From Sedimentisphaerales bacterium (GTDB lineage: Bacteria; Planctomycetota; Phycisphaerae; Sedimentisphaerales; SM23-30), in the NCBI GenBank assembly GCA_963663965.2, contig CAXXFK010000021.1:1-64000 (forward strand): 64,000 bases of DNA. The letters are read 5' to 3'. The translations under genes and the position numbers were made by a program. How positions within the stretch are numbered: the first letter of the stretch is position 1; every line of letters begins with the position of its first letter. This document shows positions 1-64,000 of the stretch, piece after piece. The notes below the pieces were generated by a model. That model ran no database searches. It saw only the letters and a program-made list of their open reading frames with translations, and was not told the DNA's origin.

Positions 1-3000
1 TCCACTCCAGGCCGTCAGGGTGCGATAGCGTTTTTCCGGCGATTCAATTACCCGCAGATATTTAACCGCTCCAGGCTCCACCCCTTCCATGTGCGTTCCC
101 TCATACACATTAAATATATAGAATTTACCTGTGGCGTTTTCGGTGTCATACTTTCTCAGGGCGGTTTTTACCTGTGGCCGGTCACGGCGCCCTATGGGCA
201 TTGGATCATAACAACCATCCCCTTCAGTATGTAGAAGCGTCTCATTACCGAAAACATCCAGCAGATAGATTCCCATCTGTTCACCGGAGCCGGTCTGTCG
301 GGCACACAGAAAATATTTATCGCTGAGCGGCCAGGGATCTTCATACTTCGGGTTGAGTCCCATGTAGGTGTCCCATTTGTTGGTGCCGGCGGTGCTGACC
401 AATTCCCGGGCGCTAGCCGGCCAGGTATGAATCACCGGATCTTTACCATCAACGCCGAACCGTCGGTCCACAATTGCCAGCGCGCCCCACGGGCGGTCAT
501 GACAGGAAGTAAAGGTACAGATTACCTGCTGGGTACCGGGAATCGCCCGGCCATCAACCACGGCGCCGGGTACACTGGTATTGTTGCCGTAATAAATGGC
601 ATGGTCAGTGCCGTCAGGATTTACTGTCCAGAGTCCCTCGGCGTCCCCGAAATTCCGATCGACATATTCCCAGCGATAATACAATATTCTTCCATCAGGT
701 AGAAGCGAGCTATGGCCCTCGAACAGAGTGCTTTTACCGATCTGATGGATATTGGCGCCATCCGCCTCCATTTTAAAGAGGTTACACATGATATGCTTGT
801 TGCACATGCAGTATTTCGGCTCACGTGTGGATGAAAATATAATGCGATCATCCGGCAGATAGAGCGGGTCCAGATCATCCACGCCGGCGGCGCTGGTCAG
901 AGCCACCAATCCCGATCCATCGGCATTGATTTCGTAAAGATGGTAACTGTCATCCGGATGGGTTCGCATGGAAAAAATAATTTTGTCACCGGAAAAATTC
1001 ACTTCCGGATCACGCGCGACCCCTTGAGGCAGATCCAGCAGGGTCGTGATCCGTCCGCCCTGCCCTAAATCAATGGTTTTTAACGCTCCACCACCCTGAA
1101 AATAGCCATCGTTGTATTCACTGTCATAAGCAGGGAAAAAAGTGGCTGTGTTATGATGATCGGGACGATACTGTTTACGAACAACAAACAGAATGGGATG
1201 GTTGGAAACCAGGGGATTGGCTATCAGCGCCTGAGGTTTAAACTGATCAATATCTGTTTTGAGTTCTGCCAGACGGTCAGAAGCGGTGGGATCACCCTGT
1301 TCCAGATCGGAGACAATTTCAGCAAGCCTTTGCTGAAACTGTTGAATTTGCGCCAGATGGGCCGGCCCTTCGGTATATTCCTGCGGATAAGTGGCGATGA
1401 GATCTTCAACCGCCAGACGGAGCGGTTCCAGTCCGATCTGCTGTTCATATACTCTGGCGCGCTGACGATTGGTGGCGCTGAGATCGATGACACCGCGTGC
1501 GGAAAAATCGTCAAAGGTAATATGGCCCCAGCCGCCGGTATTGTAATCGATCAGTCTTAGCTGGATGGGCTGGCCGACTAAATCCGGACGGTTCCAGTCA
1601 ACCCGCTGCATGATTTCAGTATTGGCGCCATGCGCGGCGGCTACTTCGGTGGCGTTCAAGTCGTTATCCAGAGAACACAACGCGACATAGGTGGATGGGG
1701 AGTTGCCGCCGCCGACCAGAAACGACATCTGCGGTTCGGCAAGCAGGAACACCGGTGAATCAACCCGTCCGGTATATCCATCATTGGGAGTATAACTGGT
1801 CGTTTCGAGTGAACTGAGAAAATAATCGCCCTGTTTATTATAGGGAGCCCCGCCATTATGATAGGTACTGCGGTCGCAGACCAGCAGGCCAAAGCCCCCG
1901 TCCGCCACGATCCAGTTCTGTAAATCGCCGGTTTCAAAGTCCCAGAGAATATCCATGACCACAGCCTGAAGCCACTGGCCGGAGAGCAGGGAGAAATCAA
2001 CCAGATCCGCCCGGCCGCTGTAATTGAAATCGGCCGGATCATCAACGACATTCTGCGAAACGGAGAGATGCAGCCAGCGGGACACAAATGCCGCAAGATC
2101 CTGACCATCTACCACATCATCGCCGGTTAAATCGCAACTCTTTAAATTCGGAGTTGTAAAACGCCATAACTCGCCAGGATACCACTGGCCGTCGGCCATA
2201 CTATCCACCCGCCAGTAATATTGCTGCGACAGGGTCAGCCAGGGCAATGCGTCAGATGAATCTGCCGTGCCGGGCAGCGTGCCAACCAGCGCCAGACTGT
2301 CGGCGGCTGTGCCCAGATACACCCGCTGGCTCTGGGCGCTCGAATCGGCGGTCCAGCTCAGCGCCGCCGGCATAACCGTGCTGCCGTCGGCGGGTTCCGG
2401 ACCAGAAGCGAGCGGAACGCTTCCATCACGGTCAAAGGCAAATCCCGTTATCCAGCCCGGACGCGAACCGATAATGGAAACGGTTACCTCGTCATCGCCC
2501 GCCGGGATGGCATATACCTGATAAACAATATTGGGGCTGGTCAACGCCGTAATTGTCTGGGTAACCGAATCGCCGCCTGCCGTAACCGTTGCGGTCCAGA
2601 CAGGAATCTGACCATCACCGGTGGCATAGATAACAGTCAGACGAAACGCTTGAGTGCCTTTGCGCGACAAAGTGAAACCGTAAGGCGCAGGCCCATTGGC
2701 AATCACCGGAGTTTGGGTCAGACTGTTGCCGGCGGCCGGATGTTCGATCTGTCCGAAATTGCCGTTTCCCGACCACATGCCGGTTCCGCCCGCCAGAGTT
2801 ATATCGGCCAGATAGGACGGCAGAACCGCCGCAGTACCGCTGTTGATCAGCGAGGCATCGTAGGAACCAGTATAGATACCGTCCGCGATATTCAATCCAT
2901 ATATCACATAGCCATCGGTACCATATTCACCATCGGCTTCCAGGCCGGCCCCGGTACGCCAATGGGACTGCGTGGCAGTATCGTTGCCGACAAAGCCTAC

Positions 3001-3090
3001 GGCACCCTGACAGACAGCGGCCAAGGCAGGATAAAATGTCAGCGTCAACAGCAGGATCGGAACAGTATTCATTCGTTTAACGGGATTCAT
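1..3090 (-). CDS. Large secreted multidomain protein, 3' end beyond the window: N-terminal beta domain, dockerin-like pair, CBM-like region, HzsA-related/TolB-like beta-propeller
   Basis: Absent from the ORF track because no stop falls in the window. Manual translation from ATG at 3090 gives MNPVKRMNTVPILLLTLTFYPALAAVCQG (signal peptide), then CDLTGDDVVDGQDLAAFVSRWL...ADFNYSGRADLVDFSLLSGQWL (dockerin-like), then RDPEVNFSGDKIIFSM, DDLDPLYLPDDRIIFSSTR, DGRILYYRWEYVD and YEDPWPLS. The frame is the same at 3090, 1200 and 3. Confidence 0.85.
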   Translation of the reverse strand, partial: MNPVKRMNTVPILLLTLTFYPALAAVCQGAVGFVGNDTATQSHWRTGAGLEADGEYGTDGYVIYGLNIADGIYTGSYDASLINSGTAAVLPSYLADITLAGGTGMWSGNGNFGQIEHPAAGNSLTQTPVIANGPAPYGFTLSRKGTQAFRLTVIYATGDGQIPVWTATVTAGGDSVTQTITALTSPNIVYQVYAIPAGDDEVTVSIIGSRPGWITGFAFDRDGSVPLASGPEPADGSTVMPAALSWTADSSAQSQRVYLGTAADSLALVGTLPGTADSSDALPWLTLSQQYYWRVDSMADGQWYPGELWRFTTPNLKSCDLTGDDVVDGQDLAAFVSRWLHLSVSQNVVDDPADFNYSGRADLVDFSLLSGQWLQAVVMDILWDFETGDLQNWIVADGGFGLLVCDRSTYHNGGAPYNKQGDYFLSSLETTSYTPNDGYTGRVDSPVFLLAEPQMSFLVGGGNSPSTYVALCSLDNDLNATEVAAAHGANTEIMQRVDWNRPDLVGQPIQLRLIDYNTGGWGHITFDDFSARGVIDLSATNRQRARVYEQQIGLEPLRLAVEDLIATYPQEYTEGPAHLAQIQQFQQRLAEIVSDLEQGDPTASDRLAELKTDIDQFKPQALIANPLVSNHPILFVVRKQYRPDHHNTATFFPAYDSEYNDGYFQGGGALKTIDLGQGGRITTLLDLPQGVARDPEVNFSGDKIIFSMRTHPDDSYHLYEINADGSGLVALTSAAGVDDLDPLYLPDDRIIFSSTREPKYCMCNKHIMCNLFKMEADGANIHQIGKSTLFEGHSSLLPDGRILYYRWEYVDRNFGDAEGLWTVNPDGTDHAIYYGNNTSVPGAVVDGRAIPGTQQVICTFTSCHDRPWGALAIVDRRFGVDGKDPVIHTWPASARELVSTAGTNKWDTYMGLNPKYEDPWPLSDKYFLCARQTGSGEQMGIYLLDVFGNETLLHTEGDGCYDPMPIGRRDRPQVKTALRKYDTENATGKFYIFNVYEGTHMEGVEPGAVKYLRVIESPEKRYRTLTAWSG

Positions 3091-3176
3091 AATTCTCTCA
3101 GTTGTATTTAGCTTGTGTGAATATGGATCTGGCCTGTCCAGTCGAAATGAACGAATTGGATGTTTTTGATATGTAA

Positions 3177-4043
3177 TTATTCTAACCAGGGTATAGTTAC
3201 ATCATAAGTTTTTACGAAACGCCTGTGCCAGTCCAGCGACCAGATGTCAGCAAGGTCCACTTTACGGGCAGTACCATCCATAAAACCCCAATTGACTCCG
3301 CGATTGTGACGATCCATACAAATCCGGCCCATGTAATGCTGCCAGTCACCACCGCCGGTGCCGGGTTTATGGTGCTTGTACCAGTCCTCCTCGGTGGGAA
3401 TTTCGCCCATAATGCCGCCGGTTGAAATATCCTGCGGTTCCACCCCAAACCAGGCGCAATCACCGATCATCGGAATATTATTCGCCTGGTTAGGTGTTAT
3501 ACTGCCCCAGTGGCACAGTTTGTTGAATGTCCAGTTGGCAACAAATCCCCAGCCGGGCTGCGCGGCGGAATAAACCGGACTGAGCCAGAGGTTTATTCCG
3601 TAACTGCCGTTATTCAGCCGGACATCGGCATTAAATGAAGAATGAGTCCCGGTATCCCAGGCCTCGAACGTGCTGCCATGTTTGAATCCATTACTCTGAT
3701 CCACCGAATCATATTCCAGCTTGGATGCCGCCGGGCACAGCCGGAACTCATGGATCTCACCGTAATATTTCTTTAAAACAGCCATCCAGAATCCCTGCGC
3801 CTGACCGGTACCGGTGGAGTTGGGGCCGTCATACCACAGTTTGTCGTCATTGTCGTTGGCATACATGACAATCGCAGTAGTCCATTGTTTGACATTGGAC
3901 AGACACACAGAGGCCCGGGCCTGCTTGCGCGCTTTGCCCAGGGCGGGCATCAAAATGGCAACCAACAGGGCAATAATCGAAACGACCACCAGCAGCTCGA
4001 TTAATGTGAAAGCTTTCTTTTTCATATGATTCATATAATTCAT
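3177..4043 (-). CDS. Prepilin-type N-terminal cleavage/methylation protein with C-terminal H-X9-DG motif (DUF1559-like, planctomycete type)
   Basis: KKKAFTLIELLVVVSIIALLVAILMPALGKARKQAR; C-terminal HNRGVNWGFMDG. Start is probably 4043 or 4025 rather than 4091. Confidence 0.9.
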   Translation of the reverse strand: MNYMNHMKKKAFTLIELLVVVSIIALLVAILMPALGKARKQARASVCLSNVKQWTTAIVMYANDNDDKLWYDGPNSTGTGQAQGFWMAVLKKYYGEIHEFRLCPAASKLEYDSVDQSNGFKHGSTFEAWDTGTHSSFNADVRLNNGSYGINLWLSPVYSAAQPGWGFVANWTFNKLCHWGSITPNQANNIPMIGDCAWFGVEPQDISTGGIMGEIPTEEDWYKHHKPGTGGGDWQHYMGRICMDRHNRGVNWGFMDGTARKVDLADIWSLDWHRRFVKTYDVTIPWLE

Positions 4044-4057
4044 TCCTGTGTTCTGAA

Positions 4058-4089
4058 GGAGGGACCGGCCGCGAGCAACCGATCCCTCC
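4058..4089. other. Intergenic GC-rich stem-loop
   Basis: GGAGGGAcCGG-N10-CCGaTCCCTCC between two co-oriented genes; no clear U-tract. Confidence 0.45.
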
Positions 4090-4118
4090 ATGTACTCAAA
4101 GGTTGTGTCACCGGCGTA

Positions 4119-6149
4119 TTAATAGTCACAGGCCGTTATCGGATAACGGTTGCATGTGAGCCACTTGCTTGCCAAAATCGCCAGATCTTCCAGATTAACC
4201 TGACAGTCCGCGTTCAAATCGTATGAGCTCTTTTGCAGACAGACATAACCCCCCGTGACATCGGTGTAGAGCCGGGCCGCTTCTTTGTCACTCAACGAAT
4301 AATTGTAGATACGAACATCATCGATCAGTCCGTTGAACCAGTTGCCTCCGGCCGGTACCTGGCCGATCATCAGATCGCCGGCCAGCACCGGTAGTTCTGC
4401 GTTATTATTCACTGAAGCCACCAGCAGGCCGTTGGCATAGGTTTTCTGGGTTACGTTGTCATAACAGCAGACAAAATGGCTCCACTGTCCGCTCGTCAGG
4501 ACATTAGCCGGGGTGTTGCGTGACTCGGCGGGAAGATAGGTGCTGAAATTCAGCATGCCGTTGGTGGAGTGCTGGCCGATCCAGAAAGTATGCTGCCCTT
4601 CAGGGGCATTACGCCATTTTGAAATCATACCCTTCCAGTCGCCACTAACATCATCGGGGCTGGCCCAGAAAGCGACACTCATAGCGCCAGACTGCATAAC
4701 GGGCACATCGCCGCAATTGATGTAGGCGGAAACGCCATCAAAATCAGCAGCCAGATCCCCTTCCGTGCCGGTAACTCCCGGCACCCATTGAATATCATTT
4801 TCCAAAGTACCGTTGAAAACACCGCTGACCACTTCTTCGGCGTTGCCATCCAGCGGCCAGTGCCAAACCAGCTTGCCGATTTGCAGTCGTGCCTTGGTCG
4901 TCTCGATGGTCGCGCTGTTGCTGACGACACAATAATAATAACCACCATCGGCATCATCCACGGCCAGTATCGTGAGTGTATCGCTGTTGGCGCCGGTATA
5001 TCCGGCAGATTCCTGGGTCAAATCTTTTTCATCACCGCTGACGGCCAGATTGGGATCAAATATCCACTGGTAACTCAACTCACCTCCCAGCGGATCCACG
5101 GCAACTACCGTTAAAATGCCATCCTGGCCTTCGGGAACGGTTACCGATTGCGGTTGGGCGATAATCTGCGGCAGCGTTTTTTCAGTTGAGAATGAACGAG
5201 TGAAACCGGTAATAACTCTTGCGGTACCGCCATGATTCAGTTCTTCGTCTATTCGCCAATAGTAGGTTTTGTCTCGTTCGACATTCACAGCATAAGTTGT
5301 CGTCTCCAACGGCACTTTGCCGCCCTGCATGGTCAGTACGTCAGGCGCCTCGCCCATATAGACAAAGTGGCCGGTCACCCCCGGATTGGGCTGATCGGGA
5401 TAATTGGGGTCCGCTGCCGTTGACCAGCTTAGCGCAACAGGATTGGCCACCGGGATATCGTCAGCCATATCGGCTGGAGATAGGTTGATGGCGCGAGGCT
5501 GAACCGGATCAAAAGCAAAACCAGTCATCCAGCCGGCTTGAGTGCCGGTCACTGACACAACCACCGGGCTGGTGCCGGCGGAAATATCGAAGACCTGATA
5601 CAGAATGTTTGGACTGACAGACGCAGAAATGGAAGCCGTCACTGCGAATCCGCCGTCGTTGACCGTCGCAGTCCAGGTCGGGGTCATCCCATCACCAGTA
5701 GCGTAGATAATCGTCAAGCGGAAAGAGGCGCTGGATGAACGCGTTAGAGTAAATACATAAGGTTTGGGGCCGTTGGCAATAACGGGGGTGCTGGTCAGGG
5801 CATTGCCTGCGCCGGGATCTTCAATCCGTCCAAAATTGCCGTTACCCGACCACATACCCGTTGCGCCGGCAAGGGTAACGTTGGCCAGATAATCCGGAAG
5901 CAGCGAAGCGGTTTTGGCATTGGCCAGCGACGTGTCGTATGTGCCGGCATATACCCCCTCGGCTTCATTCAAACCGTAAACCACATAGCCGTCCGAGCCA
6001 TATTCTCCATCGGGTTCCAGAGCGGCCCCGGTACGCCAGTTAGACTGGGCGGTGACATCATTTCCTACATAAATAACGGCGGCATATTCAGTGCTTACCG
6101 CACCTAAAATAATTGCTGCGATTAATAAGCGTGTAATATGAATATTCAT
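4119..6149 (-). CDS. Secreted LamG-like jellyroll / Ig-domain protein with C-terminal dockerin-like motif
   Basis: Signal peptide; YYWRIDE motif; Ig domain (PQSVTV...YYCVVSN); LamG (HWPLDG...WSHFV...FNGLIDDVRIYN); tail YDLNADCQVNLEDLAILASKWL. Confidence 0.85.
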   Translation of the reverse strand: MNIHITRLLIAAIILGAVSTEYAAVIYVGNDVTAQSNWRTGAALEPDGEYGSDGYVVYGLNEAEGVYAGTYDTSLANAKTASLLPDYLANVTLAGATGMWSGNGNFGRIEDPGAGNALTSTPVIANGPKPYVFTLTRSSSASFRLTIIYATGDGMTPTWTATVNDGGFAVTASISASVSPNILYQVFDISAGTSPVVVSVTGTQAGWMTGFAFDPVQPRAINLSPADMADDIPVANPVALSWSTAADPNYPDQPNPGVTGHFVYMGEAPDVLTMQGGKVPLETTTYAVNVERDKTYYWRIDEELNHGGTARVITGFTRSFSTEKTLPQIIAQPQSVTVPEGQDGILTVVAVDPLGGELSYQWIFDPNLAVSGDEKDLTQESAGYTGANSDTLTILAVDDADGGYYYCVVSNSATIETTKARLQIGKLVWHWPLDGNAEEVVSGVFNGTLENDIQWVPGVTGTEGDLAADFDGVSAYINCGDVPVMQSGAMSVAFWASPDDVSGDWKGMISKWRNAPEGQHTFWIGQHSTNGMLNFSTYLPAESRNTPANVLTSGQWSHFVCCYDNVTQKTYANGLLVASVNNNAELPVLAGDLMIGQVPAGGNWFNGLIDDVRIYNYSLSDKEAARLYTDVTGGYVCLQKSSYDLNADCQVNLEDLAILASKWLTCNRYPITACDY

Positions 6150-6196
6150 GTTAGACTCCTTGAATCAGGGTTATCTTTACAATTTGATTATATGAC

Positions 6197-8191
6197 TTAA
6201 TCACACTCACCGGCAGGATAGCGGTTGCAATCCAGCCACTCAGAAACAAACAGAGCATAGTCAATCAAGTCAATGCGACAGTCCTGATTGAAGTCGCCCT
6301 CAATGGCCTCCAGACAGACGAATTCCCCGGTCCGAACATCGGTATACAATTGAGCGATCTCAATTTTATCCAGAGGATAGTTGAAGAACCGCAGATCGTC
6401 GAATGAGCCGCTAAAATGTTCCGTTCCGCCGCGAACATTCCCTATATAAATGAGGGAATCGAACCCGCCGGCAAACTCAACCGAAACCCGTTCGGTAGCC
6501 CATACGCCATCCAGATACCAGTTAGCGGTATGGGTGACTGAATCATAGGTCATCACATGGTGATGCCATTGCTGCTGCGCGACATAATATCCGGTGGTAT
6601 AGTAGTTATCGTTGTCAAAACCAAACGAATAACGACTGTCTCCACGGCGGACAAATTCAAACACTTCCCAGCCATCGGTTGGGCCCGAAGCCAGCATCGC
6701 CTGCCAGTCGTCTCCACCCGGAAGGGCATAATCCCACCAACTGAGCGACCAGTCCGGATCGGTATAGGCGCCCGCCGCAATGGTCAGCGCGTCACTCGCG
6801 GTGAAATCACAGGCTTGGGCGCCGTTTATGAGACCGTCGCCATAACGAACGGATCCAGAAGCCCCGGCGTTATTGCCGCCGGCAATATCGTCCAGACTGC
6901 CGTCCAGTGGCCAGTGCCCCACCAATTTGCCAATGATCAGGTAGGCTTTTTGCGTTTCAATCAGATTGCCGTTGCTGACTACACAATAGTAAGAACCGGC
7001 ATCGGCATCGTCAATCGCCAGCACCGTCAGTTCCGCGCTGTCCGCGCCACTATAACCCGAAGAGGTCTGAGTTAAATCCACTTCATCGCCCGATACGGCT
7101 TCATTAGGATCATAACGCCATTGATAGGTGAGCGTTCTAGCCAGCGGATCGATCGCCTCTACCGCAAAAGCGGCATCCCGGCCGGCCGCAACTGAAATCC
7201 CCCGGGGTTGAGCTATAATTTGCGGTAAAGTTTTTTCCGTGGCAAATTCCCAGGTGTAACCGGTAATGACCTGATTCGGATCACCCTGGTCATCCAGGGC
7301 CTCATCGACACGCCAGTAATATGTTTTATCTTTGTCAAGCGTTACTTCCAGTTGGTTGGTTTCCAACGCCAATTTGCCACCTTGCAAGACCAGTATGGCC
7401 GGGTCTTCGCCCAGATAAACCCAATGCCCGGTGACCGCCGGATTGGACTGGCCGGGATGATTGGGATCATCGGCTGTTGTCCAGCTTAATATAACCGAAG
7501 CTGACACCGGGATATCCACTGCTCGGTGATCAGGCGCGGGGCCATATGCCCTCAGTTGTTCGTTGCCCGCATCCCAGGTCATCGGGCCCAGATGAGGTAT
7601 CTGGGTACGGTCGCCGACATTGAAACATTCCAGCGTGTAGATTTCACCCGGCTGGGCATCGTAAATGTCAAAGAAATAAATATCCGGATTCCAGTTGGCC
7701 TGGACCGTCATACACTCAGCGAAAACATGATCAGGATCGCTGTTCAGTTTCAACCGCATCCCCATGGGTTTGTCCGCCGCATTTTCCGCTTGACTCAGGC
7801 AGTCATGCATCACACCCACCCGGATTATCGTCGGGGGGGCGGTTCCTATCCGAAAAGTATGTTGATTCAAGGCAATAGCAGCTTCTGTGTCAGTGGCAGG
7901 ATTGGCCAGATTGTCGATCATGGGATATCCACTATTTTTATACTGACTGCCGCTGCCGACATAAACTATGGTATTATCCGAGTATTTGCCGATTACCTTC
8001 CAGTGAACCGCAGCCCAGCTGCCATAGATATTATCTCCGTCTGCATCCAGCGGTTTTATGACTGAAGCGGTCTGCCAGGAAGCTGCGCCACCATCGATAT
8101 CCGAACCCACGAACATGATTCCCGCCGCCTGAAGCATTGACACACCTGTAAACAAAATTACCGCCAGACATTTCAGGTTTAGTTGTCTCAT
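6197..8191 (-). CDS. Secreted LamG/Ig-domain protein, paralog of 4119-6149 with a different N-terminal domain
   Basis: Start MRQLNLK after a GGAG RBS; shares the YYWRVDE, TEKTLPQIIAQP, YYCVVSN and HWPLDG motifs; tail GDFNQDCRIDLIDYALFVSEWL. Confidence 0.85.
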   Translation of the reverse strand: MRQLNLKCLAVILFTGVSMLQAAGIMFVGSDIDGGAASWQTASVIKPLDADGDNIYGSWAAVHWKVIGKYSDNTIVYVGSGSQYKNSGYPMIDNLANPATDTEAAIALNQHTFRIGTAPPTIIRVGVMHDCLSQAENAADKPMGMRLKLNSDPDHVFAECMTVQANWNPDIYFFDIYDAQPGEIYTLECFNVGDRTQIPHLGPMTWDAGNEQLRAYGPAPDHRAVDIPVSASVILSWTTADDPNHPGQSNPAVTGHWVYLGEDPAILVLQGGKLALETNQLEVTLDKDKTYYWRVDEALDDQGDPNQVITGYTWEFATEKTLPQIIAQPRGISVAAGRDAAFAVEAIDPLARTLTYQWRYDPNEAVSGDEVDLTQTSSGYSGADSAELTVLAIDDADAGSYYCVVSNGNLIETQKAYLIIGKLVGHWPLDGSLDDIAGGNNAGASGSVRYGDGLINGAQACDFTASDALTIAAGAYTDPDWSLSWWDYALPGGDDWQAMLASGPTDGWEVFEFVRRGDSRYSFGFDNDNYYTTGYYVAQQQWHHHVMTYDSVTHTANWYLDGVWATERVSVEFAGGFDSLIYIGNVRGGTEHFSGSFDDLRFFNYPLDKIEIAQLYTDVRTGEFVCLEAIEGDFNQDCRIDLIDYALFVSEWLDCNRYPAGECD

Positions 8192-8517
8192 TAGTAATTC
8201 TCCAATAAAATATCTTGATTTGAATGAATCCAACATTTTTATTTTGTTCTGACCTTGTCCCCTGACTCTGTTCCATCGGTTTGCCAGGTTCCTTTATTTT
8301 TCTTACTATTGAGCCAACCCGTTCGATCCATCTAAATGGTTATAGTCCCCCATCGGGCCGGTTCAATATAATCGATTACCCTGTTAGCCTATGTACTGTT
8401 CATTTTCCTGCCTCCAAAATAGTTGAATTATTATGAAAACAGTCATCACCTGCCAAAGGTATTGCCGCTCAAGCCTCTGGTTGATTCAAACTACATTTAA
8501 TTATTAGCTGACAAAGA

Positions 8518-9574
8518 TTAAAGGGTCTCTGTTTTACGACTCTCAATCAGCTTAGGTGGAATCAGCAACCGGGCGCCCTGAGGTGCGTCAGGATTTTCAA
8601 TCCGGTTGAGCAGAATCTGAACTGCACGACGCGCCATCTCTTCAACATCCGGATCCAGGGTCGCCGGGCGCGGATCCATCTGACACAGAAATATTTCCAG
8701 ATTGCGACGGGATATGATTTCAATATCCCGGCCCGGTGCCGATCCCCTGCTCTCTTAACGCCTGATAAGCCAATAGTGTAACTTCGTCGGCCGGAATGGC
8801 CCAATCCCGTGGGGCGCTGGTCAATCGGCATGGCGGCAATTTGTGCCACTGCCCGGGCCACGGACTCCCGGCATTTAATCGCATCCCATATCCCTAAATC
8901 ATCCGATTCAAAGCCGGTACACAATTCTATTGTCTGTGTGTTCATCCGCTGCGCTGTCGCCCGAAACGCCCAGCCGATTTCCTGAAAGCCACCGTGATTG
9001 ACAATCGGATTCATATAGGCAAGCCGGGTGTGGCCGCGCCGGATCAGATACTCCGCGGCCATACAACCGCATGCCGGATAATCCGAACCAATGCCATCCG
9101 CCCCAATAATCATTACCCAGATAATGCGGGCCGCCCAGCATGAGCACCGCATTCATTTTCTGCAAAAATGGCTGTATCACAGGATCCGCCTGTCCCATTA
9201 CCAGCACACCATCCAAACGCTCCGATGAAACCATAGCCGGCAAATGACTCGGATCTGGAACCTGATTTAAGACCAGTTGCAAAATTGTGCTTCTGTAACT
9301 CGCTTTCAACCCCCATCATAATCTGAGCCATCAAAGGTTGTTGTAAATAGGTTTTCGACCACTTCATTAACAAAAGGCTGACATAACCGGTTCTGGCCTT
9401 TTTATGGCTGGCCCGACGCTTAGGTTGATATCCCAGTTTGTCCATCGCCTTTTGCACCTTATGGAGCACCTCCTCGGAAACATAAGGGTGGCCATCCATT
9501 ACCCGTGCCACCGTGGTATCCGATACACCCGCTAATTTCGCTACAGAACGTATAGTCATAATACCTTTGCTCAA
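8518..9574 (-). pseudogene. LacI-family transcriptional regulator broken by four +1 frameshifts (pseudogene or assembly indels)
   Basis: HTH MTIRSVAKLAGVSDTTVARVM...LGYQP. The sugar-binding domain continues across frames (RLDGVLV; AAEYLIRRGHTRLAY; PTGLAIPADEV; RPATLD...LLIPPKLIE*). Extra bases lie at ~9281-9284, ~9101-9104, ~8800-8802 and ~8739-8740. Confidence 0.85.
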
Positions 9575-9635
9575 TAATTTGCTTTGAATAACTTAGTATC
9601 GCAATTGAAATATACAACACATATTTCCATGCGTC

Positions 9636-9652
9636 AACATGATATTCATGTT
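9636..9652. promoter_or_regulatory. Palindromic candidate operator AACATGA-TAT-TCATGTT
   Basis: Perfect 7-bp inverted repeat in the divergent LacI/operon intergenic region; TGATATTCATGTT recurs at 9841-9853. Confidence 0.55.
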
Positions 9653-9833
9653 TTTTTGTGATTCAATCAACATGTATTGGCAAAATTTTATAATTACTTA
9701 TATATTAATGATATATGAGAATGTATATCGAATAAACCTTTGCGGTAAAACGTCAAATAAATGAAATCAAAGCACAATAACCTAGAAATTCCTGGTGAAA
9801 TTCTGGACTTTTATGTCGTTATGTGGTAAATAA

Positions 9834-9853
9834 AACATGGTGATATTCATGTT
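9834..9853. promoter_or_regulatory. Second candidate operator copy
   Basis: AACATGGTGATATTCATGTT, about 30 nt upstream of the 9884 start. Confidence 0.5.
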
Positions 9854-9883
9854 GTTATATAATATCAACACAAGGAAACATAA

Positions 9884-10888
9884 ATGTTCTCATGGTTAGA
9901 ATTATTAATCAGCTTTTCCGGTGGAATTTTTGGCGCCGCATTTGGTGCTTTGCCTGCTTTTATTCTTTGCGGTTTAGCCGCCACGCTTGGGGCAACTGCC
10001 TGTATGGTCAGTGGTAAGAACGATTTTACCCTGCTGATTACCTGGGGGCCACTCCTGGGCCCTCACGTCTCATTTGCCGGCGGTGCCGCCGCCGCAGTTT
10101 ACGCAAGCCGTAAAGGCGTTCTGGCCAACGGCAGAAACATCACGGAGGGATTAATGGGCTTGAACAGCCCGGATACGTTGGCAATTGGCGGGCTTTTTGG
10201 TTCGGTAGGATTCCTCTTTATGGTCCTTTTTAATCAAATACCAGACATTGCCGGACTTCCCTGGACCAATACCATCGCATTATCCGTGACGGTAAACCTC
10301 CTGCTGGCCCGCCTGCTCTTTGGAAAAACAGGGATATTTGGGAAAGTTGCACCGGGCCGGTCACGCTGGATTCCAACTTCAACCTCCTGCTGGTTGCCAT
10401 ACCAATCGCATCCTGCACAACTCCTCTTGATTGGACTGGGCGTAGGCTTGCCTTCCGCTTTCATCTTATCGCAAAAACCCGAATTAATGTTTCTCCTGTT
10501 CGGTCTTACCACGTTTTCCCTGATATTTCTTCAATATGGCACCCAGATCCCTGTCACCCACCACATTGCTCTTTCAGCCAGCCTGTTAGCCGGCGCCACC
10601 GGCAATATCTGGTGGGGCATTACCATGGCAATCCTGGCCGCTTATCTGGCCGAATTTTTCGCCTGCCTGTTCTTAATTCATGGCGACAGCCATATCGACC
10701 CTCCCACCTGGGCTCTGCTGGTTGTTTTCTCCCTGCATCCCTGGCTGAAAGCGGCGAATATTCTCGATTACCACCCGGCAATCGCTCCGGTTGCCCTGCT
10801 GATCGTCGCAGTCAGTGGCTTTGTTGTATTAAGCTGGTTGCGCAGCCCAATCATATTTAAATCCATCCCTGAAACTACCTACTCTTAA
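9884..10888 (+). CDS. Polytopic integral membrane protein, putative permease
   Basis: Roughly 10 hydrophobic segments, Gly/Ala-rich; motifs GPHVSFAGG, PVTHHIAL, HGDSHIDPP; first gene of a sugar-catabolic operon. Confidence 0.7.
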   Translation: MFSWLELLISFSGGIFGAAFGALPAFILCGLAATLGATACMVSGKNDFTLLITWGPLLGPHVSFAGGAAAAVYASRKGVLANGRNITEGLMGLNSPDTLAIGGLFGSVGFLFMVLFNQIPDIAGLPWTNTIALSVTVNLLLARLLFGKTGIFGKVAPGRSRWIPTSTSCWLPYQSHPAQLLLIGLGVGLPSAFILSQKPELMFLLFGLTTFSLIFLQYGTQIPVTHHIALSASLLAGATGNIWWGITMAILAAYLAEFFACLFLIHGDSHIDPPTWALLVVFSLHPWLKAANILDYHPAIAPVALLIVAVSGFVVLSWLRSPIIFKSIPETTYS

Positions 10889-10915
10889 TTGGCCCTTACT
10901 TCACTGGAGCACACA

Positions 10916-12154
10916 ATGAATCCTTTCGAATTTTATAATCCCGTCCGCGTTCTGTTTGGCCCCGGGGTGATCGATACGTCCGGCCAAGAAGCTTCCCAAT
11001 TGGGAAACAAGGCCCTTTTAGTCACCTATCGCGAACATGACTTCTTCCAGGAATTAATAACAAATTTGATCGCTTTGCTTGCCAAACACGGCGTAACAAC
11101 CATTCCATTTTTCGAAATCGAAGCCAATCCCTCCATCGAATCTTGTGAACAAGGGACTGTGCTGGCGAAATCGGAAAAAGTGGATTTGGTCATCGGTTTA
11201 GGGGGTGGAAGCGCCATGGATGCCGCCAAAGTAATCGCTGCCGGCGTCAAATACTCCGCCCCGCTCTGGAACATGGTGGCCAGTCGTCACGATATATTTC
11301 AAGCCCAGTTCCCCCAGGAGGCGCTCCCCACACTGATGATTCCCACTTTACCGGCTACCGGCAGCGAAATGAATTGCTGTGCCGTGATCACCAACCAGGC
11401 CACCACGGAAAAATCCTATGTATGGGATCCATGTCTATTCCCCCGTGTATCTATTGTTGATCCGAAACTCTGTTGCAGTCTCCCGCCCTTTCAGAGCGCC
11501 TGCGGCGCCGCCGACACCATTTCCCATGTCATGGAATTCTATCTCAACGGCCAGGAAGACAGCCCACTGAACAATCGGATACAGGAAGGCATCATGCTGA
11601 CGGTTATGGAAAAAATTCTCCGGGTTTTGGATAATCCTCACGACCTTTCCGCCCGCGGCCAGTTACAATGGGCCTCGATCCTGGCGCAAAATGGTATTTC
11701 CCAACCCGGCGACGCCTGGACTCCGATGCATCAACTGGGCCATGTCCTGTCTGCCCGCTATAATATCCCTCACGGCGCGTCACTCTCCATTATCATGCCG
11801 GCCTGGATGAAAACACTCTATCCTCGCCGTCCCGATCAGTACCTCCAGTTTGCCCGCCGTGTCTGCCATATTATATCAGAAAACAAAACCAGCACGGCAA
11901 TTATCCTGGAGGGAATCGATTATTTCTCTTCTTTCCTGAAAATCATTGGCGTCCCCACAAGCCTGTCTGAAGTTGGCATCCCCCAAAATGAAATTGAAGC
12001 GATTGTCGATGATGTTACCCGGATCAGTTTTAATGCCAACCACATGCTCACCTGCACTCCACCCGTCAACCGTGACGATATCACTGCGGTTTTCACTGCG
12101 GCGATGTCAATGACTGAGCCAGAATTTAAATTCAGACATGAAAACTGCCGATGA
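10916..12154 (+). CDS. Iron-containing alcohol dehydrogenase (butanol dehydrogenase-like)
   Basis: FYNPVRVLFG, GLGGGSAMD, PTLPATGSE; metal ligands DTISH, MHQLGH, PHG; GGAG RBS before ATG 10916. Confidence 0.9.
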   Translation: MNPFEFYNPVRVLFGPGVIDTSGQEASQLGNKALLVTYREHDFFQELITNLIALLAKHGVTTIPFFEIEANPSIESCEQGTVLAKSEKVDLVIGLGGGSAMDAAKVIAAGVKYSAPLWNMVASRHDIFQAQFPQEALPTLMIPTLPATGSEMNCCAVITNQATTEKSYVWDPCLFPRVSIVDPKLCCSLPPFQSACGAADTISHVMEFYLNGQEDSPLNNRIQEGIMLTVMEKILRVLDNPHDLSARGQLQWASILAQNGISQPGDAWTPMHQLGHVLSARYNIPHGASLSIIMPAWMKTLYPRRPDQYLQFARRVCHIISENKTSTAIILEGIDYFSSFLKIIGVPTSLSEVGIPQNEIEAIVDDVTRISFNANHMLTCTPPVNRDDITAVFTAAMSMTEPEFKFRHENCR

Positions 12155-12311
12155 TAAAACCATGCGAATGATAACTTCTGAATAATATAATAACCTATGC
12201 AGTATAACAATAAAACCACCCCGATATGTTTTTCTTTGGCCAGGATACCTGACGTATATAGAGGCCATCAAGTCTATCCAACGTCTGGGCCATCCATGTA
12301 AGCTACCAACC

Positions 12312-13043
12312 ATGAAAAAAACTGCTCCAACAAAATTCGACCTTTCCACCCTGGCCGGTATGATCGATTTAAGTGCTGTGCGCGCCAATAGCGACGAAGC
12401 TGAAATTCGCAAACTGGCCACAGCCGCCGGCAAACATCAATGCATCGCGGTCTTCACTCTGCCCACCTACACGCCCTTGATCAAAAAGTTACTGTCACCC
12501 CATCCATTTGTTAAAATCGGCGGCGTCGTAGGATTCCCTGGCGGCGCGACCACGACCCGCATCAAAGTGGCCGAGGCCCTCGAACTGATCGATCAGGGAT
12601 GTTCGGAACTGGATATGGTGATCAACATTGCCCGGTTGTTATCCTGCGATACGCAATATGTCCAGAACGATGTCCGGGCCGTAGTGGAAGCATCCGCAGG
12701 AATTCCCGTCAAGGTGATTCTCGAATGCCACTATCTTGACGAGGACCAGATTCGCACCGCCTGTGAGCTCTGTATCGAAGCCGGAGCCAGTTATGTCAAA
12801 ACCGGGACCGGCTGGACCACAACCGGCGCCACCATGGCCAATGTCTCCCTGATCAAACGCTGTGTCGGCGATCAGATCGGAATTAAGGCGGCTGGCGGTA
12901 TCCATACTCTGGAAACACTCACCCAGTTGTACCTTGCCGGGGCTACCCGGTTCGGGATCAGCTTGAACGCAGGCGAAAAAATCTTCCGGGAACATGCCAT
13001 GGCCCAACAAGAAACGAAGGTTATCACCGGTCCGATCGAATAG
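12312..13043 (+). CDS. deoC: Deoxyribose-phosphate aldolase (class I aldolase)
   Basis: VVGFPGG, ELDMVIN, KVILE, YVKTGTG (Schiff-base Lys), IKAAGGI, RFG. Confidence 0.88.
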   Translation: MKKTAPTKFDLSTLAGMIDLSAVRANSDEAEIRKLATAAGKHQCIAVFTLPTYTPLIKKLLSPHPFVKIGGVVGFPGGATTTRIKVAEALELIDQGCSELDMVINIARLLSCDTQYVQNDVRAVVEASAGIPVKVILECHYLDEDQIRTACELCIEAGASYVKTGTGWTTTGATMANVSLIKRCVGDQIGIKAAGGIHTLETLTQLYLAGATRFGISLNAGEKIFREHAMAQQETKVITGPIE

Positions 13044-13068
13044 CATTCTCCCTCTTTCTGGAGGAACC

Positions 13069-14592
13069 ATGCCAGACTATATCATTGCTTATGACCTGGG
13101 AACCGGCGGCAATAAAGCCTCGCTTTACGATGCCCAAGGTGTTTGCCTGGCCTCCCGGTTTGTCCCCTATGCCACCTTTTATCCAAAACCCGGCTGCCAT
13201 GAGCAACGCCCGAATGACTGGTGGCAAGCAATCGTACAAAGCACCCAGGTCCTTCTGGCTGACAGTAATGTGAATCCCCGTCATATTGTTAGCCTGGGAT
13301 TGTCCGGACACAGCCTGGGCGTTGTCCCCCTGGACCGGCAGGGCCGGCTCTTGCGCGAATTCGTTCCCATCTGGTCCGATGCACGATCGGCTAAGCAGAC
13401 TTCCCAATTCTTCCGCCAGATAGAAGAAGCCGACTGGTATCTGTTGACCGGTAACGGTTTTCCCCCAGCCCTCTATTCGGTCTTTAAGATTATGTGGTAC
13501 CGCGATAACGAACCCGATATGTTCAGCCAGATCGCCAAAGTCATAGGGACTAAGGATTTTATCAACTATCGACTCACCGGCCAAATCGCTACAGATCATT
13601 CTTACGCCTCCGGCTGCGGGGTTTATGACCTGGTCCAACATACTTACGCCGGCCATCTCATCGCCGCCGCCGGGCTTTCTCCCGAACTCTTTCCCGAAAT
13701 TGTCCCAGCCACAACGATACTGGGAACGCTGACCGCCGAAGCGGCAGAAACACTGGGATTGTCACCCCAAACCAAGGTTGTGGCCGGTGGCGTGGACAAT
13801 GCGTGCATGGCGCTGGGGGCCAGGGTTTGGCAGGAAGGACAGGTTTACAATTCTTTGGGCTCCTCCAGTTGGATAGCCGCCTCTTCCCATCACCCCCTTT
13901 TGCAGCCAAACACCCGTCCCTACGTCTTCGCCCATGTCGTGCCCGACATGTTTGTCTCTGCCACGGCGATTTTTTCCGCCGGCAGCAGCTTCCGCTGGCT
14001 GCGCGACCTGTTCTGTCATGACCTGATCGAACAGGCTGCGCGGGAAAACCGGGATGTCTATGAGTTGATGATTGCCGAAGCGGATCTTGTCCCAGTAGGC
14101 GCGAACCATTTGTTGTTCAATCCCAGCCTGGCCGGCGGCTCTTCGCTGGACACAAGCCCGGATATTCGTGGCGCTCTGATGGGGCTGACTCTGAGCCATA
14201 CCCGGGGCGACATCATCCGCGCGGCGATGGAAGGTATCGCCTTGGGATTGCGTATTGCGCTGGATGCCTTGGGACAACTGGCCCTCTTGGATCAGGACAT
14301 GGTCGTGGTGGGCGGTGGCAGCCGCAGTCCCCTGTGGTGCCAGATTTATGCAGATGTCTACAATAAACGAATTGTCAAAACCAATATTGATCAACAGACA
14401 GCCGCTTTGGGCGCAGCGGGTGTGGCGGCCGTTGGATGCGGCCTGTGGGATTCTTTTGATATGATTGAAACCATTCACCATATCGAGGATATTGTTGATC
14501 CCATTCCTGAACACGTCACCCGATATGAAGCATTACTGCAGGGTTTCAAACAGGCGGGACACCTTCTTTCTCAACTCCATATTCCTGAATGA
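13069..14592 (+). CDS. FGGY-family carbohydrate kinase (xylulokinase-like)
   Basis: AYDLGTGGNKA, PIWSDARS, GGVDNAC, VGGGSRS; GAGG RBS before ATG 13069. Confidence 0.9.
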   Translation: MPDYIIAYDLGTGGNKASLYDAQGVCLASRFVPYATFYPKPGCHEQRPNDWWQAIVQSTQVLLADSNVNPRHIVSLGLSGHSLGVVPLDRQGRLLREFVPIWSDARSAKQTSQFFRQIEEADWYLLTGNGFPPALYSVFKIMWYRDNEPDMFSQIAKVIGTKDFINYRLTGQIATDHSYASGCGVYDLVQHTYAGHLIAAAGLSPELFPEIVPATTILGTLTAEAAETLGLSPQTKVVAGGVDNACMALGARVWQEGQVYNSLGSSSWIAASSHHPLLQPNTRPYVFAHVVPDMFVSATAIFSAGSSFRWLRDLFCHDLIEQAARENRDVYELMIAEADLVPVGANHLLFNPSLAGGSSLDTSPDIRGALMGLTLSHTRGDIIRAAMEGIALGLRIALDALGQLALLDQDMVVVGGGSRSPLWCQIYADVYNKRIVKTNIDQQTAALGAAGVAAVGCGLWDSFDMIETIHHIEDIVDPIPEHVTRYEALLQGFKQAGHLLSQLHIPE

Positions 14593-14915
14593 TACTAAAT
14601 CGAGATTCACCTAGAGACCGCTGACGGTCAGGGCGTCCGAATGGGAATTGGGGTGATAATGCCGGCCATTGCCATCGTAAACCCGTACACCTTCCCGCAG
14701 CCAGTCGTTGAGTGACGGCAGCGGATAGAGCTCTTTATTGATGCAGTAGGCAATATATGTCGCAAGGGTGATTCACATCCTCTGTTTCATAGTCCCCAAA
14801 GTCTTTCAAATCAATAAAAACTCGCAATTAGGTTCGTCCAAACAATGTTTACGTGTCTGTTTTCAAATAAATTAAGGAATGTTAGTTTTTGCACCCTAAA
14901 GGGTTAAAGACTAAA

Positions 14916-15926
14916 TTAATAGCAAACGCGGAATCCTGCAAAGTAATTCATATTATCTGCCAGGACGGATTTAAGCACATACGAAACCGTACAGCTATAG
15001 GGATCGCTAAACCAGTAGCCGCCCTTTAGAATGCGATAACTGCTGCCAAAATTCGAAGTCGATGATGTCCACTCAAAAACATTGCCTGCCATATCACACA
15101 TCCCATAGCCATAGCTGCCATAGCTGCCAACAGCTGTAGTTCCGTCTGGATGAGTAGAACCATAATAGTTAGCTTTGCTATTATCAATAGTAGTGCCACA
15201 TCCATAGGCATATGAGCCGCTATAGTCTGCCACAGCCTGCCATTCCCACTCGGTGGGTAATCGCCAACCATAATAATCTGCGAACGCCGCCGCTCCATAC
15301 CAGGTGACATAAGTAACGGGATGGTTCTCAAAACCACTGTCAACAGTGAAAGATTTACCAGTCCAGTTAATCCGTGACGCACCTCCATTAATGGCTCCCT
15401 CCCAATCTTGTCCGGGCCCATTAATCCAGTAATAAAAATATCCGGAATAAGGACCGCCAGAGCCTTTGATATAGGTCCCCCCAATTAAAGTGACAACGAT
15501 AACATGACCATTCAGAAAAGCCTGGTTCAAAAAATAACAATATTGGGCATTGGTGATCTCATATTGGCTCATATAACCAGTAAAACCTTCATGGCCACTA
15601 ATTCCTGAATCGCTGATATAGCCCCATGTCATAGCAGGTTCATCTGTTCCTTCCGTAAGCCATTGAGGGATCATTACAACAAAATCCTGAAAATCAACTT
15701 TGCCGTCGTTATGTAAATCTGCACCATAACACCATTCATTGGACAGGTTACAATCGTTGAGCCATTCCATAGCTAACGAATAGAGATCATTAACGTCAAC
15801 CCAACAATCTCCATCTAAATCTGCTGATGGACATTCAGCCCAAACAGGGATATGGCAAAAAACCAGAGAAATGATTATAAAAACAACTATCAAAATGCGC
15901 TTATTCCTGAATCGACAACTCATCAC
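14916..15926 (-). CDS. Secreted FGE-sulfatase (SUMF1/CLec-fold) domain protein with N-terminal dockerin-like pair
   Basis: Signal peptide; ADLDGDCWVD...EWL/ADLHNDGKVD...QWL; YEITNAQY, HPVTYVTW, RLPTEWEW, DMAGNVFEW, GFR. Confidence 0.88.
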   Translation of the reverse strand: MMSCRFRNKRILIVVFIIISLVFCHIPVWAECPSADLDGDCWVDVNDLYSLAMEWLNDCNLSNEWCYGADLHNDGKVDFQDFVVMIPQWLTEGTDEPAMTWGYISDSGISGHEGFTGYMSQYEITNAQYCYFLNQAFLNGHVIVVTLIGGTYIKGSGGPYSGYFYYWINGPGQDWEGAINGGASRINWTGKSFTVDSGFENHPVTYVTWYGAAAFADYYGWRLPTEWEWQAVADYSGSYAYGCGTTIDNSKANYYGSTHPDGTTAVGSYGSYGYGMCDMAGNVFEWTSSTSNFGSSYRILKGGYWFSDPYSCTVSYVLKSVLADNMNYFAGFRVCY

Positions 15927-16225
15927 CGCACCTCACTGAAAAAATATTACCTTGCTATATTTCCTGACGTTTCCAACTAACACGTTTAAAAACATGATTT
16001 TTTCAATTTAGGTTCTTTCATAATACCAAAATTGTCTTAAACAATCAAGAATTATTATTCTTTTCCGCTTCTGCCGGTGAAATGGCTTACAGCGTAAAAA
16101 CTCATCCACGATTAAAATCTTGTGTCTAAACGCTTTATACTTTTTGAAAATTCAGCTGTGACTTGACCTTTTCGCAAGAAAGTATATCATTAACAATTGA
16201 TAACGCCCGCTGGGCCGTGAGATAA

Positions 16226-16541
16226 GCCGCCTGACAGCTTTGCCGCAGCATGGCCGGCGAGATAATAAACAGATACGCCAGAAAGACCGACATCCCGCGC
16301 GTGGCCAGACCGAAGCGGGGCTGGATATCACAGCCTTGGCCTTTGCGAACATGGCGAATAATCGCCGTGATTAACGCCGGCGCCAGCATCATCGCCAGTG
16401 TGATGACCAGGAGTAATTGCCAGATGAAACTGTCGATCCGGGTGGGCAATCCCATAGTGAACGCCTTAAATCCGCCAATACGGCCTTCATGCCCCGCCAT
16501 GGTATAGGTGATGTCGCCATGATCATTGTAGGCGTAAACCT
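16226..16541 (-). pseudogene. Orphan fragment of the Rhs hydrophobic-hairpin segment
   Basis: Near-copy of ~32281-32595 of the giant gene (DHGDITYTMAGHEGRIGGFKAF...FIISPAMLRQSCQAA); no Rhs core follows. Confidence 0.85.
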
Positions 16542-16982
16542 CTATCCAATAAACTTTAAACTCATTATCACTTCCTTTGACAGTTTTTCAAAATCATCAA
16601 GATCATGACCACCAGTGATACTTATCATAAGATATTTTCCGCCTAAACTGAATATCAAGTCCCAACGATAAAACTTATATCCAGTGTGGGGTTGAATAAA
16701 TGATGTAAGTAACTCTAAGCCATCTTTTCCAAACTCGCATGGACCCAATCTTTCAACTTTATCCTTTTGGGATCGATTCTGAATAACCGTATTCTTAAAT
16801 AACTCTTTTATGGCATTAACTCTTATGGTATTGAAATTAGTATCAATACCAATCGACATATGTGTTTCCGGTTTTCCTCGTTTAAGATTGCCTCGGAAAA
16901 AGAGTATTGGCCGTTTCTGTCGTAATTGTTTTGGAAGTTTAAAACAAATATCCTTATCAATATATTCTATTAATTCAGTCAT
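16542..16982 (-). CDS. Putative immunity protein
   Basis: AT-rich 146-aa ORF directly after a toxin-tail remnant; weakly similar to 20220-20642. Confidence 0.65.
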   Translation of the reverse strand: MTELIEYIDKDICFKLPKQLRQKRPILFFRGNLKRGKPETHMSIGIDTNFNTIRVNAIKELFKNTVIQNRSQKDKVERLGPCEFGKDGLELLTSFIQPHTGYKFYRWDLIFSLGGKYLMISITGGHDLDDFEKLSKEVIMSLKFIG

Positions 16983-17006
16983 TTCATTACCTCGAAATAA
17001 CGGGTA

Positions 17007-17057
17007 TTATAAAGGTATCGGTACTACTATAAAAGGTTGAGGAACACCTTTCAAGCA
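17007..17057 (-). pseudogene. Tiny toxin C-terminal remnant (NucA/NucB-like tail)
   Basis: Translates CLKGVPQPFIVVPIPL*, resembling the end of the 20664 toxin (MKKTPGIFLVVPISL*). Confidence 0.5.
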
Positions 17058-17156
17058 GGTTCAGAATGAGTAACTGAGGATTGCTTTTTTAATTATAGAA
17101 TACTTAGTTGTGTCCACAACTCTCATTGTTATTAATTCTGTCAATTCTTTTTAACT

Positions 17157-17771
17157 TTATGAAATACCCAATCGCAAAAAAGCAAACCCCGTAAAGCCCT
17201 TATTTCTAATTTCTTTAGCAAGTTCATCACTAAGTATCACCGGGGGAAAATAGCCCTTAATACGAAATATATGATGATCTCCAACACAATCTTCTTTGAT
17301 ATGCATATCTGAACAGAATTTAATGTGTCCGTCATCCGCCCGCATTATTTTTGATTTACTTAAATCTAAACAATCAATAGAATGAATTGGATTTATGAGT
17401 TTATAGCCGTTTACCTTTGCTCCATCCGATTCTCTGAATATTGGAGGGTCAAAAACTTGCATATCATTTTTTATATAGGGATATGCATACTCCGTTAAAC
17501 GTTCCGAGAATATCAGCCATGACACCGGATTGGGAAGGAGATCCAATTGCTTTTTATCTTCATCTTCTTTTTTAATGAAAAGTTTAACAAAATTGGGTAT
17601 TTCCCCTTCAAAGGGTTCTCCTTTCCAAAACACTGTCAAATCGAACATTTTGTCTTCGAGGTCTTTTATTCCTTTCCAAGCAACCGTTGGAGGAATTAAG
17701 CCCATCACATAATCACCTATTACCTGTCCACCTTCGTAATCATTATCGTACATTATTTCATGGTAAGGCAT
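17157..17771 (-). CDS. Immunity protein, Imm11/DUF1629-like
   Basis: DLLPNPVSWLIFSERL...YKLINPIHSIDCLDLSKS...HHIFRI...ILSDEL...GFTGFAF. Confidence 0.7.
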   Translation of the reverse strand: MPYHEIMYDNDYEGGQVIGDYVMGLIPPTVAWKGIKDLEDKMFDLTVFWKGEPFEGEIPNFVKLFIKKEDEDKKQLDLLPNPVSWLIFSERLTEYAYPYIKNDMQVFDPPIFRESDGAKVNGYKLINPIHSIDCLDLSKSKIMRADDGHIKFCSDMHIKEDCVGDHHIFRIKGYFPPVILSDELAKEIRNKGFTGFAFLRLGIS

Positions 17772-17793
17772 TTATTATTCCTTTTCAACATCA

Positions 17794-17970
17794 CTAAACC
17801 TCTTTGCTTCCATAGGGTTTAAGTTCGCCGCCTTCTATTTTAACTTCAATTTCTTCAAATGTCTTTCTTAAAGCATTCCTGGCGGCTTCTTGTCCTTGAC
17901 CGCTCACTCTATTATAGGCCTTGTTCATCATTTCTCATATTTTATCATGATATTGATTCCAATGTCTACG
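17794..17970 (-). pseudogene. Toxin tail remnant, AHH-nuclease-like
   Basis: RRHWNQYHDKI*EMMNKAYNRVSGQGQEAARNALRKTFEEIEVKIEGGELKPY...*; contains an internal TGA and lies just upstream of the Imm11-like gene. Confidence 0.5.
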
Positions 17971-18010
17971 AGGAATTGGGTGAATGATGAGTACTTATTT
18001 ATGGCTAGAT

Positions 18011-18631
18011 TTAAATATCTTGTACCCATCGCCACCACGGCCCCCAAAGATGCTGATAATTTGTTTCCGGGATTCCCGCCGGTCGCCCTTGTTCACAATA
18101 CACAATACCGCCCATTAGACTGGGAATCCAAAATGCACTATTACCATCCTCTGTATGAAACCACACTGTTCGGTTTACTGAGTCAACTTTGTATATTCTA
18201 ATCGCAAATAAGTCAACTGGCACTGGCCCTGTTTCGAATAGTCGCCCTTGGAAATCCACCTGCGTGGAAAATGCCTGATCAACTTCTTTAAGCATGGCTT
18301 GTTTGCTTATTATTAGCCGCAAACAAATACCAAGATTTGTACAAAACAACAGGATGATAATAAGTGTGATAAAACCTAATTGCCCCCATCTTACCCAAGC
18401 TTTCCTTGGAACATTGCCTTTTTTCAGCACTGCAATAAAAAGGATAAAACGTAAAAATATAATAAAAATAGCAATATATAAGGAAACTGTCGTGAATGTC
18501 ACCCAGCAAAAGGGAATTACAGAATCTGTGGCCACGACAAAATAAAATCCCAAAAGCATATAAAGAATTGCAAGCTCTAAATCGCTTGGGTCCTTAAAAC
18601 ATTTTAAAAGTAAATTTCGAATTTTTTCCAT
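18011..18631 (-). CDS. Membrane-bound putative immunity protein
   Basis: Three N-terminal TM segments plus a soluble tail (YQHLWGPWWRW); immediately downstream of an orphan Rhs toxin. Confidence 0.7.
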   Translation of the reverse strand: MEKIRNLLLKCFKDPSDLELAILYMLLGFYFVVATDSVIPFCWVTFTTVSLYIAIFIIFLRFILFIAVLKKGNVPRKAWVRWGQLGFITLIIILLFCTNLGICLRLIISKQAMLKEVDQAFSTQVDFQGRLFETGPVPVDLFAIRIYKVDSVNRTVWFHTEDGNSAFWIPSLMGGIVYCEQGRPAGIPETNYQHLWGPWWRWVQDI

Positions 18632-18699
18632 GTTAAGAATTCCTATTTAGTTCTAATGGATATAAGCCTAATTGTATTATAATATATCACTAAAACAAT

Positions 18700-20110
18700 T
18701 CAATTATGCCCCCAATATTGTTCAAGTAAAGGACTTAGCTGGTTTATTTTGTCTGGCTCAGGATAGGTTCCTCTGACCAATTGATCATTTTCAATCCAAG
18801 TTAACTGTAACCTCTTAAGGTAAAATATTAGAGAATTCCTCGGATTTTGTTTCTGATATTGTGCAGCAAGCGAGTTGCCTGCTTGATTATTAGCCCTGTC
18901 CATCCTAGCGTTTAGCCCATTCCCCTGTTCACGCAATTGAAAAGCTCGTAACGCATCACCAGGATTATCAAAAAGATCCGAGCCAACAGCAATTATATTT
19001 GCTGTTGCATGTGCCAAAGCGTTATCAGGACCCACATCAGGCCCGACATTGTACCAGCCACTACTCTCCATAGCCCGTCTTACCTCCGCAAGTAGCCTTG
19101 CCGCAGGTGCAGTAACAATCCTCCTATGAATGGCTCTCACAATTGGAACTATCACATGCATAACTAAGGAAACAATCAAAACCGCAATAAAAGCACCCAT
19201 TAATAGTCCTATTTTTCCACTTGGATCAATACAGTTAACCGGATTCCCATGACAATACAAATACTTATGCAGCGACTGCGGATCTGTCATATTGCCGGTG
19301 TAGGGATCCATCCGGTTGAACCGGCCATTGGCGGGGTCGTAGTAGCGGGCGCGGAGGCAATACTGGCCCAGGGCACTGTCGTATTGCTCTCCGGTATAGC
19401 CCAGTGAACTGCCTTGCAGCGGATTCAGGCTGACACCGTAGCCATCATAATCGAAACTGTTATAAGCAATCGAACTGGCCGGCCCGTCGCCATCCGGATC
19501 ATGGCTGTAACTCACCAGATTGCCGGCCAGAGTGGTATGCTGACGCACCGAGCCATGACCGTCATAGAGCATAACCCGCGTCTGGCCGCCGGAGGTCTGG
19601 GCGATCACATCGTCGCCGATCAAATAGGAGACGGCCGGCTCCGTCTGGCCGGCCTGCCATTCTTCCAGAACCTGGGCGTAACCGGTAGGGTTCGCCGGAT
19701 CGATCAGGTAATCGACGCGAACACCGTCAGTAATGCAAGCCGTTCGAATCCCCGACTCGTTGTATTCATACGACACACCAACCGATGTCAACGGCTGACC
19801 CGCGCTATAAGGCGTTGTCATCACCTGCTTGAGACGATTTTGCAGATTATATTCATAGGTCACCAACTCGACCATCACTTCAGGATCGGCCTCATCCACC
19901 GGAGTCACAATTGTCTTTTTCTCAATCAGCGAGCCATTGTCGTCATAAGCGTATTGGATCGTCCGGTTATTTTTCCCCCAGATCGCTTCGGCACGGCTCT
20001 CTAACGCATCGTACAACTGCGACTGATCAGCCATAATCCGCATATCCCACGGAGAAATGATAAACAACAGTACCAGCAGACCAATCACCGATCGATGGAA
20101 CAGCCTTAAC
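18700..20110 (-). CDS. Orphan Rhs core + C-terminal toxin module (DUF6973-like toxin)
   Basis: YAYDDNGSLI, IDPANPTGYAQV, YTGEQYD, RARYYDPANGRF, HGNPVNCIDPSG, then DNALAHA...RE...MDRANNQAG; no N-terminal scaffold. Confidence 0.85.
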
Positions 20111-20219
20111 CGCCCTCCGGGTACTTAGCTAGTCGATTTAAAATCCCATCTCGAATAATCAGTAATATTCAATAGTCGAATAAAATAATTGGTATGATTG
20201 CTTTTGAAACAACCAGTAA

Positions 20220-20642
20220 TCAACACAGCAATTGAATTGAAGACAAAATATCCTCATATTCTGAAATATCAAAATCCTTACCAGATTTAATACTGTCAAC
20301 AATCACATGTAGACTTTTTTCCCCATAGTCGAAAACATATTCATATCTTTTACCAATGATTTCTCCTTGTTTATTATAACCAAGCACCGATATTCCAGAT
20401 CCTCTATTATTGCCAAAAACAATATTATTGAACTTTTCAACAGTAGCACTTTTACTATTTTTTGCATCCTGCATATTCAACAATAGACCTGTGTATAACT
20501 CCTTTGGACCATAATTGAATATAATATCAATAATTATATCATTTAAATAATAGCTATTCGATTTACGATTAATACCTGTTCTCATACTTTCAAAATATTT
20601 GAATACAATATTTTCGTCTTTATATTCTTCAAATTTGCTCAT
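20220..20642 (-). CDS. Putative immunity protein to the NucA/NucB-like toxin
   Basis: Very AT-rich; GGAGG RBS before MSKFEE; follows the toxin tip. Confidence 0.7.
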   Translation of the reverse strand: MSKFEEYKDENIVFKYFESMRTGINRKSNSYYLNDIIIDIIFNYGPKELYTGLLLNMQDAKNSKSATVEKFNNIVFGNNRGSGISVLGYNKQGEIIGKRYEYVFDYGEKSLHVIVDSIKSGKDFDISEYEDILSSIQLLC

Positions 20643-20663
20643 ACAAACCTCCAAATATTTTTA

Positions 20664-20990
20664 CTATAAAGATATAGGAACAACTAAAAATATACCTGGA
20701 GTCTTTTTCATGGAATACCTATAAAAATGGCCCAAATATGCTCCTTGAACTGCATTTTCTTGCCAAGGGACAGCTAATCCCCTAGCATATGGTGGGCCAC
20801 CTTTCAAAGTTGAAGCATATGGAAACTCATCGATCCAATAGCCAGGCCTTCTTAGGTAACTATAACGTGCTATTACCCAGCTTCGATTTCTCCTTGTAGA
20901 AATTGGGGCAGCATGATATGTAAGAATCCCTTGGGGCAGGTCTTCAAGAGCCAAATAAGGTTGATTGGGAAGATGGCTTGGGATGTTATC
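20664..20990 (-). pseudogene. Orphan toxin tip, NucA/NucB-type DNase, lacking an Rhs core
   Basis: RRNR...IDEFPYASTLKGG...VPWQENAVQGAYLGHFY, matching the NucA/NucB DE(F/Y)P(F/Y)AST..GG...EN..QG pattern. Confidence 0.75.
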
Positions 20991-21363
20991 GTTCAGGTTT
21001 ATTTCCATACAATGCACAATATGCCATAAAAATAATTAAAACAATATATGCAAAAACGATTAATAAAATTACTAAATATTTTTTATTTTTCGTTTTTAAA
21101 TATTGATTTGTTAATAAATATATAATAGCAAACTCAATGCAAAAAACAAAAATACGAACAATAAGTGCTGTAATGCCTCCACTTTCACCATCTAACCAAG
21201 ATGCAATATTAAGATTTAGAACAGCCAAAGGCACACTTACAGGAGATAAAAGAAGCTGCCTTAGGGGTAATAAATATCCCATCACATCGCTCATCGCATA
21301 AGACAGTCCTGCAATAAATAAGGTAATGAGAAATAACCGCTTTGTTCTTATATTGCTTAACAT
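20986..21363 (-). CDS. Small membrane putative immunity protein
   Basis: 125 aa, 3-4 TM segments, GGAG RBS; follows the IS66-split toxin. Confidence 0.7.
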   Translation of the reverse strand: MLSNIRTKRLFLITLFIAGLSYAMSDVMGYLLPLRQLLLSPVSVPLAVLNLNIASWLDGESGGITALIVRIFVFCIEFAIIYLLTNQYLKTKNKKYLVILLIVFAYIVLIIFMAYCALYGNKPER

Positions 21364-21411
21364 AATTGCTCCAAATTAGTATCTATATTCATTAAATGAC
21401 AATAGATGATG

Positions 21412-21892
21412 CTAAAACTTATATGATTTATATATTTCAGTAGTTTTATATGCTGCATTTTCTGTTCCCCACGAATCATTTACAACTGCTTCATAAAGAT
21501 TTCCAACTGGTCGAATTGGAACACTTCCTGGATAGAAAAATAGAATATTTCTCTTATCTTCACTATCATACCAACTCGACCGTGAAACTTTATTAGATTC
21601 ATTTAAATATTTTTCTGGAAGAAGTATTATTATATTATCTGGCTCACGGGCGTCTCTGCCTGTTTTTCTAATAGTAAAGAATAATGCGGCTGGAATAAAA
21701 CCAATACCTTTTCGTTTTTCAGCAATGTCAGATGAAGAAAAAGTTTTTTTCAATTGGGAAGCAAGGTTATCAGCAGCATCTAAACATGCTCTTGATGTAA
21801 CTCTTGGATAAAGCGTGGCATATTCCTCGAAAATATAATTAATATCAGCATCTTCATATACCTTCGAAGAATTAATATTACTATAATTATTA
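21412..21892 (-). pseudogene. Distal half of an orphan Rhs toxin domain split by IS66
   Basis: Removing the IS66 and one TSD restores ...KIREYLHNNYSNINSSKVYEDAD...QLKKTFSS...YKSYKF* in frame. Confidence 0.8.
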
Positions 21893-21968
21893 GTATCCGT
21901 TCGGTGAAGTACCCGTTGTCAGGTTGGTGGAGGGGTGTTATAATTGTTTGGGGTGAGTTTCGACCGTT

Positions 21969-23540
21969 TTAGTCTGGGGTAGCGGACCATTTATCCGGCA
22001 GCAGTTCACTCAGTCGGCTGACTGGGATATCGCTGATCCGGTCGAGGACATTCTTGAGATACACCTGTGGATTCAGGTCGTTGCGTTTGGCGCTCTGGAT
22101 GATCGACATCAGAATCGCCGCGGCGCGGCCGCCCCGGTCGCTGCCCATGAACAGCCAGTTTTTCCGCCCGATAGCGACCGGTTTCATCTGTCTTTCCGCT
22201 TCATTATTGTCGATGTCAAACTCTCCGTCGGTCGTATAACGACACAACGCCTCCCAGCCGTTTTCCGCATAATTGATTGCCTTGCGGAACGGGCTTTCCG
22301 GCAGGGCCTGCCGGTCGGTAATCCCAGCCAGCCACTGCTTAAAATCAGCCAGGATCTTAACCGACTTCTCCTGCCGCACCGCGTACTTTTCCTGCGGACT
22401 CTTCTCCTTCAGCTGCTTTTCAATCTGGTACAACGGCTGGATAAAGGCGAGCGCAGTCAGGCTGAACTGGGGCGCGGTCTTTTCCGCCTCCCGGAACTTG
22501 CGGCGCGCATGGGCCCAGCACAGCAGTTCTTGCACCGACCGCTGGGGGTCGTTAAAAATAAAGTCGTACCCGGCATAGGCATCTGCCTGGATAAAGCCGG
22601 AGGTAAAATCCCGCAAAAACTCGGCCGGACCGTGACGGCTCCGGTCCGGGGTAAAATCATAGACATAATACGGATAAGACGGGTCGCCGGCATAGATCCA
22701 CAAGCGCGATTGGCTCATGCCTTTGGGGTGGTTTTTATCCTGTTTACTGACCGGGGTGTCATCGGTTTTGATGACTTTTGACTGCAAAACCCTCGTTTTC
22801 ATCAAGTCATACAATGGAACCAGCAAGTCCGCCGTATTCATCATCCAGCCGCACAGGGTCGACCGGCTGAGCTCGATGTCATGACGATGGAAGATCTGTT
22901 CAATGCGATACAACGGCAGGTGGTCGAGGTATTTGCTGACCGCCACATAAGTCAGTAATCCGGAGGCCGCCAGTGATTTTTCTAACGGCTGATTCGCCTT
23001 GGGAGCCGTCTCGATCCGGCCCTCGCATCGTTTATTCTTGCAGGCATATTTATAACGGATATGCTCATTAATGAATAATCGGGCGGGAATATACTCCAGT
23101 TGCTCCGATTTGTCTTCCCCGATACGCTCCATCGCAATGCCGCAGCAGGAACAGGTCTTCTCCGATTCATCCAGATCATGGATAATCTGCCGGCGTTCCA
23201 TATGCGCCGGAAAGGTATTGCGCCTTTTCGGCTGGTTGCGGGTATAGGAGATGGTCTCTTTTTCAGGAGGGGTCTTTTCCGCTGCCTGCTCCTGAGCTTT
23301 CAGTTCGGCCAGATAATCCTGCATAAACGGAAGAAGTTGTTTGGGATCAATCTCTTCCAGCCGTTCCGATTTGCGGCCGAACCGCTGTTCCAGCAGTTTT
23401 TGGATGCCATGTTCCAGTCGGGTCACTTTCCGCTCATACTTCTCGATCGTTTCAAAAAGCGTGCGAATCAGTTCATGGCAAAGACCGATGTCTTCGGGGA
23501 GTTCCACTGGAGAGGTGTTGTTTGCTTCCTTGCTTATCAC
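21969..23540 (-). CDS. tnpC: IS66 transposase TnpC
   Basis: FGRKSE, CSCC zinc ribbon, HLPLYR, TDDTP, CWAHARRKF, IDNNEAER, GRKNWLF. Confidence 0.95.
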   Translation of the reverse strand: MISKEANNTSPVELPEDIGLCHELIRTLFETIEKYERKVTRLEHGIQKLLEQRFGRKSERLEEIDPKQLLPFMQDYLAELKAQEQAAEKTPPEKETISYTRNQPKRRNTFPAHMERRQIIHDLDESEKTCSCCGIAMERIGEDKSEQLEYIPARLFINEHIRYKYACKNKRCEGRIETAPKANQPLEKSLAASGLLTYVAVSKYLDHLPLYRIEQIFHRHDIELSRSTLCGWMMNTADLLVPLYDLMKTRVLQSKVIKTDDTPVSKQDKNHPKGMSQSRLWIYAGDPSYPYYVYDFTPDRSRHGPAEFLRDFTSGFIQADAYAGYDFIFNDPQRSVQELLCWAHARRKFREAEKTAPQFSLTALAFIQPLYQIEKQLKEKSPQEKYAVRQEKSVKILADFKQWLAGITDRQALPESPFRKAINYAENGWEALCRYTTDGEFDIDNNEAERQMKPVAIGRKNWLFMGSDRGGRAAAILMSIIQSAKRNDLNPQVYLKNVLDRISDIPVSRLSELLPDKWSATPD

Positions 23541-23579
23541 GAGTCATATCCTAAGCAAAAATGCTTGAAATTGCAAGTG

Positions 23580-23921
23580 TTATTTTAGCTTAAAACGTGC
23601 TTTTAATGCAGTTTTATGCGGTTTTAAGCCTTTCAGCATCATCGCCAGTTGACGATGATCCACGGCATGATCCGCGCCGGTTGGCGGGATGGAAAAGGTG
23701 CCTTTTTCCAGGCGCTTATACCAGATGGCATAGCCATCTTGATCCCAGTATAAACACTTGATCCGATTGCCGCGTTTATTGCGAAAGATAAAGATGTGGC
23801 CGCTGAGCGGATTCTGGCAGAGAACCGACTCCACCAGAACGGCCAGGGCATCGAAGCTCTTTCGCATGTCCGTGGGCTCCTGGCAAAGATAGATCTTGAC
23901 GGAGGAGGGCAGATGCCACAT
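23580..23921 (-). CDS. tnpB: IS66 accessory protein TnpB
   Basis: PTDMRKSFDAL, IFIFRN, KCLYWD, KRLEKG. Confidence 0.93.
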   Translation of the reverse strand: MWHLPSSVKIYLCQEPTDMRKSFDALAVLVESVLCQNPLSGHIFIFRNKRGNRIKCLYWDQDGYAIWYKRLEKGTFSIPPTGADHAVDHRQLAMMLKGLKPHKTALKARFKLK

Positions 23922-23924
23922 ACG

Positions 23925-24254
23925 CTACCTCCGGCACAAGGCGATGACTTTGTCGAGTTGGGCCAGGTCGCACGCTTCCGGCACATCGATGGATATCCCC
24001 GAGGGCAGATTGATTCGGAGCAGAGAAAGCGCATGGGTCCTGACCTCGATAAAGGACGGTGGGTGTTTAGCCGTTTGGGCCGGAACATCAAGATCACTGC
24101 CCAGGATCTTCAACTTGCGGGCAAAGGTTGAGGTCGCCAGGTGATGCTCCCGGCAGTAATCCGAAATGCTCTGGCCGCTGAGTCGAAATTTATCGATCTC
24201 GGCCCGCCAGAATTCCTTGCTGCGAAATAGCCGTCGCTTGCCTGTTCGGCTCAT
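23925..24254 (-). CDS. tnpA: IS66 accessory protein TnpA (HTH)
   Basis: FWRAEIDKFRLSGQSISDYCREHHL; position inside the IS66. Confidence 0.85.
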   Translation of the reverse strand: MSRTGKRRLFRSKEFWRAEIDKFRLSGQSISDYCREHHLATSTFARKLKILGSDLDVPAQTAKHPPSFIEVRTHALSLLRINLPSGISIDVPEACDLAQLDKVIALCRR

Positions 24255-24354
24255 AATAGCTCCTGTCCTGATTAGAATATTGAATGTCAAATAACCTGGA
24301 CAGATTTTATCACACCCCCGCTATCCCGCAACGGGGGGTTCGCCGAACGGATAC

Positions 24355-25069
24355 AATTATTATGTAGATATTCACGAATTTTTCCAGGTCCAAATACCAT
24401 TGCTGGGAACTTTAATGACTTTGACCTGCCTTGAATTAGAGACCGAAAAGCAAATACGCCTACTACTGCAACCATTGTCCATGCAACAATCCTAGTCACA
24501 GTTCCAACCATCCCTCCAATCAACATCCTGCCACTTGGATCAATCCCATTCACCGGATTCCCATGACAATACAAATACTTATGCAGCGACTGCGGATCGC
24601 TGATATTCCCGGCGTAGGGATCCAACCGGTTGAAGCGGCCGTTGGCGGGATCGTAGTAGCGGGCGCGGAGGTAATATTGGCCCAGGGAACTGTCGTATTG
24701 CTCGCCGGTGTAGAGCAGGTTGGTGGCCGGAGCGGCGGTGGGATTGCCGCCCAGTAGATTACCGTAACCATCATATGAATAAGCCTTTATTACAGTTTGG
24801 GCCTGATTGACCAGTTGCCGGGTCGAGCCCTGACCGTCATAAAGTAGAGTATCCGGCGTCGTATCGCCATCCAACGGATTGTCATCCTGGGCCAGCACAT
24901 CATCACCGATGGTATAGGACCGGATGGAATCCGGACTGGCGGTTGCCGGATCCGGATCAACCTGGTTGTAGGCCAACTCCGCCGCCACCTGGGCATACCC
25001 GGTCGGATTGGCCGGATCGATCTTGTCGTCACCTGCTTGAGACGATTTTGCAGATTATATTCATAGGTC
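24355..25069 (-). pseudogene. Orphan Rhs core and start of toxin, between IS256 and IS66
   Basis: 24538-25022 is a near-copy of ~31478-31962; NPVNGIDPSG is followed by a different toxin; frameshifting junction at ~25022. Confidence 0.85.
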
Positions 25070-25194
25070 GGTAGCGTCAAGAATCTTTCGCACATTTTTT
25101 ATTAGTCTTTCATCTGGTAGAGTCTTTCAATGGAGGAGGGAGGGACAACTCCCTGCCCTGCCTCCCCGAGGGGAGGCAAAAATTTATCGGACGA

Positions 25195-26436
25195 TCATGC
25201 CATGACCACCTCCTCTTTTTCAGCTTTTTTCTCCTTCTCCAACTCATACAAATGATCCATATTCAAATAACGCCTCGTACCCCATTGGGTGCCGGCAATA
25301 TGTCTCAGGCGGGCCGTGGCCAGCATCAGGGCCGAGTGACCATCCGGGAAATTGCCCACCGCGCGCGTACGACGACGAATCTCACGCATGATCCGCTCCA
25401 GTGGATTATTGGTTCGCAACTGCCGCCAGTGCTTGTCGGGATATTGATAGTAAGTGAGTGTTTCGAGATAGCTTTCCTGGACCAATTCAGCGGCCTTGCC
25501 CAGTTTCATCTCCCGCAATTTGACAATCACTTGCTCGGCCTTCTGGATCGCCGCCTGGCGGTCTTCCTGGGCATGGATGGCCTTGAGCATGGCCGCTACC
25601 TCTCGCACCTTCTTGCGCGGCACATGACTGAACACGTTGCGATACCAGTGGACCGTGCAGCGCTGCCAGTCGGCCTCCGGAAAAACCTCGGCCAGCGCGT
25701 CCACCAGACCCAGGCATTTGTCGGAAACAAACAGGCGAACGCCCTGCAGGCCGCGGCGCTTTAAATCGCGTAAGAAACCGCCCCAACCGGCTTTATCCTC
25801 TTTGGCGCCCTCGCAGGAACCCAGCACTTCGCGATAGCCCTCCTGATCGACGGCAATGGCCACCAGAATCGAAACATTCTTGACTTCGCCGCCCCAGCAA
25901 CGTTTCAAAACGATGCCGTCCAGATAGACATAGGGATACGACCCTTCCAGTTTGCGGTTGCGCCATTGGTCGATCTGTTGATAGACTTTCTGATTCAGAT
26001 TGCTGATGGTGCCCGCACTGACACGGGCGCCCCACAGGCTTTCGGCGATGTCTTCGATACGCCGGACCGAAACGCCGGCCAGATACATCTCGATCAGGGC
26101 CTCTTCTACCGAAGACTCCCGGCGTTTATAGCGCTCGATGATGGCGGTTTCAAAGGTCGTTTTTCGCAGCTTGGGCATCTTCAAATTCACTTCGCCGGTC
26201 GTCGTATGAAACTTACGCGGATAATAGCCCGCCCGGGTATCGGTGCGGGCCTGGGTATGTTCATAACGCTGGGCGTTGCAGAGCTGGTCCGCCTCGGCGT
26301 CCAGCAGGGCATTGAGCGTGTCTTCCACACTCTGGCGCACCATCTGGCCCAACTGATCCTTCATCTGGGATTGGTCGATTTTTAAAATTTGGTTCAAGTT
26401 TCTAACGTCACTGGTCGATTCTTCTGTTTGACTCAT
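25195..26436 (-). CDS. IS256-family transposase
   Basis: RAGYYPR, EMYLAGVSVRR, YVYLDG, VSDKCLGL, WQRCTVH, RTNNPLER..REIRRR. Confidence 0.95.
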   Translation of the reverse strand: MSQTEESTSDVRNLNQILKIDQSQMKDQLGQMVRQSVEDTLNALLDAEADQLCNAQRYEHTQARTDTRAGYYPRKFHTTTGEVNLKMPKLRKTTFETAIIERYKRRESSVEEALIEMYLAGVSVRRIEDIAESLWGARVSAGTISNLNQKVYQQIDQWRNRKLEGSYPYVYLDGIVLKRCWGGEVKNVSILVAIAVDQEGYREVLGSCEGAKEDKAGWGGFLRDLKRRGLQGVRLFVSDKCLGLVDALAEVFPEADWQRCTVHWYRNVFSHVPRKKVREVAAMLKAIHAQEDRQAAIQKAEQVIVKLREMKLGKAAELVQESYLETLTYYQYPDKHWRQLRTNNPLERIMREIRRRTRAVGNFPDGHSALMLATARLRHIAGTQWGTRRYLNMDHLYELEKEKKAEKEEVVMA

Positions 26437-26481
26437 AGTCAGTCCTTTCATTTGGTGGTAGGTTGTACCCCTCCCCATTGT

Positions 26482-27408
26482 CTAGACAAAAATATTGACT
26501 TTCTTAGATGGAGTTATCGCCACGGTGGGGGCTGTCGCCCCGGAAGGAGCCCGGAGGGCGACTGGAGGGGCGACAGCCCCGGCGAACACCTCGGCCGGGG
26601 TAAGGTATCCCAGGGCCTCGTGCAGCCGTTCATGATTGTAAAACTCAAAATAGCGGCCCAGGCCTAACACCGCCTCGGCCACCGTCTGGTAATCTCGCAG
26701 ATAGACCTCCTCCACCTTGACCGAACGCCATAACCGTTCGACAAATATGTTGTCAAATACCCGGCCCCGGCCATCCATGCTGATTAAAATCCCGGCATCT
26801 TTCAAGGGCCGGATAAAATCCACTGATGTAAATTGGCTGCCCTGATCCGTATTGAAGATCTCCGGGGTGCCCTGGCCCAGCGCCTGCTCCAACGCCGATA
26901 CGCAAAAATCGGCCTCCAGCGTGATCGAAACTTCCCAGCTTAACACATAACGGCTGAACCAATCCATGACCGCCGTTAAGTACACCCAGCCCTGAGACAT
27001 GCGGATATAGGTAATATCGGTCGACCAGACCTGGTTCGGCCGGGTAACCACCACCCCATCAAGCAGGTAGGGATAAATCTTGTGGGCCGGGTCCGGTTGG
27101 CTCAAATGCCGCTTAACGCGCGGATAAATCGCTTCTAAGCCCATCAGCCGGAGCAAACGGCGCACGCGCTTCGGATTGACGATGTGGCCTTGACGACGCA
27201 GCCACTGCGTCATCTTGTCAACCCCGTAACAAGGGGTTTTGAGGTATTGTTCATCCAATAGCCGCATCAGACTCTCATGGTACTCCGTGTCCCGGCAGGG
27301 ACGATAATAGTAACTACTGCGGGCCAGGCCCAGCAGTTCACACTGACGATCGATCGGAATCCGGGGATGGCCCGGCTCTATCGCCAGGCGCTTCTGCTCA
27401 AGTGTCAA
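26482..27408 (-). CDS. IS3 OrfB (rve DDE integrase core)
   Basis: WSTDITYI, FNTDQGSQF, DNIFVERLWRSVK. Confidence 0.93.
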   Translation of the reverse strand: MTLEQKRLAIEPGHPRIPIDRQCELLGLARSSYYYRPCRDTEYHESLMRLLDEQYLKTPCYGVDKMTQWLRRQGHIVNPKRVRRLLRLMGLEAIYPRVKRHLSQPDPAHKIYPYLLDGVVVTRPNQVWSTDITYIRMSQGWVYLTAVMDWFSRYVLSWEVSITLEADFCVSALEQALGQGTPEIFNTDQGSQFTSVDFIRPLKDAGILISMDGRGRVFDNIFVERLWRSVKVEEVYLRDYQTVAEAVLGLGRYFEFYNHERLHEALGYLTPAEVFAGAVAPPVALRAPSGATAPTVAITPSKKVNIFV

Positions 27409-27688
27409 GCCCGGATTTTTTTTTAAGCCAGTCCAACTCCATCGTGAGTTGGCCGATCTGCTGATATAACTGATCCACCAAAGCCTGCTGCTCGCGCTGA
27501 TCCTGGTGGCGCCTCAGAGAAAAGATCTCCGGCAAGGCATTCAAAAGCTCCTTTTTCCACTGGGTAACCTGAGTCGGGTGTACCTGGTAAACCTTGGCCA
27601 ACTCCGCCAGCGTCTTGTCGCCCTTCAGGGCGGCCAGGGCCACTTTCGCCTTAAACTGGGCACTGTGATTTCGCCGTTTGCCTTTCAT
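27398..27688 (-). CDS. IS3 OrfA (HTH)
   Basis: HSAQFKAKVAL...QIGQLTMELDWLKKK. Confidence 0.93.
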   Translation of the reverse strand: MKGKRRNHSAQFKAKVALAALKGDKTLAELAKVYQVHPTQVTQWKKELLNALPEIFSLRRHQDQREQQALVDQLYQQIGQLTMELDWLKKKSGLDT

Positions 27689-27851
27689 TAAAACTGTCTC
27701 CTGAATACGAATTATTCAATCGGTTCAGGCGGCAATTCCATCTAAAAATCACCGTTTTTTTGTCCAGTTTTTGGGGAGTATTATAGGTTTCGGTTTCAAA
27801 AACTTCATCGACCAGATGAAGGACTGTTTTTACGGTGTCCTATAATATGTG

Positions 27852-29788
27852 GTCGCGGTAGGGACTGGGATTACTCCCAGCCCCCCGCACAGATCCGTAC
27901 GAGCGGAACTACCGCATACGGCTCCTACCTCGGGTCATAACGAGCAGCTTGTAAGCGTGCCTGGGGGTACGGATGCAGAATTTTTAGGCTGCGGAAGCCA
28001 TCTTGCTATCAGTTGGTACATTCGCCTCCAGGTCATGCGGCTTCGTTGACTGCGTCTTCTTAACGCTCTGAACCAAAGCCAGGCGACCCTACGGCGAAAG
28101 GTGCCAAGATAGCGAGATGTATTAGGAACGGCGTAGTATCGGTACCAGCCGCTGATAACAGAGTGAAGCCACTGGCCCATCTCCGGAATCGAGGTATAGC
28201 GCCGGTATTTGAGCTGTTCCTTGATTTCCTTTAGCTTGGCCTGCACCCGCTTTCTCATCGGCAACCGGAGCAACATAAACCGACCTTTACTTGACTTGGA
28301 ACAGATGTGCGTAAAGCCAAGAAAGTCGAATGTCTCAGGCTTGCCTTTACCTTGAGTAGTCCTTCGTTCTGTCGCATAGCGGCCGAACTGAATGAGCCGG
28401 GTTTTGGCCGGATGAAGCTTCAACTTGAACTTGCCAAATCGATTCTGCAGGTCCGTATGAAATCTATTGGCATCCGATTGATATTGGAATCCGACAACGA
28501 TATCGTCAGCATATCGAACGATAATCATATGCCCTTTGGCGTTACGCTTTCGCCATTGGTCAGCCCACAGATCAAATACATAATGAAGGTAGATATTCGC
28601 CAGCAATGGCGATATGCTCCCACCTTGCGGGGTGCCTTCCTTGATCTGCAGAAGTTTGTCTTCTTCCACGACTCCAGCATTCAACCATTTCTTGATATGC
28701 CGTACTACTCGCGGGTCTCCGATTCGGTGCTCGACGAATCTAATCAGCCAATCGTGATCGATGGCATCAAAGAAGCCGCTGATGTCAGCGTCGAGTACCC
28801 AGTTTATCTTACGCTTGAGTATGCCGACATAGAGAGCATCTAAGGCGTTGTGAGCACTGCGACCGGGACGAAAGCCATAGGAGAAGCCTTTGAAGTCAGC
28901 CTCATAAATAGCGTTCAATACCGTAGTCGTGCTACGCTGGACGATTTTATCCTCAATGGTAGTAATACCAATGGGACGCTGGCGTCCATCCGGTTTGGGG
29001 ATGAATACCCGCCTTACCGGTTTTGCCCGATATGCCCCCTTTCTCAGTCGTTCTGCCAGGCTATTGAGATTGTTCTCTAACCCGGCCTCATACTCTTGCC
29101 ATGTCTGGTCGTCCACACCCGGGGAAGCCTGCCGCTTAATGCGATAGAATTCTTCTCTCAGGTGGTCGACATGATAGACATGATGCCACAGGGAAGTAAA
29201 CTTTAGCTGTTTATCCCGGGTGGCTGCCTGTCGTATTCGTTCTAATGCGTTTGGCAAGCTTTCCCGGCCCGGTGTCCGGCACTTGTGCAGTAGAGACGAA
29301 TTGCCCTTGGTCAGGCCCCTTCCCTCTATCCTCTCCGCCAAGGCATGGCAACCAGCCTCTTTGTTCGAGAACTTCTTAGGTACTATGGGCCTGTCCGACT
29401 TCCCCTGTTCGTTCATCACAGCAGTACTCCAATTGGATTTTCTGTGCGGACCACAGGATAATGTGTCCTGAGGCCAAACAAGGGATCTCCCAGTTCCTGT
29501 GCAAGAAGTGTCCATGCGTGCCTGGGGTCTTCGACCGCGCGGAGTCCGGAATGTCTCTCGCGATAATAAGACATCCGGTGTTGCCTTCCGACATTTTCGA
29601 CAGCGTCGGCACTCCGTTCTATAATGTACAAACTTACGCGGCTCAATACCCAGCCCGCATCTTCCCCTGTCAACGCTTCAAGCATACCGTTACCGGTATG
29701 CCCACATGACTCGGGGCCAATGTGGTTTGCTAAACCTTCATTGTACGGCTCTTGCATCCGCTACTCCTTGCCAGTTACCTGGCGCTAC
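27852..29788 (-). mobile_element. Group II intron (bacterial class E-like) inserted in the IS256 terminal repeat
   Basis: 5' end GTAGCGCCAGG; domain V GAGCCGTATGCGGTAGTTCCGCTCGTACGGATC; domain VI ending CCCTACCGCGAC; candidate EBS1 CGAAAA (29594-29599) complementary to the 5'-exon end TTTTCG. Confidence 0.9.
27935..29416 (-). CDS. ltrA: Group II intron reverse transcriptase/maturase, no endonuclease domain
   Basis: PGVD, IPKPDGRQRPIG, SYGFRPGR, GTPQGG, RYADD, FDFLGF, RRRSQR; apparent +1 shift at 27981-27985 near the C-terminus. Confidence 0.93.
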   Translation of the reverse strand: MNEQGKSDRPIVPKKFSNKEAGCHALAERIEGRGLTKGNSSLLHKCRTPGRESLPNALERIRQAATRDKQLKFTSLWHHVYHVDHLREEFYRIKRQASPGVDDQTWQEYEAGLENNLNSLAERLRKGAYRAKPVRRVFIPKPDGRQRPIGITTIEDKIVQRSTTTVLNAIYEADFKGFSYGFRPGRSAHNALDALYVGILKRKINWVLDADISGFFDAIDHDWLIRFVEHRIGDPRVVRHIKKWLNAGVVEEDKLLQIKEGTPQGGSISPLLANIYLHYVFDLWADQWRKRNAKGHMIIVRYADDIVVGFQYQSDANRFHTDLQNRFGKFKLKLHPAKTRLIQFGRYATERRTTQGKGKPETFDFLGFTHICSKSSKGRFMLLRLPMRKRVQAKLKEIKEQLKYRRYTSIPEMGQWLHSVISGWYRYYAVPNTSRYLGTFRRRVAWLWFRALRRRSQRSRMTWRRMYQLIARWLPQPKNSASVPPGTLTSCSL

Positions 29789-29809
29789 CGAAAAATATTT
29801 TACCTTATC

Positions 29810-30100
29810 CATAGGTCACCAACTCGACTATCACTTCAGGATCGGCCTCATCCACCGGAGTCACAATTGTCTTTTGCTCAATCAGCGAGCCATTATCATC
29901 ATAAGCGTATTGGATCGTCCGGTTATTTTTCCCCCAGATCGCTTCAGCACGGCTCTCTAACGCATCGTACAATTGCGACTGATCGGCCATAATCCGCATA
30001 TCCCACGGAGAAATGATAAACAACAGTACCAGCAGACCAGTCACCGATCGATGGAACAGCCTTAACCGGCCACTGGATATCTGACCGGGCCGTCCAGATC
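29810..30100 (-). pseudogene. Head of the orphan Rhs module interrupted by IS256
   Basis: Near-identical to ~19854-20111 (RLRLFHRSV.GLLVLLFIISPWDMRIMADQ...YAYDDNGSLI); continues at 25069 after the IS. Confidence 0.85.
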
Positions 30101-30202
30101 AACAAAATTCATGTTATTGTTTGATATTGCTTAAGTCAATAATCCGACAAATATCTTGCTTAGTATTAAAGCTAATAATTTAATAGTTGTCTATTTTATT
30201 TA

Positions 30203-30727
30203 TCAAGCTGTTTCATAATCAATCCATTTTTCAGTAGACAATAAACACTGATTGCATTTAATTGAAATCCATATCCAATCGAACGAATCAGGCCAATCAT
30301 TAATACTGAAATCACCATTAACTTCATTTAAAAATTCATTTTTACTAATGTATGATAATTCGATGTCAACTGAATGATAACACGAATAACATGATTGACA
30401 ATCCCATTCTATCATTTGAAGTTTAGATGAAATATCTTGCATTTCATTGCGGCATATGTAACCATCCCATCCATGTTTATATTTATCAAACAAAATATAT
30501 TCAGAATTACATTCTTTGCATCTAATTTTGATACGAAATACTGATTTATTATCAATATAAGATGCCGTTGGATGCTTATTTCCATTAACCATTTTGACAT
30601 TACCAGGGTAAAATAAAATAAACTGTTCACACATACAAATACACTTGATGTGGTATTTATATATCAAATTATCACCAGCCAGTTTTATTGGATAAGCAAT
30701 ATTTCTTAAATGTTTCGGGGGTTCCAT
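30203..30727 (-). CDS. Cys-rich putative cognate immunity protein of the giant Rhs toxin
   Basis: Starts 16 nt after the Rhs stop; AT-rich; several CxC/CxxC pairs; ends WIDYETA. Confidence 0.72.
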   Translation of the reverse strand: MEPPKHLRNIAYPIKLAGDNLIYKYHIKCICMCEQFILFYPGNVKMVNGNKHPTASYIDNKSVFRIKIRCKECNSEYILFDKYKHGWDGYICRNEMQDISSKLQMIEWDCQSCYSCYHSVDIELSYISKNEFLNEVNGDFSINDWPDSFDWIWISIKCNQCLLSTEKWIDYETA

Positions 30728-30743
30728 ATTTCAATCTTTATTT

Positions 30744-33700
30744 CTAGTATAATTGTCCTATTTCTACAACTTCGAATTTGTTTAAACGGTCACCTAATAT
30801 TTGTCTATAATACCAACCTTTTTCAAGTAGTTCAATATCATTTTGACCTGGACTAGGAACTTCAAATAAATTTAGTTTGCCATTAGGAAGAACTTCTGCC
30901 CAGTCTGGCATTTTCCTAGATTTTATCGCACCTTTTGTTATTCTACTTATAGATGAGTGAGTGTATATCTCATCCGCAAATCCTAATTGTTGCCTATTTA
31001 CTACATTCCATTTTATTGTTGCCCAATGTTCATTAAATGTTGGATGTGGTTTAGACCACATGACTTTCGTTGTTAATGATTTCATTGTAGACATACCAGC
31101 CAAAGTGGAGCCTAAGCTCAAACCAGCATTTATTGTATTTGAAGCATGATATGCCATTTCGATTCCATCAAGGAACCTTTTCTCTGCTAATAGGCTATTA
31201 TACATTACAACCTGGTTATTATAACCTAAGTTAATGTAGAAAGTTTCAGCCATAGCCCTTAAGTCAGGATCTTTGATTTCAAGCAAATCTTTCTCGTATT
31301 CATCTCTGACTTGACCAAGATATGATATCGCATCTGGTTTGCTACAAGATTCTATTGATCCAAGATCTTTTTCTAACTTGTTTCGATAACCGCTAGTAGC
31401 AGACAGAATTGTTCCAAAAGCAATAGACAATATAGTTGTAACAACCATTAATTCTGTGACAGTAAAATGCCCACTAGGATCAACCCCATTGACCGGATTC
31501 CCATGACAATACAAATACTTATGCAGCGACTGCGGATCGCTGATATTCCCGGCGTAGGGATCCATCCGGTTAAACCGGCCATTGGCGGGATCGTAGTAAC
31601 GGGCGCGGAGGTAGTATTGGCCCAGGGCGCTGTCGTATTGTTCGCCGGTGTAGAGCAGATTGGTGGCCGGGGCGGCGGTGGGATTGCCGCCCAGCAGGTT
31701 GCCGTAACCGTCGTATGAATAGGCCTTTATTACAGTTTGATCCTGATTGACCAGTTGCCGAGTGGAACCCTGGCCATCGTAGAGCAATGTGTCCGGCGTC
31801 GTATAGCCATCCAGCGGATTGTCATCCTGGGCCAGTACATCATCGCCGATAGTATAGGACCGGATGGAATCCGGACTGGTTGTTGCCGGATCCGGATCAA
31901 CCTGATTGTAGGCCAACTCCGCCGCCACCTGGGCATACCCGGTCGGATTGGCCGGATCGATCAGATAGAATGTCATCTGAGGATTATTCCGTGCGGTTGG
32001 CTCATTATCGACCAGGGCGGGAGCCGTATATTTCAGCGCCGAAACCCGGATCCCTGCCTCATTGTAATCGTATTCGACAATCTCGAGTTCGCCGAAACCA
32101 TCATTTGTGACCACCCGTTCCAGCCGATTCTGTAAATTGTACCGATAGCTCACCGATTCGCTCTCGGCGCCGCTATCGAGCGTGAGTCTGGAGATCAGCG
32201 AGCCATTGTCATCATAAGCATACTGGATCACCCGCCCATTCCGGCCCCAGTCACAAGCGCTGATCTGGTCATAACTCACCGCCGCCTGACAGCTTTGCCG
32301 CAGCATGGCCGGCGAGATAATAAACAGATACGCCAGGAAGACCGATATCCCGCGCGTGGCCAGACCGAAGCGGGGCTTGATTTCACAGCCTTGGCCTTTG
32401 CGAACATGATAAATAATCGCCGTGATTAACACCGGCGCCAGCATCATCGCCAGTGTGATGACCAGGAGCAATTGCCAGAGGTAACGGTCCATCCGGGTGG
32501 GCAATCCCATCGCGAACGCCTTAAATCCGCCAATACGGCCTTCATGCCCCGCCATGGTATAGGTGATGTCGCCATGATCATGATACGCGTAAATCCGATC
32601 CTCTCCAATATCATAAGCACAAACAGGCCCCGATTGTGTTTCATATTCCAGTTGATCACGATCGTTGTATGAATAAGTCGTTGTCAATTCCTGACCGCCA
32701 ACGGTTACAGTTCGACTGGAGCGATTGCCGACAAGATCGTACCCATATTCGATTTGATACTCATCACTACCGCCCAATAACGAGCTTTCATCTATCAGAC
32801 GATTCAATAAATCATAACTATATGTCACAACGCGATTTTCAGTGCTGCCGTTTTGTTGGACTTGCTCGGTCACGCTATGACGAAGACCATCCGCATAATG
32901 CGTATAAATAAAGCTGCTTAATACTCCGGGATTGGGATTGGTCAATGCGTCATATTTCGAGTCATAATTATGCAATCCCGTCAGGCGATGCAGGGCGTCA
33001 TAATGATAACAGGGCGAAACGGAATTGCCCAATTCCATAGATTTTCGACTGCCCGCCTCATTATAACCATAGCGGTTATTCATTGCCTTAAGATTGTCGT
33101 TAGCGCTCTCTAAGCGATTCAGGCAATCATACTCATACTGAGTATCGCTATATACGGTAGTACTGTCATCCCGCTTATGTGTCCAGGTTCGATTCTTTTG
33201 CCCCGTAATCAGGTTATAGCCATAGTTTACCACACCCTGGGGCGTTGTGATCGATTCGATCTGGCCATCGAAATCATAATCAATCTCTTCCACCACTACA
33301 GGATCTTCGCCGGCAACGGTTTTGGTTGTTTGCCATAGTCGTCCAAGGTTATCATAATCGTAATGATATTTTTCCGACCAGTTGTCTTCAGAATCATCAT
33401 AGTTCTGATTCAGATAATTGCCCTTATCGGTATCATCTTCGGCGTAATATCGCTTTTCTTCAAGCCGGCCGTCATTATTATACAAATACGCCACGGCCTG
33501 TTCTTCGTAATCGGTATGCAGCTTTAACCGATTCTGTTCATCGTACTGCCAGGATTCAAAGAGGGTGCTTCCGTGGTTCGTATTCAGTTCATTGTATATT
33601 TCATCAGCAGTATCCAATTCCTCAAATGCCTCAATGACCTCCACGTCTGAATAGTTATCTGAATACAGGAAAGGCTGATACTGGACTGTCTGCTGCTGGA

Positions 33701-36700
33701 ACTCATTATATTTAGATACTGTTATTCTCCAAAGCGGATCAATTTTTGCAACCTGGTTACCGTATTGATCGTAAATATAACGATAGCTCGGATGTTCAGT
33801 TCCATCGTCCGGATCGGGCAGGGTAACTTTGATTAACTGACCGGTTACCGGATCATATTCATACTGCTTCTTATCATTATTTGTAAGCGCCCCAAGAGTT
33901 TTTATTGTCGGTTCGGTTTCCCATTCCTTCCGGCCATAGACATCATATCCAACATGAATAAATGTGATGCCAATACCGTCAACACTGGGCAATTGGGTCG
34001 TGATCAGTCGGCCCTGTTCATCATAAGAATACTCGGTTCGATGCGCATATCTGTAAATAGGGCTGCCATCCGGTTCTGAAATTCCGCCATTCGCATCAAA
34101 AGAGCCAGGCTCATAAGTATATTTTCGTTGATTGCCATCATAAGCCGTCCGCGCGGTATACTCATAATCATAATCCGCCACAGCGATCGAATTCAGATCG
34201 GTATCGATGACATGCCATTTGCCCTCGAGGCGATAGTCCGTTGTATCATCCAGATTAAAGGCCTGATGATCCAGCGTCATAATCTGGCGGCCGGCCAGGT
34301 CGTAGCGATAGCCGGTGACGCGTTCGTAGCCGCCATCATCGAGTACGACCGCTCTCGATGTTCTACCGGCGCAATCATATTCGGTCCGGGAATAAGACAA
34401 CTCATTTCCCGCAACCGGCTGGACACGGGTCTGCCCATCCACCACCCACCAGGCCAACTCGGATTCACCCGCATCCTCACTCGAAGCCCAGGCGTTACCG
34501 GCGATGTAATTGGCTGGCACCCGTTTACCGGCAACCCGGCACGTCTTGTCGACAAAAGTTTCCAGGTGAATCCGCACATTGGCCCATCGACGGGTACGCT
34601 CAACCTGGCCCAATGCATCGTAGACGGTTTCAGTGGCGGTAGCAGGCTGGCCGTACTCGTGGGTATCGACCGACACTAAGGTCCGGCCTTCCACATCGTA
34701 CAAGGTTTGCGATACGGTCAAAATATTGGCAGGATCATTTAAATAGCTATCAACATCGATCCCGGACGCAGGCGCCCGGGCCGTTACGGTTTCCACTACC
34801 TGGCCCAGTTCATCATAGTAATACCGGGTGAGATTCCGGTTTTCATCGATGGTATAATCAACCTGGCCGATACAGTTATAGACCGTTTCACTAAGCGTTC
34901 GCTCACTGACCTGGGTCATATCGCTTTCATCGTAGACTAACTGCTTCGTTTGGGTGGTTCGCCCTTGCCGGTCCAGGGTCGGTTTATTTAGAATCCGTTT
35001 AATGACCGACGTTTCAGCCGGATCTTGCCATCTCGTCCAGCTTTCCACCTGATTGCCATTCGCATCATATTTGCTGAACTGGCGATAGACAGGCGTCTCA
35101 TTGTATCGATGAGGTTCGCTGACACTATAGGGCTGATCGAAGGAATTGCTTACATCTACATTATACCAATACGTGGTATAAATTTCATTTTCATTGGTCG
35201 GATTGTCATCGATATCCTGAATCACCTGACATATCCGGCCCTGTTCATATTCATACTCGGTCCGGGACAGGATGGCGCCGGGAATCTGCAATATCTCACT
35301 TACTGGTAATATGCCTGCGCTATTGGCAAAATACTGGGATTCCGGTTTGATCTGTGCAGTGGATCTCAAGAAGTCACGATTTTCAAGGTCCACACGATAT
35401 TCATTTACAGTTACCGATACCGGATCGTAACTGACTAACAATCCGTCACCGTTCAGGGCAGCATTTTTTCCGGATATGGAAACGTCCACGCGCCCTTTTT
35501 CATCATAAACCGTAATCGAGACATTATTGACCGGATCGATTGTCACTTCATGGTACAGTTTGGATGTGCCGGGATAGTTATAATACTCATAACGCGTTAC
35601 CGCATCAACCGGAACTTCCGGGTAATTTTCCGGATTGGGAACCTTTTGCGTCACACTGGTCGGCCGGTCCGGCTGCGCCACACTCGAATAACCATATAAG
35701 GTTTCTCGGGCAGGTGCACCCGATACGATTCGGGTTTCTGATACAACGTTGCCGCGTTCATCGTATGCGTAAATAGTTGGATTGGTTTTATCCGGGTCAC
35801 TGCGCGAATACACGGTCTCGGTTTTGCCCGAGATAGCGTGACTAAGGGTAATCTGGTTGCCTTTCGCGTCGATGGTCCCGGTCAGCCGGCCCTGGTCATC
35901 ATAAAGATAACGGATCGGTTTCAAACCGCGTGGATCGATAATATCGGTGATATAATGATCTTCCGGTGTAAACCGGGCAATCAACTGTCCATCCTCATTG
36001 CGATTTTCACCGTCATAACAATATTCAACCGTTTCCTCAGGCTCGCCGGTTTCATCCAGTTTATGAACATATTTCAGATTACCCGAACTGTCATATTCAT
36101 AACTGAGCAGCGGCGCCTGAGTATGATTGGGAGAATTAACCTTGGATATCCGATTATCTTCCCAATCGAGTGTAATCGATTTGGAGAACGATGTATTACC
36201 ATTTAAACAGGATTTAACCTCAACACAACGCGGATGCTCGCCGTCGGAATTCTCATCATAAATAAATTCAATCTTATCGCCACTGGTCATCTCGATAGAG
36301 GCCAGGAAGGGCTTGCCATATGCCTGATATTCAAACAAATCTTCTTCCTTTAAGGCATTATCATATCCCTGCACAAAATGACTGCCATAATCTTTCCGCT
36401 CAAAGTTATAAACCGTTCCATCTTGCAGGGTCAGTTTATACCCCGGGAAATCCTGAATACCAAGATTAAGTGGCGCATTGCTTATTAGAGGGATATTATA
36501 TTTATTGCCAATAGCCCAGAAATAGCCGACTCCATACATTCCACCACCATAGCATAATTTGCAGGTTATGGATGTTTCTAAAACGTCATTTACTCCATCG
36601 GGAGCCTGATAGACGACTTTCCAGTTATTAGTGCCGGGACCGCTACATGGCAACAGTGTATAGGCAAACACAACTCGTCGGCCATCCGGTAGCGTCAAGG

Positions 36701-39700
36701 TCACATCACGATCAAAATCTCCTCCCATGCGGCACGTCCATTTGCCATTGTCTTCGCTTTTCGTTATGCGTCGCTCATTCAGTTGCATATCCAGATTGGC
36801 AAATGAATAGCTCCAGCCATAACCAAATTCGCTATCATAATCTTTATGCAGACTGTTATAGGTCCGCGACACTCGGATAGGGACTCCTCCAATTGGAATT
36901 ACCAGATCTTCCTGGGTAAATTGCACATTACCTATCTTGAGAGAACTGCTTAATGCAATTTGCGTTTCGTCGGTATCATAATGACCGTGGCATCGGACAA
37001 CCAGTTTCAAATTATAGACACCATTCGGTACATTAGTTAAATCCAACTCGCCCAGTATACCTGTGTCATTCTCATTTCCGATACGTTGTCTTCGATACCC
37101 ATTGATTAAATATCCCGGTGTCAGATTTCGATAGAAGGTTCCATTATCATCAAAGATTTCGACCAAATATTCAATATCGCTATTGGCCGATCTATGATAC
37201 GCCTTACCCATTAAGGTAAACAGACCATCCTGAATAATAGTGGGCGGCGTTCCATCTACATGAATATTCAATAAATTATTATCACCAAACAGATCATCGT
37301 CATCATCAACTGGATTCAAATTGCTGATTTTCGCCACCGGCTTACCCAATGCTAATATAAATTTCACTGTCTCGGCTAAGGGATTTCCAGAGACATCATA
37401 CAATGTTGCAATCCAGGTGCCATCATCCTCTTCAGTCAAATCGCTCAGCCAGGCATCATCTGTAATATAGGTAGTTGCGTTCTGGTCATCCGCTTCAAAT
37501 TCATATCCATTACTAAGGACAATTTTACTCCAGGGCACTGTCATATTGAAGGTAAGTACTTGTGGGTAGTCTTCGACAACTCGGGGAGATACTGAAAACT
37601 GATTTTGTACTCCAAACTGTTTAGTCGAACTGCTTCGATTGCCGGCATTATCAATCGCTTCAAGTGTTAATGTATAACTTGACCCATTTCTTAAATGAGC
37701 CGTACTGAATTCACATGTTAAAGCATTACTGTGTTCGACACAAAGTATTTGCCCATTGCTCAATTTCAAGATCATCACTTGAATGCCGGAACCGCCATCT
37801 TCATCATGAGCATCTGCATTAACGGTTATCGATCCTGTCACTGAGTTGTCATTATCGATATTACTGGCTCTATTGTTATAGGTACCGGTAAAGCTATCGA
37901 TCGTCGGCGCCGCTTGATCTTCGCCCCGGGGAAGAACTGAAACGGTTATCGAATCTGAAATATTTGAATCCTCATTTGCAACTATCGTCATATCATAATC
38001 AGACGGTTCCTGGAATGACACGAACGGATTAATCACCGTATTGGATGGATCAAAGGCAATACCGTTAGTAATCTGCCATTGGACTTGAGTATCAGCAGGC
38101 AATACCCAGGCATCCTTGAGCCATATCTCATTTTGGGGCCATGTTACCGTTTGGTCTTCCCCGGCATTAACCAGGATTCCTTCGGTATCGGCACCTACAT
38201 ATATTACAACAGTATCAGTCGCCGTATCATCCTGACTTAAGGCAGTAAGCAAATGATCTTTTACAGATACCGTAATCTTATACAGTCCTGGCCTATTAAA
38301 GGTAATTTCAGGATTATCAGGTGCTGTCGTATCAATTGAGTATATGTCTGGCTCTGCAGTCCAGATGACTTCTAAGCCATTATCTCCAAGAACCAGAATA
38401 TCATCTTTGATGATCACATCATCTAAAGATATACTGACTTGCGCCTCGGTTAAAAGAATTGACCGGTTACGACCGGCATAAACGATCGGCAAGCTATTTT
38501 CTGGGTAAATCTCAATCACCATGAAATCAGATCCAATAAGCTGATCCTCACTGGATGGACCCTGAGTTCCCAGATCCTCATACACATTCAAGGTTACGCG
38601 ACACTTACCACTAGTTTGAATACCCTCTTCGAATGTTATGATATTTTCATTTTCTCCAGATCCGGCAGCTGCAGTGAAATCAAAATCACTTGCATACTGC
38701 CAGGCTAAATAATAACCAGAGACGCCCTGGTAAGCGATGGGAAGGTCACCAAGAATCATTGGATAAATTGAGACCGGCTCCTGACCCGCAATCCAAGTAC
38801 GATCCGGCCCAAGATCAACATATATACCTGATCGGTTAATCGTTGCGATAGCAGATGAACCGGTAATAACCGTGTTATCCTGAGAAGACAAAAGTTCAAG
38901 AGAAAAGACATATTGACCCGGATTATTAACGAGCGCTATGTAATCCACTTGATGAGTATCTGGATTGAACCGGGTTGTTATTTGAACATCATCCGGTGTT
39001 CCACTGTGATACCAATTATAATAAGTAGCTTCTTGATCTGCTCCCAATTCGGGTTGTGCGATCAATAAGATTTCTACCGGATTGTCATCAATCTGAGTCG
39101 CTACTGCTGGTTCAATTGCAGCCGTTATGGATATGGCCGGCTCCCAGGATATGCTTATAACCAGTGAGTCCATATCGATAATAGCATCGTTTTCATCCAG
39201 GGCCAGGAGATACAACGGATAGTCACCTGCGCCAGGCAAAGTAATGCTTGTATTCAAGTCACTATCATCTTCCAGCCAGATTTCTTCGGTTCCATAGTAC
39301 AGCCATTTTGTCCTGGGAGTTGTGCTCATACCCGATAACTGCACATTCAAGTTGTCTTGAAGAAGATTGAGAGAAATATCTTCGCCGGCATCAACCCAAT
39401 CCGGCGAATATAGATCCTTCGACCCGGAAATAGATACTTCCAATATGTCGATAGCTACTAACTGTGAGGTATTATCATAAGCCGATAAAGATACCTCATA
39501 AAGTCCCGGAGCTAAGCCAGACACCTTGGCCCAGGTCGATAACTGCTGTGCATTGCCAAACTCGAATAAACCATTTGGCGAGCTCCACTTAAATGTATAT
39601 TGACTGGGATCGGCTCCCAATAGCGTTCCTTTTAAATTTATATAACCCGCAGGCGCATCATTTTCTAAACTGGCGGATAACTCAATCGTGGATTCCTGAA

Positions 39701-42700
39701 CACAGATTTCCACATAATCCGCTCCTATCATATCACCGTAAGAATTTGTGGCTATTAATGCAATTTGATAGTCGCCGACTTTACCAAACAGAACCTCAGG
39801 ATTAAGAGTATGGTTTTCAGCTTCATACATCATAAAACCATCAGGACCACTGATCTGCTGCCAGACAATAGCATACGGCACTTCACCAGCAATGGAACCC
39901 TTTAATTGAGTTCCTGCCACAAAGCCCGGCGAACCCAATTGTAAGATCTGATCCATGCCGGCTTCAACCGTAACGACCGGATGATCGACTAATACGAATA
40001 CGGTATCTGAACCGACAAGTCGCAAATCACGTAAGACAGTAAATTGAAATTGATATAATCCCGGTTCAGAGAAATTCACTAATGTATTCGTTTGTGATGG
40101 ATCGTTAATATGAGCTGAGGACGGTCCTGATATGACAGACCAACTGGAAGTATAGCTGGCGTTCGCAATACCATTAATCATTCCTGATAGTTCTACATCA
40201 CCCCCTAATACAATATTTTGGTTCTTCTGATAAACCTCATCATCAATTTTGATCTGCGCTTGAATGACTTCATTTCTTGCCAGAGCAATCCAGACCGTAT
40301 CGCCGCCCACTACGCGACCGACATTATCTTTGACTTTCAACAGTAATCGATAGGTCCCCGGCAAGTCATAAGTGAATGTGACCTGGGGATTCAAAACACT
40401 TGAATTTGAAAATGCCACATTACTGCCTTCTGGCTGACTGATCACGGACCATTCATAACTGATTTCAGACATACTATTATATGGAACATCTTTGAGCTTG
40501 ACATAAGCATCATCGAACCATACCGACAGTTGATTTTGTCCAACTGGATAATCGATGATTCGACTCACGCCGGCAGATATGGTTAACGGTGAATATTCGT
40601 AGGCACCGAAATCTATGTTGGAATTACCAGACTGCTCATTATACATAATGCGAGGTTGATCATTGATATCGATATATAGATCACTTTCGACAATTTCACA
40701 ACCTCCCCTGATCGCACCTGAAGTATTTAATAAAGAATTAAATATATTTTCGTTATAGAAATTTTCATCTATGTCATCACGATTAATATTAAATCCAGCT
40801 CCATCACATCCATAATAGAGCTTTCCATCATCCCCAGGTATCAAAATATTATTAAATATTTGCGGATATCCATAAGGAAACGATGAAAAACTATTATATA
40901 TTCTATAATTACTTTCTGAAGGCGGATTTTCAATAAAAGGACTATCGATAGTATTATTCCATATCATCCCTTCGCCACATGCTTTATACAAAAACAATTG
41001 ATGATACATTCCTTCGCCATTATCTGATACAATATTACCAATAATTCGAGGGGTTCCAGCATAAGTATATCCATCAAAATCATCGTTCTCAAAACATATA
41101 CCATATCTTGAATTATCAAAGATTTGATTGCAACTGATAACTGGTCCTGATTGACCGCACGTATAAATGCCACTATGACTATTTCCATAAATAATGCAAT
41201 TCTCAATCCTGGGCGATGCCTCATTAATACAATTTATTCCACTTTTTCCACCCATAATTGATAAGCCTTTTATAGTAGAATCATTATGACTTATCTCTAT
41301 AATATTAAGACCTGCATCCGGCGAAATAATTGTTGTGTTTTGGACCTCATCCCAATTATCTGGCTGCACACTTCGAATAATCATCGAAGGGTACTCATTT
41401 GAAAGTATTATTCTTTCGTTATAATCACCGGCTCCAACGATAATTTCTTCATCATTACTGACTACTTCACTTACAGCCATTGATATTGTTTGATATTTCT
41501 TGCTTTGAGTAATATTAATAACCGTAGACTCGCCAGTATCAAGTAATTTGGGTTCCAGGTAACTTTCTAATGTTGAATTATTAGTACTACTTGTCCAGCG
41601 CCCCCAAACCCATACATTACCGAAACGGTCTTTAGCAAAACTAACCCGATTACCAGCAGATATGGAAATAACATCAGACATATCAACATTACATACTTTT
41701 ACCGGAGTAGCCTTGAATTCGTTTCCGCTACTATTACTTTCAATGCCTAATTGACCATAAGAATTATTACCCCATGACCATACATTTCCATACTTATCCA
41801 ATGCTAGGCTATGATCAATACCAGCATCGATTGAAATAATATTCTTAAGTATGTTCGACCCCTGTTCACCGTTCTCGATAAATTGTTCACCGCCATTTAC
41901 ATATATCGGTTCATAAGCCACCTCGAGTTCAGTATCGTTAGTTCCTAAAAGACAATTATTTGGATAGCAAGAATTTAAGCCCCAAGCTAACACTCGGCCA
42001 TCATATTCATTACTATCGATATCATCTAACATCTCTAAGGCCAACACATGATCCTTACCTGCAGATATTGACACGATATTCTCTAAATAATCTGAGTCAT
42101 TGTACAGTTGACTACCACGATGTACAGGTAAAGGACTCACAATATTGCTATTAATAGACCCAATACCTAACATACCGCCATAATAATGACCACATGAATA
42201 CACCTTTCCTTTACCATCTCGAATGATGCCGTCGTCAAGAAAGAAAGTTCTCCAGAAATGCGAAGTGCTGATATTTATTACATTTTGAAGCGAACTAACA
42301 TCATTAATATTCTTGGGTAAGGCTGTATTAAAATATCCATTCGAATCATCATCACAGCCTGATTCTCCATCAAAGCTGCATCCCCAAAACCAAGCGCGCC
42401 CTAACGAATCATAGGCAAATCGGCTATGAGCATTTGATGCCATACCAATAATTATAGGTTCTGTTACTATTCCAAAATCCATTTTTTGAGGTATTCTTGT
42501 ATTGCCAAGACAATTACATAAACTTATATCATAATCTGACCATCCCCATGAATACAGATTACCACTTAAATCAATCGCCATTGAGTTATAAGCGCCAGTT
42601 GATATAGCAATAATACCAGTCAAATAACTACCAGAATTTTGAACATTACTATGAACGAGTTGAAAATATGGATACCAACTCGAATCATAAGTATTATCCC

Positions 42701-45700
42701 AACCTAAGGCCCCTCCTTCCCCTTCCGCATTCGTGAAACGATTACAACCTATTGATTTTGTAGTATGATCGCTATTAATACATAAAGCGTGCACATCAAT
42801 GTATGTTGCATCATATGAATCACTGCATGATATATTATACGTAGATTCAACACGAACTGTAACATTATCTTCAAGGATAATATCATTAACTAATACCTTA
42901 AGAGCAAAAATATATATACCCGCCCGATAGTCTTGAAAGTGTACTTTTGTTTCTATAGAGTCGCTATTATCAATAGCAACCTCAGCTCCTATAGGAGCAT
43001 GCTTTAAGCTCCAGGTAATCTGTTCAACTGACTCATTAGAAGTATCGACGATCCCATATAAGTATGCAAAATTTCTAGGCAAATATGTAACTTGGTAATC
43101 TCCGGCATCAATTGAGTAAATTGGATTCTCTGAGACTATCTCGATATCCAATAAATCGTAACTGGTAAACTGGCCATCGGAAACCTCCAGACGGAATACA
43201 TAATGACCACATTTTGTGAAGTCGGCAATAGCATGCAAGATTTCTGGATCTTCAATCGTGATTGACGTTTCATCACCTCGTACCAGTGTCCAGAGATAGG
43301 TAAGCTCGGCAAGACCTTCAGGTTGATCTTCAATGGTGAGTAATGGAATGGTATCCATAGTCCCAAGATCATACTTGAGCATCTTGAATTGCTCTGCCGT
43401 AGTTTTGGTATCCAGAATAAGTTTATTGTCCGTTGGATCGGATTCTACGCCCCAATATATGCGTGGCGGAGTATTGGTTTGATCTGGCCCAACTTCAATT
43501 GATACCAGATCGAATCCGGTTTTCTCACCATCACTTGCGGTTAATTTCAGAATATAGACGCCTTCACAGGTAAATACGGCTTCAACTGCTGATGCATTGA
43601 TCTGCTCGATAGCAACGGGCAATTTATTATGTTGCTCAGCATTAAATAACACATCACCCGGTCCGCTGACTTTTTCCCAATATGCCGACAGAATCCCGAA
43701 AGGTTTGCCGTCATCCTGAATAGTCGCATTCAAAGACCAGAGATATTGCTGTTCATTACCCGTATCACCAACACTGACATTATTGATTTGAACTTTGGGA
43801 GCAGATTGCCGGTTCATATCGGGCATGATACTCACCTTAATCTGATCCGCCAATATCTCACCACGATCCGCTCCATTCAGTTTTAAAACCAGATCGGCCC
43901 GATCGAATACCTCGAAATAGGCGTCATCGATGGTAAAGGTCGCTTCGGCATCGGGCTCATCGGTTGGACATTCCACGGTAATGCCTGCCGGAGAAAAGAT
44001 CGTCTCCCAGTTCCAGCTAAGCGCATTACTGCCGGTTACCTTCGCCCCGGATAACAGGGTTTGCAGTTCAGGCAGGGTAATCACCTTATTTTTTCCCGCT
44101 TCCAGAGTAAACGGCGGGATAACTTCTACAGTTACCTCGGCGCTGCCGGTGGCTCCCCGACTATCCATGACAAAAAGTTTAACCGTATGGCTCCCCAGGG
44201 CCAACCTCAGCTCGATAGAGGAACCGGTTCCGTCCGGATAGGGTTGATCGTTACCATCGGTCCAGAGATAGGACTGTATACTGTCTTGAAGGTCAACATC
44301 GCTGGATTCGCTGGTAAATGTGACTAGCGCAGTACCATCCTGATCATCATCGACCATAACCGTATTGTCCACATGAATTACTGCCTGAGGCGGGGTATTC
44401 ACAATAATAGCCACCGTATCAAACCCTGCGGCATGATAACCATCAGACACAACCAGCGTATAGGTATAGCTCCCGGCCGCTAAGGTCAATGATACCTGAT
44501 CATTCTGTCCGATCACGTTCCCGTTTTCATCCTGCCATTCGTAGGATAACTCTCCATTTTCAGGATCCAGGGAACCACTGCCATCCAGACTGACTTCTGC
44601 GGATACCCCATCAGTGATATGAACGATCTGATCCTCACCCGCATCGGCAACCGGCGGCCGGTTAATGACCACGGTGATCTCCGCCGGCCCCGAGGATGCA
44701 TCGGCCTGATCCGTCACCGTCAATCCAATCACATGCTCACCCCAGCCACAATTCAATGTTAATGTCTGGCCCGTTTCCCCGGCCAGCAACTGGCCATTAC
44801 AGGTCCAGATATACTCAATCACATCCCCGTCATCCGGATCACTCGATTGACTGCCGTCAAAAACAACCGCCACGCCTTCAATGTCATCCATATCGTGAAT
44901 CACTGTCGTATCATTGACCACAAAAAATTCCGGCGAAGCAATCGACAGACTCGCCACCGGAGAGTGATTCGTAACCACACAAATCTCATCCGCCCCAATA
45001 TCGGGAATCCCATTGATTACCCGACTATCTCCATCAATATCAACATGCCCCATGAAAGCCGCCGCTACCCCGGCATCTTTGCAAGGCGAACCTTCTTGTA
45101 GATGCCAGTTCGGTATTAATGAACTTGGAAGTACTTTACCCCAATTCCGGATAAATGTACGCATTCCCTTATACATAGATACATCATCATCAATACCATC
45201 AATACCTTCAATTTCTCTATAGTTTGCTTGAGGGCAACCTGTAACTTGATAAAGCATTCCATTTCCATTGAATTCAATATAATCACCAATTTCAAAATAG
45301 CTAGGGATTCTAAATAAAATCCAATTGTCATTAGCAGGTTGTCCTGTTCTTGGTAAATGATCACATAATAGATAGGGATTAACAAATTGAGGATCAATAC
45401 TGAAATTGTTTTCTGCATGAAAGTGATAATCCACATTCCAATCATCAGCATCCTGTTCGAAATTAGATTCATAGTTTATCCCGGGCCATAATGAAGCAGT
45501 CGGCAAAAAATAGCACAAGTTATTCATAAACCAGATATTTTGAGATGCAGACGAATTTTTAAAAGCGATATTACTTTCCCTTAATCCACAATTACATAAA
45601 AAATTCTTACTAATAATGCTGTTATTAATATATAAATATTTAAAATCATTGTCAGGACCTGATCCATGTTGCAGATATTTCATGCCTTGCCCTGCACTAT

Positions 45701-48700
45701 CAGACAAACAAATATTTCGGGCAATCGTACAATTAATTACTCTTGATCTCATATCTATATTACTATCACCGCCTATATATATAGCTAGTCCGGCATTATT
45801 TTCATAGGCAATATTGCCAGTTATTACGCTATTCGTAATTGTTCCCGAAATAACTGCCCCCCCACCATACCAGGCACAATTGTTTTCAATAACACACCTA
45901 TCTACAACTACTTTTTGCATAATACTGTAAATTCCCCCTCCGGTTGATGCAACATCTTCTCTAAAAATATTATGCGTTATTAAACAATCCTGAATTAATC
46001 CGGACATCTGAAAGATGCCGCCCCCTAGATACTCAATATCACTAAAATCTCTAACATCACATGGATTATTTCTGATTATACAATTTAAAATTGTTGCCTT
46101 TGAATAGTTACTCGAGCCAGCCTGGTTATAATATTCTGGTGCATCTGCCAATGCTCTTGAATTAATGCCACCACCCCGCACTTGATTAAGTCTACTATTT
46201 ATATATCTGGCTGTGCCACCTCCTCCCGTTATCGTAAATCCAGCTAAAACTGTATTTTGACTTTCAAAACCTCCAAATGTTATAACACTACCTATTTCAT
46301 AACCAATAACAGGTTCTCCATTATTGTTCATTGATTCATTAATACGACTAATATTACCATCCATAGTTCGACCAGTTATAATAGTGTTCATTAAAGCACT
46401 TTCATTTTCCAGATATTCGCTTCTTACGGTAATATCCTTTACATATTCACTATATGGTCGATAGTCTCCTTCAGAACCATAATCTGGATCAAAACTTACC
46501 CAACGATCGATTATATTATCACCTATATTAGTATTACAAGGTTTGTAGTTAAAAAATAATAATTCATAATAAGTCCCCGGTTTGACAATAATGACATCAC
46601 CATCCCTGGCCATCTTTATAGCATGCCCGATGGTCAGGAAAGGTTCGGTTGCTGAACCAGAATTTTCGTCATTCCCAATCCCATTTGATAAACCATCCCC
46701 ATCCGTATCACCGCCATCAACATAATAAGTATCACAAATTTTTTCATCTGCACCAATATCAGCACGATACGTTTCTAAACCTAAACTATCAAAAGTTCTC
46801 TCGTTGCCATCAATATCTACCGTACTATTGACCGCCTGACTCCCTTTTTCAATACATGGCGAATCCGGCCTCAAATGATAGCCATCCGCCTTAAACGAGG
46901 GAGGATTGTCAATGTTAAAATTGGCCTCACCATCAAACGGGACCAGAATATCATCGGTATATTTATCCTGAATACAGGAGTAGCTGATCGTATAATTCTG
47001 ACTCGTTCCGAACTGAACATCGATCGCTTGATCATCATCAGTAATAATTGCGGTCTGCCCATTAAATGAACTCGACAAACCATTCTCCCAGATGATCGTA
47101 TTCAAAATCGCCATATTCGTTTCGGAATCTGCGCAACACAGCGCGGCGCCGCTGTCATTTCCATCAATCACCGCCGGATTACTCGTCGCTCGGTTTTTGA
47201 TAATAGTGCAGTTTTCAATCGTAATTTCAGATGCTTCAGACGCATAAATACCCCCTCCCTGCTGTATGGCAACATTGTCCTTGATAACACAATTTTGAAG
47301 AGTAACCTGGCTGCCGGCGCCATAAACGCCGGCGCCGCAAGCCTGCGATTGATTATTCGTGATAAAACACTGTGCGATGGCCGGCATTCCTTCATAACAG
47401 AAAATCCCGCCGCCTCCGGTATCGGCTTGATTGTCATGAATCAAACAATGCGAAATCGTCGGACTACTCCCATAACAGAATATCCCACCTCCCTGGAGTT
47501 GATACATATTCGATATTGCATCCACTCCCAGCGCATGACCATATATCCGGATATCATCGATCATGCCATCGAATGCCCGGCCGCCATCGATACAATCTCC
47601 GGCCGTAATCGCAAGGGAGGAATCGGTCAAACGCGCACCCGATAAGGCGCTCTGTTGATTATATCCGGTCTCGACGCCATCGACATAAAGCCGGACCATC
47701 CGTTCCGTGGCATCATCGTAGGTCATCACCAGATGATACCAGCGTCCGGCCACTGGATAAAAATCGGTCTCTACCAATGACCAGGCCTGACTGCCATTGA
47801 CAAAACCGAGTAACCGTTTCGGCTCCGATGAGGTTGGACTCCATAACTGGATACTCCAGGGATGGTTGTTATTATCTCCGATATTCCGTTGACAGATCAA
47901 ATGGGAATTGATGGTATCCGAAATCGTATCAGCCCGGAACCACAACGATACGGTAAACGCACTCATGCCATCCATAATGCCTGTACCACAATTGAGGTGG
48001 TCATTCACCCCATCCAATTGCACTGCCGGCCCCTGAATGAGGTTCTCTTCAGACTGCCAGCTGGCGCCATTGACACAATTGGCTGTCAACCCGCCTATTG
48101 CGTCGACCGTTGTAGTACCACTGGCTTCGTTCAATTCCCAATTAACAACAAGATCATTCAGACCACCGTTTTTTTGCCGCGCTTGTCTTATGATTTCAAC
48201 CGCAGGTAATATGGATCGATAAAGCTTGACCTCATCTAAATAACCCATAAAGGACCGGCCGCCGCCGGCACGATTTCCTATCGTAACAGGAATAGTGCTA
48301 TCGGTGACCATCAGACCAGGTGCCGTATCCTGCGTTAAATAAGTAGCCTCCGTACCGTTTGAATACAAATAGACCTTGCGATCCCCGGCTTCATCATAGG
48401 TCATCGTCACATGATACCACTGACCGGCTTGCGGAATGAAGTCTGATTGCCCAACGACGACCACATTACCACCAGAACCATCATCAGTACACACCGCGCC
48501 ACTTAACCGATACCCCATACTGCTATTTAAGTAGAGCGACCAGCGAATCGCACTGGTATTACGTTGCGAAACCAGATGTGGATAACTCTGCAGAAAGGTA
48601 TTTTCCGTAGCCTTAAACCAGCAGGAGACACTGAATGTCCGTAAATCGGTTAAATCCGCTGGATATCCACAATCCACATAATCATCCATGTTATCAAATT

Positions 48701-50180
48701 CTGCCGCACCACCACCTAAATGATAATTTTCAGAAACCTGGCTGATAACGGCCCCAGACAAGGTAGCGTCGTGATCCCCCTCATTATCTTGACCATCGAC
48801 ATCCAAAGGCCAATGAGAAATGCCTAATGAAGCCAATTGTGCAATTTCAGAGTCAGATATCTGACGATGAAATAGTTTCACCTCATCCAGACACCCCTTG
48901 AATGGCCGATCTTCCCCTTCGCGATTTCCCAATACCACCGGTATTTCATTAGTAACATTGTCAACAATGGAACCGGGAGCCACATTCTGAACCAGATAGT
49001 CACATTCTGCACCGTTAATATACAAATGGATCATCCGGTCATTGTTCGCATCAAATGTCATGGTTACATGATACCAAACACCCGTTTGTGGAATAAAATC
49101 GGATTGACTGACCACCGTAACAGAAGACCCTGCATTATCTTTACACAGACAGGCGCCATTAATTCGATACCCCATACTACTATCCAGATACAATGACCAA
49201 CGCAAATTGCCGGCATTCCGCTGTGAGATAAGATGGGGGTAAGTCCCCGACCACGGGTCTGCTCCGCGAAACCAACAGGAGACACTCAATGAGTGTAGAC
49301 TGCTATCTAGCTCAGAGGGGATACCACAATCGATATAGTCATTAATACCATCAAAAGGCATCGCTGAGCCTGCGACACCGTCCGTGACTGAAGTCGAACC
49401 GAATACGGTCCCATCGTGATCACCGATAATATCCGCTGTCATACCTGAATCAATTGAATCCAGCGGCCAATAGGCCATTGGGTTCAAATAGGATTCTACC
49501 GCTTCGCCGTCCGTAACTGTAAATCCTTTCAAACTGGAATTCCGATCCTGCACACCGGTTATTTGTACTGCCGGGCCAAATCCAGAAGGGGCAATTACCG
49601 TATTTTCCACGACCGACCAATTTTCAGGATCAGTACTTTGTACCTTAATATTCTTTCCCAGATAATTAATATTTTCACGATAGATCCCTTGATCAACTAA
49701 AACCTTATCATTCTCCTGAGCGACTTCGATTCCCATCTGGATAGTGGCAAAGGCATTTTCACTATCCCGGCCATGATGATCATCATGACCCGATGGAGAA
49801 ACATACCAGGTATCCGTCCCGGCTGGCTCAACAGTTATTAGCACACTAGCCGGATCCGACCATTTTCCCAGATCATCTTGCACCTCAAGGATTACATCGA
49901 ATGCTACCCCATCACTGGCTCGATTAAACTTGCATTGTGCCGTTGCTTGTTGTGATCCTTGGATATAGACGGCTTCAACAGGAAACGTCCAGCGATAGGC
50001 AACAATGGCACCATCAGTATCATTGCCACTTCCAGCAAACTGAACCGTCTCCCCAACCTTCACGGTTTGTGCCATACCCGGATAGGCCGTTGGCGTACTG
50101 TTCAATGATGCCATAATTCGCACTTGAACTAAAAGTATTAAAAATACGCAAATGAGACCTTTCCTTATTTTCCAACTCAT
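30744..50180 (-). CDS. Giant (~6480 aa) secreted adhesin-Rhs polymorphic toxin: signal peptide, PKD, beta-helix, 3x LamG, PKD/Ig repeats, RCC1-like repeats, YD repeats, Rhs core, C-terminal toxin
   Basis: AAGGAG RBS before ATG 50180; AGEDQ-type PKD repeats; ISIDAGIDHSLALDKYGNVWSWGNNSYGQLG (RCC1); VSRTYNS...FGYGWS; many YxYD repeats; NPVNGVDPSG; toxin with RKMPDW...LFEVPS. Confidence 0.93.
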   Translation of the reverse strand: MSWKIRKGLICVFLILLVQVRIMASLNSTPTAYPGMAQTVKVGETVQFAGSGNDTDGAIVAYRWTFPVEAVYIQGSQQATAQCKFNRASDGVAFDVILEVQDDLGKWSDPASVLITVEPAGTDTWYVSPSGHDDHHGRDSENAFATIQMGIEVAQENDKVLVDQGIYRENINYLGKNIKVQSTDPENWSVVENTVIAPSGFGPAVQITGVQDRNSSLKGFTVTDGEAVESYLNPMAYWPLDSIDSGMTADIIGDHDGTVFGSTSVTDGVAGSAMPFDGINDYIDCGIPSELDSSLHSLSVSCWFRGADPWSGTYPHLISQRNAGNLRWSLYLDSSMGYRINGACLCKDNAGSSVTVVSQSDFIPQTGVWYHVTMTFDANNDRMIHLYINGAECDYLVQNVAPGSIVDNVTNEIPVVLGNREGEDRPFKGCLDEVKLFHRQISDSEIAQLASLGISHWPLDVDGQDNEGDHDATLSGAVISQVSENYHLGGGAAEFDNMDDYVDCGYPADLTDLRTFSVSCWFKATENTFLQSYPHLVSQRNTSAIRWSLYLNSSMGYRLSGAVCTDDGSGGNVVVVGQSDFIPQAGQWYHVTMTYDEAGDRKVYLYSNGTEATYLTQDTAPGLMVTDSTIPVTIGNRAGGGRSFMGYLDEVKLYRSILPAVEIIRQARQKNGGLNDLVVNWELNEASGTTTVDAIGGLTANCVNGASWQSEENLIQGPAVQLDGVNDHLNCGTGIMDGMSAFTVSLWFRADTISDTINSHLICQRNIGDNNNHPWSIQLWSPTSSEPKRLLGFVNGSQAWSLVETDFYPVAGRWYHLVMTYDDATERMVRLYVDGVETGYNQQSALSGARLTDSSLAITAGDCIDGGRAFDGMIDDIRIYGHALGVDAISNMYQLQGGGIFCYGSSPTISHCLIHDNQADTGGGGIFCYEGMPAIAQCFITNNQSQACGAGVYGAGSQVTLQNCVIKDNVAIQQGGGIYASEASEITIENCTIIKNRATSNPAVIDGNDSGAALCCADSETNMAILNTIIWENGLSSSFNGQTAIITDDDQAIDVQFGTSQNYTISYSCIQDKYTDDILVPFDGEANFNIDNPPSFKADGYHLRPDSPCIEKGSQAVNSTVDIDGNERTFDSLGLETYRADIGADEKICDTYYVDGGDTDGDGLSNGIGNDENSGSATEPFLTIGHAIKMARDGDVIIVKPGTYYELLFFNYKPCNTNIGDNIIDRWVSFDPDYGSEGDYRPYSEYVKDITVRSEYLENESALMNTIITGRTMDGNISRINESMNNNGEPVIGYEIGSVITFGGFESQNTVLAGFTITGGGGTARYINSRLNQVRGGGINSRALADAPEYYNQAGSSNYSKATILNCIIRNNPCDVRDFSDIEYLGGGIFQMSGLIQDCLITHNIFREDVASTGGGIYSIMQKVVVDRCVIENNCAWYGGGAVISGTITNSVITGNIAYENNAGLAIYIGGDSNIDMRSRVINCTIARNICLSDSAGQGMKYLQHGSGPDNDFKYLYINNSIISKNFLCNCGLRESNIAFKNSSASQNIWFMNNLCYFLPTASLWPGINYESNFEQDADDWNVDYHFHAENNFSIDPQFVNPYLLCDHLPRTGQPANDNWILFRIPSYFEIGDYIEFNGNGMLYQVTGCPQANYREIEGIDGIDDDVSMYKGMRTFIRNWGKVLPSSLIPNWHLQEGSPCKDAGVAAAFMGHVDIDGDSRVINGIPDIGADEICVVTNHSPVASLSIASPEFFVVNDTTVIHDMDDIEGVAVVFDGSQSSDPDDGDVIEYIWTCNGQLLAGETGQTLTLNCGWGEHVIGLTVTDQADASSGPAEITVVINRPPVADAGEDQIVHITDGVSAEVSLDGSGSLDPENGELSYEWQDENGNVIGQNDQVSLTLAAGSYTYTLVVSDGYHAAGFDTVAIIVNTPPQAVIHVDNTVMVDDDQDGTALVTFTSESSDVDLQDSIQSYLWTDGNDQPYPDGTGSSIELRLALGSHTVKLFVMDSRGATGSAEVTVEVIPPFTLEAGKNKVITLPELQTLLSGAKVTGSNALSWNWETIFSPAGITVECPTDEPDAEATFTIDDAYFEVFDRADLVLKLNGADRGEILADQIKVSIMPDMNRQSAPKVQINNVSVGDTGNEQQYLWSLNATIQDDGKPFGILSAYWEKVSGPGDVLFNAEQHNKLPVAIEQINASAVEAVFTCEGVYILKLTASDGEKTGFDLVSIEVGPDQTNTPPRIYWGVESDPTDNKLILDTKTTAEQFKMLKYDLGTMDTIPLLTIEDQPEGLAELTYLWTLVRGDETSITIEDPEILHAIADFTKCGHYVFRLEVSDGQFTSYDLLDIEIVSENPIYSIDAGDYQVTYLPRNFAYLYGIVDTSNESVEQITWSLKHAPIGAEVAIDNSDSIETKVHFQDYRAGIYIFALKVLVNDIILEDNVTVRVESTYNISCSDSYDATYIDVHALCINSDHTTKSIGCNRFTNAEGEGGALGWDNTYDSSWYPYFQLVHSNVQNSGSYLTGIIAISTGAYNSMAIDLSGNLYSWGWSDYDISLCNCLGNTRIPQKMDFGIVTEPIIIGMASNAHSRFAYDSLGRAWFWGCSFDGESGCDDDSNGYFNTALPKNINDVSSLQNVINISTSHFWRTFFLDDGIIRDGKGKVYSCGHYYGGMLGIGSINSNIVSPLPVHRGSQLYNDSDYLENIVSISAGKDHVLALEMLDDIDSNEYDGRVLAWGLNSCYPNNCLLGTNDTELEVAYEPIYVNGGEQFIENGEQGSNILKNIISIDAGIDHSLALDKYGNVWSWGNNSYGQLGIESNSSGNEFKATPVKVCNVDMSDVISISAGNRVSFAKDRFGNVWVWGRWTSSTNNSTLESYLEPKLLDTGESTVINITQSKKYQTISMAVSEVVSNDEEIIVGAGDYNERIILSNEYPSMIIRSVQPDNWDEVQNTTIISPDAGLNIIEISHNDSTIKGLSIMGGKSGINCINEASPRIENCIIYGNSHSGIYTCGQSGPVISCNQIFDNSRYGICFENDDFDGYTYAGTPRIIGNIVSDNGEGMYHQLFLYKACGEGMIWNNTIDSPFIENPPSESNYRIYNSFSSFPYGYPQIFNNILIPGDDGKLYYGCDGAGFNINRDDIDENFYNENIFNSLLNTSGAIRGGCEIVESDLYIDINDQPRIMYNEQSGNSNIDFGAYEYSPLTISAGVSRIIDYPVGQNQLSVWFDDAYVKLKDVPYNSMSEISYEWSVISQPEGSNVAFSNSSVLNPQVTFTYDLPGTYRLLLKVKDNVGRVVGGDTVWIALARNEVIQAQIKIDDEVYQKNQNIVLGGDVELSGMINGIANASYTSSWSVISGPSSAHINDPSQTNTLVNFSEPGLYQFQFTVLRDLRLVGSDTVFVLVDHPVVTVEAGMDQILQLGSPGFVAGTQLKGSIAGEVPYAIVWQQISGPDGFMMYEAENHTLNPEVLFGKVGDYQIALIATNSYGDMIGADYVEICVQESTIELSASLENDAPAGYINLKGTLLGADPSQYTFKWSSPNGLFEFGNAQQLSTWAKVSGLAPGLYEVSLSAYDNTSQLVAIDILEVSISGSKDLYSPDWVDAGEDISLNLLQDNLNVQLSGMSTTPRTKWLYYGTEEIWLEDDSDLNTSITLPGAGDYPLYLLALDENDAIIDMDSLVISISWEPAISITAAIEPAVATQIDDNPVEILLIAQPELGADQEATYYNWYHSGTPDDVQITTRFNPDTHQVDYIALVNNPGQYVFSLELLSSQDNTVITGSSAIATINRSGIYVDLGPDRTWIAGQEPVSIYPMILGDLPIAYQGVSGYYLAWQYASDFDFTAAAGSGENENIITFEEGIQTSGKCRVTLNVYEDLGTQGPSSEDQLIGSDFMVIEIYPENSLPIVYAGRNRSILLTEAQVSISLDDVIIKDDILVLGDNGLEVIWTAEPDIYSIDTTAPDNPEITFNRPGLYKITVSVKDHLLTALSQDDTATDTVVIYVGADTEGILVNAGEDQTVTWPQNEIWLKDAWVLPADTQVQWQITNGIAFDPSNTVINPFVSFQEPSDYDMTIVANEDSNISDSITVSVLPRGEDQAAPTIDSFTGTYNNRASNIDNDNSVTGSITVNADAHDEDGGSGIQVMILKLSNGQILCVEHSNALTCEFSTAHLRNGSSYTLTLEAIDNAGNRSSSTKQFGVQNQFSVSPRVVEDYPQVLTFNMTVPWSKIVLSNGYEFEADDQNATTYITDDAWLSDLTEEDDGTWIATLYDVSGNPLAETVKFILALGKPVAKISNLNPVDDDDDLFGDNNLLNIHVDGTPPTIIQDGLFTLMGKAYHRSANSDIEYLVEIFDDNGTFYRNLTPGYLINGYRRQRIGNENDTGILGELDLTNVPNGVYNLKLVVRCHGHYDTDETQIALSSSLKIGNVQFTQEDLVIPIGGVPIRVSRTYNSLHKDYDSEFGYGWSYSFANLDMQLNERRITKSEDNGKWTCRMGGDFDRDVTLTLPDGRRVVFAYTLLPCSGPGTNNWKVVYQAPDGVNDVLETSITCKLCYGGGMYGVGYFWAIGNKYNIPLISNAPLNLGIQDFPGYKLTLQDGTVYNFERKDYGSHFVQGYDNALKEEDLFEYQAYGKPFLASIEMTSGDKIEFIYDENSDGEHPRCVEVKSCLNGNTSFSKSITLDWEDNRISKVNSPNHTQAPLLSYEYDSSGNLKYVHKLDETGEPEETVEYCYDGENRNEDGQLIARFTPEDHYITDIIDPRGLKPIRYLYDDQGRLTGTIDAKGNQITLSHAISGKTETVYSRSDPDKTNPTIYAYDERGNVVSETRIVSGAPARETLYGYSSVAQPDRPTSVTQKVPNPENYPEVPVDAVTRYEYYNYPGTSKLYHEVTIDPVNNVSITVYDEKGRVDVSISGKNAALNGDGLLVSYDPVSVTVNEYRVDLENRDFLRSTAQIKPESQYFANSAGILPVSEILQIPGAILSRTEYEYEQGRICQVIQDIDDNPTNENEIYTTYWYNVDVSNSFDQPYSVSEPHRYNETPVYRQFSKYDANGNQVESWTRWQDPAETSVIKRILNKPTLDRQGRTTQTKQLVYDESDMTQVSERTLSETVYNCIGQVDYTIDENRNLTRYYYDELGQVVETVTARAPASGIDVDSYLNDPANILTVSQTLYDVEGRTLVSVDTHEYGQPATATETVYDALGQVERTRRWANVRIHLETFVDKTCRVAGKRVPANYIAGNAWASSEDAGESELAWWVVDGQTRVQPVAGNELSYSRTEYDCAGRTSRAVVLDDGGYERVTGYRYDLAGRQIMTLDHQAFNLDDTTDYRLEGKWHVIDTDLNSIAVADYDYEYTARTAYDGNQRKYTYEPGSFDANGGISEPDGSPIYRYAHRTEYSYDEQGRLITTQLPSVDGIGITFIHVGYDVYGRKEWETEPTIKTLGALTNNDKKQYEYDPVTGQLIKVTLPDPDDGTEHPSYRYIYDQYGNQVAKIDPLWRITVSKYNEFQQQTVQYQPFLYSDNYSDVEVIEAFEELDTADEIYNELNTNHGSTLFESWQYDEQNRLKLHTDYEEQAVAYLYNNDGRLEEKRYYAEDDTDKGNYLNQNYDDSEDNWSEKYHYDYDNLGRLWQTTKTVAGEDPVVVEEIDYDFDGQIESITTPQGVVNYGYNLITGQKNRTWTHKRDDSTTVYSDTQYEYDCLNRLESANDNLKAMNNRYGYNEAGSRKSMELGNSVSPCYHYDALHRLTGLHNYDSKYDALTNPNPGVLSSFIYTHYADGLRHSVTEQVQQNGSTENRVVTYSYDLLNRLIDESSLLGGSDEYQIEYGYDLVGNRSSRTVTVGGQELTTTYSYNDRDQLEYETQSGPVCAYDIGEDRIYAYHDHGDITYTMAGHEGRIGGFKAFAMGLPTRMDRYLWQLLLVITLAMMLAPVLITAIIYHVRKGQGCEIKPRFGLATRGISVFLAYLFIISPAMLRQSCQAAVSYDQISACDWGRNGRVIQYAYDDNGSLISRLTLDSGAESESVSYRYNLQNRLERVVTNDGFGELEIVEYDYNEAGIRVSALKYTAPALVDNEPTARNNPQMTFYLIDPANPTGYAQVAAELAYNQVDPDPATTSPDSIRSYTIGDDVLAQDDNPLDGYTTPDTLLYDGQGSTRQLVNQDQTVIKAYSYDGYGNLLGGNPTAAPATNLLYTGEQYDSALGQYYLRARYYDPANGRFNRMDPYAGNISDPQSLHKYLYCHGNPVNGVDPSGHFTVTELMVVTTILSIAFGTILSATSGYRNKLEKDLGSIESCSKPDAISYLGQVRDEYEKDLLEIKDPDLRAMAETFYINLGYNNQVVMYNSLLAEKRFLDGIEMAYHASNTINAGLSLGSTLAGMSTMKSLTTKVMWSKPHPTFNEHWATIKWNVVNRQQLGFADEIYTHSSISRITKGAIKSRKMPDWAEVLPNGKLNLFEVPSPGQNDIELLEKGWYYRQILGDRLNKFEVVEIGQLY

Positions 50181-50257
50181 CAGAAACACTCCTTAAAGCC
50201 TTTATTTCAATTGAATCCTTATTACCTTTACACTAATTATAACCGACAGAATTTTTG

Positions 50258-52663
50258 TTACTGACTATTTAACCATTGAGAAGCGGTATGGGCTATTTGA
50301 GTATCAGGATAATCCCGAACAATTTGTTCATATAATGCCCGTATACGCAGTTGAACTTCGACTTGGTTCAGCCGTTTTTGGTTGCTGAGTTGCTGATAAC
50401 ACATCGCCAGAGTATAACAGACACTGCCACAATGCTCATCGGCTGGCCAGTCATTCAGGAGCCTTTGATAATAGTACACGGCCAAAGTATAGTTATTAAG
50501 CAGTCGGTAGCTATCACCCAGATATAGCAATATCTCAGCGCTCCTTCTGGATGGCGGCAACTCATTTAATATCCGATTGAACACGCCAATTGCCTTGAGC
50601 AGATAGGGTTTTCGCCCAGTGCGTTGTCTGGGTTCTCCCAGGCTCCCTCGTTCATAATAATCTTCTCCCACCCGCAATGCTGCCAACTCCAGATCCGGAT
50701 GTTTTCGGTATTCAGTAAATATCTCCTCAACAGGATCGACGGCCAGATCGATCATCTGGCCCGCATTGAAATCACAGGCTAAATCCGACAGGGCTGCCAT
50801 GCCACTTAGAGCTCGAATCCGGTCATCCGAATCAGGATGTCTATCCAGAACCCACTGATACCACTGGGCCGCTTGGCTATAACGCCCCGCCTGCTTACAA
50901 TGTTGGGCACACTCGTTGACAACTCCAACAGCCATTGCCTGACCATCTAACGCCGCAATCAGGGAATCTAACTGGTTAGATACTTCGTTGGGATCTCCAG
51001 TATAAATAGTGGCGATCGCTAATCCTTTATGCAAATCAGCATTCATTCCTAATGATGGAACTTCCAAAAAATAACGATAGATCTCACTAGCTTGCTTATA
51101 TTGCTTATTTTTCAGGTAAACACACCCGATCGAATCTATTGCCTGAGCCAGACGTGGATGCTGTTGATATTGTTCAATGAGACTAGCAAATGAATCAAAA
51201 CTAGTCGACTCTTTTTGATAGAGCTCGGTTATTATCAGCCCGGCCTCTGCCAGAATCACCTGATCACTCCCAGGATAATTATTTCGTATTCCCTCATATA
51301 AAGACCTGGCCTCTTGATAATATCCGGCAACGTTATAATAATCCGCAATCTCACGTACTGTTTCTGGGCATATGCCCAAGCCGGCTCCTGTCTCCTGGAT
51401 TGTATGCACCAGAGCCATGGCGCTATTGGGATCAGACTCCTGAATCTCCAGCCAGGCCAGGTCCTTACGTGCCAGCATACCATTGTTATCATTGGGATAC
51501 ATAGCAATAATGGCTTGATAAAGTCGTCTGGCTTTCGAATATTCCTTTGTTTGATGCAGCAATGATTGACCTACCTGCTTACGTATAGAAGCCATATCCG
51601 AAATCAATATTGGCAATCCTTCGATCAGGTAATCTAATTGTTCTTCAGTCAATAATTCCAGGGCCTGTGTTTTATTCATCTCCGCCCACTTTACGACCGC
51701 CTGATAGCCCGCTTTCACAGCCGGTTGGTCTTGCAGGATACGACTGATTAAATTATTGGCGGATTGATATTGATCTACGGCCTGATAGTCACCGGCCAAT
51801 TCGAGCAGGACCGGATAGAACTCAGCCGGACTGCCGGCATCTTGGATTAATATCCGTTCAACATAACTCCGTGCTGATTCAAAATCCCCCTGTTGTATCC
51901 GGGAATAAGCCATCCCCTGATCGGCATAGAGAGGTTGACTGCCGGCAGGCCAGATATCTAATTGCTTATATAATGTTTCAGCCTGTGCAAATTCTCCTTG
52001 AATCACCCATTGGCGGGCAAGAGTACGAACATAAGGCACTGATTCTTCATGTGATGGATATCTCTGCCTTAAAACTTCTGCTACCTGAAACGCCGCCTCA
52101 GATTGTCCTGTTGCCAGTTGAATTTCACCTGCTTGGACGTACAGTTTGGCAATATCCGGGTGACTGGCCAAACCATGCAAACCGGCTTGACATACCTTCA
52201 AAGCCCATGCCATATCTTTAGCCTGACGGGCAGTTTTTACCAATTCAACCACCTGAGCCACAACAGCATCATAACTGGAGTAGCGAGACAATATTGATGT
52301 AAGCCAGGCTTGAGATCTCGATTGGTTGCCCTTTTCCCAAGCCAGTTGGCAAAGCTTCTGACAGGCAATCAATGCTTGATTTGTTTCAGGATACTGGATA
52401 ATAACCTGGTATAGCTGATCTGCCGCCTCAAATTCCTGGCCAGAAGACAGTAATTGTAATCCTTGCTCTAATTCAGAAATAGCCAGAGCAATCGGATCAC
52501 TGGATTTCTCCAAAGTTTCCTGCTGAGATAATTCAGTTAGAGTCGTAACCGCATCCTGGGCTCCCCCGATGCGATTTATTCCGAATAGCATAATTCCTAA
52601 AGCAATAAGAATTATTACCAGATCCGTATCTGCTTTACCATGCCGCCAGATAAACTTCACCAT
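50258..52663 (-). CDS. Large tetratricopeptide-repeat protein with N-terminal hydrophobic segment
   Basis: AGGAG RBS before MVKFIW; repeated A..Y..I...YP helical repeats; 77 nt upstream of the Rhs start. Confidence 0.85.
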   Translation of the reverse strand: MVKFIWRHGKADTDLVIILIALGIMLFGINRIGGAQDAVTTLTELSQQETLEKSSDPIALAISELEQGLQLLSSGQEFEAADQLYQVIIQYPETNQALIACQKLCQLAWEKGNQSRSQAWLTSILSRYSSYDAVVAQVVELVKTARQAKDMAWALKVCQAGLHGLASHPDIAKLYVQAGEIQLATGQSEAAFQVAEVLRQRYPSHEESVPYVRTLARQWVIQGEFAQAETLYKQLDIWPAGSQPLYADQGMAYSRIQQGDFESARSYVERILIQDAGSPAEFYPVLLELAGDYQAVDQYQSANNLISRILQDQPAVKAGYQAVVKWAEMNKTQALELLTEEQLDYLIEGLPILISDMASIRKQVGQSLLHQTKEYSKARRLYQAIIAMYPNDNNGMLARKDLAWLEIQESDPNSAMALVHTIQETGAGLGICPETVREIADYYNVAGYYQEARSLYEGIRNNYPGSDQVILAEAGLIITELYQKESTSFDSFASLIEQYQQHPRLAQAIDSIGCVYLKNKQYKQASEIYRYFLEVPSLGMNADLHKGLAIATIYTGDPNEVSNQLDSLIAALDGQAMAVGVVNECAQHCKQAGRYSQAAQWYQWVLDRHPDSDDRIRALSGMAALSDLACDFNAGQMIDLAVDPVEEIFTEYRKHPDLELAALRVGEDYYERGSLGEPRQRTGRKPYLLKAIGVFNRILNELPPSRRSAEILLYLGDSYRLLNNYTLAVYYYQRLLNDWPADEHCGSVCYTLAMCYQQLSNQKRLNQVEVQLRIRALYEQIVRDYPDTQIAHTASQWLNSQ

Positions 52664-53908
52664 CTGCTTTACTCCTAATGATAGGCCCATTGATTATTTA
52701 ATATAATATCGGTCTATTATATATTTATATATAATCTACCTTACTAGTATATGCCGGCAGACAACTCCCTGGTGTTGGCGCCAGGTACTCTGCCTTTGAA
52801 ACCAGTAATCAGAAAAATAAAGAAACGCCCAATGAAAGAAAAACCCGTAGCCTCCTGTCAGACTACTTTCCTCACTTCAGTAGTTTCCGCGCTTGATTTT
52901 TTCCACTTGAACAGACTCCTTAAACGATTTACTGCATTCATAAACCACTCTATTATGAAAATCAAATTAAAAGTTTTAATTTTTTTGCCGCATTTAAAGC
53001 CACGTATTACTCTGGGTACGGCCAGGGTTAGCTTAGCCGGGATCGGGGCATATCTTACTGTCAGAATCTTTTAGTATAATTTTTAAATAGACCGTTTATT
53101 TATAAAGCGTCTCCCAATCAGTAATATGGATAGAAATTTTTAAAAATTTTGACATCGGAATCTATAACTCATTTTTCAGAAAACAGTTAGCCTTTATAAA
53201 TTTTTTATTTTTCCCCGATTACCATCTAACACAATCGAAATAATTCCTGCTGAGTTCCATTTCAGCCAGCATCCGATTTTCACATATTCATTAATATTTC
53301 TGCTATCTCGTTACTGTTCTATCGGCTTAAATCCATGCTTAAATCCCTCCGGAAGCGTCAAAGGATATTGTACGACCGTTCCGAGAACCACCTAAAAATA
53401 AGCGATATAAGTCGCAATGGTGGACAAGCGTTTCGGTTTCATATTAAGTAGCGTCTATCACACCAGTCTAATACCGGCAATATCGTTCGGTCGATTGGCT
53501 CTTAACACGCTATTGAGAAAGAGCTTAGTAATTGTTAAAATTCGTGCCGCAAAGGATAGCTAGGACATTGCATCATAGTTCCGGAAAACCCAATAAAAAT
53601 TTCCATAAAGGAATAATACTTATTGAACGATTATCAGACTTATACTGCTTACAATTGAAAATGACCGCTGGGCCGGGATATAAGCTCTACACGGGCAAAC
53701 GCTTATCTTGCGAGCGATCAGGAATTTTCATACCCATTGGGTATTATTTTCTGGTTCTTCTGAAAAATTTATGGAATGTTTATTTTTGCACGGTAAGGGT
53801 ACCTCTCCCGATATCCCCAAATGCCAGATTAGACCCCCATGTCTTTAACAAAACTTCTCGCATCCACCTCAGAACGGCATGGTTCAACCATGATAGCAAT
53901 AATTTTAT

Positions 53909-54334
53909 TCACCGCTCAAAATAATGTTCCGGATGACCCCAGGCGGCATCTTCAAGAGTCGTCTCAGCCAGTTTTTTTTCCAGCGAAACGGTTGATTGCC
54001 TCCATAATTCATACAAAAGACAGTGATCATGGGGGGCGCCGCAATCATAGTAATCCATAAAACACTCTTGAAAAAGTGGGGTTCCTTCTACCAGTTCGAA
54101 TATTTCCAGCAGGACAATGTCACCCGGAGATTTCTCAAAGACATAACCCTTTCTTTCCGCTACGTTCTTTAGAATCCCGGCTTTGGTCAACTTCCCGAAC
54201 AGGGTGACTAGCTGACGATAGGGTATCCCCTCAGCTTTTGCAATTGCATGGGCGGTAATGGGTAACTGCGTGGCATGCCTGACCATATACATCAGTGCAT
54301 GCAAAACATACGAATTGGCTTTTTTCAGTTTCAT
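53909..54334 (-). CDS. Rrf2-family transcriptional regulator
   Basis: YVLHALMYM, IAKAEGIP, L.KAGIL, GYVF..SPGDIVLLEIFELVEG; three Cys (C..DYYDC......C). Confidence 0.88.
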   Translation of the reverse strand: MKLKKANSYVLHALMYMVRHATQLPITAHAIAKAEGIPYRQLVTLFGKLTKAGILKNVAERKGYVFEKSPGDIVLLEIFELVEGTPLFQECFMDYYDCGAPHDHCLLYELWRQSTVSLEKKLAETTLEDAAWGHPEHYFER

Positions 54335-55716
54335 TTCACACCTGGCATGTCAGGATTAATATTAATTTCCAACTCCGATAATTTGCGATACAACGTTGAG
54401 ACTCCCACTCCAAGGGTCTTTGCGGCTTCCCCTTTATCGCCTTGGCATAATTTCAGGATTTTAATAATATAATCCTTTTCAAACCGGCGCATGGCCTCCT
54501 GTAGCGTTCTGTCCTCATGATCGGCTCTGTCTCCCATCATGAATGCAATTCCCAAATCGGAGGCGTCCACGATCGGTCCTTCCGTAAACAGGATTGCCCG
54601 CTCGATCAGATTCTGCAACTCCCGGACATTTCCTTTCCACTCATGACTTACCAGCCGCCCTATCGCCTTGTCCGAGATTCCCGTACACTGTTTCCCTAAT
54701 TCGCGATTGTATTTTTTCACAAATTGACGCGCCAATGCCGGAATATCTTCCTTGCGGTCTCTTAAGGGCGGCAGGTGAATGCCAACCACATTTAACCGGT
54801 AGTACAAATCTTCCCGGAATTGACCGGCCGCTATTTCATTTTGCAAATTTTTACTAGTCGCTGTGACAATACGCAGATCAATCGGGATTGAGTCTGCCAA
54901 TCCTGCCGGAATAATCCGGCGTTCCTCTATGGCTCTTAGCAATTTGCCCTGACAATCCAGTGGCATATAGCCAATTTCATTCAGGAATAATGTTCCGCCC
55001 TGCGCGGCTTCCAACAATCCATTCTTGTCTTCCACTGCCGAAGTTAACTTTTTCTTTCGATGCCCGAACAACTCGCATTCAAACAGTTCTTCCCGAATAG
55101 CGCCGCAATGGATTGCCACAAACCGGCCCGAAAAATTCTGACTCAGTGAATGGATGGCATGGGCGACCATTTCCTTGCCGGTTCCGCTTTCGCCGGTAAT
55201 CAACACGTTGCTTTTAGTACCGGCTACTTTGTGAATCGTCTTGATCACACTGGCCATCAAAGGAGATTCGCTAACCATCTGATCGATATGGAATGAAGGA
55301 TCCAACTCGTTTTTCAATTGGTGGTTTTCTTCCAGAAGACGGCGGTATCTGATTTGCTGTTTGATTTTGATGATAACCTCATCCACAATAATTGGCCTCA
55401 TCACATAGTCACCGGCGCCCATTTTGATCGCCTCAATCGCCGTTTCAACCGTGTCGTAAGCCGTTATCAAGATCACCCGCGTTTTCGGACGGCCTTTCAC
55501 CACCACCTGCCATGCCCGGCTACCCTCCGCGCCCGACAGGTTTACATCCAGTACGGCAATATCGTACACCGTCTGCATAATCGCGTCAATCGCGTCAAGT
55601 CCATTGTCAACCACCGTCACTTCGAATCCTTCTTCCTGCAATACCTTTAGCAGGAATTCCCGATTAGTCGTTTCAACATCTGCCAATAATATTTTTGTCA
55701 TGACTGCCTTTTCCAT
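54331..55716 (-). CDS. NtrC-like response regulator (REC-AAA+-HTH) with degenerate sigma54 loop
   Basis: Receiver domain; GESGTGKE; FREDLYYRLNV; WKGNVRELQN; Fis-type HTH; KKLTSA in place of GAFTGA. Confidence 0.88.
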   Translation of the reverse strand: MEKAVMTKILLADVETTNREFLLKVLQEEGFEVTVVDNGLDAIDAIMQTVYDIAVLDVNLSGAEGSRAWQVVVKGRPKTRVILITAYDTVETAIEAIKMGAGDYVMRPIIVDEVIIKIKQQIRYRRLLEENHQLKNELDPSFHIDQMVSESPLMASVIKTIHKVAGTKSNVLITGESGTGKEMVAHAIHSLSQNFSGRFVAIHCGAIREELFECELFGHRKKKLTSAVEDKNGLLEAAQGGTLFLNEIGYMPLDCQGKLLRAIEERRIIPAGLADSIPIDLRIVTATSKNLQNEIAAGQFREDLYYRLNVVGIHLPPLRDRKEDIPALARQFVKKYNRELGKQCTGISDKAIGRLVSHEWKGNVRELQNLIERAILFTEGPIVDASDLGIAFMMGDRADHEDRTLQEAMRRFEKDYIIKILKLCQGDKGEAAKTLGVGVSTLYRKLSELEININPDMPGVK

Positions 55717-55885
55717 ACCTGCGATGATAGCTGACTCTTACTAAAATCAGCTAACTGTGCTGTTCAGCCAATTCTCCCTGCCGCGGTTCTCGGAAGATAA
55801 GATGATCTGCAACCAAAATATCTCGTTTCGTTATCATTTATCTGAATAGATCCATTTTTCGTGATTACTGAAATCGCCGGCTTGA

Positions 55886-57133
55886 CTATTCCGGCAGTTC
55901 AAAATACTCCCCGGTTCGAATCAGTTCCTCTTTTTTCCCGGCATCCAGGCCAATCTCTTCGTCAGACAAATAACAGGCGGGATCTGGCGCCCAGGGATCC
56001 TGATAATACAAATCGGCCCGAACCCGCAAACTGCCGCCGCATGCCGAAAAATACTGACACAGACGACAGCGCCCCTTGACATAATCACGGCGATTACGCA
56101 AGCCCTTTAATAGCGGCTCCCCGTTATTGCTCCATATCGTACTGAATTTGTTGTCATGTATATCTCCCAGATCATAGTGCCCCCAAAACTGATCGGCATG
56201 CACTTTGCCATTATAATCGATGCACCCGATACCCACACCGCTACTGTTCAATCCACCGCCATTCCAGGTCAGCAACTTCCAGACATCAGCCGCCAAAGGA
56301 CTGTTCTCCTCAAGTAATTTTAAATAAAGATAGACACCATCCACATGATTGTCGACAGTCAGAATATCGGTATGTTTACCCGCCGCCTTACAGGCTCTGG
56401 CATGAGCGAGAATCGTTTCGATCGCCTGACGGCTCTGGGCATGTGTCAGGTCATCCCCAAAGATGCTGCCTCCCCTGCCGCTGGGAACCAGATGATAGAA
56501 ACAAGCCCTTTCAATCCCTTCCTGCTCGAAAAAGCCAAACAATCCCTCCAGATCCTGTACATTCCGTTTCGTCAAAGTCAACCGCAAACCAACCCGGACT
56601 CCCGCGTCCATGCAATGACGGATACCCGCTACGGCATCGTCGAACGCTCCCGGCACTCCCCGGAATTCGTCGTTCGATTTCCCGATACCATCCAGACTGA
56701 TTCCCACATAGGATACACCCATTTGCTTGATTTGTCCCGCTTTTCCCCGGTCGATTAATGTGCCATTCGTGGAAATAACCGTCCGCATCCCCTGATCAAC
56801 GGCATAACCGATTAATTCAAACAAATCTTTGCGTGTCAGCGGCTCTCCGCCACTGAATAAAACCGAGGGCGCCCCAAACGCCGCCAAATCGTCCAGAACG
56901 GCTTTGGCTTCCGCGGTCGTGGGCTCATGGCTCTTCACGTTGGCCCCGCTGTCGTTATAACAGTGCACACATTTCAAGTTGCAGCGGCTGGTAATATTCC
57001 ATACGATAATGGGCTTCCGCTCCGAGGCTTTCCTGGGAACCTGTTCTTGATCTCTTTCACCACCTTTAATTCCATAACGCAACCAGTCGCCTGGCGTTAG
57101 CTGATCGCAATATAGCTTCGATATATTAATCAT
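55886..57133 (-). CDS. ahbC: Radical SAM/SPASM protein of alternative heme biosynthesis (AhbC/NirJ1-like)
   Basis: MINISKLYC, WNITSRCNLKCVHCY, FYHLVPSGRG, TVDNHVDG, NGGLNSSG, C-terminal Cys cluster and DPACY; adjacent to hemA. Confidence 0.82.
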   Translation of the reverse strand: MINISKLYCDQLTPGDWLRYGIKGGERDQEQVPRKASERKPIIVWNITSRCNLKCVHCYNDSGANVKSHEPTTAEAKAVLDDLAAFGAPSVLFSGGEPLTRKDLFELIGYAVDQGMRTVISTNGTLIDRGKAGQIKQMGVSYVGISLDGIGKSNDEFRGVPGAFDDAVAGIRHCMDAGVRVGLRLTLTKRNVQDLEGLFGFFEQEGIERACFYHLVPSGRGGSIFGDDLTHAQSRQAIETILAHARACKAAGKHTDILTVDNHVDGVYLYLKLLEENSPLAADVWKLLTWNGGGLNSSGVGIGCIDYNGKVHADQFWGHYDLGDIHDNKFSTIWSNNGEPLLKGLRNRRDYVKGRCRLCQYFSACGGSLRVRADLYYQDPWAPDPACYLSDEEIGLDAGKKEELIRTGEYFELPE

Positions 57134-58445
57134 GTTGATCCTTTTTGATTTCCGGGGCCTTGTCCTCAGCAACAATCTGCTCGGCATTGGCTAAAATATT
57201 GTAAGCAAATTTTTCGGCCTCCTTGACCCCGTGTTCTCTCGACAGAATGTCAATATTCTTAATGACGCAATGACTCAGTTTGTTCACCACACGCCCGACC
57301 GAGGTCTCCAGCAGCACCTTGCAACAGGCATCCTGCCTGGGCCCGACAAAAAACTTCTCCATTTCGATGGTTTGAATCTGCTCAAAAGCGGCCTTGATCT
57401 GGCCAATCACTGGCCCGAGATCGCGCTTCAAAAACCATTCCATAAACAACGCGGTATGCTTATAGATGATCTCGACCGCCTGCTCAATATCGCCTTCCCG
57501 CAAACTGATGTTATCCTGCGCCACCCGCGCCAGATCATCAATGCTATACAGGTAAACATTGTCGATGTCGTCCACTTCCGGTTCAAAGCTACGCGGCACC
57601 GTAATGTCAATAATCAGCAACAGATGGTTTCGGCGGCGCGCCATGAGCTTCTTCATCCGTTCCCGGGTGAATAAATAACCGTCTCCCGCAGTGGCGGCCC
57701 CAACCAGAATCTCCGCATTGACAATCGCCTCATCCAGCTGCTCCCAGGCGCTGTCGCGGATGGCATGTTTCCTGGCCAGCTGACAACTGCGTTGCCGGGA
57801 CCGGTTCACCACCGTAATGTCTTGGCAGGCCTCCTGCTGAAAATGTTCAACCAGCAGGTCCCCCATCTGGCCGGCGCCAACGATCACGACTTTGGCCGCC
57901 TGAATGTCCGAAAACAATTGCCGGGCCAGTTCCACCGCCACTCCCGCCACGCTGACCCGCCGATTCGCAATCGAAGTCAACGTTATAATCTCTTTGGTCG
58001 TTCGAAACGCGTCATGAAACAGGCGGTTCAAAATCTTGCCGGTGGCCTGCTCCTCACACGACAACTTGTAGCTCTCCTTGACCTGGGCGGTAATCTGACT
58101 CTCCCCAATCACCATACTGTCCAGACTGGAACAAACCGTGAACAGATGGGTTACGGCTTCTTCATTAATCTTGATATACAGACAATCCTCGATATCGGCC
58201 CATGCGACGCCCCGGAAATTCGCCAGCCATTCTGCCAGTTCCTCCGGCTGCGGACGGGCGTTATTCTCCACCGCCACATAACATTCTACCCGATTGCAGG
58301 TCGAGAGCAACACAATCTCAACGCCCGGGTAAGCCGCTTTAAAAGCGGTCAGTGCCTGTACCGCCATCGCTTTATCGATCGCCAGTCGCTCACGGATGGT
58401 TAGCGGCGCGGTTTTGTGATTAATCCCTATCAATACAATATGCAT
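57126..58445 (-). CDS. hemA: Glutamyl-tRNA reductase
   Basis: GINHKTAP, LSTCNRVE, LDSMVIGESQI, GAGQMG, IDITVPR, LYSIDDL. Confidence 0.95.
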   Translation of the reverse strand: MHIVLIGINHKTAPLTIRERLAIDKAMAVQALTAFKAAYPGVEIVLLSTCNRVECYVAVENNARPQPEELAEWLANFRGVAWADIEDCLYIKINEEAVTHLFTVCSSLDSMVIGESQITAQVKESYKLSCEEQATGKILNRLFHDAFRTTKEIITLTSIANRRVSVAGVAVELARQLFSDIQAAKVVIVGAGQMGDLLVEHFQQEACQDITVVNRSRQRSCQLARKHAIRDSAWEQLDEAIVNAEILVGAATAGDGYLFTRERMKKLMARRRNHLLLIIDITVPRSFEPEVDDIDNVYLYSIDDLARVAQDNISLREGDIEQAVEIIYKHTALFMEWFLKRDLGPVIGQIKAAFEQIQTIEMEKFFVGPRQDACCKVLLETSVGRVVNKLSHCVIKNIDILSREHGVKEAEKFAYNILANAEQIVAEDKAPEIKKDQHD

Positions 58446-59334
58446 AACGTGTCTCAATCTGAAGGCTGTGCCTGGCCGGGATATTGCCAAAATCGTGACT
58501 TGACTTACAAAAGAGCTTACTTCCAATAAATGCAAATAAAATAAGAAAGCAAATAAACAGGGTCGTCTGAGCCACTATTTTGCCATTCAACATCAGCAGA
58601 CGCCGCAAGATCAGTGTGACCAGCAATAAAAACCACGAAACAATTATTAATACGATTTTCGAATCTGTCAGCCAGTCAGCCGGCGCCATGCCTAATCCCG
58701 CGGATTTTACCCCTGCCAGGCCAATGCCACTGATCAAACCAAGGGTCAATGCCGCAAAACTCAGCTGCAATCCCAGCAGGTTCATCTTCTCCAGCTTTTC
58801 GATATTGGGCATCTTGCCGAACAACCTCAGAAACTGCCGGGTTTTCAGCTGCTGACGGCTCCATAAATACAACACACTCATACTCGCGGCAAACACCACC
58901 ATGGCCCCGGATAACGCCATCGATAACGCATGAAAAATGACCCAGGGGGTCCGGACCGCGTCCTGTAGCTCCAATGCGGGTTTGGCCACAACGGCGGATA
59001 ACCACGAGATAACAAAGAGCCCCCACCCCATCACCGACAGAAACCAGACCTGCCGCATATACACAGATAGCCATAAGGAGGTAATACCAATAAACACTAT
59101 CAGTGCCAGCATGGATTCAAAAACATCCGTGATGGGAAACGCGCCGATGGCAACCGCTCTCAAAACCAGGATCACGGCCCCCAGCGCAACCTGCAGAACA
59201 ATACATGAGATCAAATGGCGTCTAAATTGGACCTGTTCCCGGACGATCTGGACATAGCCCATAAGCGCTGTTAATGTCGTCAGTAACAGAATGCCAAAAA
59301 ATAAATGTCGTTCCAGAAGCGGCAAATCGAACAT
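58420..59334 (-). CDS. ccsA: Cytochrome c assembly-family membrane protein (CcsA/HemX-like)
   Basis: About 8 TM segments; WVIFHA, LEKMN, LISG, W..DSK; typical position upstream of hemA. Confidence 0.78.
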   Translation of the reverse strand: MFDLPLLERHLFFGILLLTTLTALMGYVQIVREQVQFRRHLISCIVLQVALGAVILVLRAVAIGAFPITDVFESMLALIVFIGITSLWLSVYMRQVWFLSVMGWGLFVISWLSAVVAKPALELQDAVRTPWVIFHALSMALSGAMVVFAASMSVLYLWSRQQLKTRQFLRLFGKMPNIEKLEKMNLLGLQLSFAALTLGLISGIGLAGVKSAGLGMAPADWLTDSKIVLIIVSWFLLLVTLILRRLLMLNGKIVAQTTLFICFLILFAFIGSKLFCKSSHDFGNIPARHSLQIETRYAYCIDRD

Positions 59335-59607
59335 AACATTACCTGATCATATCACTGTCTGAAATCATCTTATACACTCTTTATCTTAAAATTCACAAAC
59401 TCTTATCTTATTATCAACAATGAAGATAGATAGCATTTCCGGCTAAACTCTAACAAACTTTCAGCAATAATTATAGGAAATATTTGACTGTAAATTGGAG
59501 ACAAACACCGCCCCAAAGACAGAGCAAACCCAATAACTCATTATCTGATAGATAGTTATAATATTTATCCCCATCGCCTGGAAATAAGTTTTTTTCTGAT
59601 CTGGATT

Positions 59608-61245
59608 TTACCGGCGGGCTTGCTGGTTTTTATTGAACTGCACCAACATATACTTCAGACGGCTATTGGGAATCGTCTCACGGGTATGACTGTTCCGATC
59701 CCCACTGTGTTCCAGACTCCAGCCATTCCATTCCCGATAGGCATGATAACACCAGTCCCATTGGTTCTGCTCAAAGATACCCACTGCATCTTGCAACCAG
59801 TTCAAACTGCTATCGCCCGGCGCCCAGCGGATCGCGCTGAATTCTCCAACATAAATATGAACATTAAAATCATGTTGAAATTCAAAAACTGGCATTAATT
59901 CATCCCGGAGTTTGTCCCGATTCCATAAAGTTCCGTTTATTTTACCTGGATATTCGATTCCGCCGGGATTAGTACCTATCGTCTGATGCGTAAATTGATG
60001 AGGCAAGTACATATGAAAACTGTATATGATGCCCTCCATCTCCAATGGCTTTAAGGCAGCAAATCCAGCAGGCCCACCCCACGGGCTCGGTTCAAAAACC
60101 AGGGGTTTACCTGGATCAATCTGACGAATCCTGCGACCGGCTTCCGTTGCCAGTGACCGCCAGTCCATCAGACCCGGCGCCACCGTTCCTTCTACGGCTT
60201 CGTTGAGTAAATCATACGCGTAAACACTGGGATTTCCTTTGTAACGCCGGGCAATCCGTTCCCAAAGCGACAGAAAATAATCCTGATACCGCTTGTCCTG
60301 AAACAGATCACACACGCCACCGGCCCGACGCCCCCCCGGCGGACAATGGAGATCCACCAGCACCAGAAAACCATACTTTCCTGCAGCCCCCAAAGCCTTG
60401 TCACATTCTGTCAATGCGGTTTCGATCCACTGGTCATACCTTTCCAAATCTCGCGACCATTCCTCCGCCTGTTTCATCGGCGCCCAGTTAAGCTGCCAGC
60501 GGATATGATTCACACGCCACCCGGCCAGATCTCGAAAATTTTCTTCCTGAAAATTGGGGCCATGCATTACCCCCCTTAACCGATCAAGATCATGACCAGT
60601 AAATGGATTATCATATCGACGACCGTTCCTGGGCGGACGGCCCAGAGTAATTGTTACCTCATCAAACCAGACAGTACCACTGACCTCCTCCAATCCCAAT
60701 ATTAACGTTGCTTCCCTGAGGCCCAGCGGTAATCGAATCAGTTGCTCAAATTTACGCCAATCCCATGTCCCGGAAGGGATGGGCAACTGAGGATATGTCA
60801 CCCCATCTTCTGTTTTTAATACCAGCATTACTTTAATACCATTCCAGGAGTTAGGCCCTTCACTGACATCCTGCGCCTTTACTCTTGCCGATAAGGCAAC
60901 ATACCGATCGGTAATTTCAGCAACTGGCAACTTGATTTGACGGCTAGACGAACCTTTTTCCTGACAAATAATTTGAAGGGCTCCATCAACGATCTTGCCG
61001 GGTTGTTGGGTATTTTCAATGATGTCAAATGTATTACTATACAGCGCCGGTTGGGCTGCTAAAACCATCTCAGAAAAAGAAGTCACATAGAGAATAATGA
61101 CCACTAACCAATTACAAAGATTGCCGAAATTTACAGGCCAACTGATAACACCTGCGGTCTTTGTCATTTTCAGTCGGCCTGACGGCCTTATGCCCATTCG
61201 AATGGTTTGAATAGGTGCTGATTTTTTATTGAAACAAAACATCAT
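59608..61245 (-). CDS. Glycoside hydrolase family 5 with N-terminal CBM-like domain
   Basis: LVDLH, YDLLNE (acid/base), SFHMY, YVGEF (nucleophile); N-terminal GTWDW...SGTVWFD; start uncertain. Confidence 0.85.
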   Translation of the reverse strand: MMFCFNKKSAPIQTIRMGIRPSGRLKMTKTAGVISWPVNFGNLCNWLVVIILYVTSFSEMVLAAQPALYSNTFDIIENTQQPGKIVDGALQIICQEKGSSSRQIKLPVAEITDRYVALSARVKAQDVSEGPNSWNGIKVMLVLKTEDGVTYPQLPIPSGTWDWRKFEQLIRLPLGLREATLILGLEEVSGTVWFDEVTITLGRPPRNGRRYDNPFTGHDLDRLRGVMHGPNFQEENFRDLAGWRVNHIRWQLNWAPMKQAEEWSRDLERYDQWIETALTECDKALGAAGKYGFLVLVDLHCPPGGRRAGGVCDLFQDKRYQDYFLSLWERIARRYKGNPSVYAYDLLNEAVEGTVAPGLMDWRSLATEAGRRIRQIDPGKPLVFEPSPWGGPAGFAALKPLEMEGIIYSFHMYLPHQFTHQTIGTNPGGIEYPGKINGTLWNRDKLRDELMPVFEFQHDFNVHIYVGEFSAIRWAPGDSSLNWLQDAVGIFEQNQWDWCYHAYREWNGWSLEHSGDRNSHTRETIPNSRLKYMLVQFNKNQQARR

Positions 61246-61547
61246 AAAACCTCATTACTGCTAATTTAAATGTTCATCAACCAGATCCCGTATCTCCCCG
61301 GACATCATGGCACTTGGTACTATATACCTATCCAAGATTGATCGTTGATCAACAATTATTAATTGATAAATTATCGGACGGTCAATATGATAACAAGAAT
61401 CATAATAATCCGGACAAGCAATAAAAAATACAAATCTTTCACAAAAAACAGGTTGTCATTTAAAGGATCAACGAAATAAAAATATGGAATAGTTATTAAT
61501 TGTCAGATTTTAACAATAATCCTTGACAGGCAGGCCCAAAATTCTCC

Positions 61548-62108
61548 TTGATGTGCGATTCCCAATACAATCTCATTCGAATCAAAGAATCCAAACAATT
61601 TTTAAGTCTCTTCATGAGATATCAAACCCGGATTCACACCTATATCCTTTATCATGTTCCCAACCGTACTGATGCCGAAGATATTTTGCAGGACACGATT
61701 GTGGTCATGCTGGACAAATTCTCCGAATTTCAGGAAGGCACTAATTTTCTGGCTTGGGGTATGACGATCGCACGCTATAAGATCCTGTCCTTTAAGCAGA
61801 AGCGCCGGAATTCCAAATTGATCTTTGATGACTCCATGATGGCCCTTTTTGAAAACGAGATAGCGGTCCAGATGGAATCCGCTCATAAAGAAGAAACCGA
61901 AGTTTTAAAAAATTGCGTCGGTAAGTTGCCTCCCAAACACAAAATATACTTGCGCTTGCGGTACGAACAAAACCTGAGTTATCGTGAAATCGCCCGGCAA
62001 ATCGATATTTCTATGCAGGCCGTTTATAAAACGATGACTCGGATCCATGTCGCGCTTCTGAAGTGTTTGCGCTTAAATTATGCCGGAGAGGTCGAACGTG
62101 AAACATGA
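61548..62108 (+). CDS. ECF sigma factor (planctomycete/verrucomicrobial type)
   Basis: DAEDILQDT, FQEGTNFLAWGMTIARY, L..C..KLP, LRYEQNLSYREIA. Confidence 0.9.
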   Translation: MMCDSQYNLIRIKESKQFLSLFMRYQTRIHTYILYHVPNRTDAEDILQDTIVVMLDKFSEFQEGTNFLAWGMTIARYKILSFKQKRRNSKLIFDDSMMALFENEIAVQMESAHKEETEVLKNCVGKLPPKHKIYLRLRYEQNLSYREIARQIDISMQAVYKTMTRIHVALLKCLRLNYAGEVERET

Positions 62109-63810
62109 CGACAAAATACTATACGACGTCGCGTTTCATTTAATGCACTCTCTGGAAGGCGACATTCCTCCCGAACAATTCGAAGCGTTCAAGAATCTGC
62201 TTCGCGATAATCCCAGGGCGCGCGAATATTATTACAGCCTCCTTTCGATCAATGCTTCTCTTCATGAGGCCGAAAGCGTATTGTTACTGCAAGAGGATTC
62301 TCAATCTCAAGCATCCCGCCAGGATCTTTGGATAGCGTTATCCCGGGAAGAAAAAAACGCGCCAACTCTCGACTTGCCCATGGAAGATAAAGAGCCGGAA
62401 CCGATCCAAACTATGGAACAAATACCGGTTTCGCGTAAAAAGAGCAAATTCTCCAACTTTTCTTTTATTGTATCTCTGGCAGCCATGCTGTTTATCGCTT
62501 TGTTATTACGCCTTGATCAAACCCCTTTGATTCAGGTGGCAACCCTGTCTGACAGCGTAAATGCAGTGTTCGCAGGTAAAAAAACATACGCAACCGGTAG
62601 CCGCTTGTTTGCCCGGCTTGATTCGCTCTGGCTGCAGAAAGGGGCGGTCGAAATCACCTTTGATTCTGGCGCCCGGGTAGTGATTGAAGCCCCGGCTGAA
62701 TTCAATCTGAATTCTTCACTGAAAATGACGATAAATTCCGGCCGGCTTTATGCCCACGTTCCCGAATCCGCGCAAGGGTTCTCCGTTCAGACACCCACAT
62801 CCAATATCGTGGATATGGGGACCGAATTTGCCGTTAAAGTCGATTTTGACAGTACCAGCGACGTTCATATGATCAAAGGCAAAGCGGCTTTACAATCCCT
62901 CAAAAAGGACCGGGCATCTCTGGCTCAAATTCTCACCGCAGGGAATGCCCGTCGAGTCGAAACGTCCGGCGAAATTCAGACGATCCCTATTCGTAGCAAA
63001 GATTTCATCCGGGAATTTCTACCGAACCTGGGAATGGCCTGGCGGGGGCAACCCCTGGATCTGTCAGACTTTATCGGGGGAGGCTGCGGACTTGGCACCG
63101 GCCGACCCCAACAACAGATCGATCCGTTTATTGGCGAAATCGAGCCTTGGCGGCTTGCCCCTCAACGACAGGGTAACGGTGAATATAAGCCCATTTGGGA
63201 TAATCAGTATATTGATGGTGTATTTGTCCCCGATGGCGGCGAAGGCCCCATCCAGGTTACTACGTCGGGGCTTCTCTGGGAGGGCCCCGACACTTCTAAC
63301 TTTTTCAAGTACAATATTGTCAATTCGTTGAAGATTCTGGAAGATCTAAGCGCCTTTGAAAATTATTCCGGTAATATGCCCATCGAAGATGCCATACTGA
63401 CCCAGGCCGCAGAAGGCAATTTGCCGTTGCGTCTGATGGGCATCGCTTCGAAAGACACTCCGGTCGATTGGTCTGATACCAGTATTTTCATTCATTCCAA
63501 CCTGGGGATTACTTTTGATCTGGATGCCGCCAGAAAAGTTGTTCCTCAAGCACGAATTACCAAATTCTCCAGTTTATTTGGCGTAGGTGAAATAACTCTT
63601 CCCGGCGCTAATCTGGATATCTGGGTCCTGGTTGACGGTAAAGTCAAATACGTTTCTCGTAAAGTAAAATTCAACAGTAAACACAATATTAATATTGACT
63701 TGTCAGACACCGACCGTTTTTTAACGCTGGTGATTACCGATGGGGGTGATTGGGGCCAGACCTCTTTCGACTGGGGATTATTTATCAATCCCTGCCTGGT
63801 ATTAGAATAA
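62080..63810 (+). CDS. FecR-like anti-sigma factor with C-terminal NPCBM-like domain
   Basis: AREYY N-domain; one TM segment; GARVVIEAPAEF, GFSVQTP, DMGTEFAV; HSNLGITFDL...FLTLVITDGG..DW...NPCL; overlaps the sigma stop. Confidence 0.85.
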   Translation: MPERSNVKHDDKILYDVAFHLMHSLEGDIPPEQFEAFKNLLRDNPRAREYYYSLLSINASLHEAESVLLLQEDSQSQASRQDLWIALSREEKNAPTLDLPMEDKEPEPIQTMEQIPVSRKKSKFSNFSFIVSLAAMLFIALLLRLDQTPLIQVATLSDSVNAVFAGKKTYATGSRLFARLDSLWLQKGAVEITFDSGARVVIEAPAEFNLNSSLKMTINSGRLYAHVPESAQGFSVQTPTSNIVDMGTEFAVKVDFDSTSDVHMIKGKAALQSLKKDRASLAQILTAGNARRVETSGEIQTIPIRSKDFIREFLPNLGMAWRGQPLDLSDFIGGGCGLGTGRPQQQIDPFIGEIEPWRLAPQRQGNGEYKPIWDNQYIDGVFVPDGGEGPIQVTTSGLLWEGPDTSNFFKYNIVNSLKILEDLSAFENYSGNMPIEDAILTQAAEGNLPLRLMGIASKDTPVDWSDTSIFIHSNLGITFDLDAARKVVPQARITKFSSLFGVGEITLPGANLDIWVLVDGKVKYVSRKVKFNSKHNINIDLSDTDRFLTLVITDGGDWGQTSFDWGLFINPCLVLE

Positions 63811-64000
63811 ATCATACCTGACTATGCCTGGCCCGGGAGAACCAGGACGTTGAATCGTTAGCAAAGGATCATGAAAAATAGTTTTCATTCATAGCCGGGG
63901 AAAACGAATCATAACAACGATGAACAAGAACCCGCGTTCACTCCTACCCATTGACTATCCTCCCGATTTCTCTATTCGATTCTTCGCATCGAATTTATAC

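Follow-up and report, generated by a model that had tools for sequence, protein, structure and literature searches.

The closest described systems to the locus studied here are the Sec-exported Rhs/YD polymorphic toxins (Zhang et al. 2012, PMC3482391) and the teneurin-like proteins (PMC13018210) which, in the accessible parts of both sources, share with it an N-terminal signal peptide, adhesion domains, a YD shell, a DPxG core, a variable toxin, immunity genes, orphans and the absence of a dedicated delivery machine nearby. How Rhs-type toxins are built, displayed and delivered without a T6SS is stated as open in the accessible part of the 2026 paper (PMC13018210). A two-helix hydrophobic element is common to our locus and to the prePAAR/TMD T6SS Rhs effectors that work with Eag chaperones (PMC7773334; RhsA, PMC8765631); however, as far as the available portions of these papers go, the effector TMDs are N-terminal, lie beside PAAR, are shielded by the chaperone and are meant for the prey membrane, whereas here the element lies in the middle of the shell, and the protein is a Sec-type precursor in which no PAAR was found. 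The Tc toxin cocoon (TcB + TcC, YenB + YenC), which is recovered among our fold matches, resembles the cage that we propose below in having two chains, the second of which holds the protease core and toxin; the Tc chains are separate genes or fusions with a C chain of ~670 aa, while the split predicted here falls within one ORF, ~270 aa before the DPSG end. The protein described here belongs to the Rhs polymorphic toxins and not to the T6SS TMD effectors, and it differs from the systems of PMC3482391 and PMC13018210 in an internal anchor-plus-signal module, none being described in the accessible parts of those two papers.

The window, i.e. the whole 64,000-nucleotide stretch of a Sedimentisphaerales bacterium genome that was analysed, encodes a 6,481-aa protein in a single open frame (window positions 30744-50189, minus strand, as for all features of this gene and its two neighbours below), identified as a giant Rhs/YD polymorphic toxin precursor by family matches and a cage-like AlphaFold model. 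All the motifs quoted in an initial annotation of this DNA lie within it. Its domains run in the order signal peptide, PKD, LamG, beta-helix, RCC1, PKD, DUF6531, RHS repeats (PF05593 and TIGR01643 matches), Rhs core, DPSG and C-terminal domain. The Sec-type signal peptide (aa 1-27, 50109-50189) was judged by eye, and the Rhs-associated core (31470-31787; TIGR03696, E 2.4e-17) ends in the DPSG autoprotease site at aa 6237, recognised from the sequence motif and the family match. The 241-aa C-terminal toxin domain (30747-31469) starts with a hydrophobic helix; a restriction-endonuclease-fold identity, with scores of at most 0.81, is a weak lead only. Toxin families were detected in 8 of the 30 relatives scanned, six over the cut-off, and comprise AHH, HNH-HHH and NucA/NucB nucleases, a Tse3-like muramidase and an M35 protease, with weaker REase-7 and REase-9 matches. 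Directly downstream of the giant gene lies a Cys-rich 174-aa gene (30203-30727), by position a candidate immunity gene, for which a family-database scan returned no match. Directly upstream is a TPR protein with a signal-peptide-like start (50258-52690), assigned from a family match and position. Signal-peptide-bearing genes occupy the same upstream place at G007:C48, at G025:C17 (where the giant gene is insert-less) and at G041:C20, the lengths, with the window's gene included, being 540-810 aa; these counterparts are recognised by position and start, the TPR family match being confined to the window's gene. The upstream gene is a candidate periplasmic chaperone.

The initial annotation had placed two hydrophobic helices joined by a basic loop inside the YD repeats, and this is confirmed: YSYNDRDQL (aa 5839-5847, 32649-32675) and YAYDDNGSLI (aa 5990-5999, 32193-32222) lie where they were quoted, and the gap between them, given as ~140 aa, is 142 residues. 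The whole insert (aa 5848-5989, 32223-32648) interrupts one YD hairpin 247 aa ahead of the DPSG; across 72 rows from the best 150 of 236 profile matches the distance from insert end to DPxG has a median of 235 aa (range 202-303, with a few mis-picked sites). At the same place, between a D-x-L-x-x-E strand and a Y-x-Y-D-x-N-G strand, insert-less relatives have a turn of ~5-12 residues. Read from its N-terminal end, the insert consists of a small extra beta subdomain with a YAYx motif (32538-32636), conserved in the close subfamily and absent from divergent members; an amphipathic, likely interfacial segment with a G-L-P-[ST] motif (32481-32534), the Pro being present in 98% of rows; helix 1 (aa 5904-5927, 32409-32480), which its hydrophobicity and conservation predict to be a stop-transfer transmembrane anchor; a basic loop from aa 5928 (32352-32408), predicted to be cytoplasmic, the end of which would be the n-region of an internal signal peptide; helix 2 (aa 5947-5963, 32301-32351), with a predicted signal-peptide h-region ending in Ser-Pro (32310-32351); a c-region (32283-32309) with a predicted signal peptidase I cut at aa 5969/5970 (window 32283/32282); and a conserved Y-x-x-L-x4-W motif (32244-32282), the predicted new N-terminus of the C-half. 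Helix 1 contains the most hydrophobic 19-mer of the whole protein (Kyte-Doolittle 2.72), a value that a single one of 2000 shuffled versions of the Rhs part attains. The hydrophobicity of helix 2 (1.69) is within chance (354 of 2000 such shuffles), and the reality of helix 2 therefore rests on its conservation across relatives.

We measured the anatomy of the module on 153 rows, namely the best 150 of 236 profile matches plus three earlier relatives, to which all the row counts in this and the next two paragraphs refer; 90 rows span the whole module and 131 are gap-free around the predicted cut site. Helix 1 has a KD19 of at least 1.6 in 88 of the 90 full-length rows, with a median uncharged run of 20 residues, and the loop is net positive in 89/90 (mean net charge +5.4), which by the positive-inside rule would place it in the producer's cytoplasm. 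The 29 residues past helix 2 are net zero or negative in all 90. Helix 2 itself is shorter: its uncharged run has a median of 15 residues ending in Gly/Ser-Pro, and KD19 is at least 1.6 in 67/90. It consists of a basic n-region, ~14 hydrophobic residues, Gly/Ser-Pro, a (-3,-1) site and a non-basic tail and so has the marks of a Sec/signal peptidase I substrate, i.e. a basic n-region, short h-region, helix breaker, non-basic mature start and agreement with the (-3,-1) rule (as given in the available part of PMC9360617). The Trp of the Y-x-x-L-x4-W motif is present in 134 of 134 rows that reach it. The candidate alternatives of a Tat or a lipoprotein signal for helix 2 were ruled out by motif counts, with a Tat-like RRxFLK motif in 3/125 rows and a lipobox Cys in 0/125. 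The two helices thus do not look equivalent, helix 2 resembling a cleavable signal peptide and not a plain transmembrane partner. The initial annotation's suggestion that the hairpin tethers the cage in the producer's membrane is accordingly supported in part, namely for helix 1, given the N-terminal signal peptide and the hydrophobicity and loop counts above.

We consider it somewhat probable, from these sequence features, that export stops at helix 1 in the producer's inner membrane and resumes at helix 2, which is itself cut, so that the cage would consist of two chains, the N-half being tethered. The principal rival reading, to which we assign an appreciable but clearly minor probability, is an uncleaved two-pass hairpin: both helices would remain embedded in the producer's inner membrane, the loop facing the cytoplasm, a one-chain cage would be tethered by its wall, and the small residues past helix 2 would serve helix packing. 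Hydrophobicity and loop charge predict the same topology for this hairpin, and a helix 2 with KD19 of at least 1.6 in 67/90 rows suits it, although an uncharged run of only ~15 residues does not. The arrangement of small residues is also harder to accommodate. A (-3,-1) site occurs at profile column 130 (99 rows) or column 128 (58 rows) in 129 of the 131 ungapped rows, i.e. in two alternative registers, part of this conservation being selection since these very columns contribute to the score of the profile by which the rows were chosen; the best column pair avoiding columns 130 and 128 shows the (-3,-1) pattern in 52 of 131 rows. Positions -2, +1 and +2 vary freely, and in two divergent proteins the helix runs out in textbook sites, V-A-H-A and L-A-H-A, which have a Pro at -6 and -5. 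Furthermore, a permanently two-pass cage could leave the periplasm only with two further cuts.

The covariation within the site can be read both ways. All 31 rows without a small residue at column 130 have Val, Thr, Ala, Ser, Leu, Ile or Cys at column 126, as compared with a -3-type residue there in only 30 of the 100 other rows, as if the cut site were shifted two residues back. This 126/130 covariation is far above that of the next of 25 column pairs (p 0.035), the rows being kin and an independent-pairs, tree-corrected test having, with only 2 pairs, no power; the site-type state changes ~10 times on a quick tree, at least three of the changes being forced by well-supported branches. Columns 126 and 130 are, however, i/i+4 neighbours on one helix face, and packing of an uncleaved helix could give the same covariation. 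Also in favour of the uncleaved hairpin is a null result: when the genome was scanned with a helix-2 profile, 37 of the top 100 hits fell at protein starts, against a 38% baseline and 27-35 for helix 1.

Two AlphaFold models bear on the same choice. Model A covers the last 956 aa (pLDDT 79, 63 rows) and model B 221 aa (pLDDT 90, 71 rows). Both keep the flanking strands and place between them a further set of beta hairpins and three helices, one short and two long. Model A matches Rhs cages at E 4e-35, the match being local and the TM-scores low (0.15-0.42). Of the protein, the shared core alone matched the teneurin-like structures 9ifo and 9pt5. In both models a single helix runs through the predicted cut site, and in model B the second helix is continuous over 34 residues with pLDDT mostly 85-93, as the uncleaved hairpin would have it. 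We count the helix through the site against the cut model, together with the null helix-2 likeness scan, the insert-less close relatives described below and the long predicted c-region, which extends 7-9 residues past the Pro.

The initial annotation had alternatively proposed that the hairpin enters the target membrane close to the place where the toxin leaves. On this reading it would act like the TMDs of prePAAR T6SS effectors, being carried shielded, inserted into the prey membrane and helping the toxin to cross. Two-helix TMDs do act in this way in T6SS Rhs effectors (PMC7773334, PMC8765631, in the parts available), and the family contains nucleases that act in the cytoplasm. The location of the insert speaks against the proposal: Rhs cages are sealed at the aspartyl-protease core end, the proposed toxin exit being the N-terminal plug (accessible text of PMC8765631), and the insert, 247 aa before the DPSG, sits at the core-sealed end away from that plug. 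The export context points the same way. Judged by eye, signal-peptide-like starts occur in the window protein and in the giant genes of G007, G520 and G041, as well as in 6 of 18 long matches drawn from the best 150 of 236 (the other 12 look cut). In a Sec-exported chain helix 1 would meet the translocon first and enter the producer's membrane, with the basic loop kept inside; N-terminal Sec export thus favours a producer-side role over prey insertion. Twelve long relatives carry Ig/PKD, RCC1, VWA and DUF6531 domains and no PAAR or VgrG domain, the window protein has no PAAR family match, and VipB and Phage_GPD gave no match in the source genome, which is 94.6% complete. The same genome encodes signal peptidase I twice, 3 rhomboids and 2 exosortases, and secretins were matched 8 times over the cut-off. 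Moreover, a separate hydrophobic helix after the DPxG, found in 46 of 70 rows, is a better candidate for toxin entry. Taken together, we regard target-membrane insertion of the hairpin as very unlikely.

The post-DPxG helix (31395-31469, minus strand, in the window protein) follows the DPxG directly in 46/70 relatives, counted on 70 rows from the best 150 of 236 matches plus three earlier relatives, and is present in insert-less relatives too. It is type IV prepilin-like (F/L-S/T-x-x-E-L/V) in 9 of these 70 and, on visual inspection, also in the window protein, P0059 being especially pilin-like and P0125, P0149 and others sharing the trait; Pfam N_methyl did not match the prepilin-like segment. 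It is possibly a toxin entry segment or a pilus mimic.

The remaining reading, to which we give the lowest probability of all, is that the helices are soluble and packed inside or against the cage, as are the predicted TM helices of mosquito SGS1 (PDB 8fjp), which are buried in its Rhs shell (PMC9935623, in the portion available). SGS1 is a Rhs/YD protein with predicted TM helices; in that same portion, however, these follow the protease site as cargo inside the cage and the protein has no signal peptide, whereas here the wall itself is interrupted, and the strict charge asymmetry of the module would serve no role in a buried element.

With a family profile built from 15 rows and a threshold of E <= 0.001, the insert was found in 236 of 1.84 billion cluster representatives (clusters at 50% identity). 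It is present in 26 of 251 genomes of the order, and in a phylum-wide sample in 2 of 401 genomes, i.e. the source genome and one relative only; the named insert-bearing relatives are one Sedimentisphaerales and one Phycisphaerae bin, and divergent insert-bearing members include P0003, P0004, P0022 and P0182. An artefact or chance origin was ruled out by the single open frame and the recurrence in 26/251 genomes. Database comparisons yielded little: Pfam and NCBIfam gave no consistent match to the insert among the 15 members (a CNNM match was below the cut-off), PDB sequence matches were weak and of the TM look-alike kind, the best at E 0.01, a Foldseek search with the insert model returned nothing at E <= 0.001, the ESM Atlas searched with the insert gave generic RHS clusters only, at 0.78, and a plasmid search with P0003 gave partial cyanobacterial Rhs matches only, none covering 80%. 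In P0013, which the profile does not match, aa ~85-190 hold a similar TM, basic loop and signal-like segment elsewhere among the YD repeats, possibly an independent version of the module.

The insert had been described as conserved across Rhs variants, which holds within one clade only. The initial annotation had also named homologues lacking the insert as evidence against its reading, and for a part of the family such close relatives exist: 13 related Rhs proteins are insert-less, comprising the main genes of G008:C4 and G025:C17 and 11 others. N-terminal signals are present in both main giant genes (7,391 and 6,331 aa, respectively); the insert is missing from these genes and is carried by the orphans that follow them. 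On a tree of the post-insert half, one branch splits 81 insert-bearing from 13 insert-less rows (SH-aLRT 86, quick method). This split, together with the insert-less main genes followed by insert-bearing orphans, makes it likely, on the sequences compared, that the insert has a single origin and moves together with its own C-half through C-terminal displacement. The insert modifies the making or holding of the cage and is dispensable for giant Rhs proteins of this type. At G008:C4:14159-21263 lies a type II secretion-like cluster which, with a 4,134-aa giant protein, is at most ~25 kb upstream of the insert-less gene (labels by eye). In another order of the class, a 548-aa stand-alone ORF (L049, G471:C18:8079-9722) has a basic and hydrophobic start, a Y-x-Y-D-D-N-G strand, a core and a toxin, has no giant Rhs gene in the 40 kb covered and groups with P0022 on the tree; it may be a natural C-half or a remnant.

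All four copies or pieces of the insert in the genome lie within the window: that of the main gene, a hairpin near-copy and two orphans, both of which set in shortly before helix 2. The near-copy (16222-16545, minus strand) was missing from the initial annotation; it consists of the full hairpin only, is 86% identical to the main-gene hairpin, and its DNA homology to the main gene ends one codon past the predicted cut site. One orphan module (18700-20124, minus strand) holds helix 2 with a site of type x-M-A, YD repeats, the core and a different C-terminal domain. The other orphan piece (29808-30098, minus strand) begins within the loop, immediately before helix 2, is broken by mobile elements and is followed by a core piece at 24290-25054. 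The orphans had been said to carry a divergent version of the hairpin; in fact those with GLLVLLFIISPW (at 20.1 kb and 30.07 kb) hold its helix 2 and not the whole hairpin. An R-I-M-A precedes the predicted cut both in the N-terminal signal of the main gene (50109-50120) and in the internal segment of the orphans (~20020-20045, both minus strand). The nested mobile elements interrupting an orphan Rhs module (25068-29791) are two transposase-type elements, which we take to be IS256-like and IS3-like, together with a reverse transcriptase of group II intron type (27935-29515), with an 8-base direct repeat near both ends of the nest. The orphan array further holds an Imm11 immunity gene and a NucA/NucB nuclease piece (17157-17771 and 20664-21017, minus strand). 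The Rhs modules of the window end in different C-termini, so that the variable toxin, immunity genes and orphans characteristic of polymorphic toxins are all present.

Of 21 pieces truncated at the 5' end, 10 set in at profile positions 93-101, right before helix 2, several of these being kin. We weighed whether the internal signal and C-half form a self-exporting toxin cartridge, with such orphans being produced and exported by themselves and snapping in trans into the tethered half-cage. This we consider improbable. A start codon with a ribosome site was mostly lacking in the 17 pieces inspected (14 of the 21 plus 3 others), with neither element consistent across the orphans, which counts against their independent expression.

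Returning to the stop, restart and cut that we favour, we envisage the following sequence of events. Sec would export the chain from its N-terminal signal peptide until, after ~5,900 residues, helix 1 stops the transfer and leaves the basic loop in the cytoplasm, as the measured hydrophobicity and charge suggest. Helix 2 would then re-enter the translocation path and the last 512 residues, i.e. the final YD hairpins, protease core and toxin, would be exported. Signal peptidase I is predicted to cut after aa 5969, upon which the cage would close as two chains, the Y-x-x-L-x4-W start of the C-half packing back on it. During loading and closing, the tether would keep the still unfinished cage at the membrane. 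Some of the family's toxins are nucleases, which have to reach other cells, and the tether is therefore probably shed at a later stage, much like GlyGly-CTERM anchors, through a second cut that is postulated solely from need; the search returned no site or enzyme for this removal. That the cut model gives no route for a tethered cage across the outer membrane counts against it. There is precedent for the proposed cut, since a signal peptidase I site engineered after an internal helix releases its passenger in E. coli (PMC5449189, as its accessible part reports).

Parts of the module recall other known signals. Helix 1 is similar to the GlyGly-CTERM/rhombosortase and PEP-CTERM/exosortase signals (in the available part of PMC6219818) in its tripartite build of motif, transmembrane helix and basic tail, and rhomboids, exosortases and secretins are present in the genome. 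Unlike those signals, helix 1 is internal and not C-terminal, its motif is G-L-P-[ST], and the NCBIfam CTERM models gave no match among 15 members at E <= 5. In its working, the module is likely to resemble a polyprotein cut by signal peptidase. Flavi- and pestivirus polyproteins show, in the sources as far as available, the same order of anchor, internal signal and signal-peptidase cut, their sequences being unrelated to ours. A search of the accessible main texts and abstracts on Rhs (internal signals, Planctomycetes/Phycisphaerae, signal peptidase, shell structures) found no description of the module; the architecture lists of PMC3482391 and PMC13018210, of which the accessible parts were covered, could mention such proteins. 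The insert is real, conserved and apparently undescribed. Among bacteria, Bradyrhizobium FbcH is reportedly a polyprotein cut by signal peptidase after an internal signal.

For the study of how such toxins are made, the module gives a defined starting point, since a single cut site and a single topology are predicted for it and the loci G008:C4 and G025:C17 provide natural pairs with and without the insert. Should the cartridge reading prove true, the cell could fit different toxins to one giant adhesin-cage and would need no recombination to do so. A genuine cut would mean that in one clade the Rhs cages are made from two chains encoded in one reading frame, using the housekeeping Sec machinery and signal peptidase in a polyprotein strategy best known from viruses, and that the YD wall tolerates a chain break at a defined hairpin.
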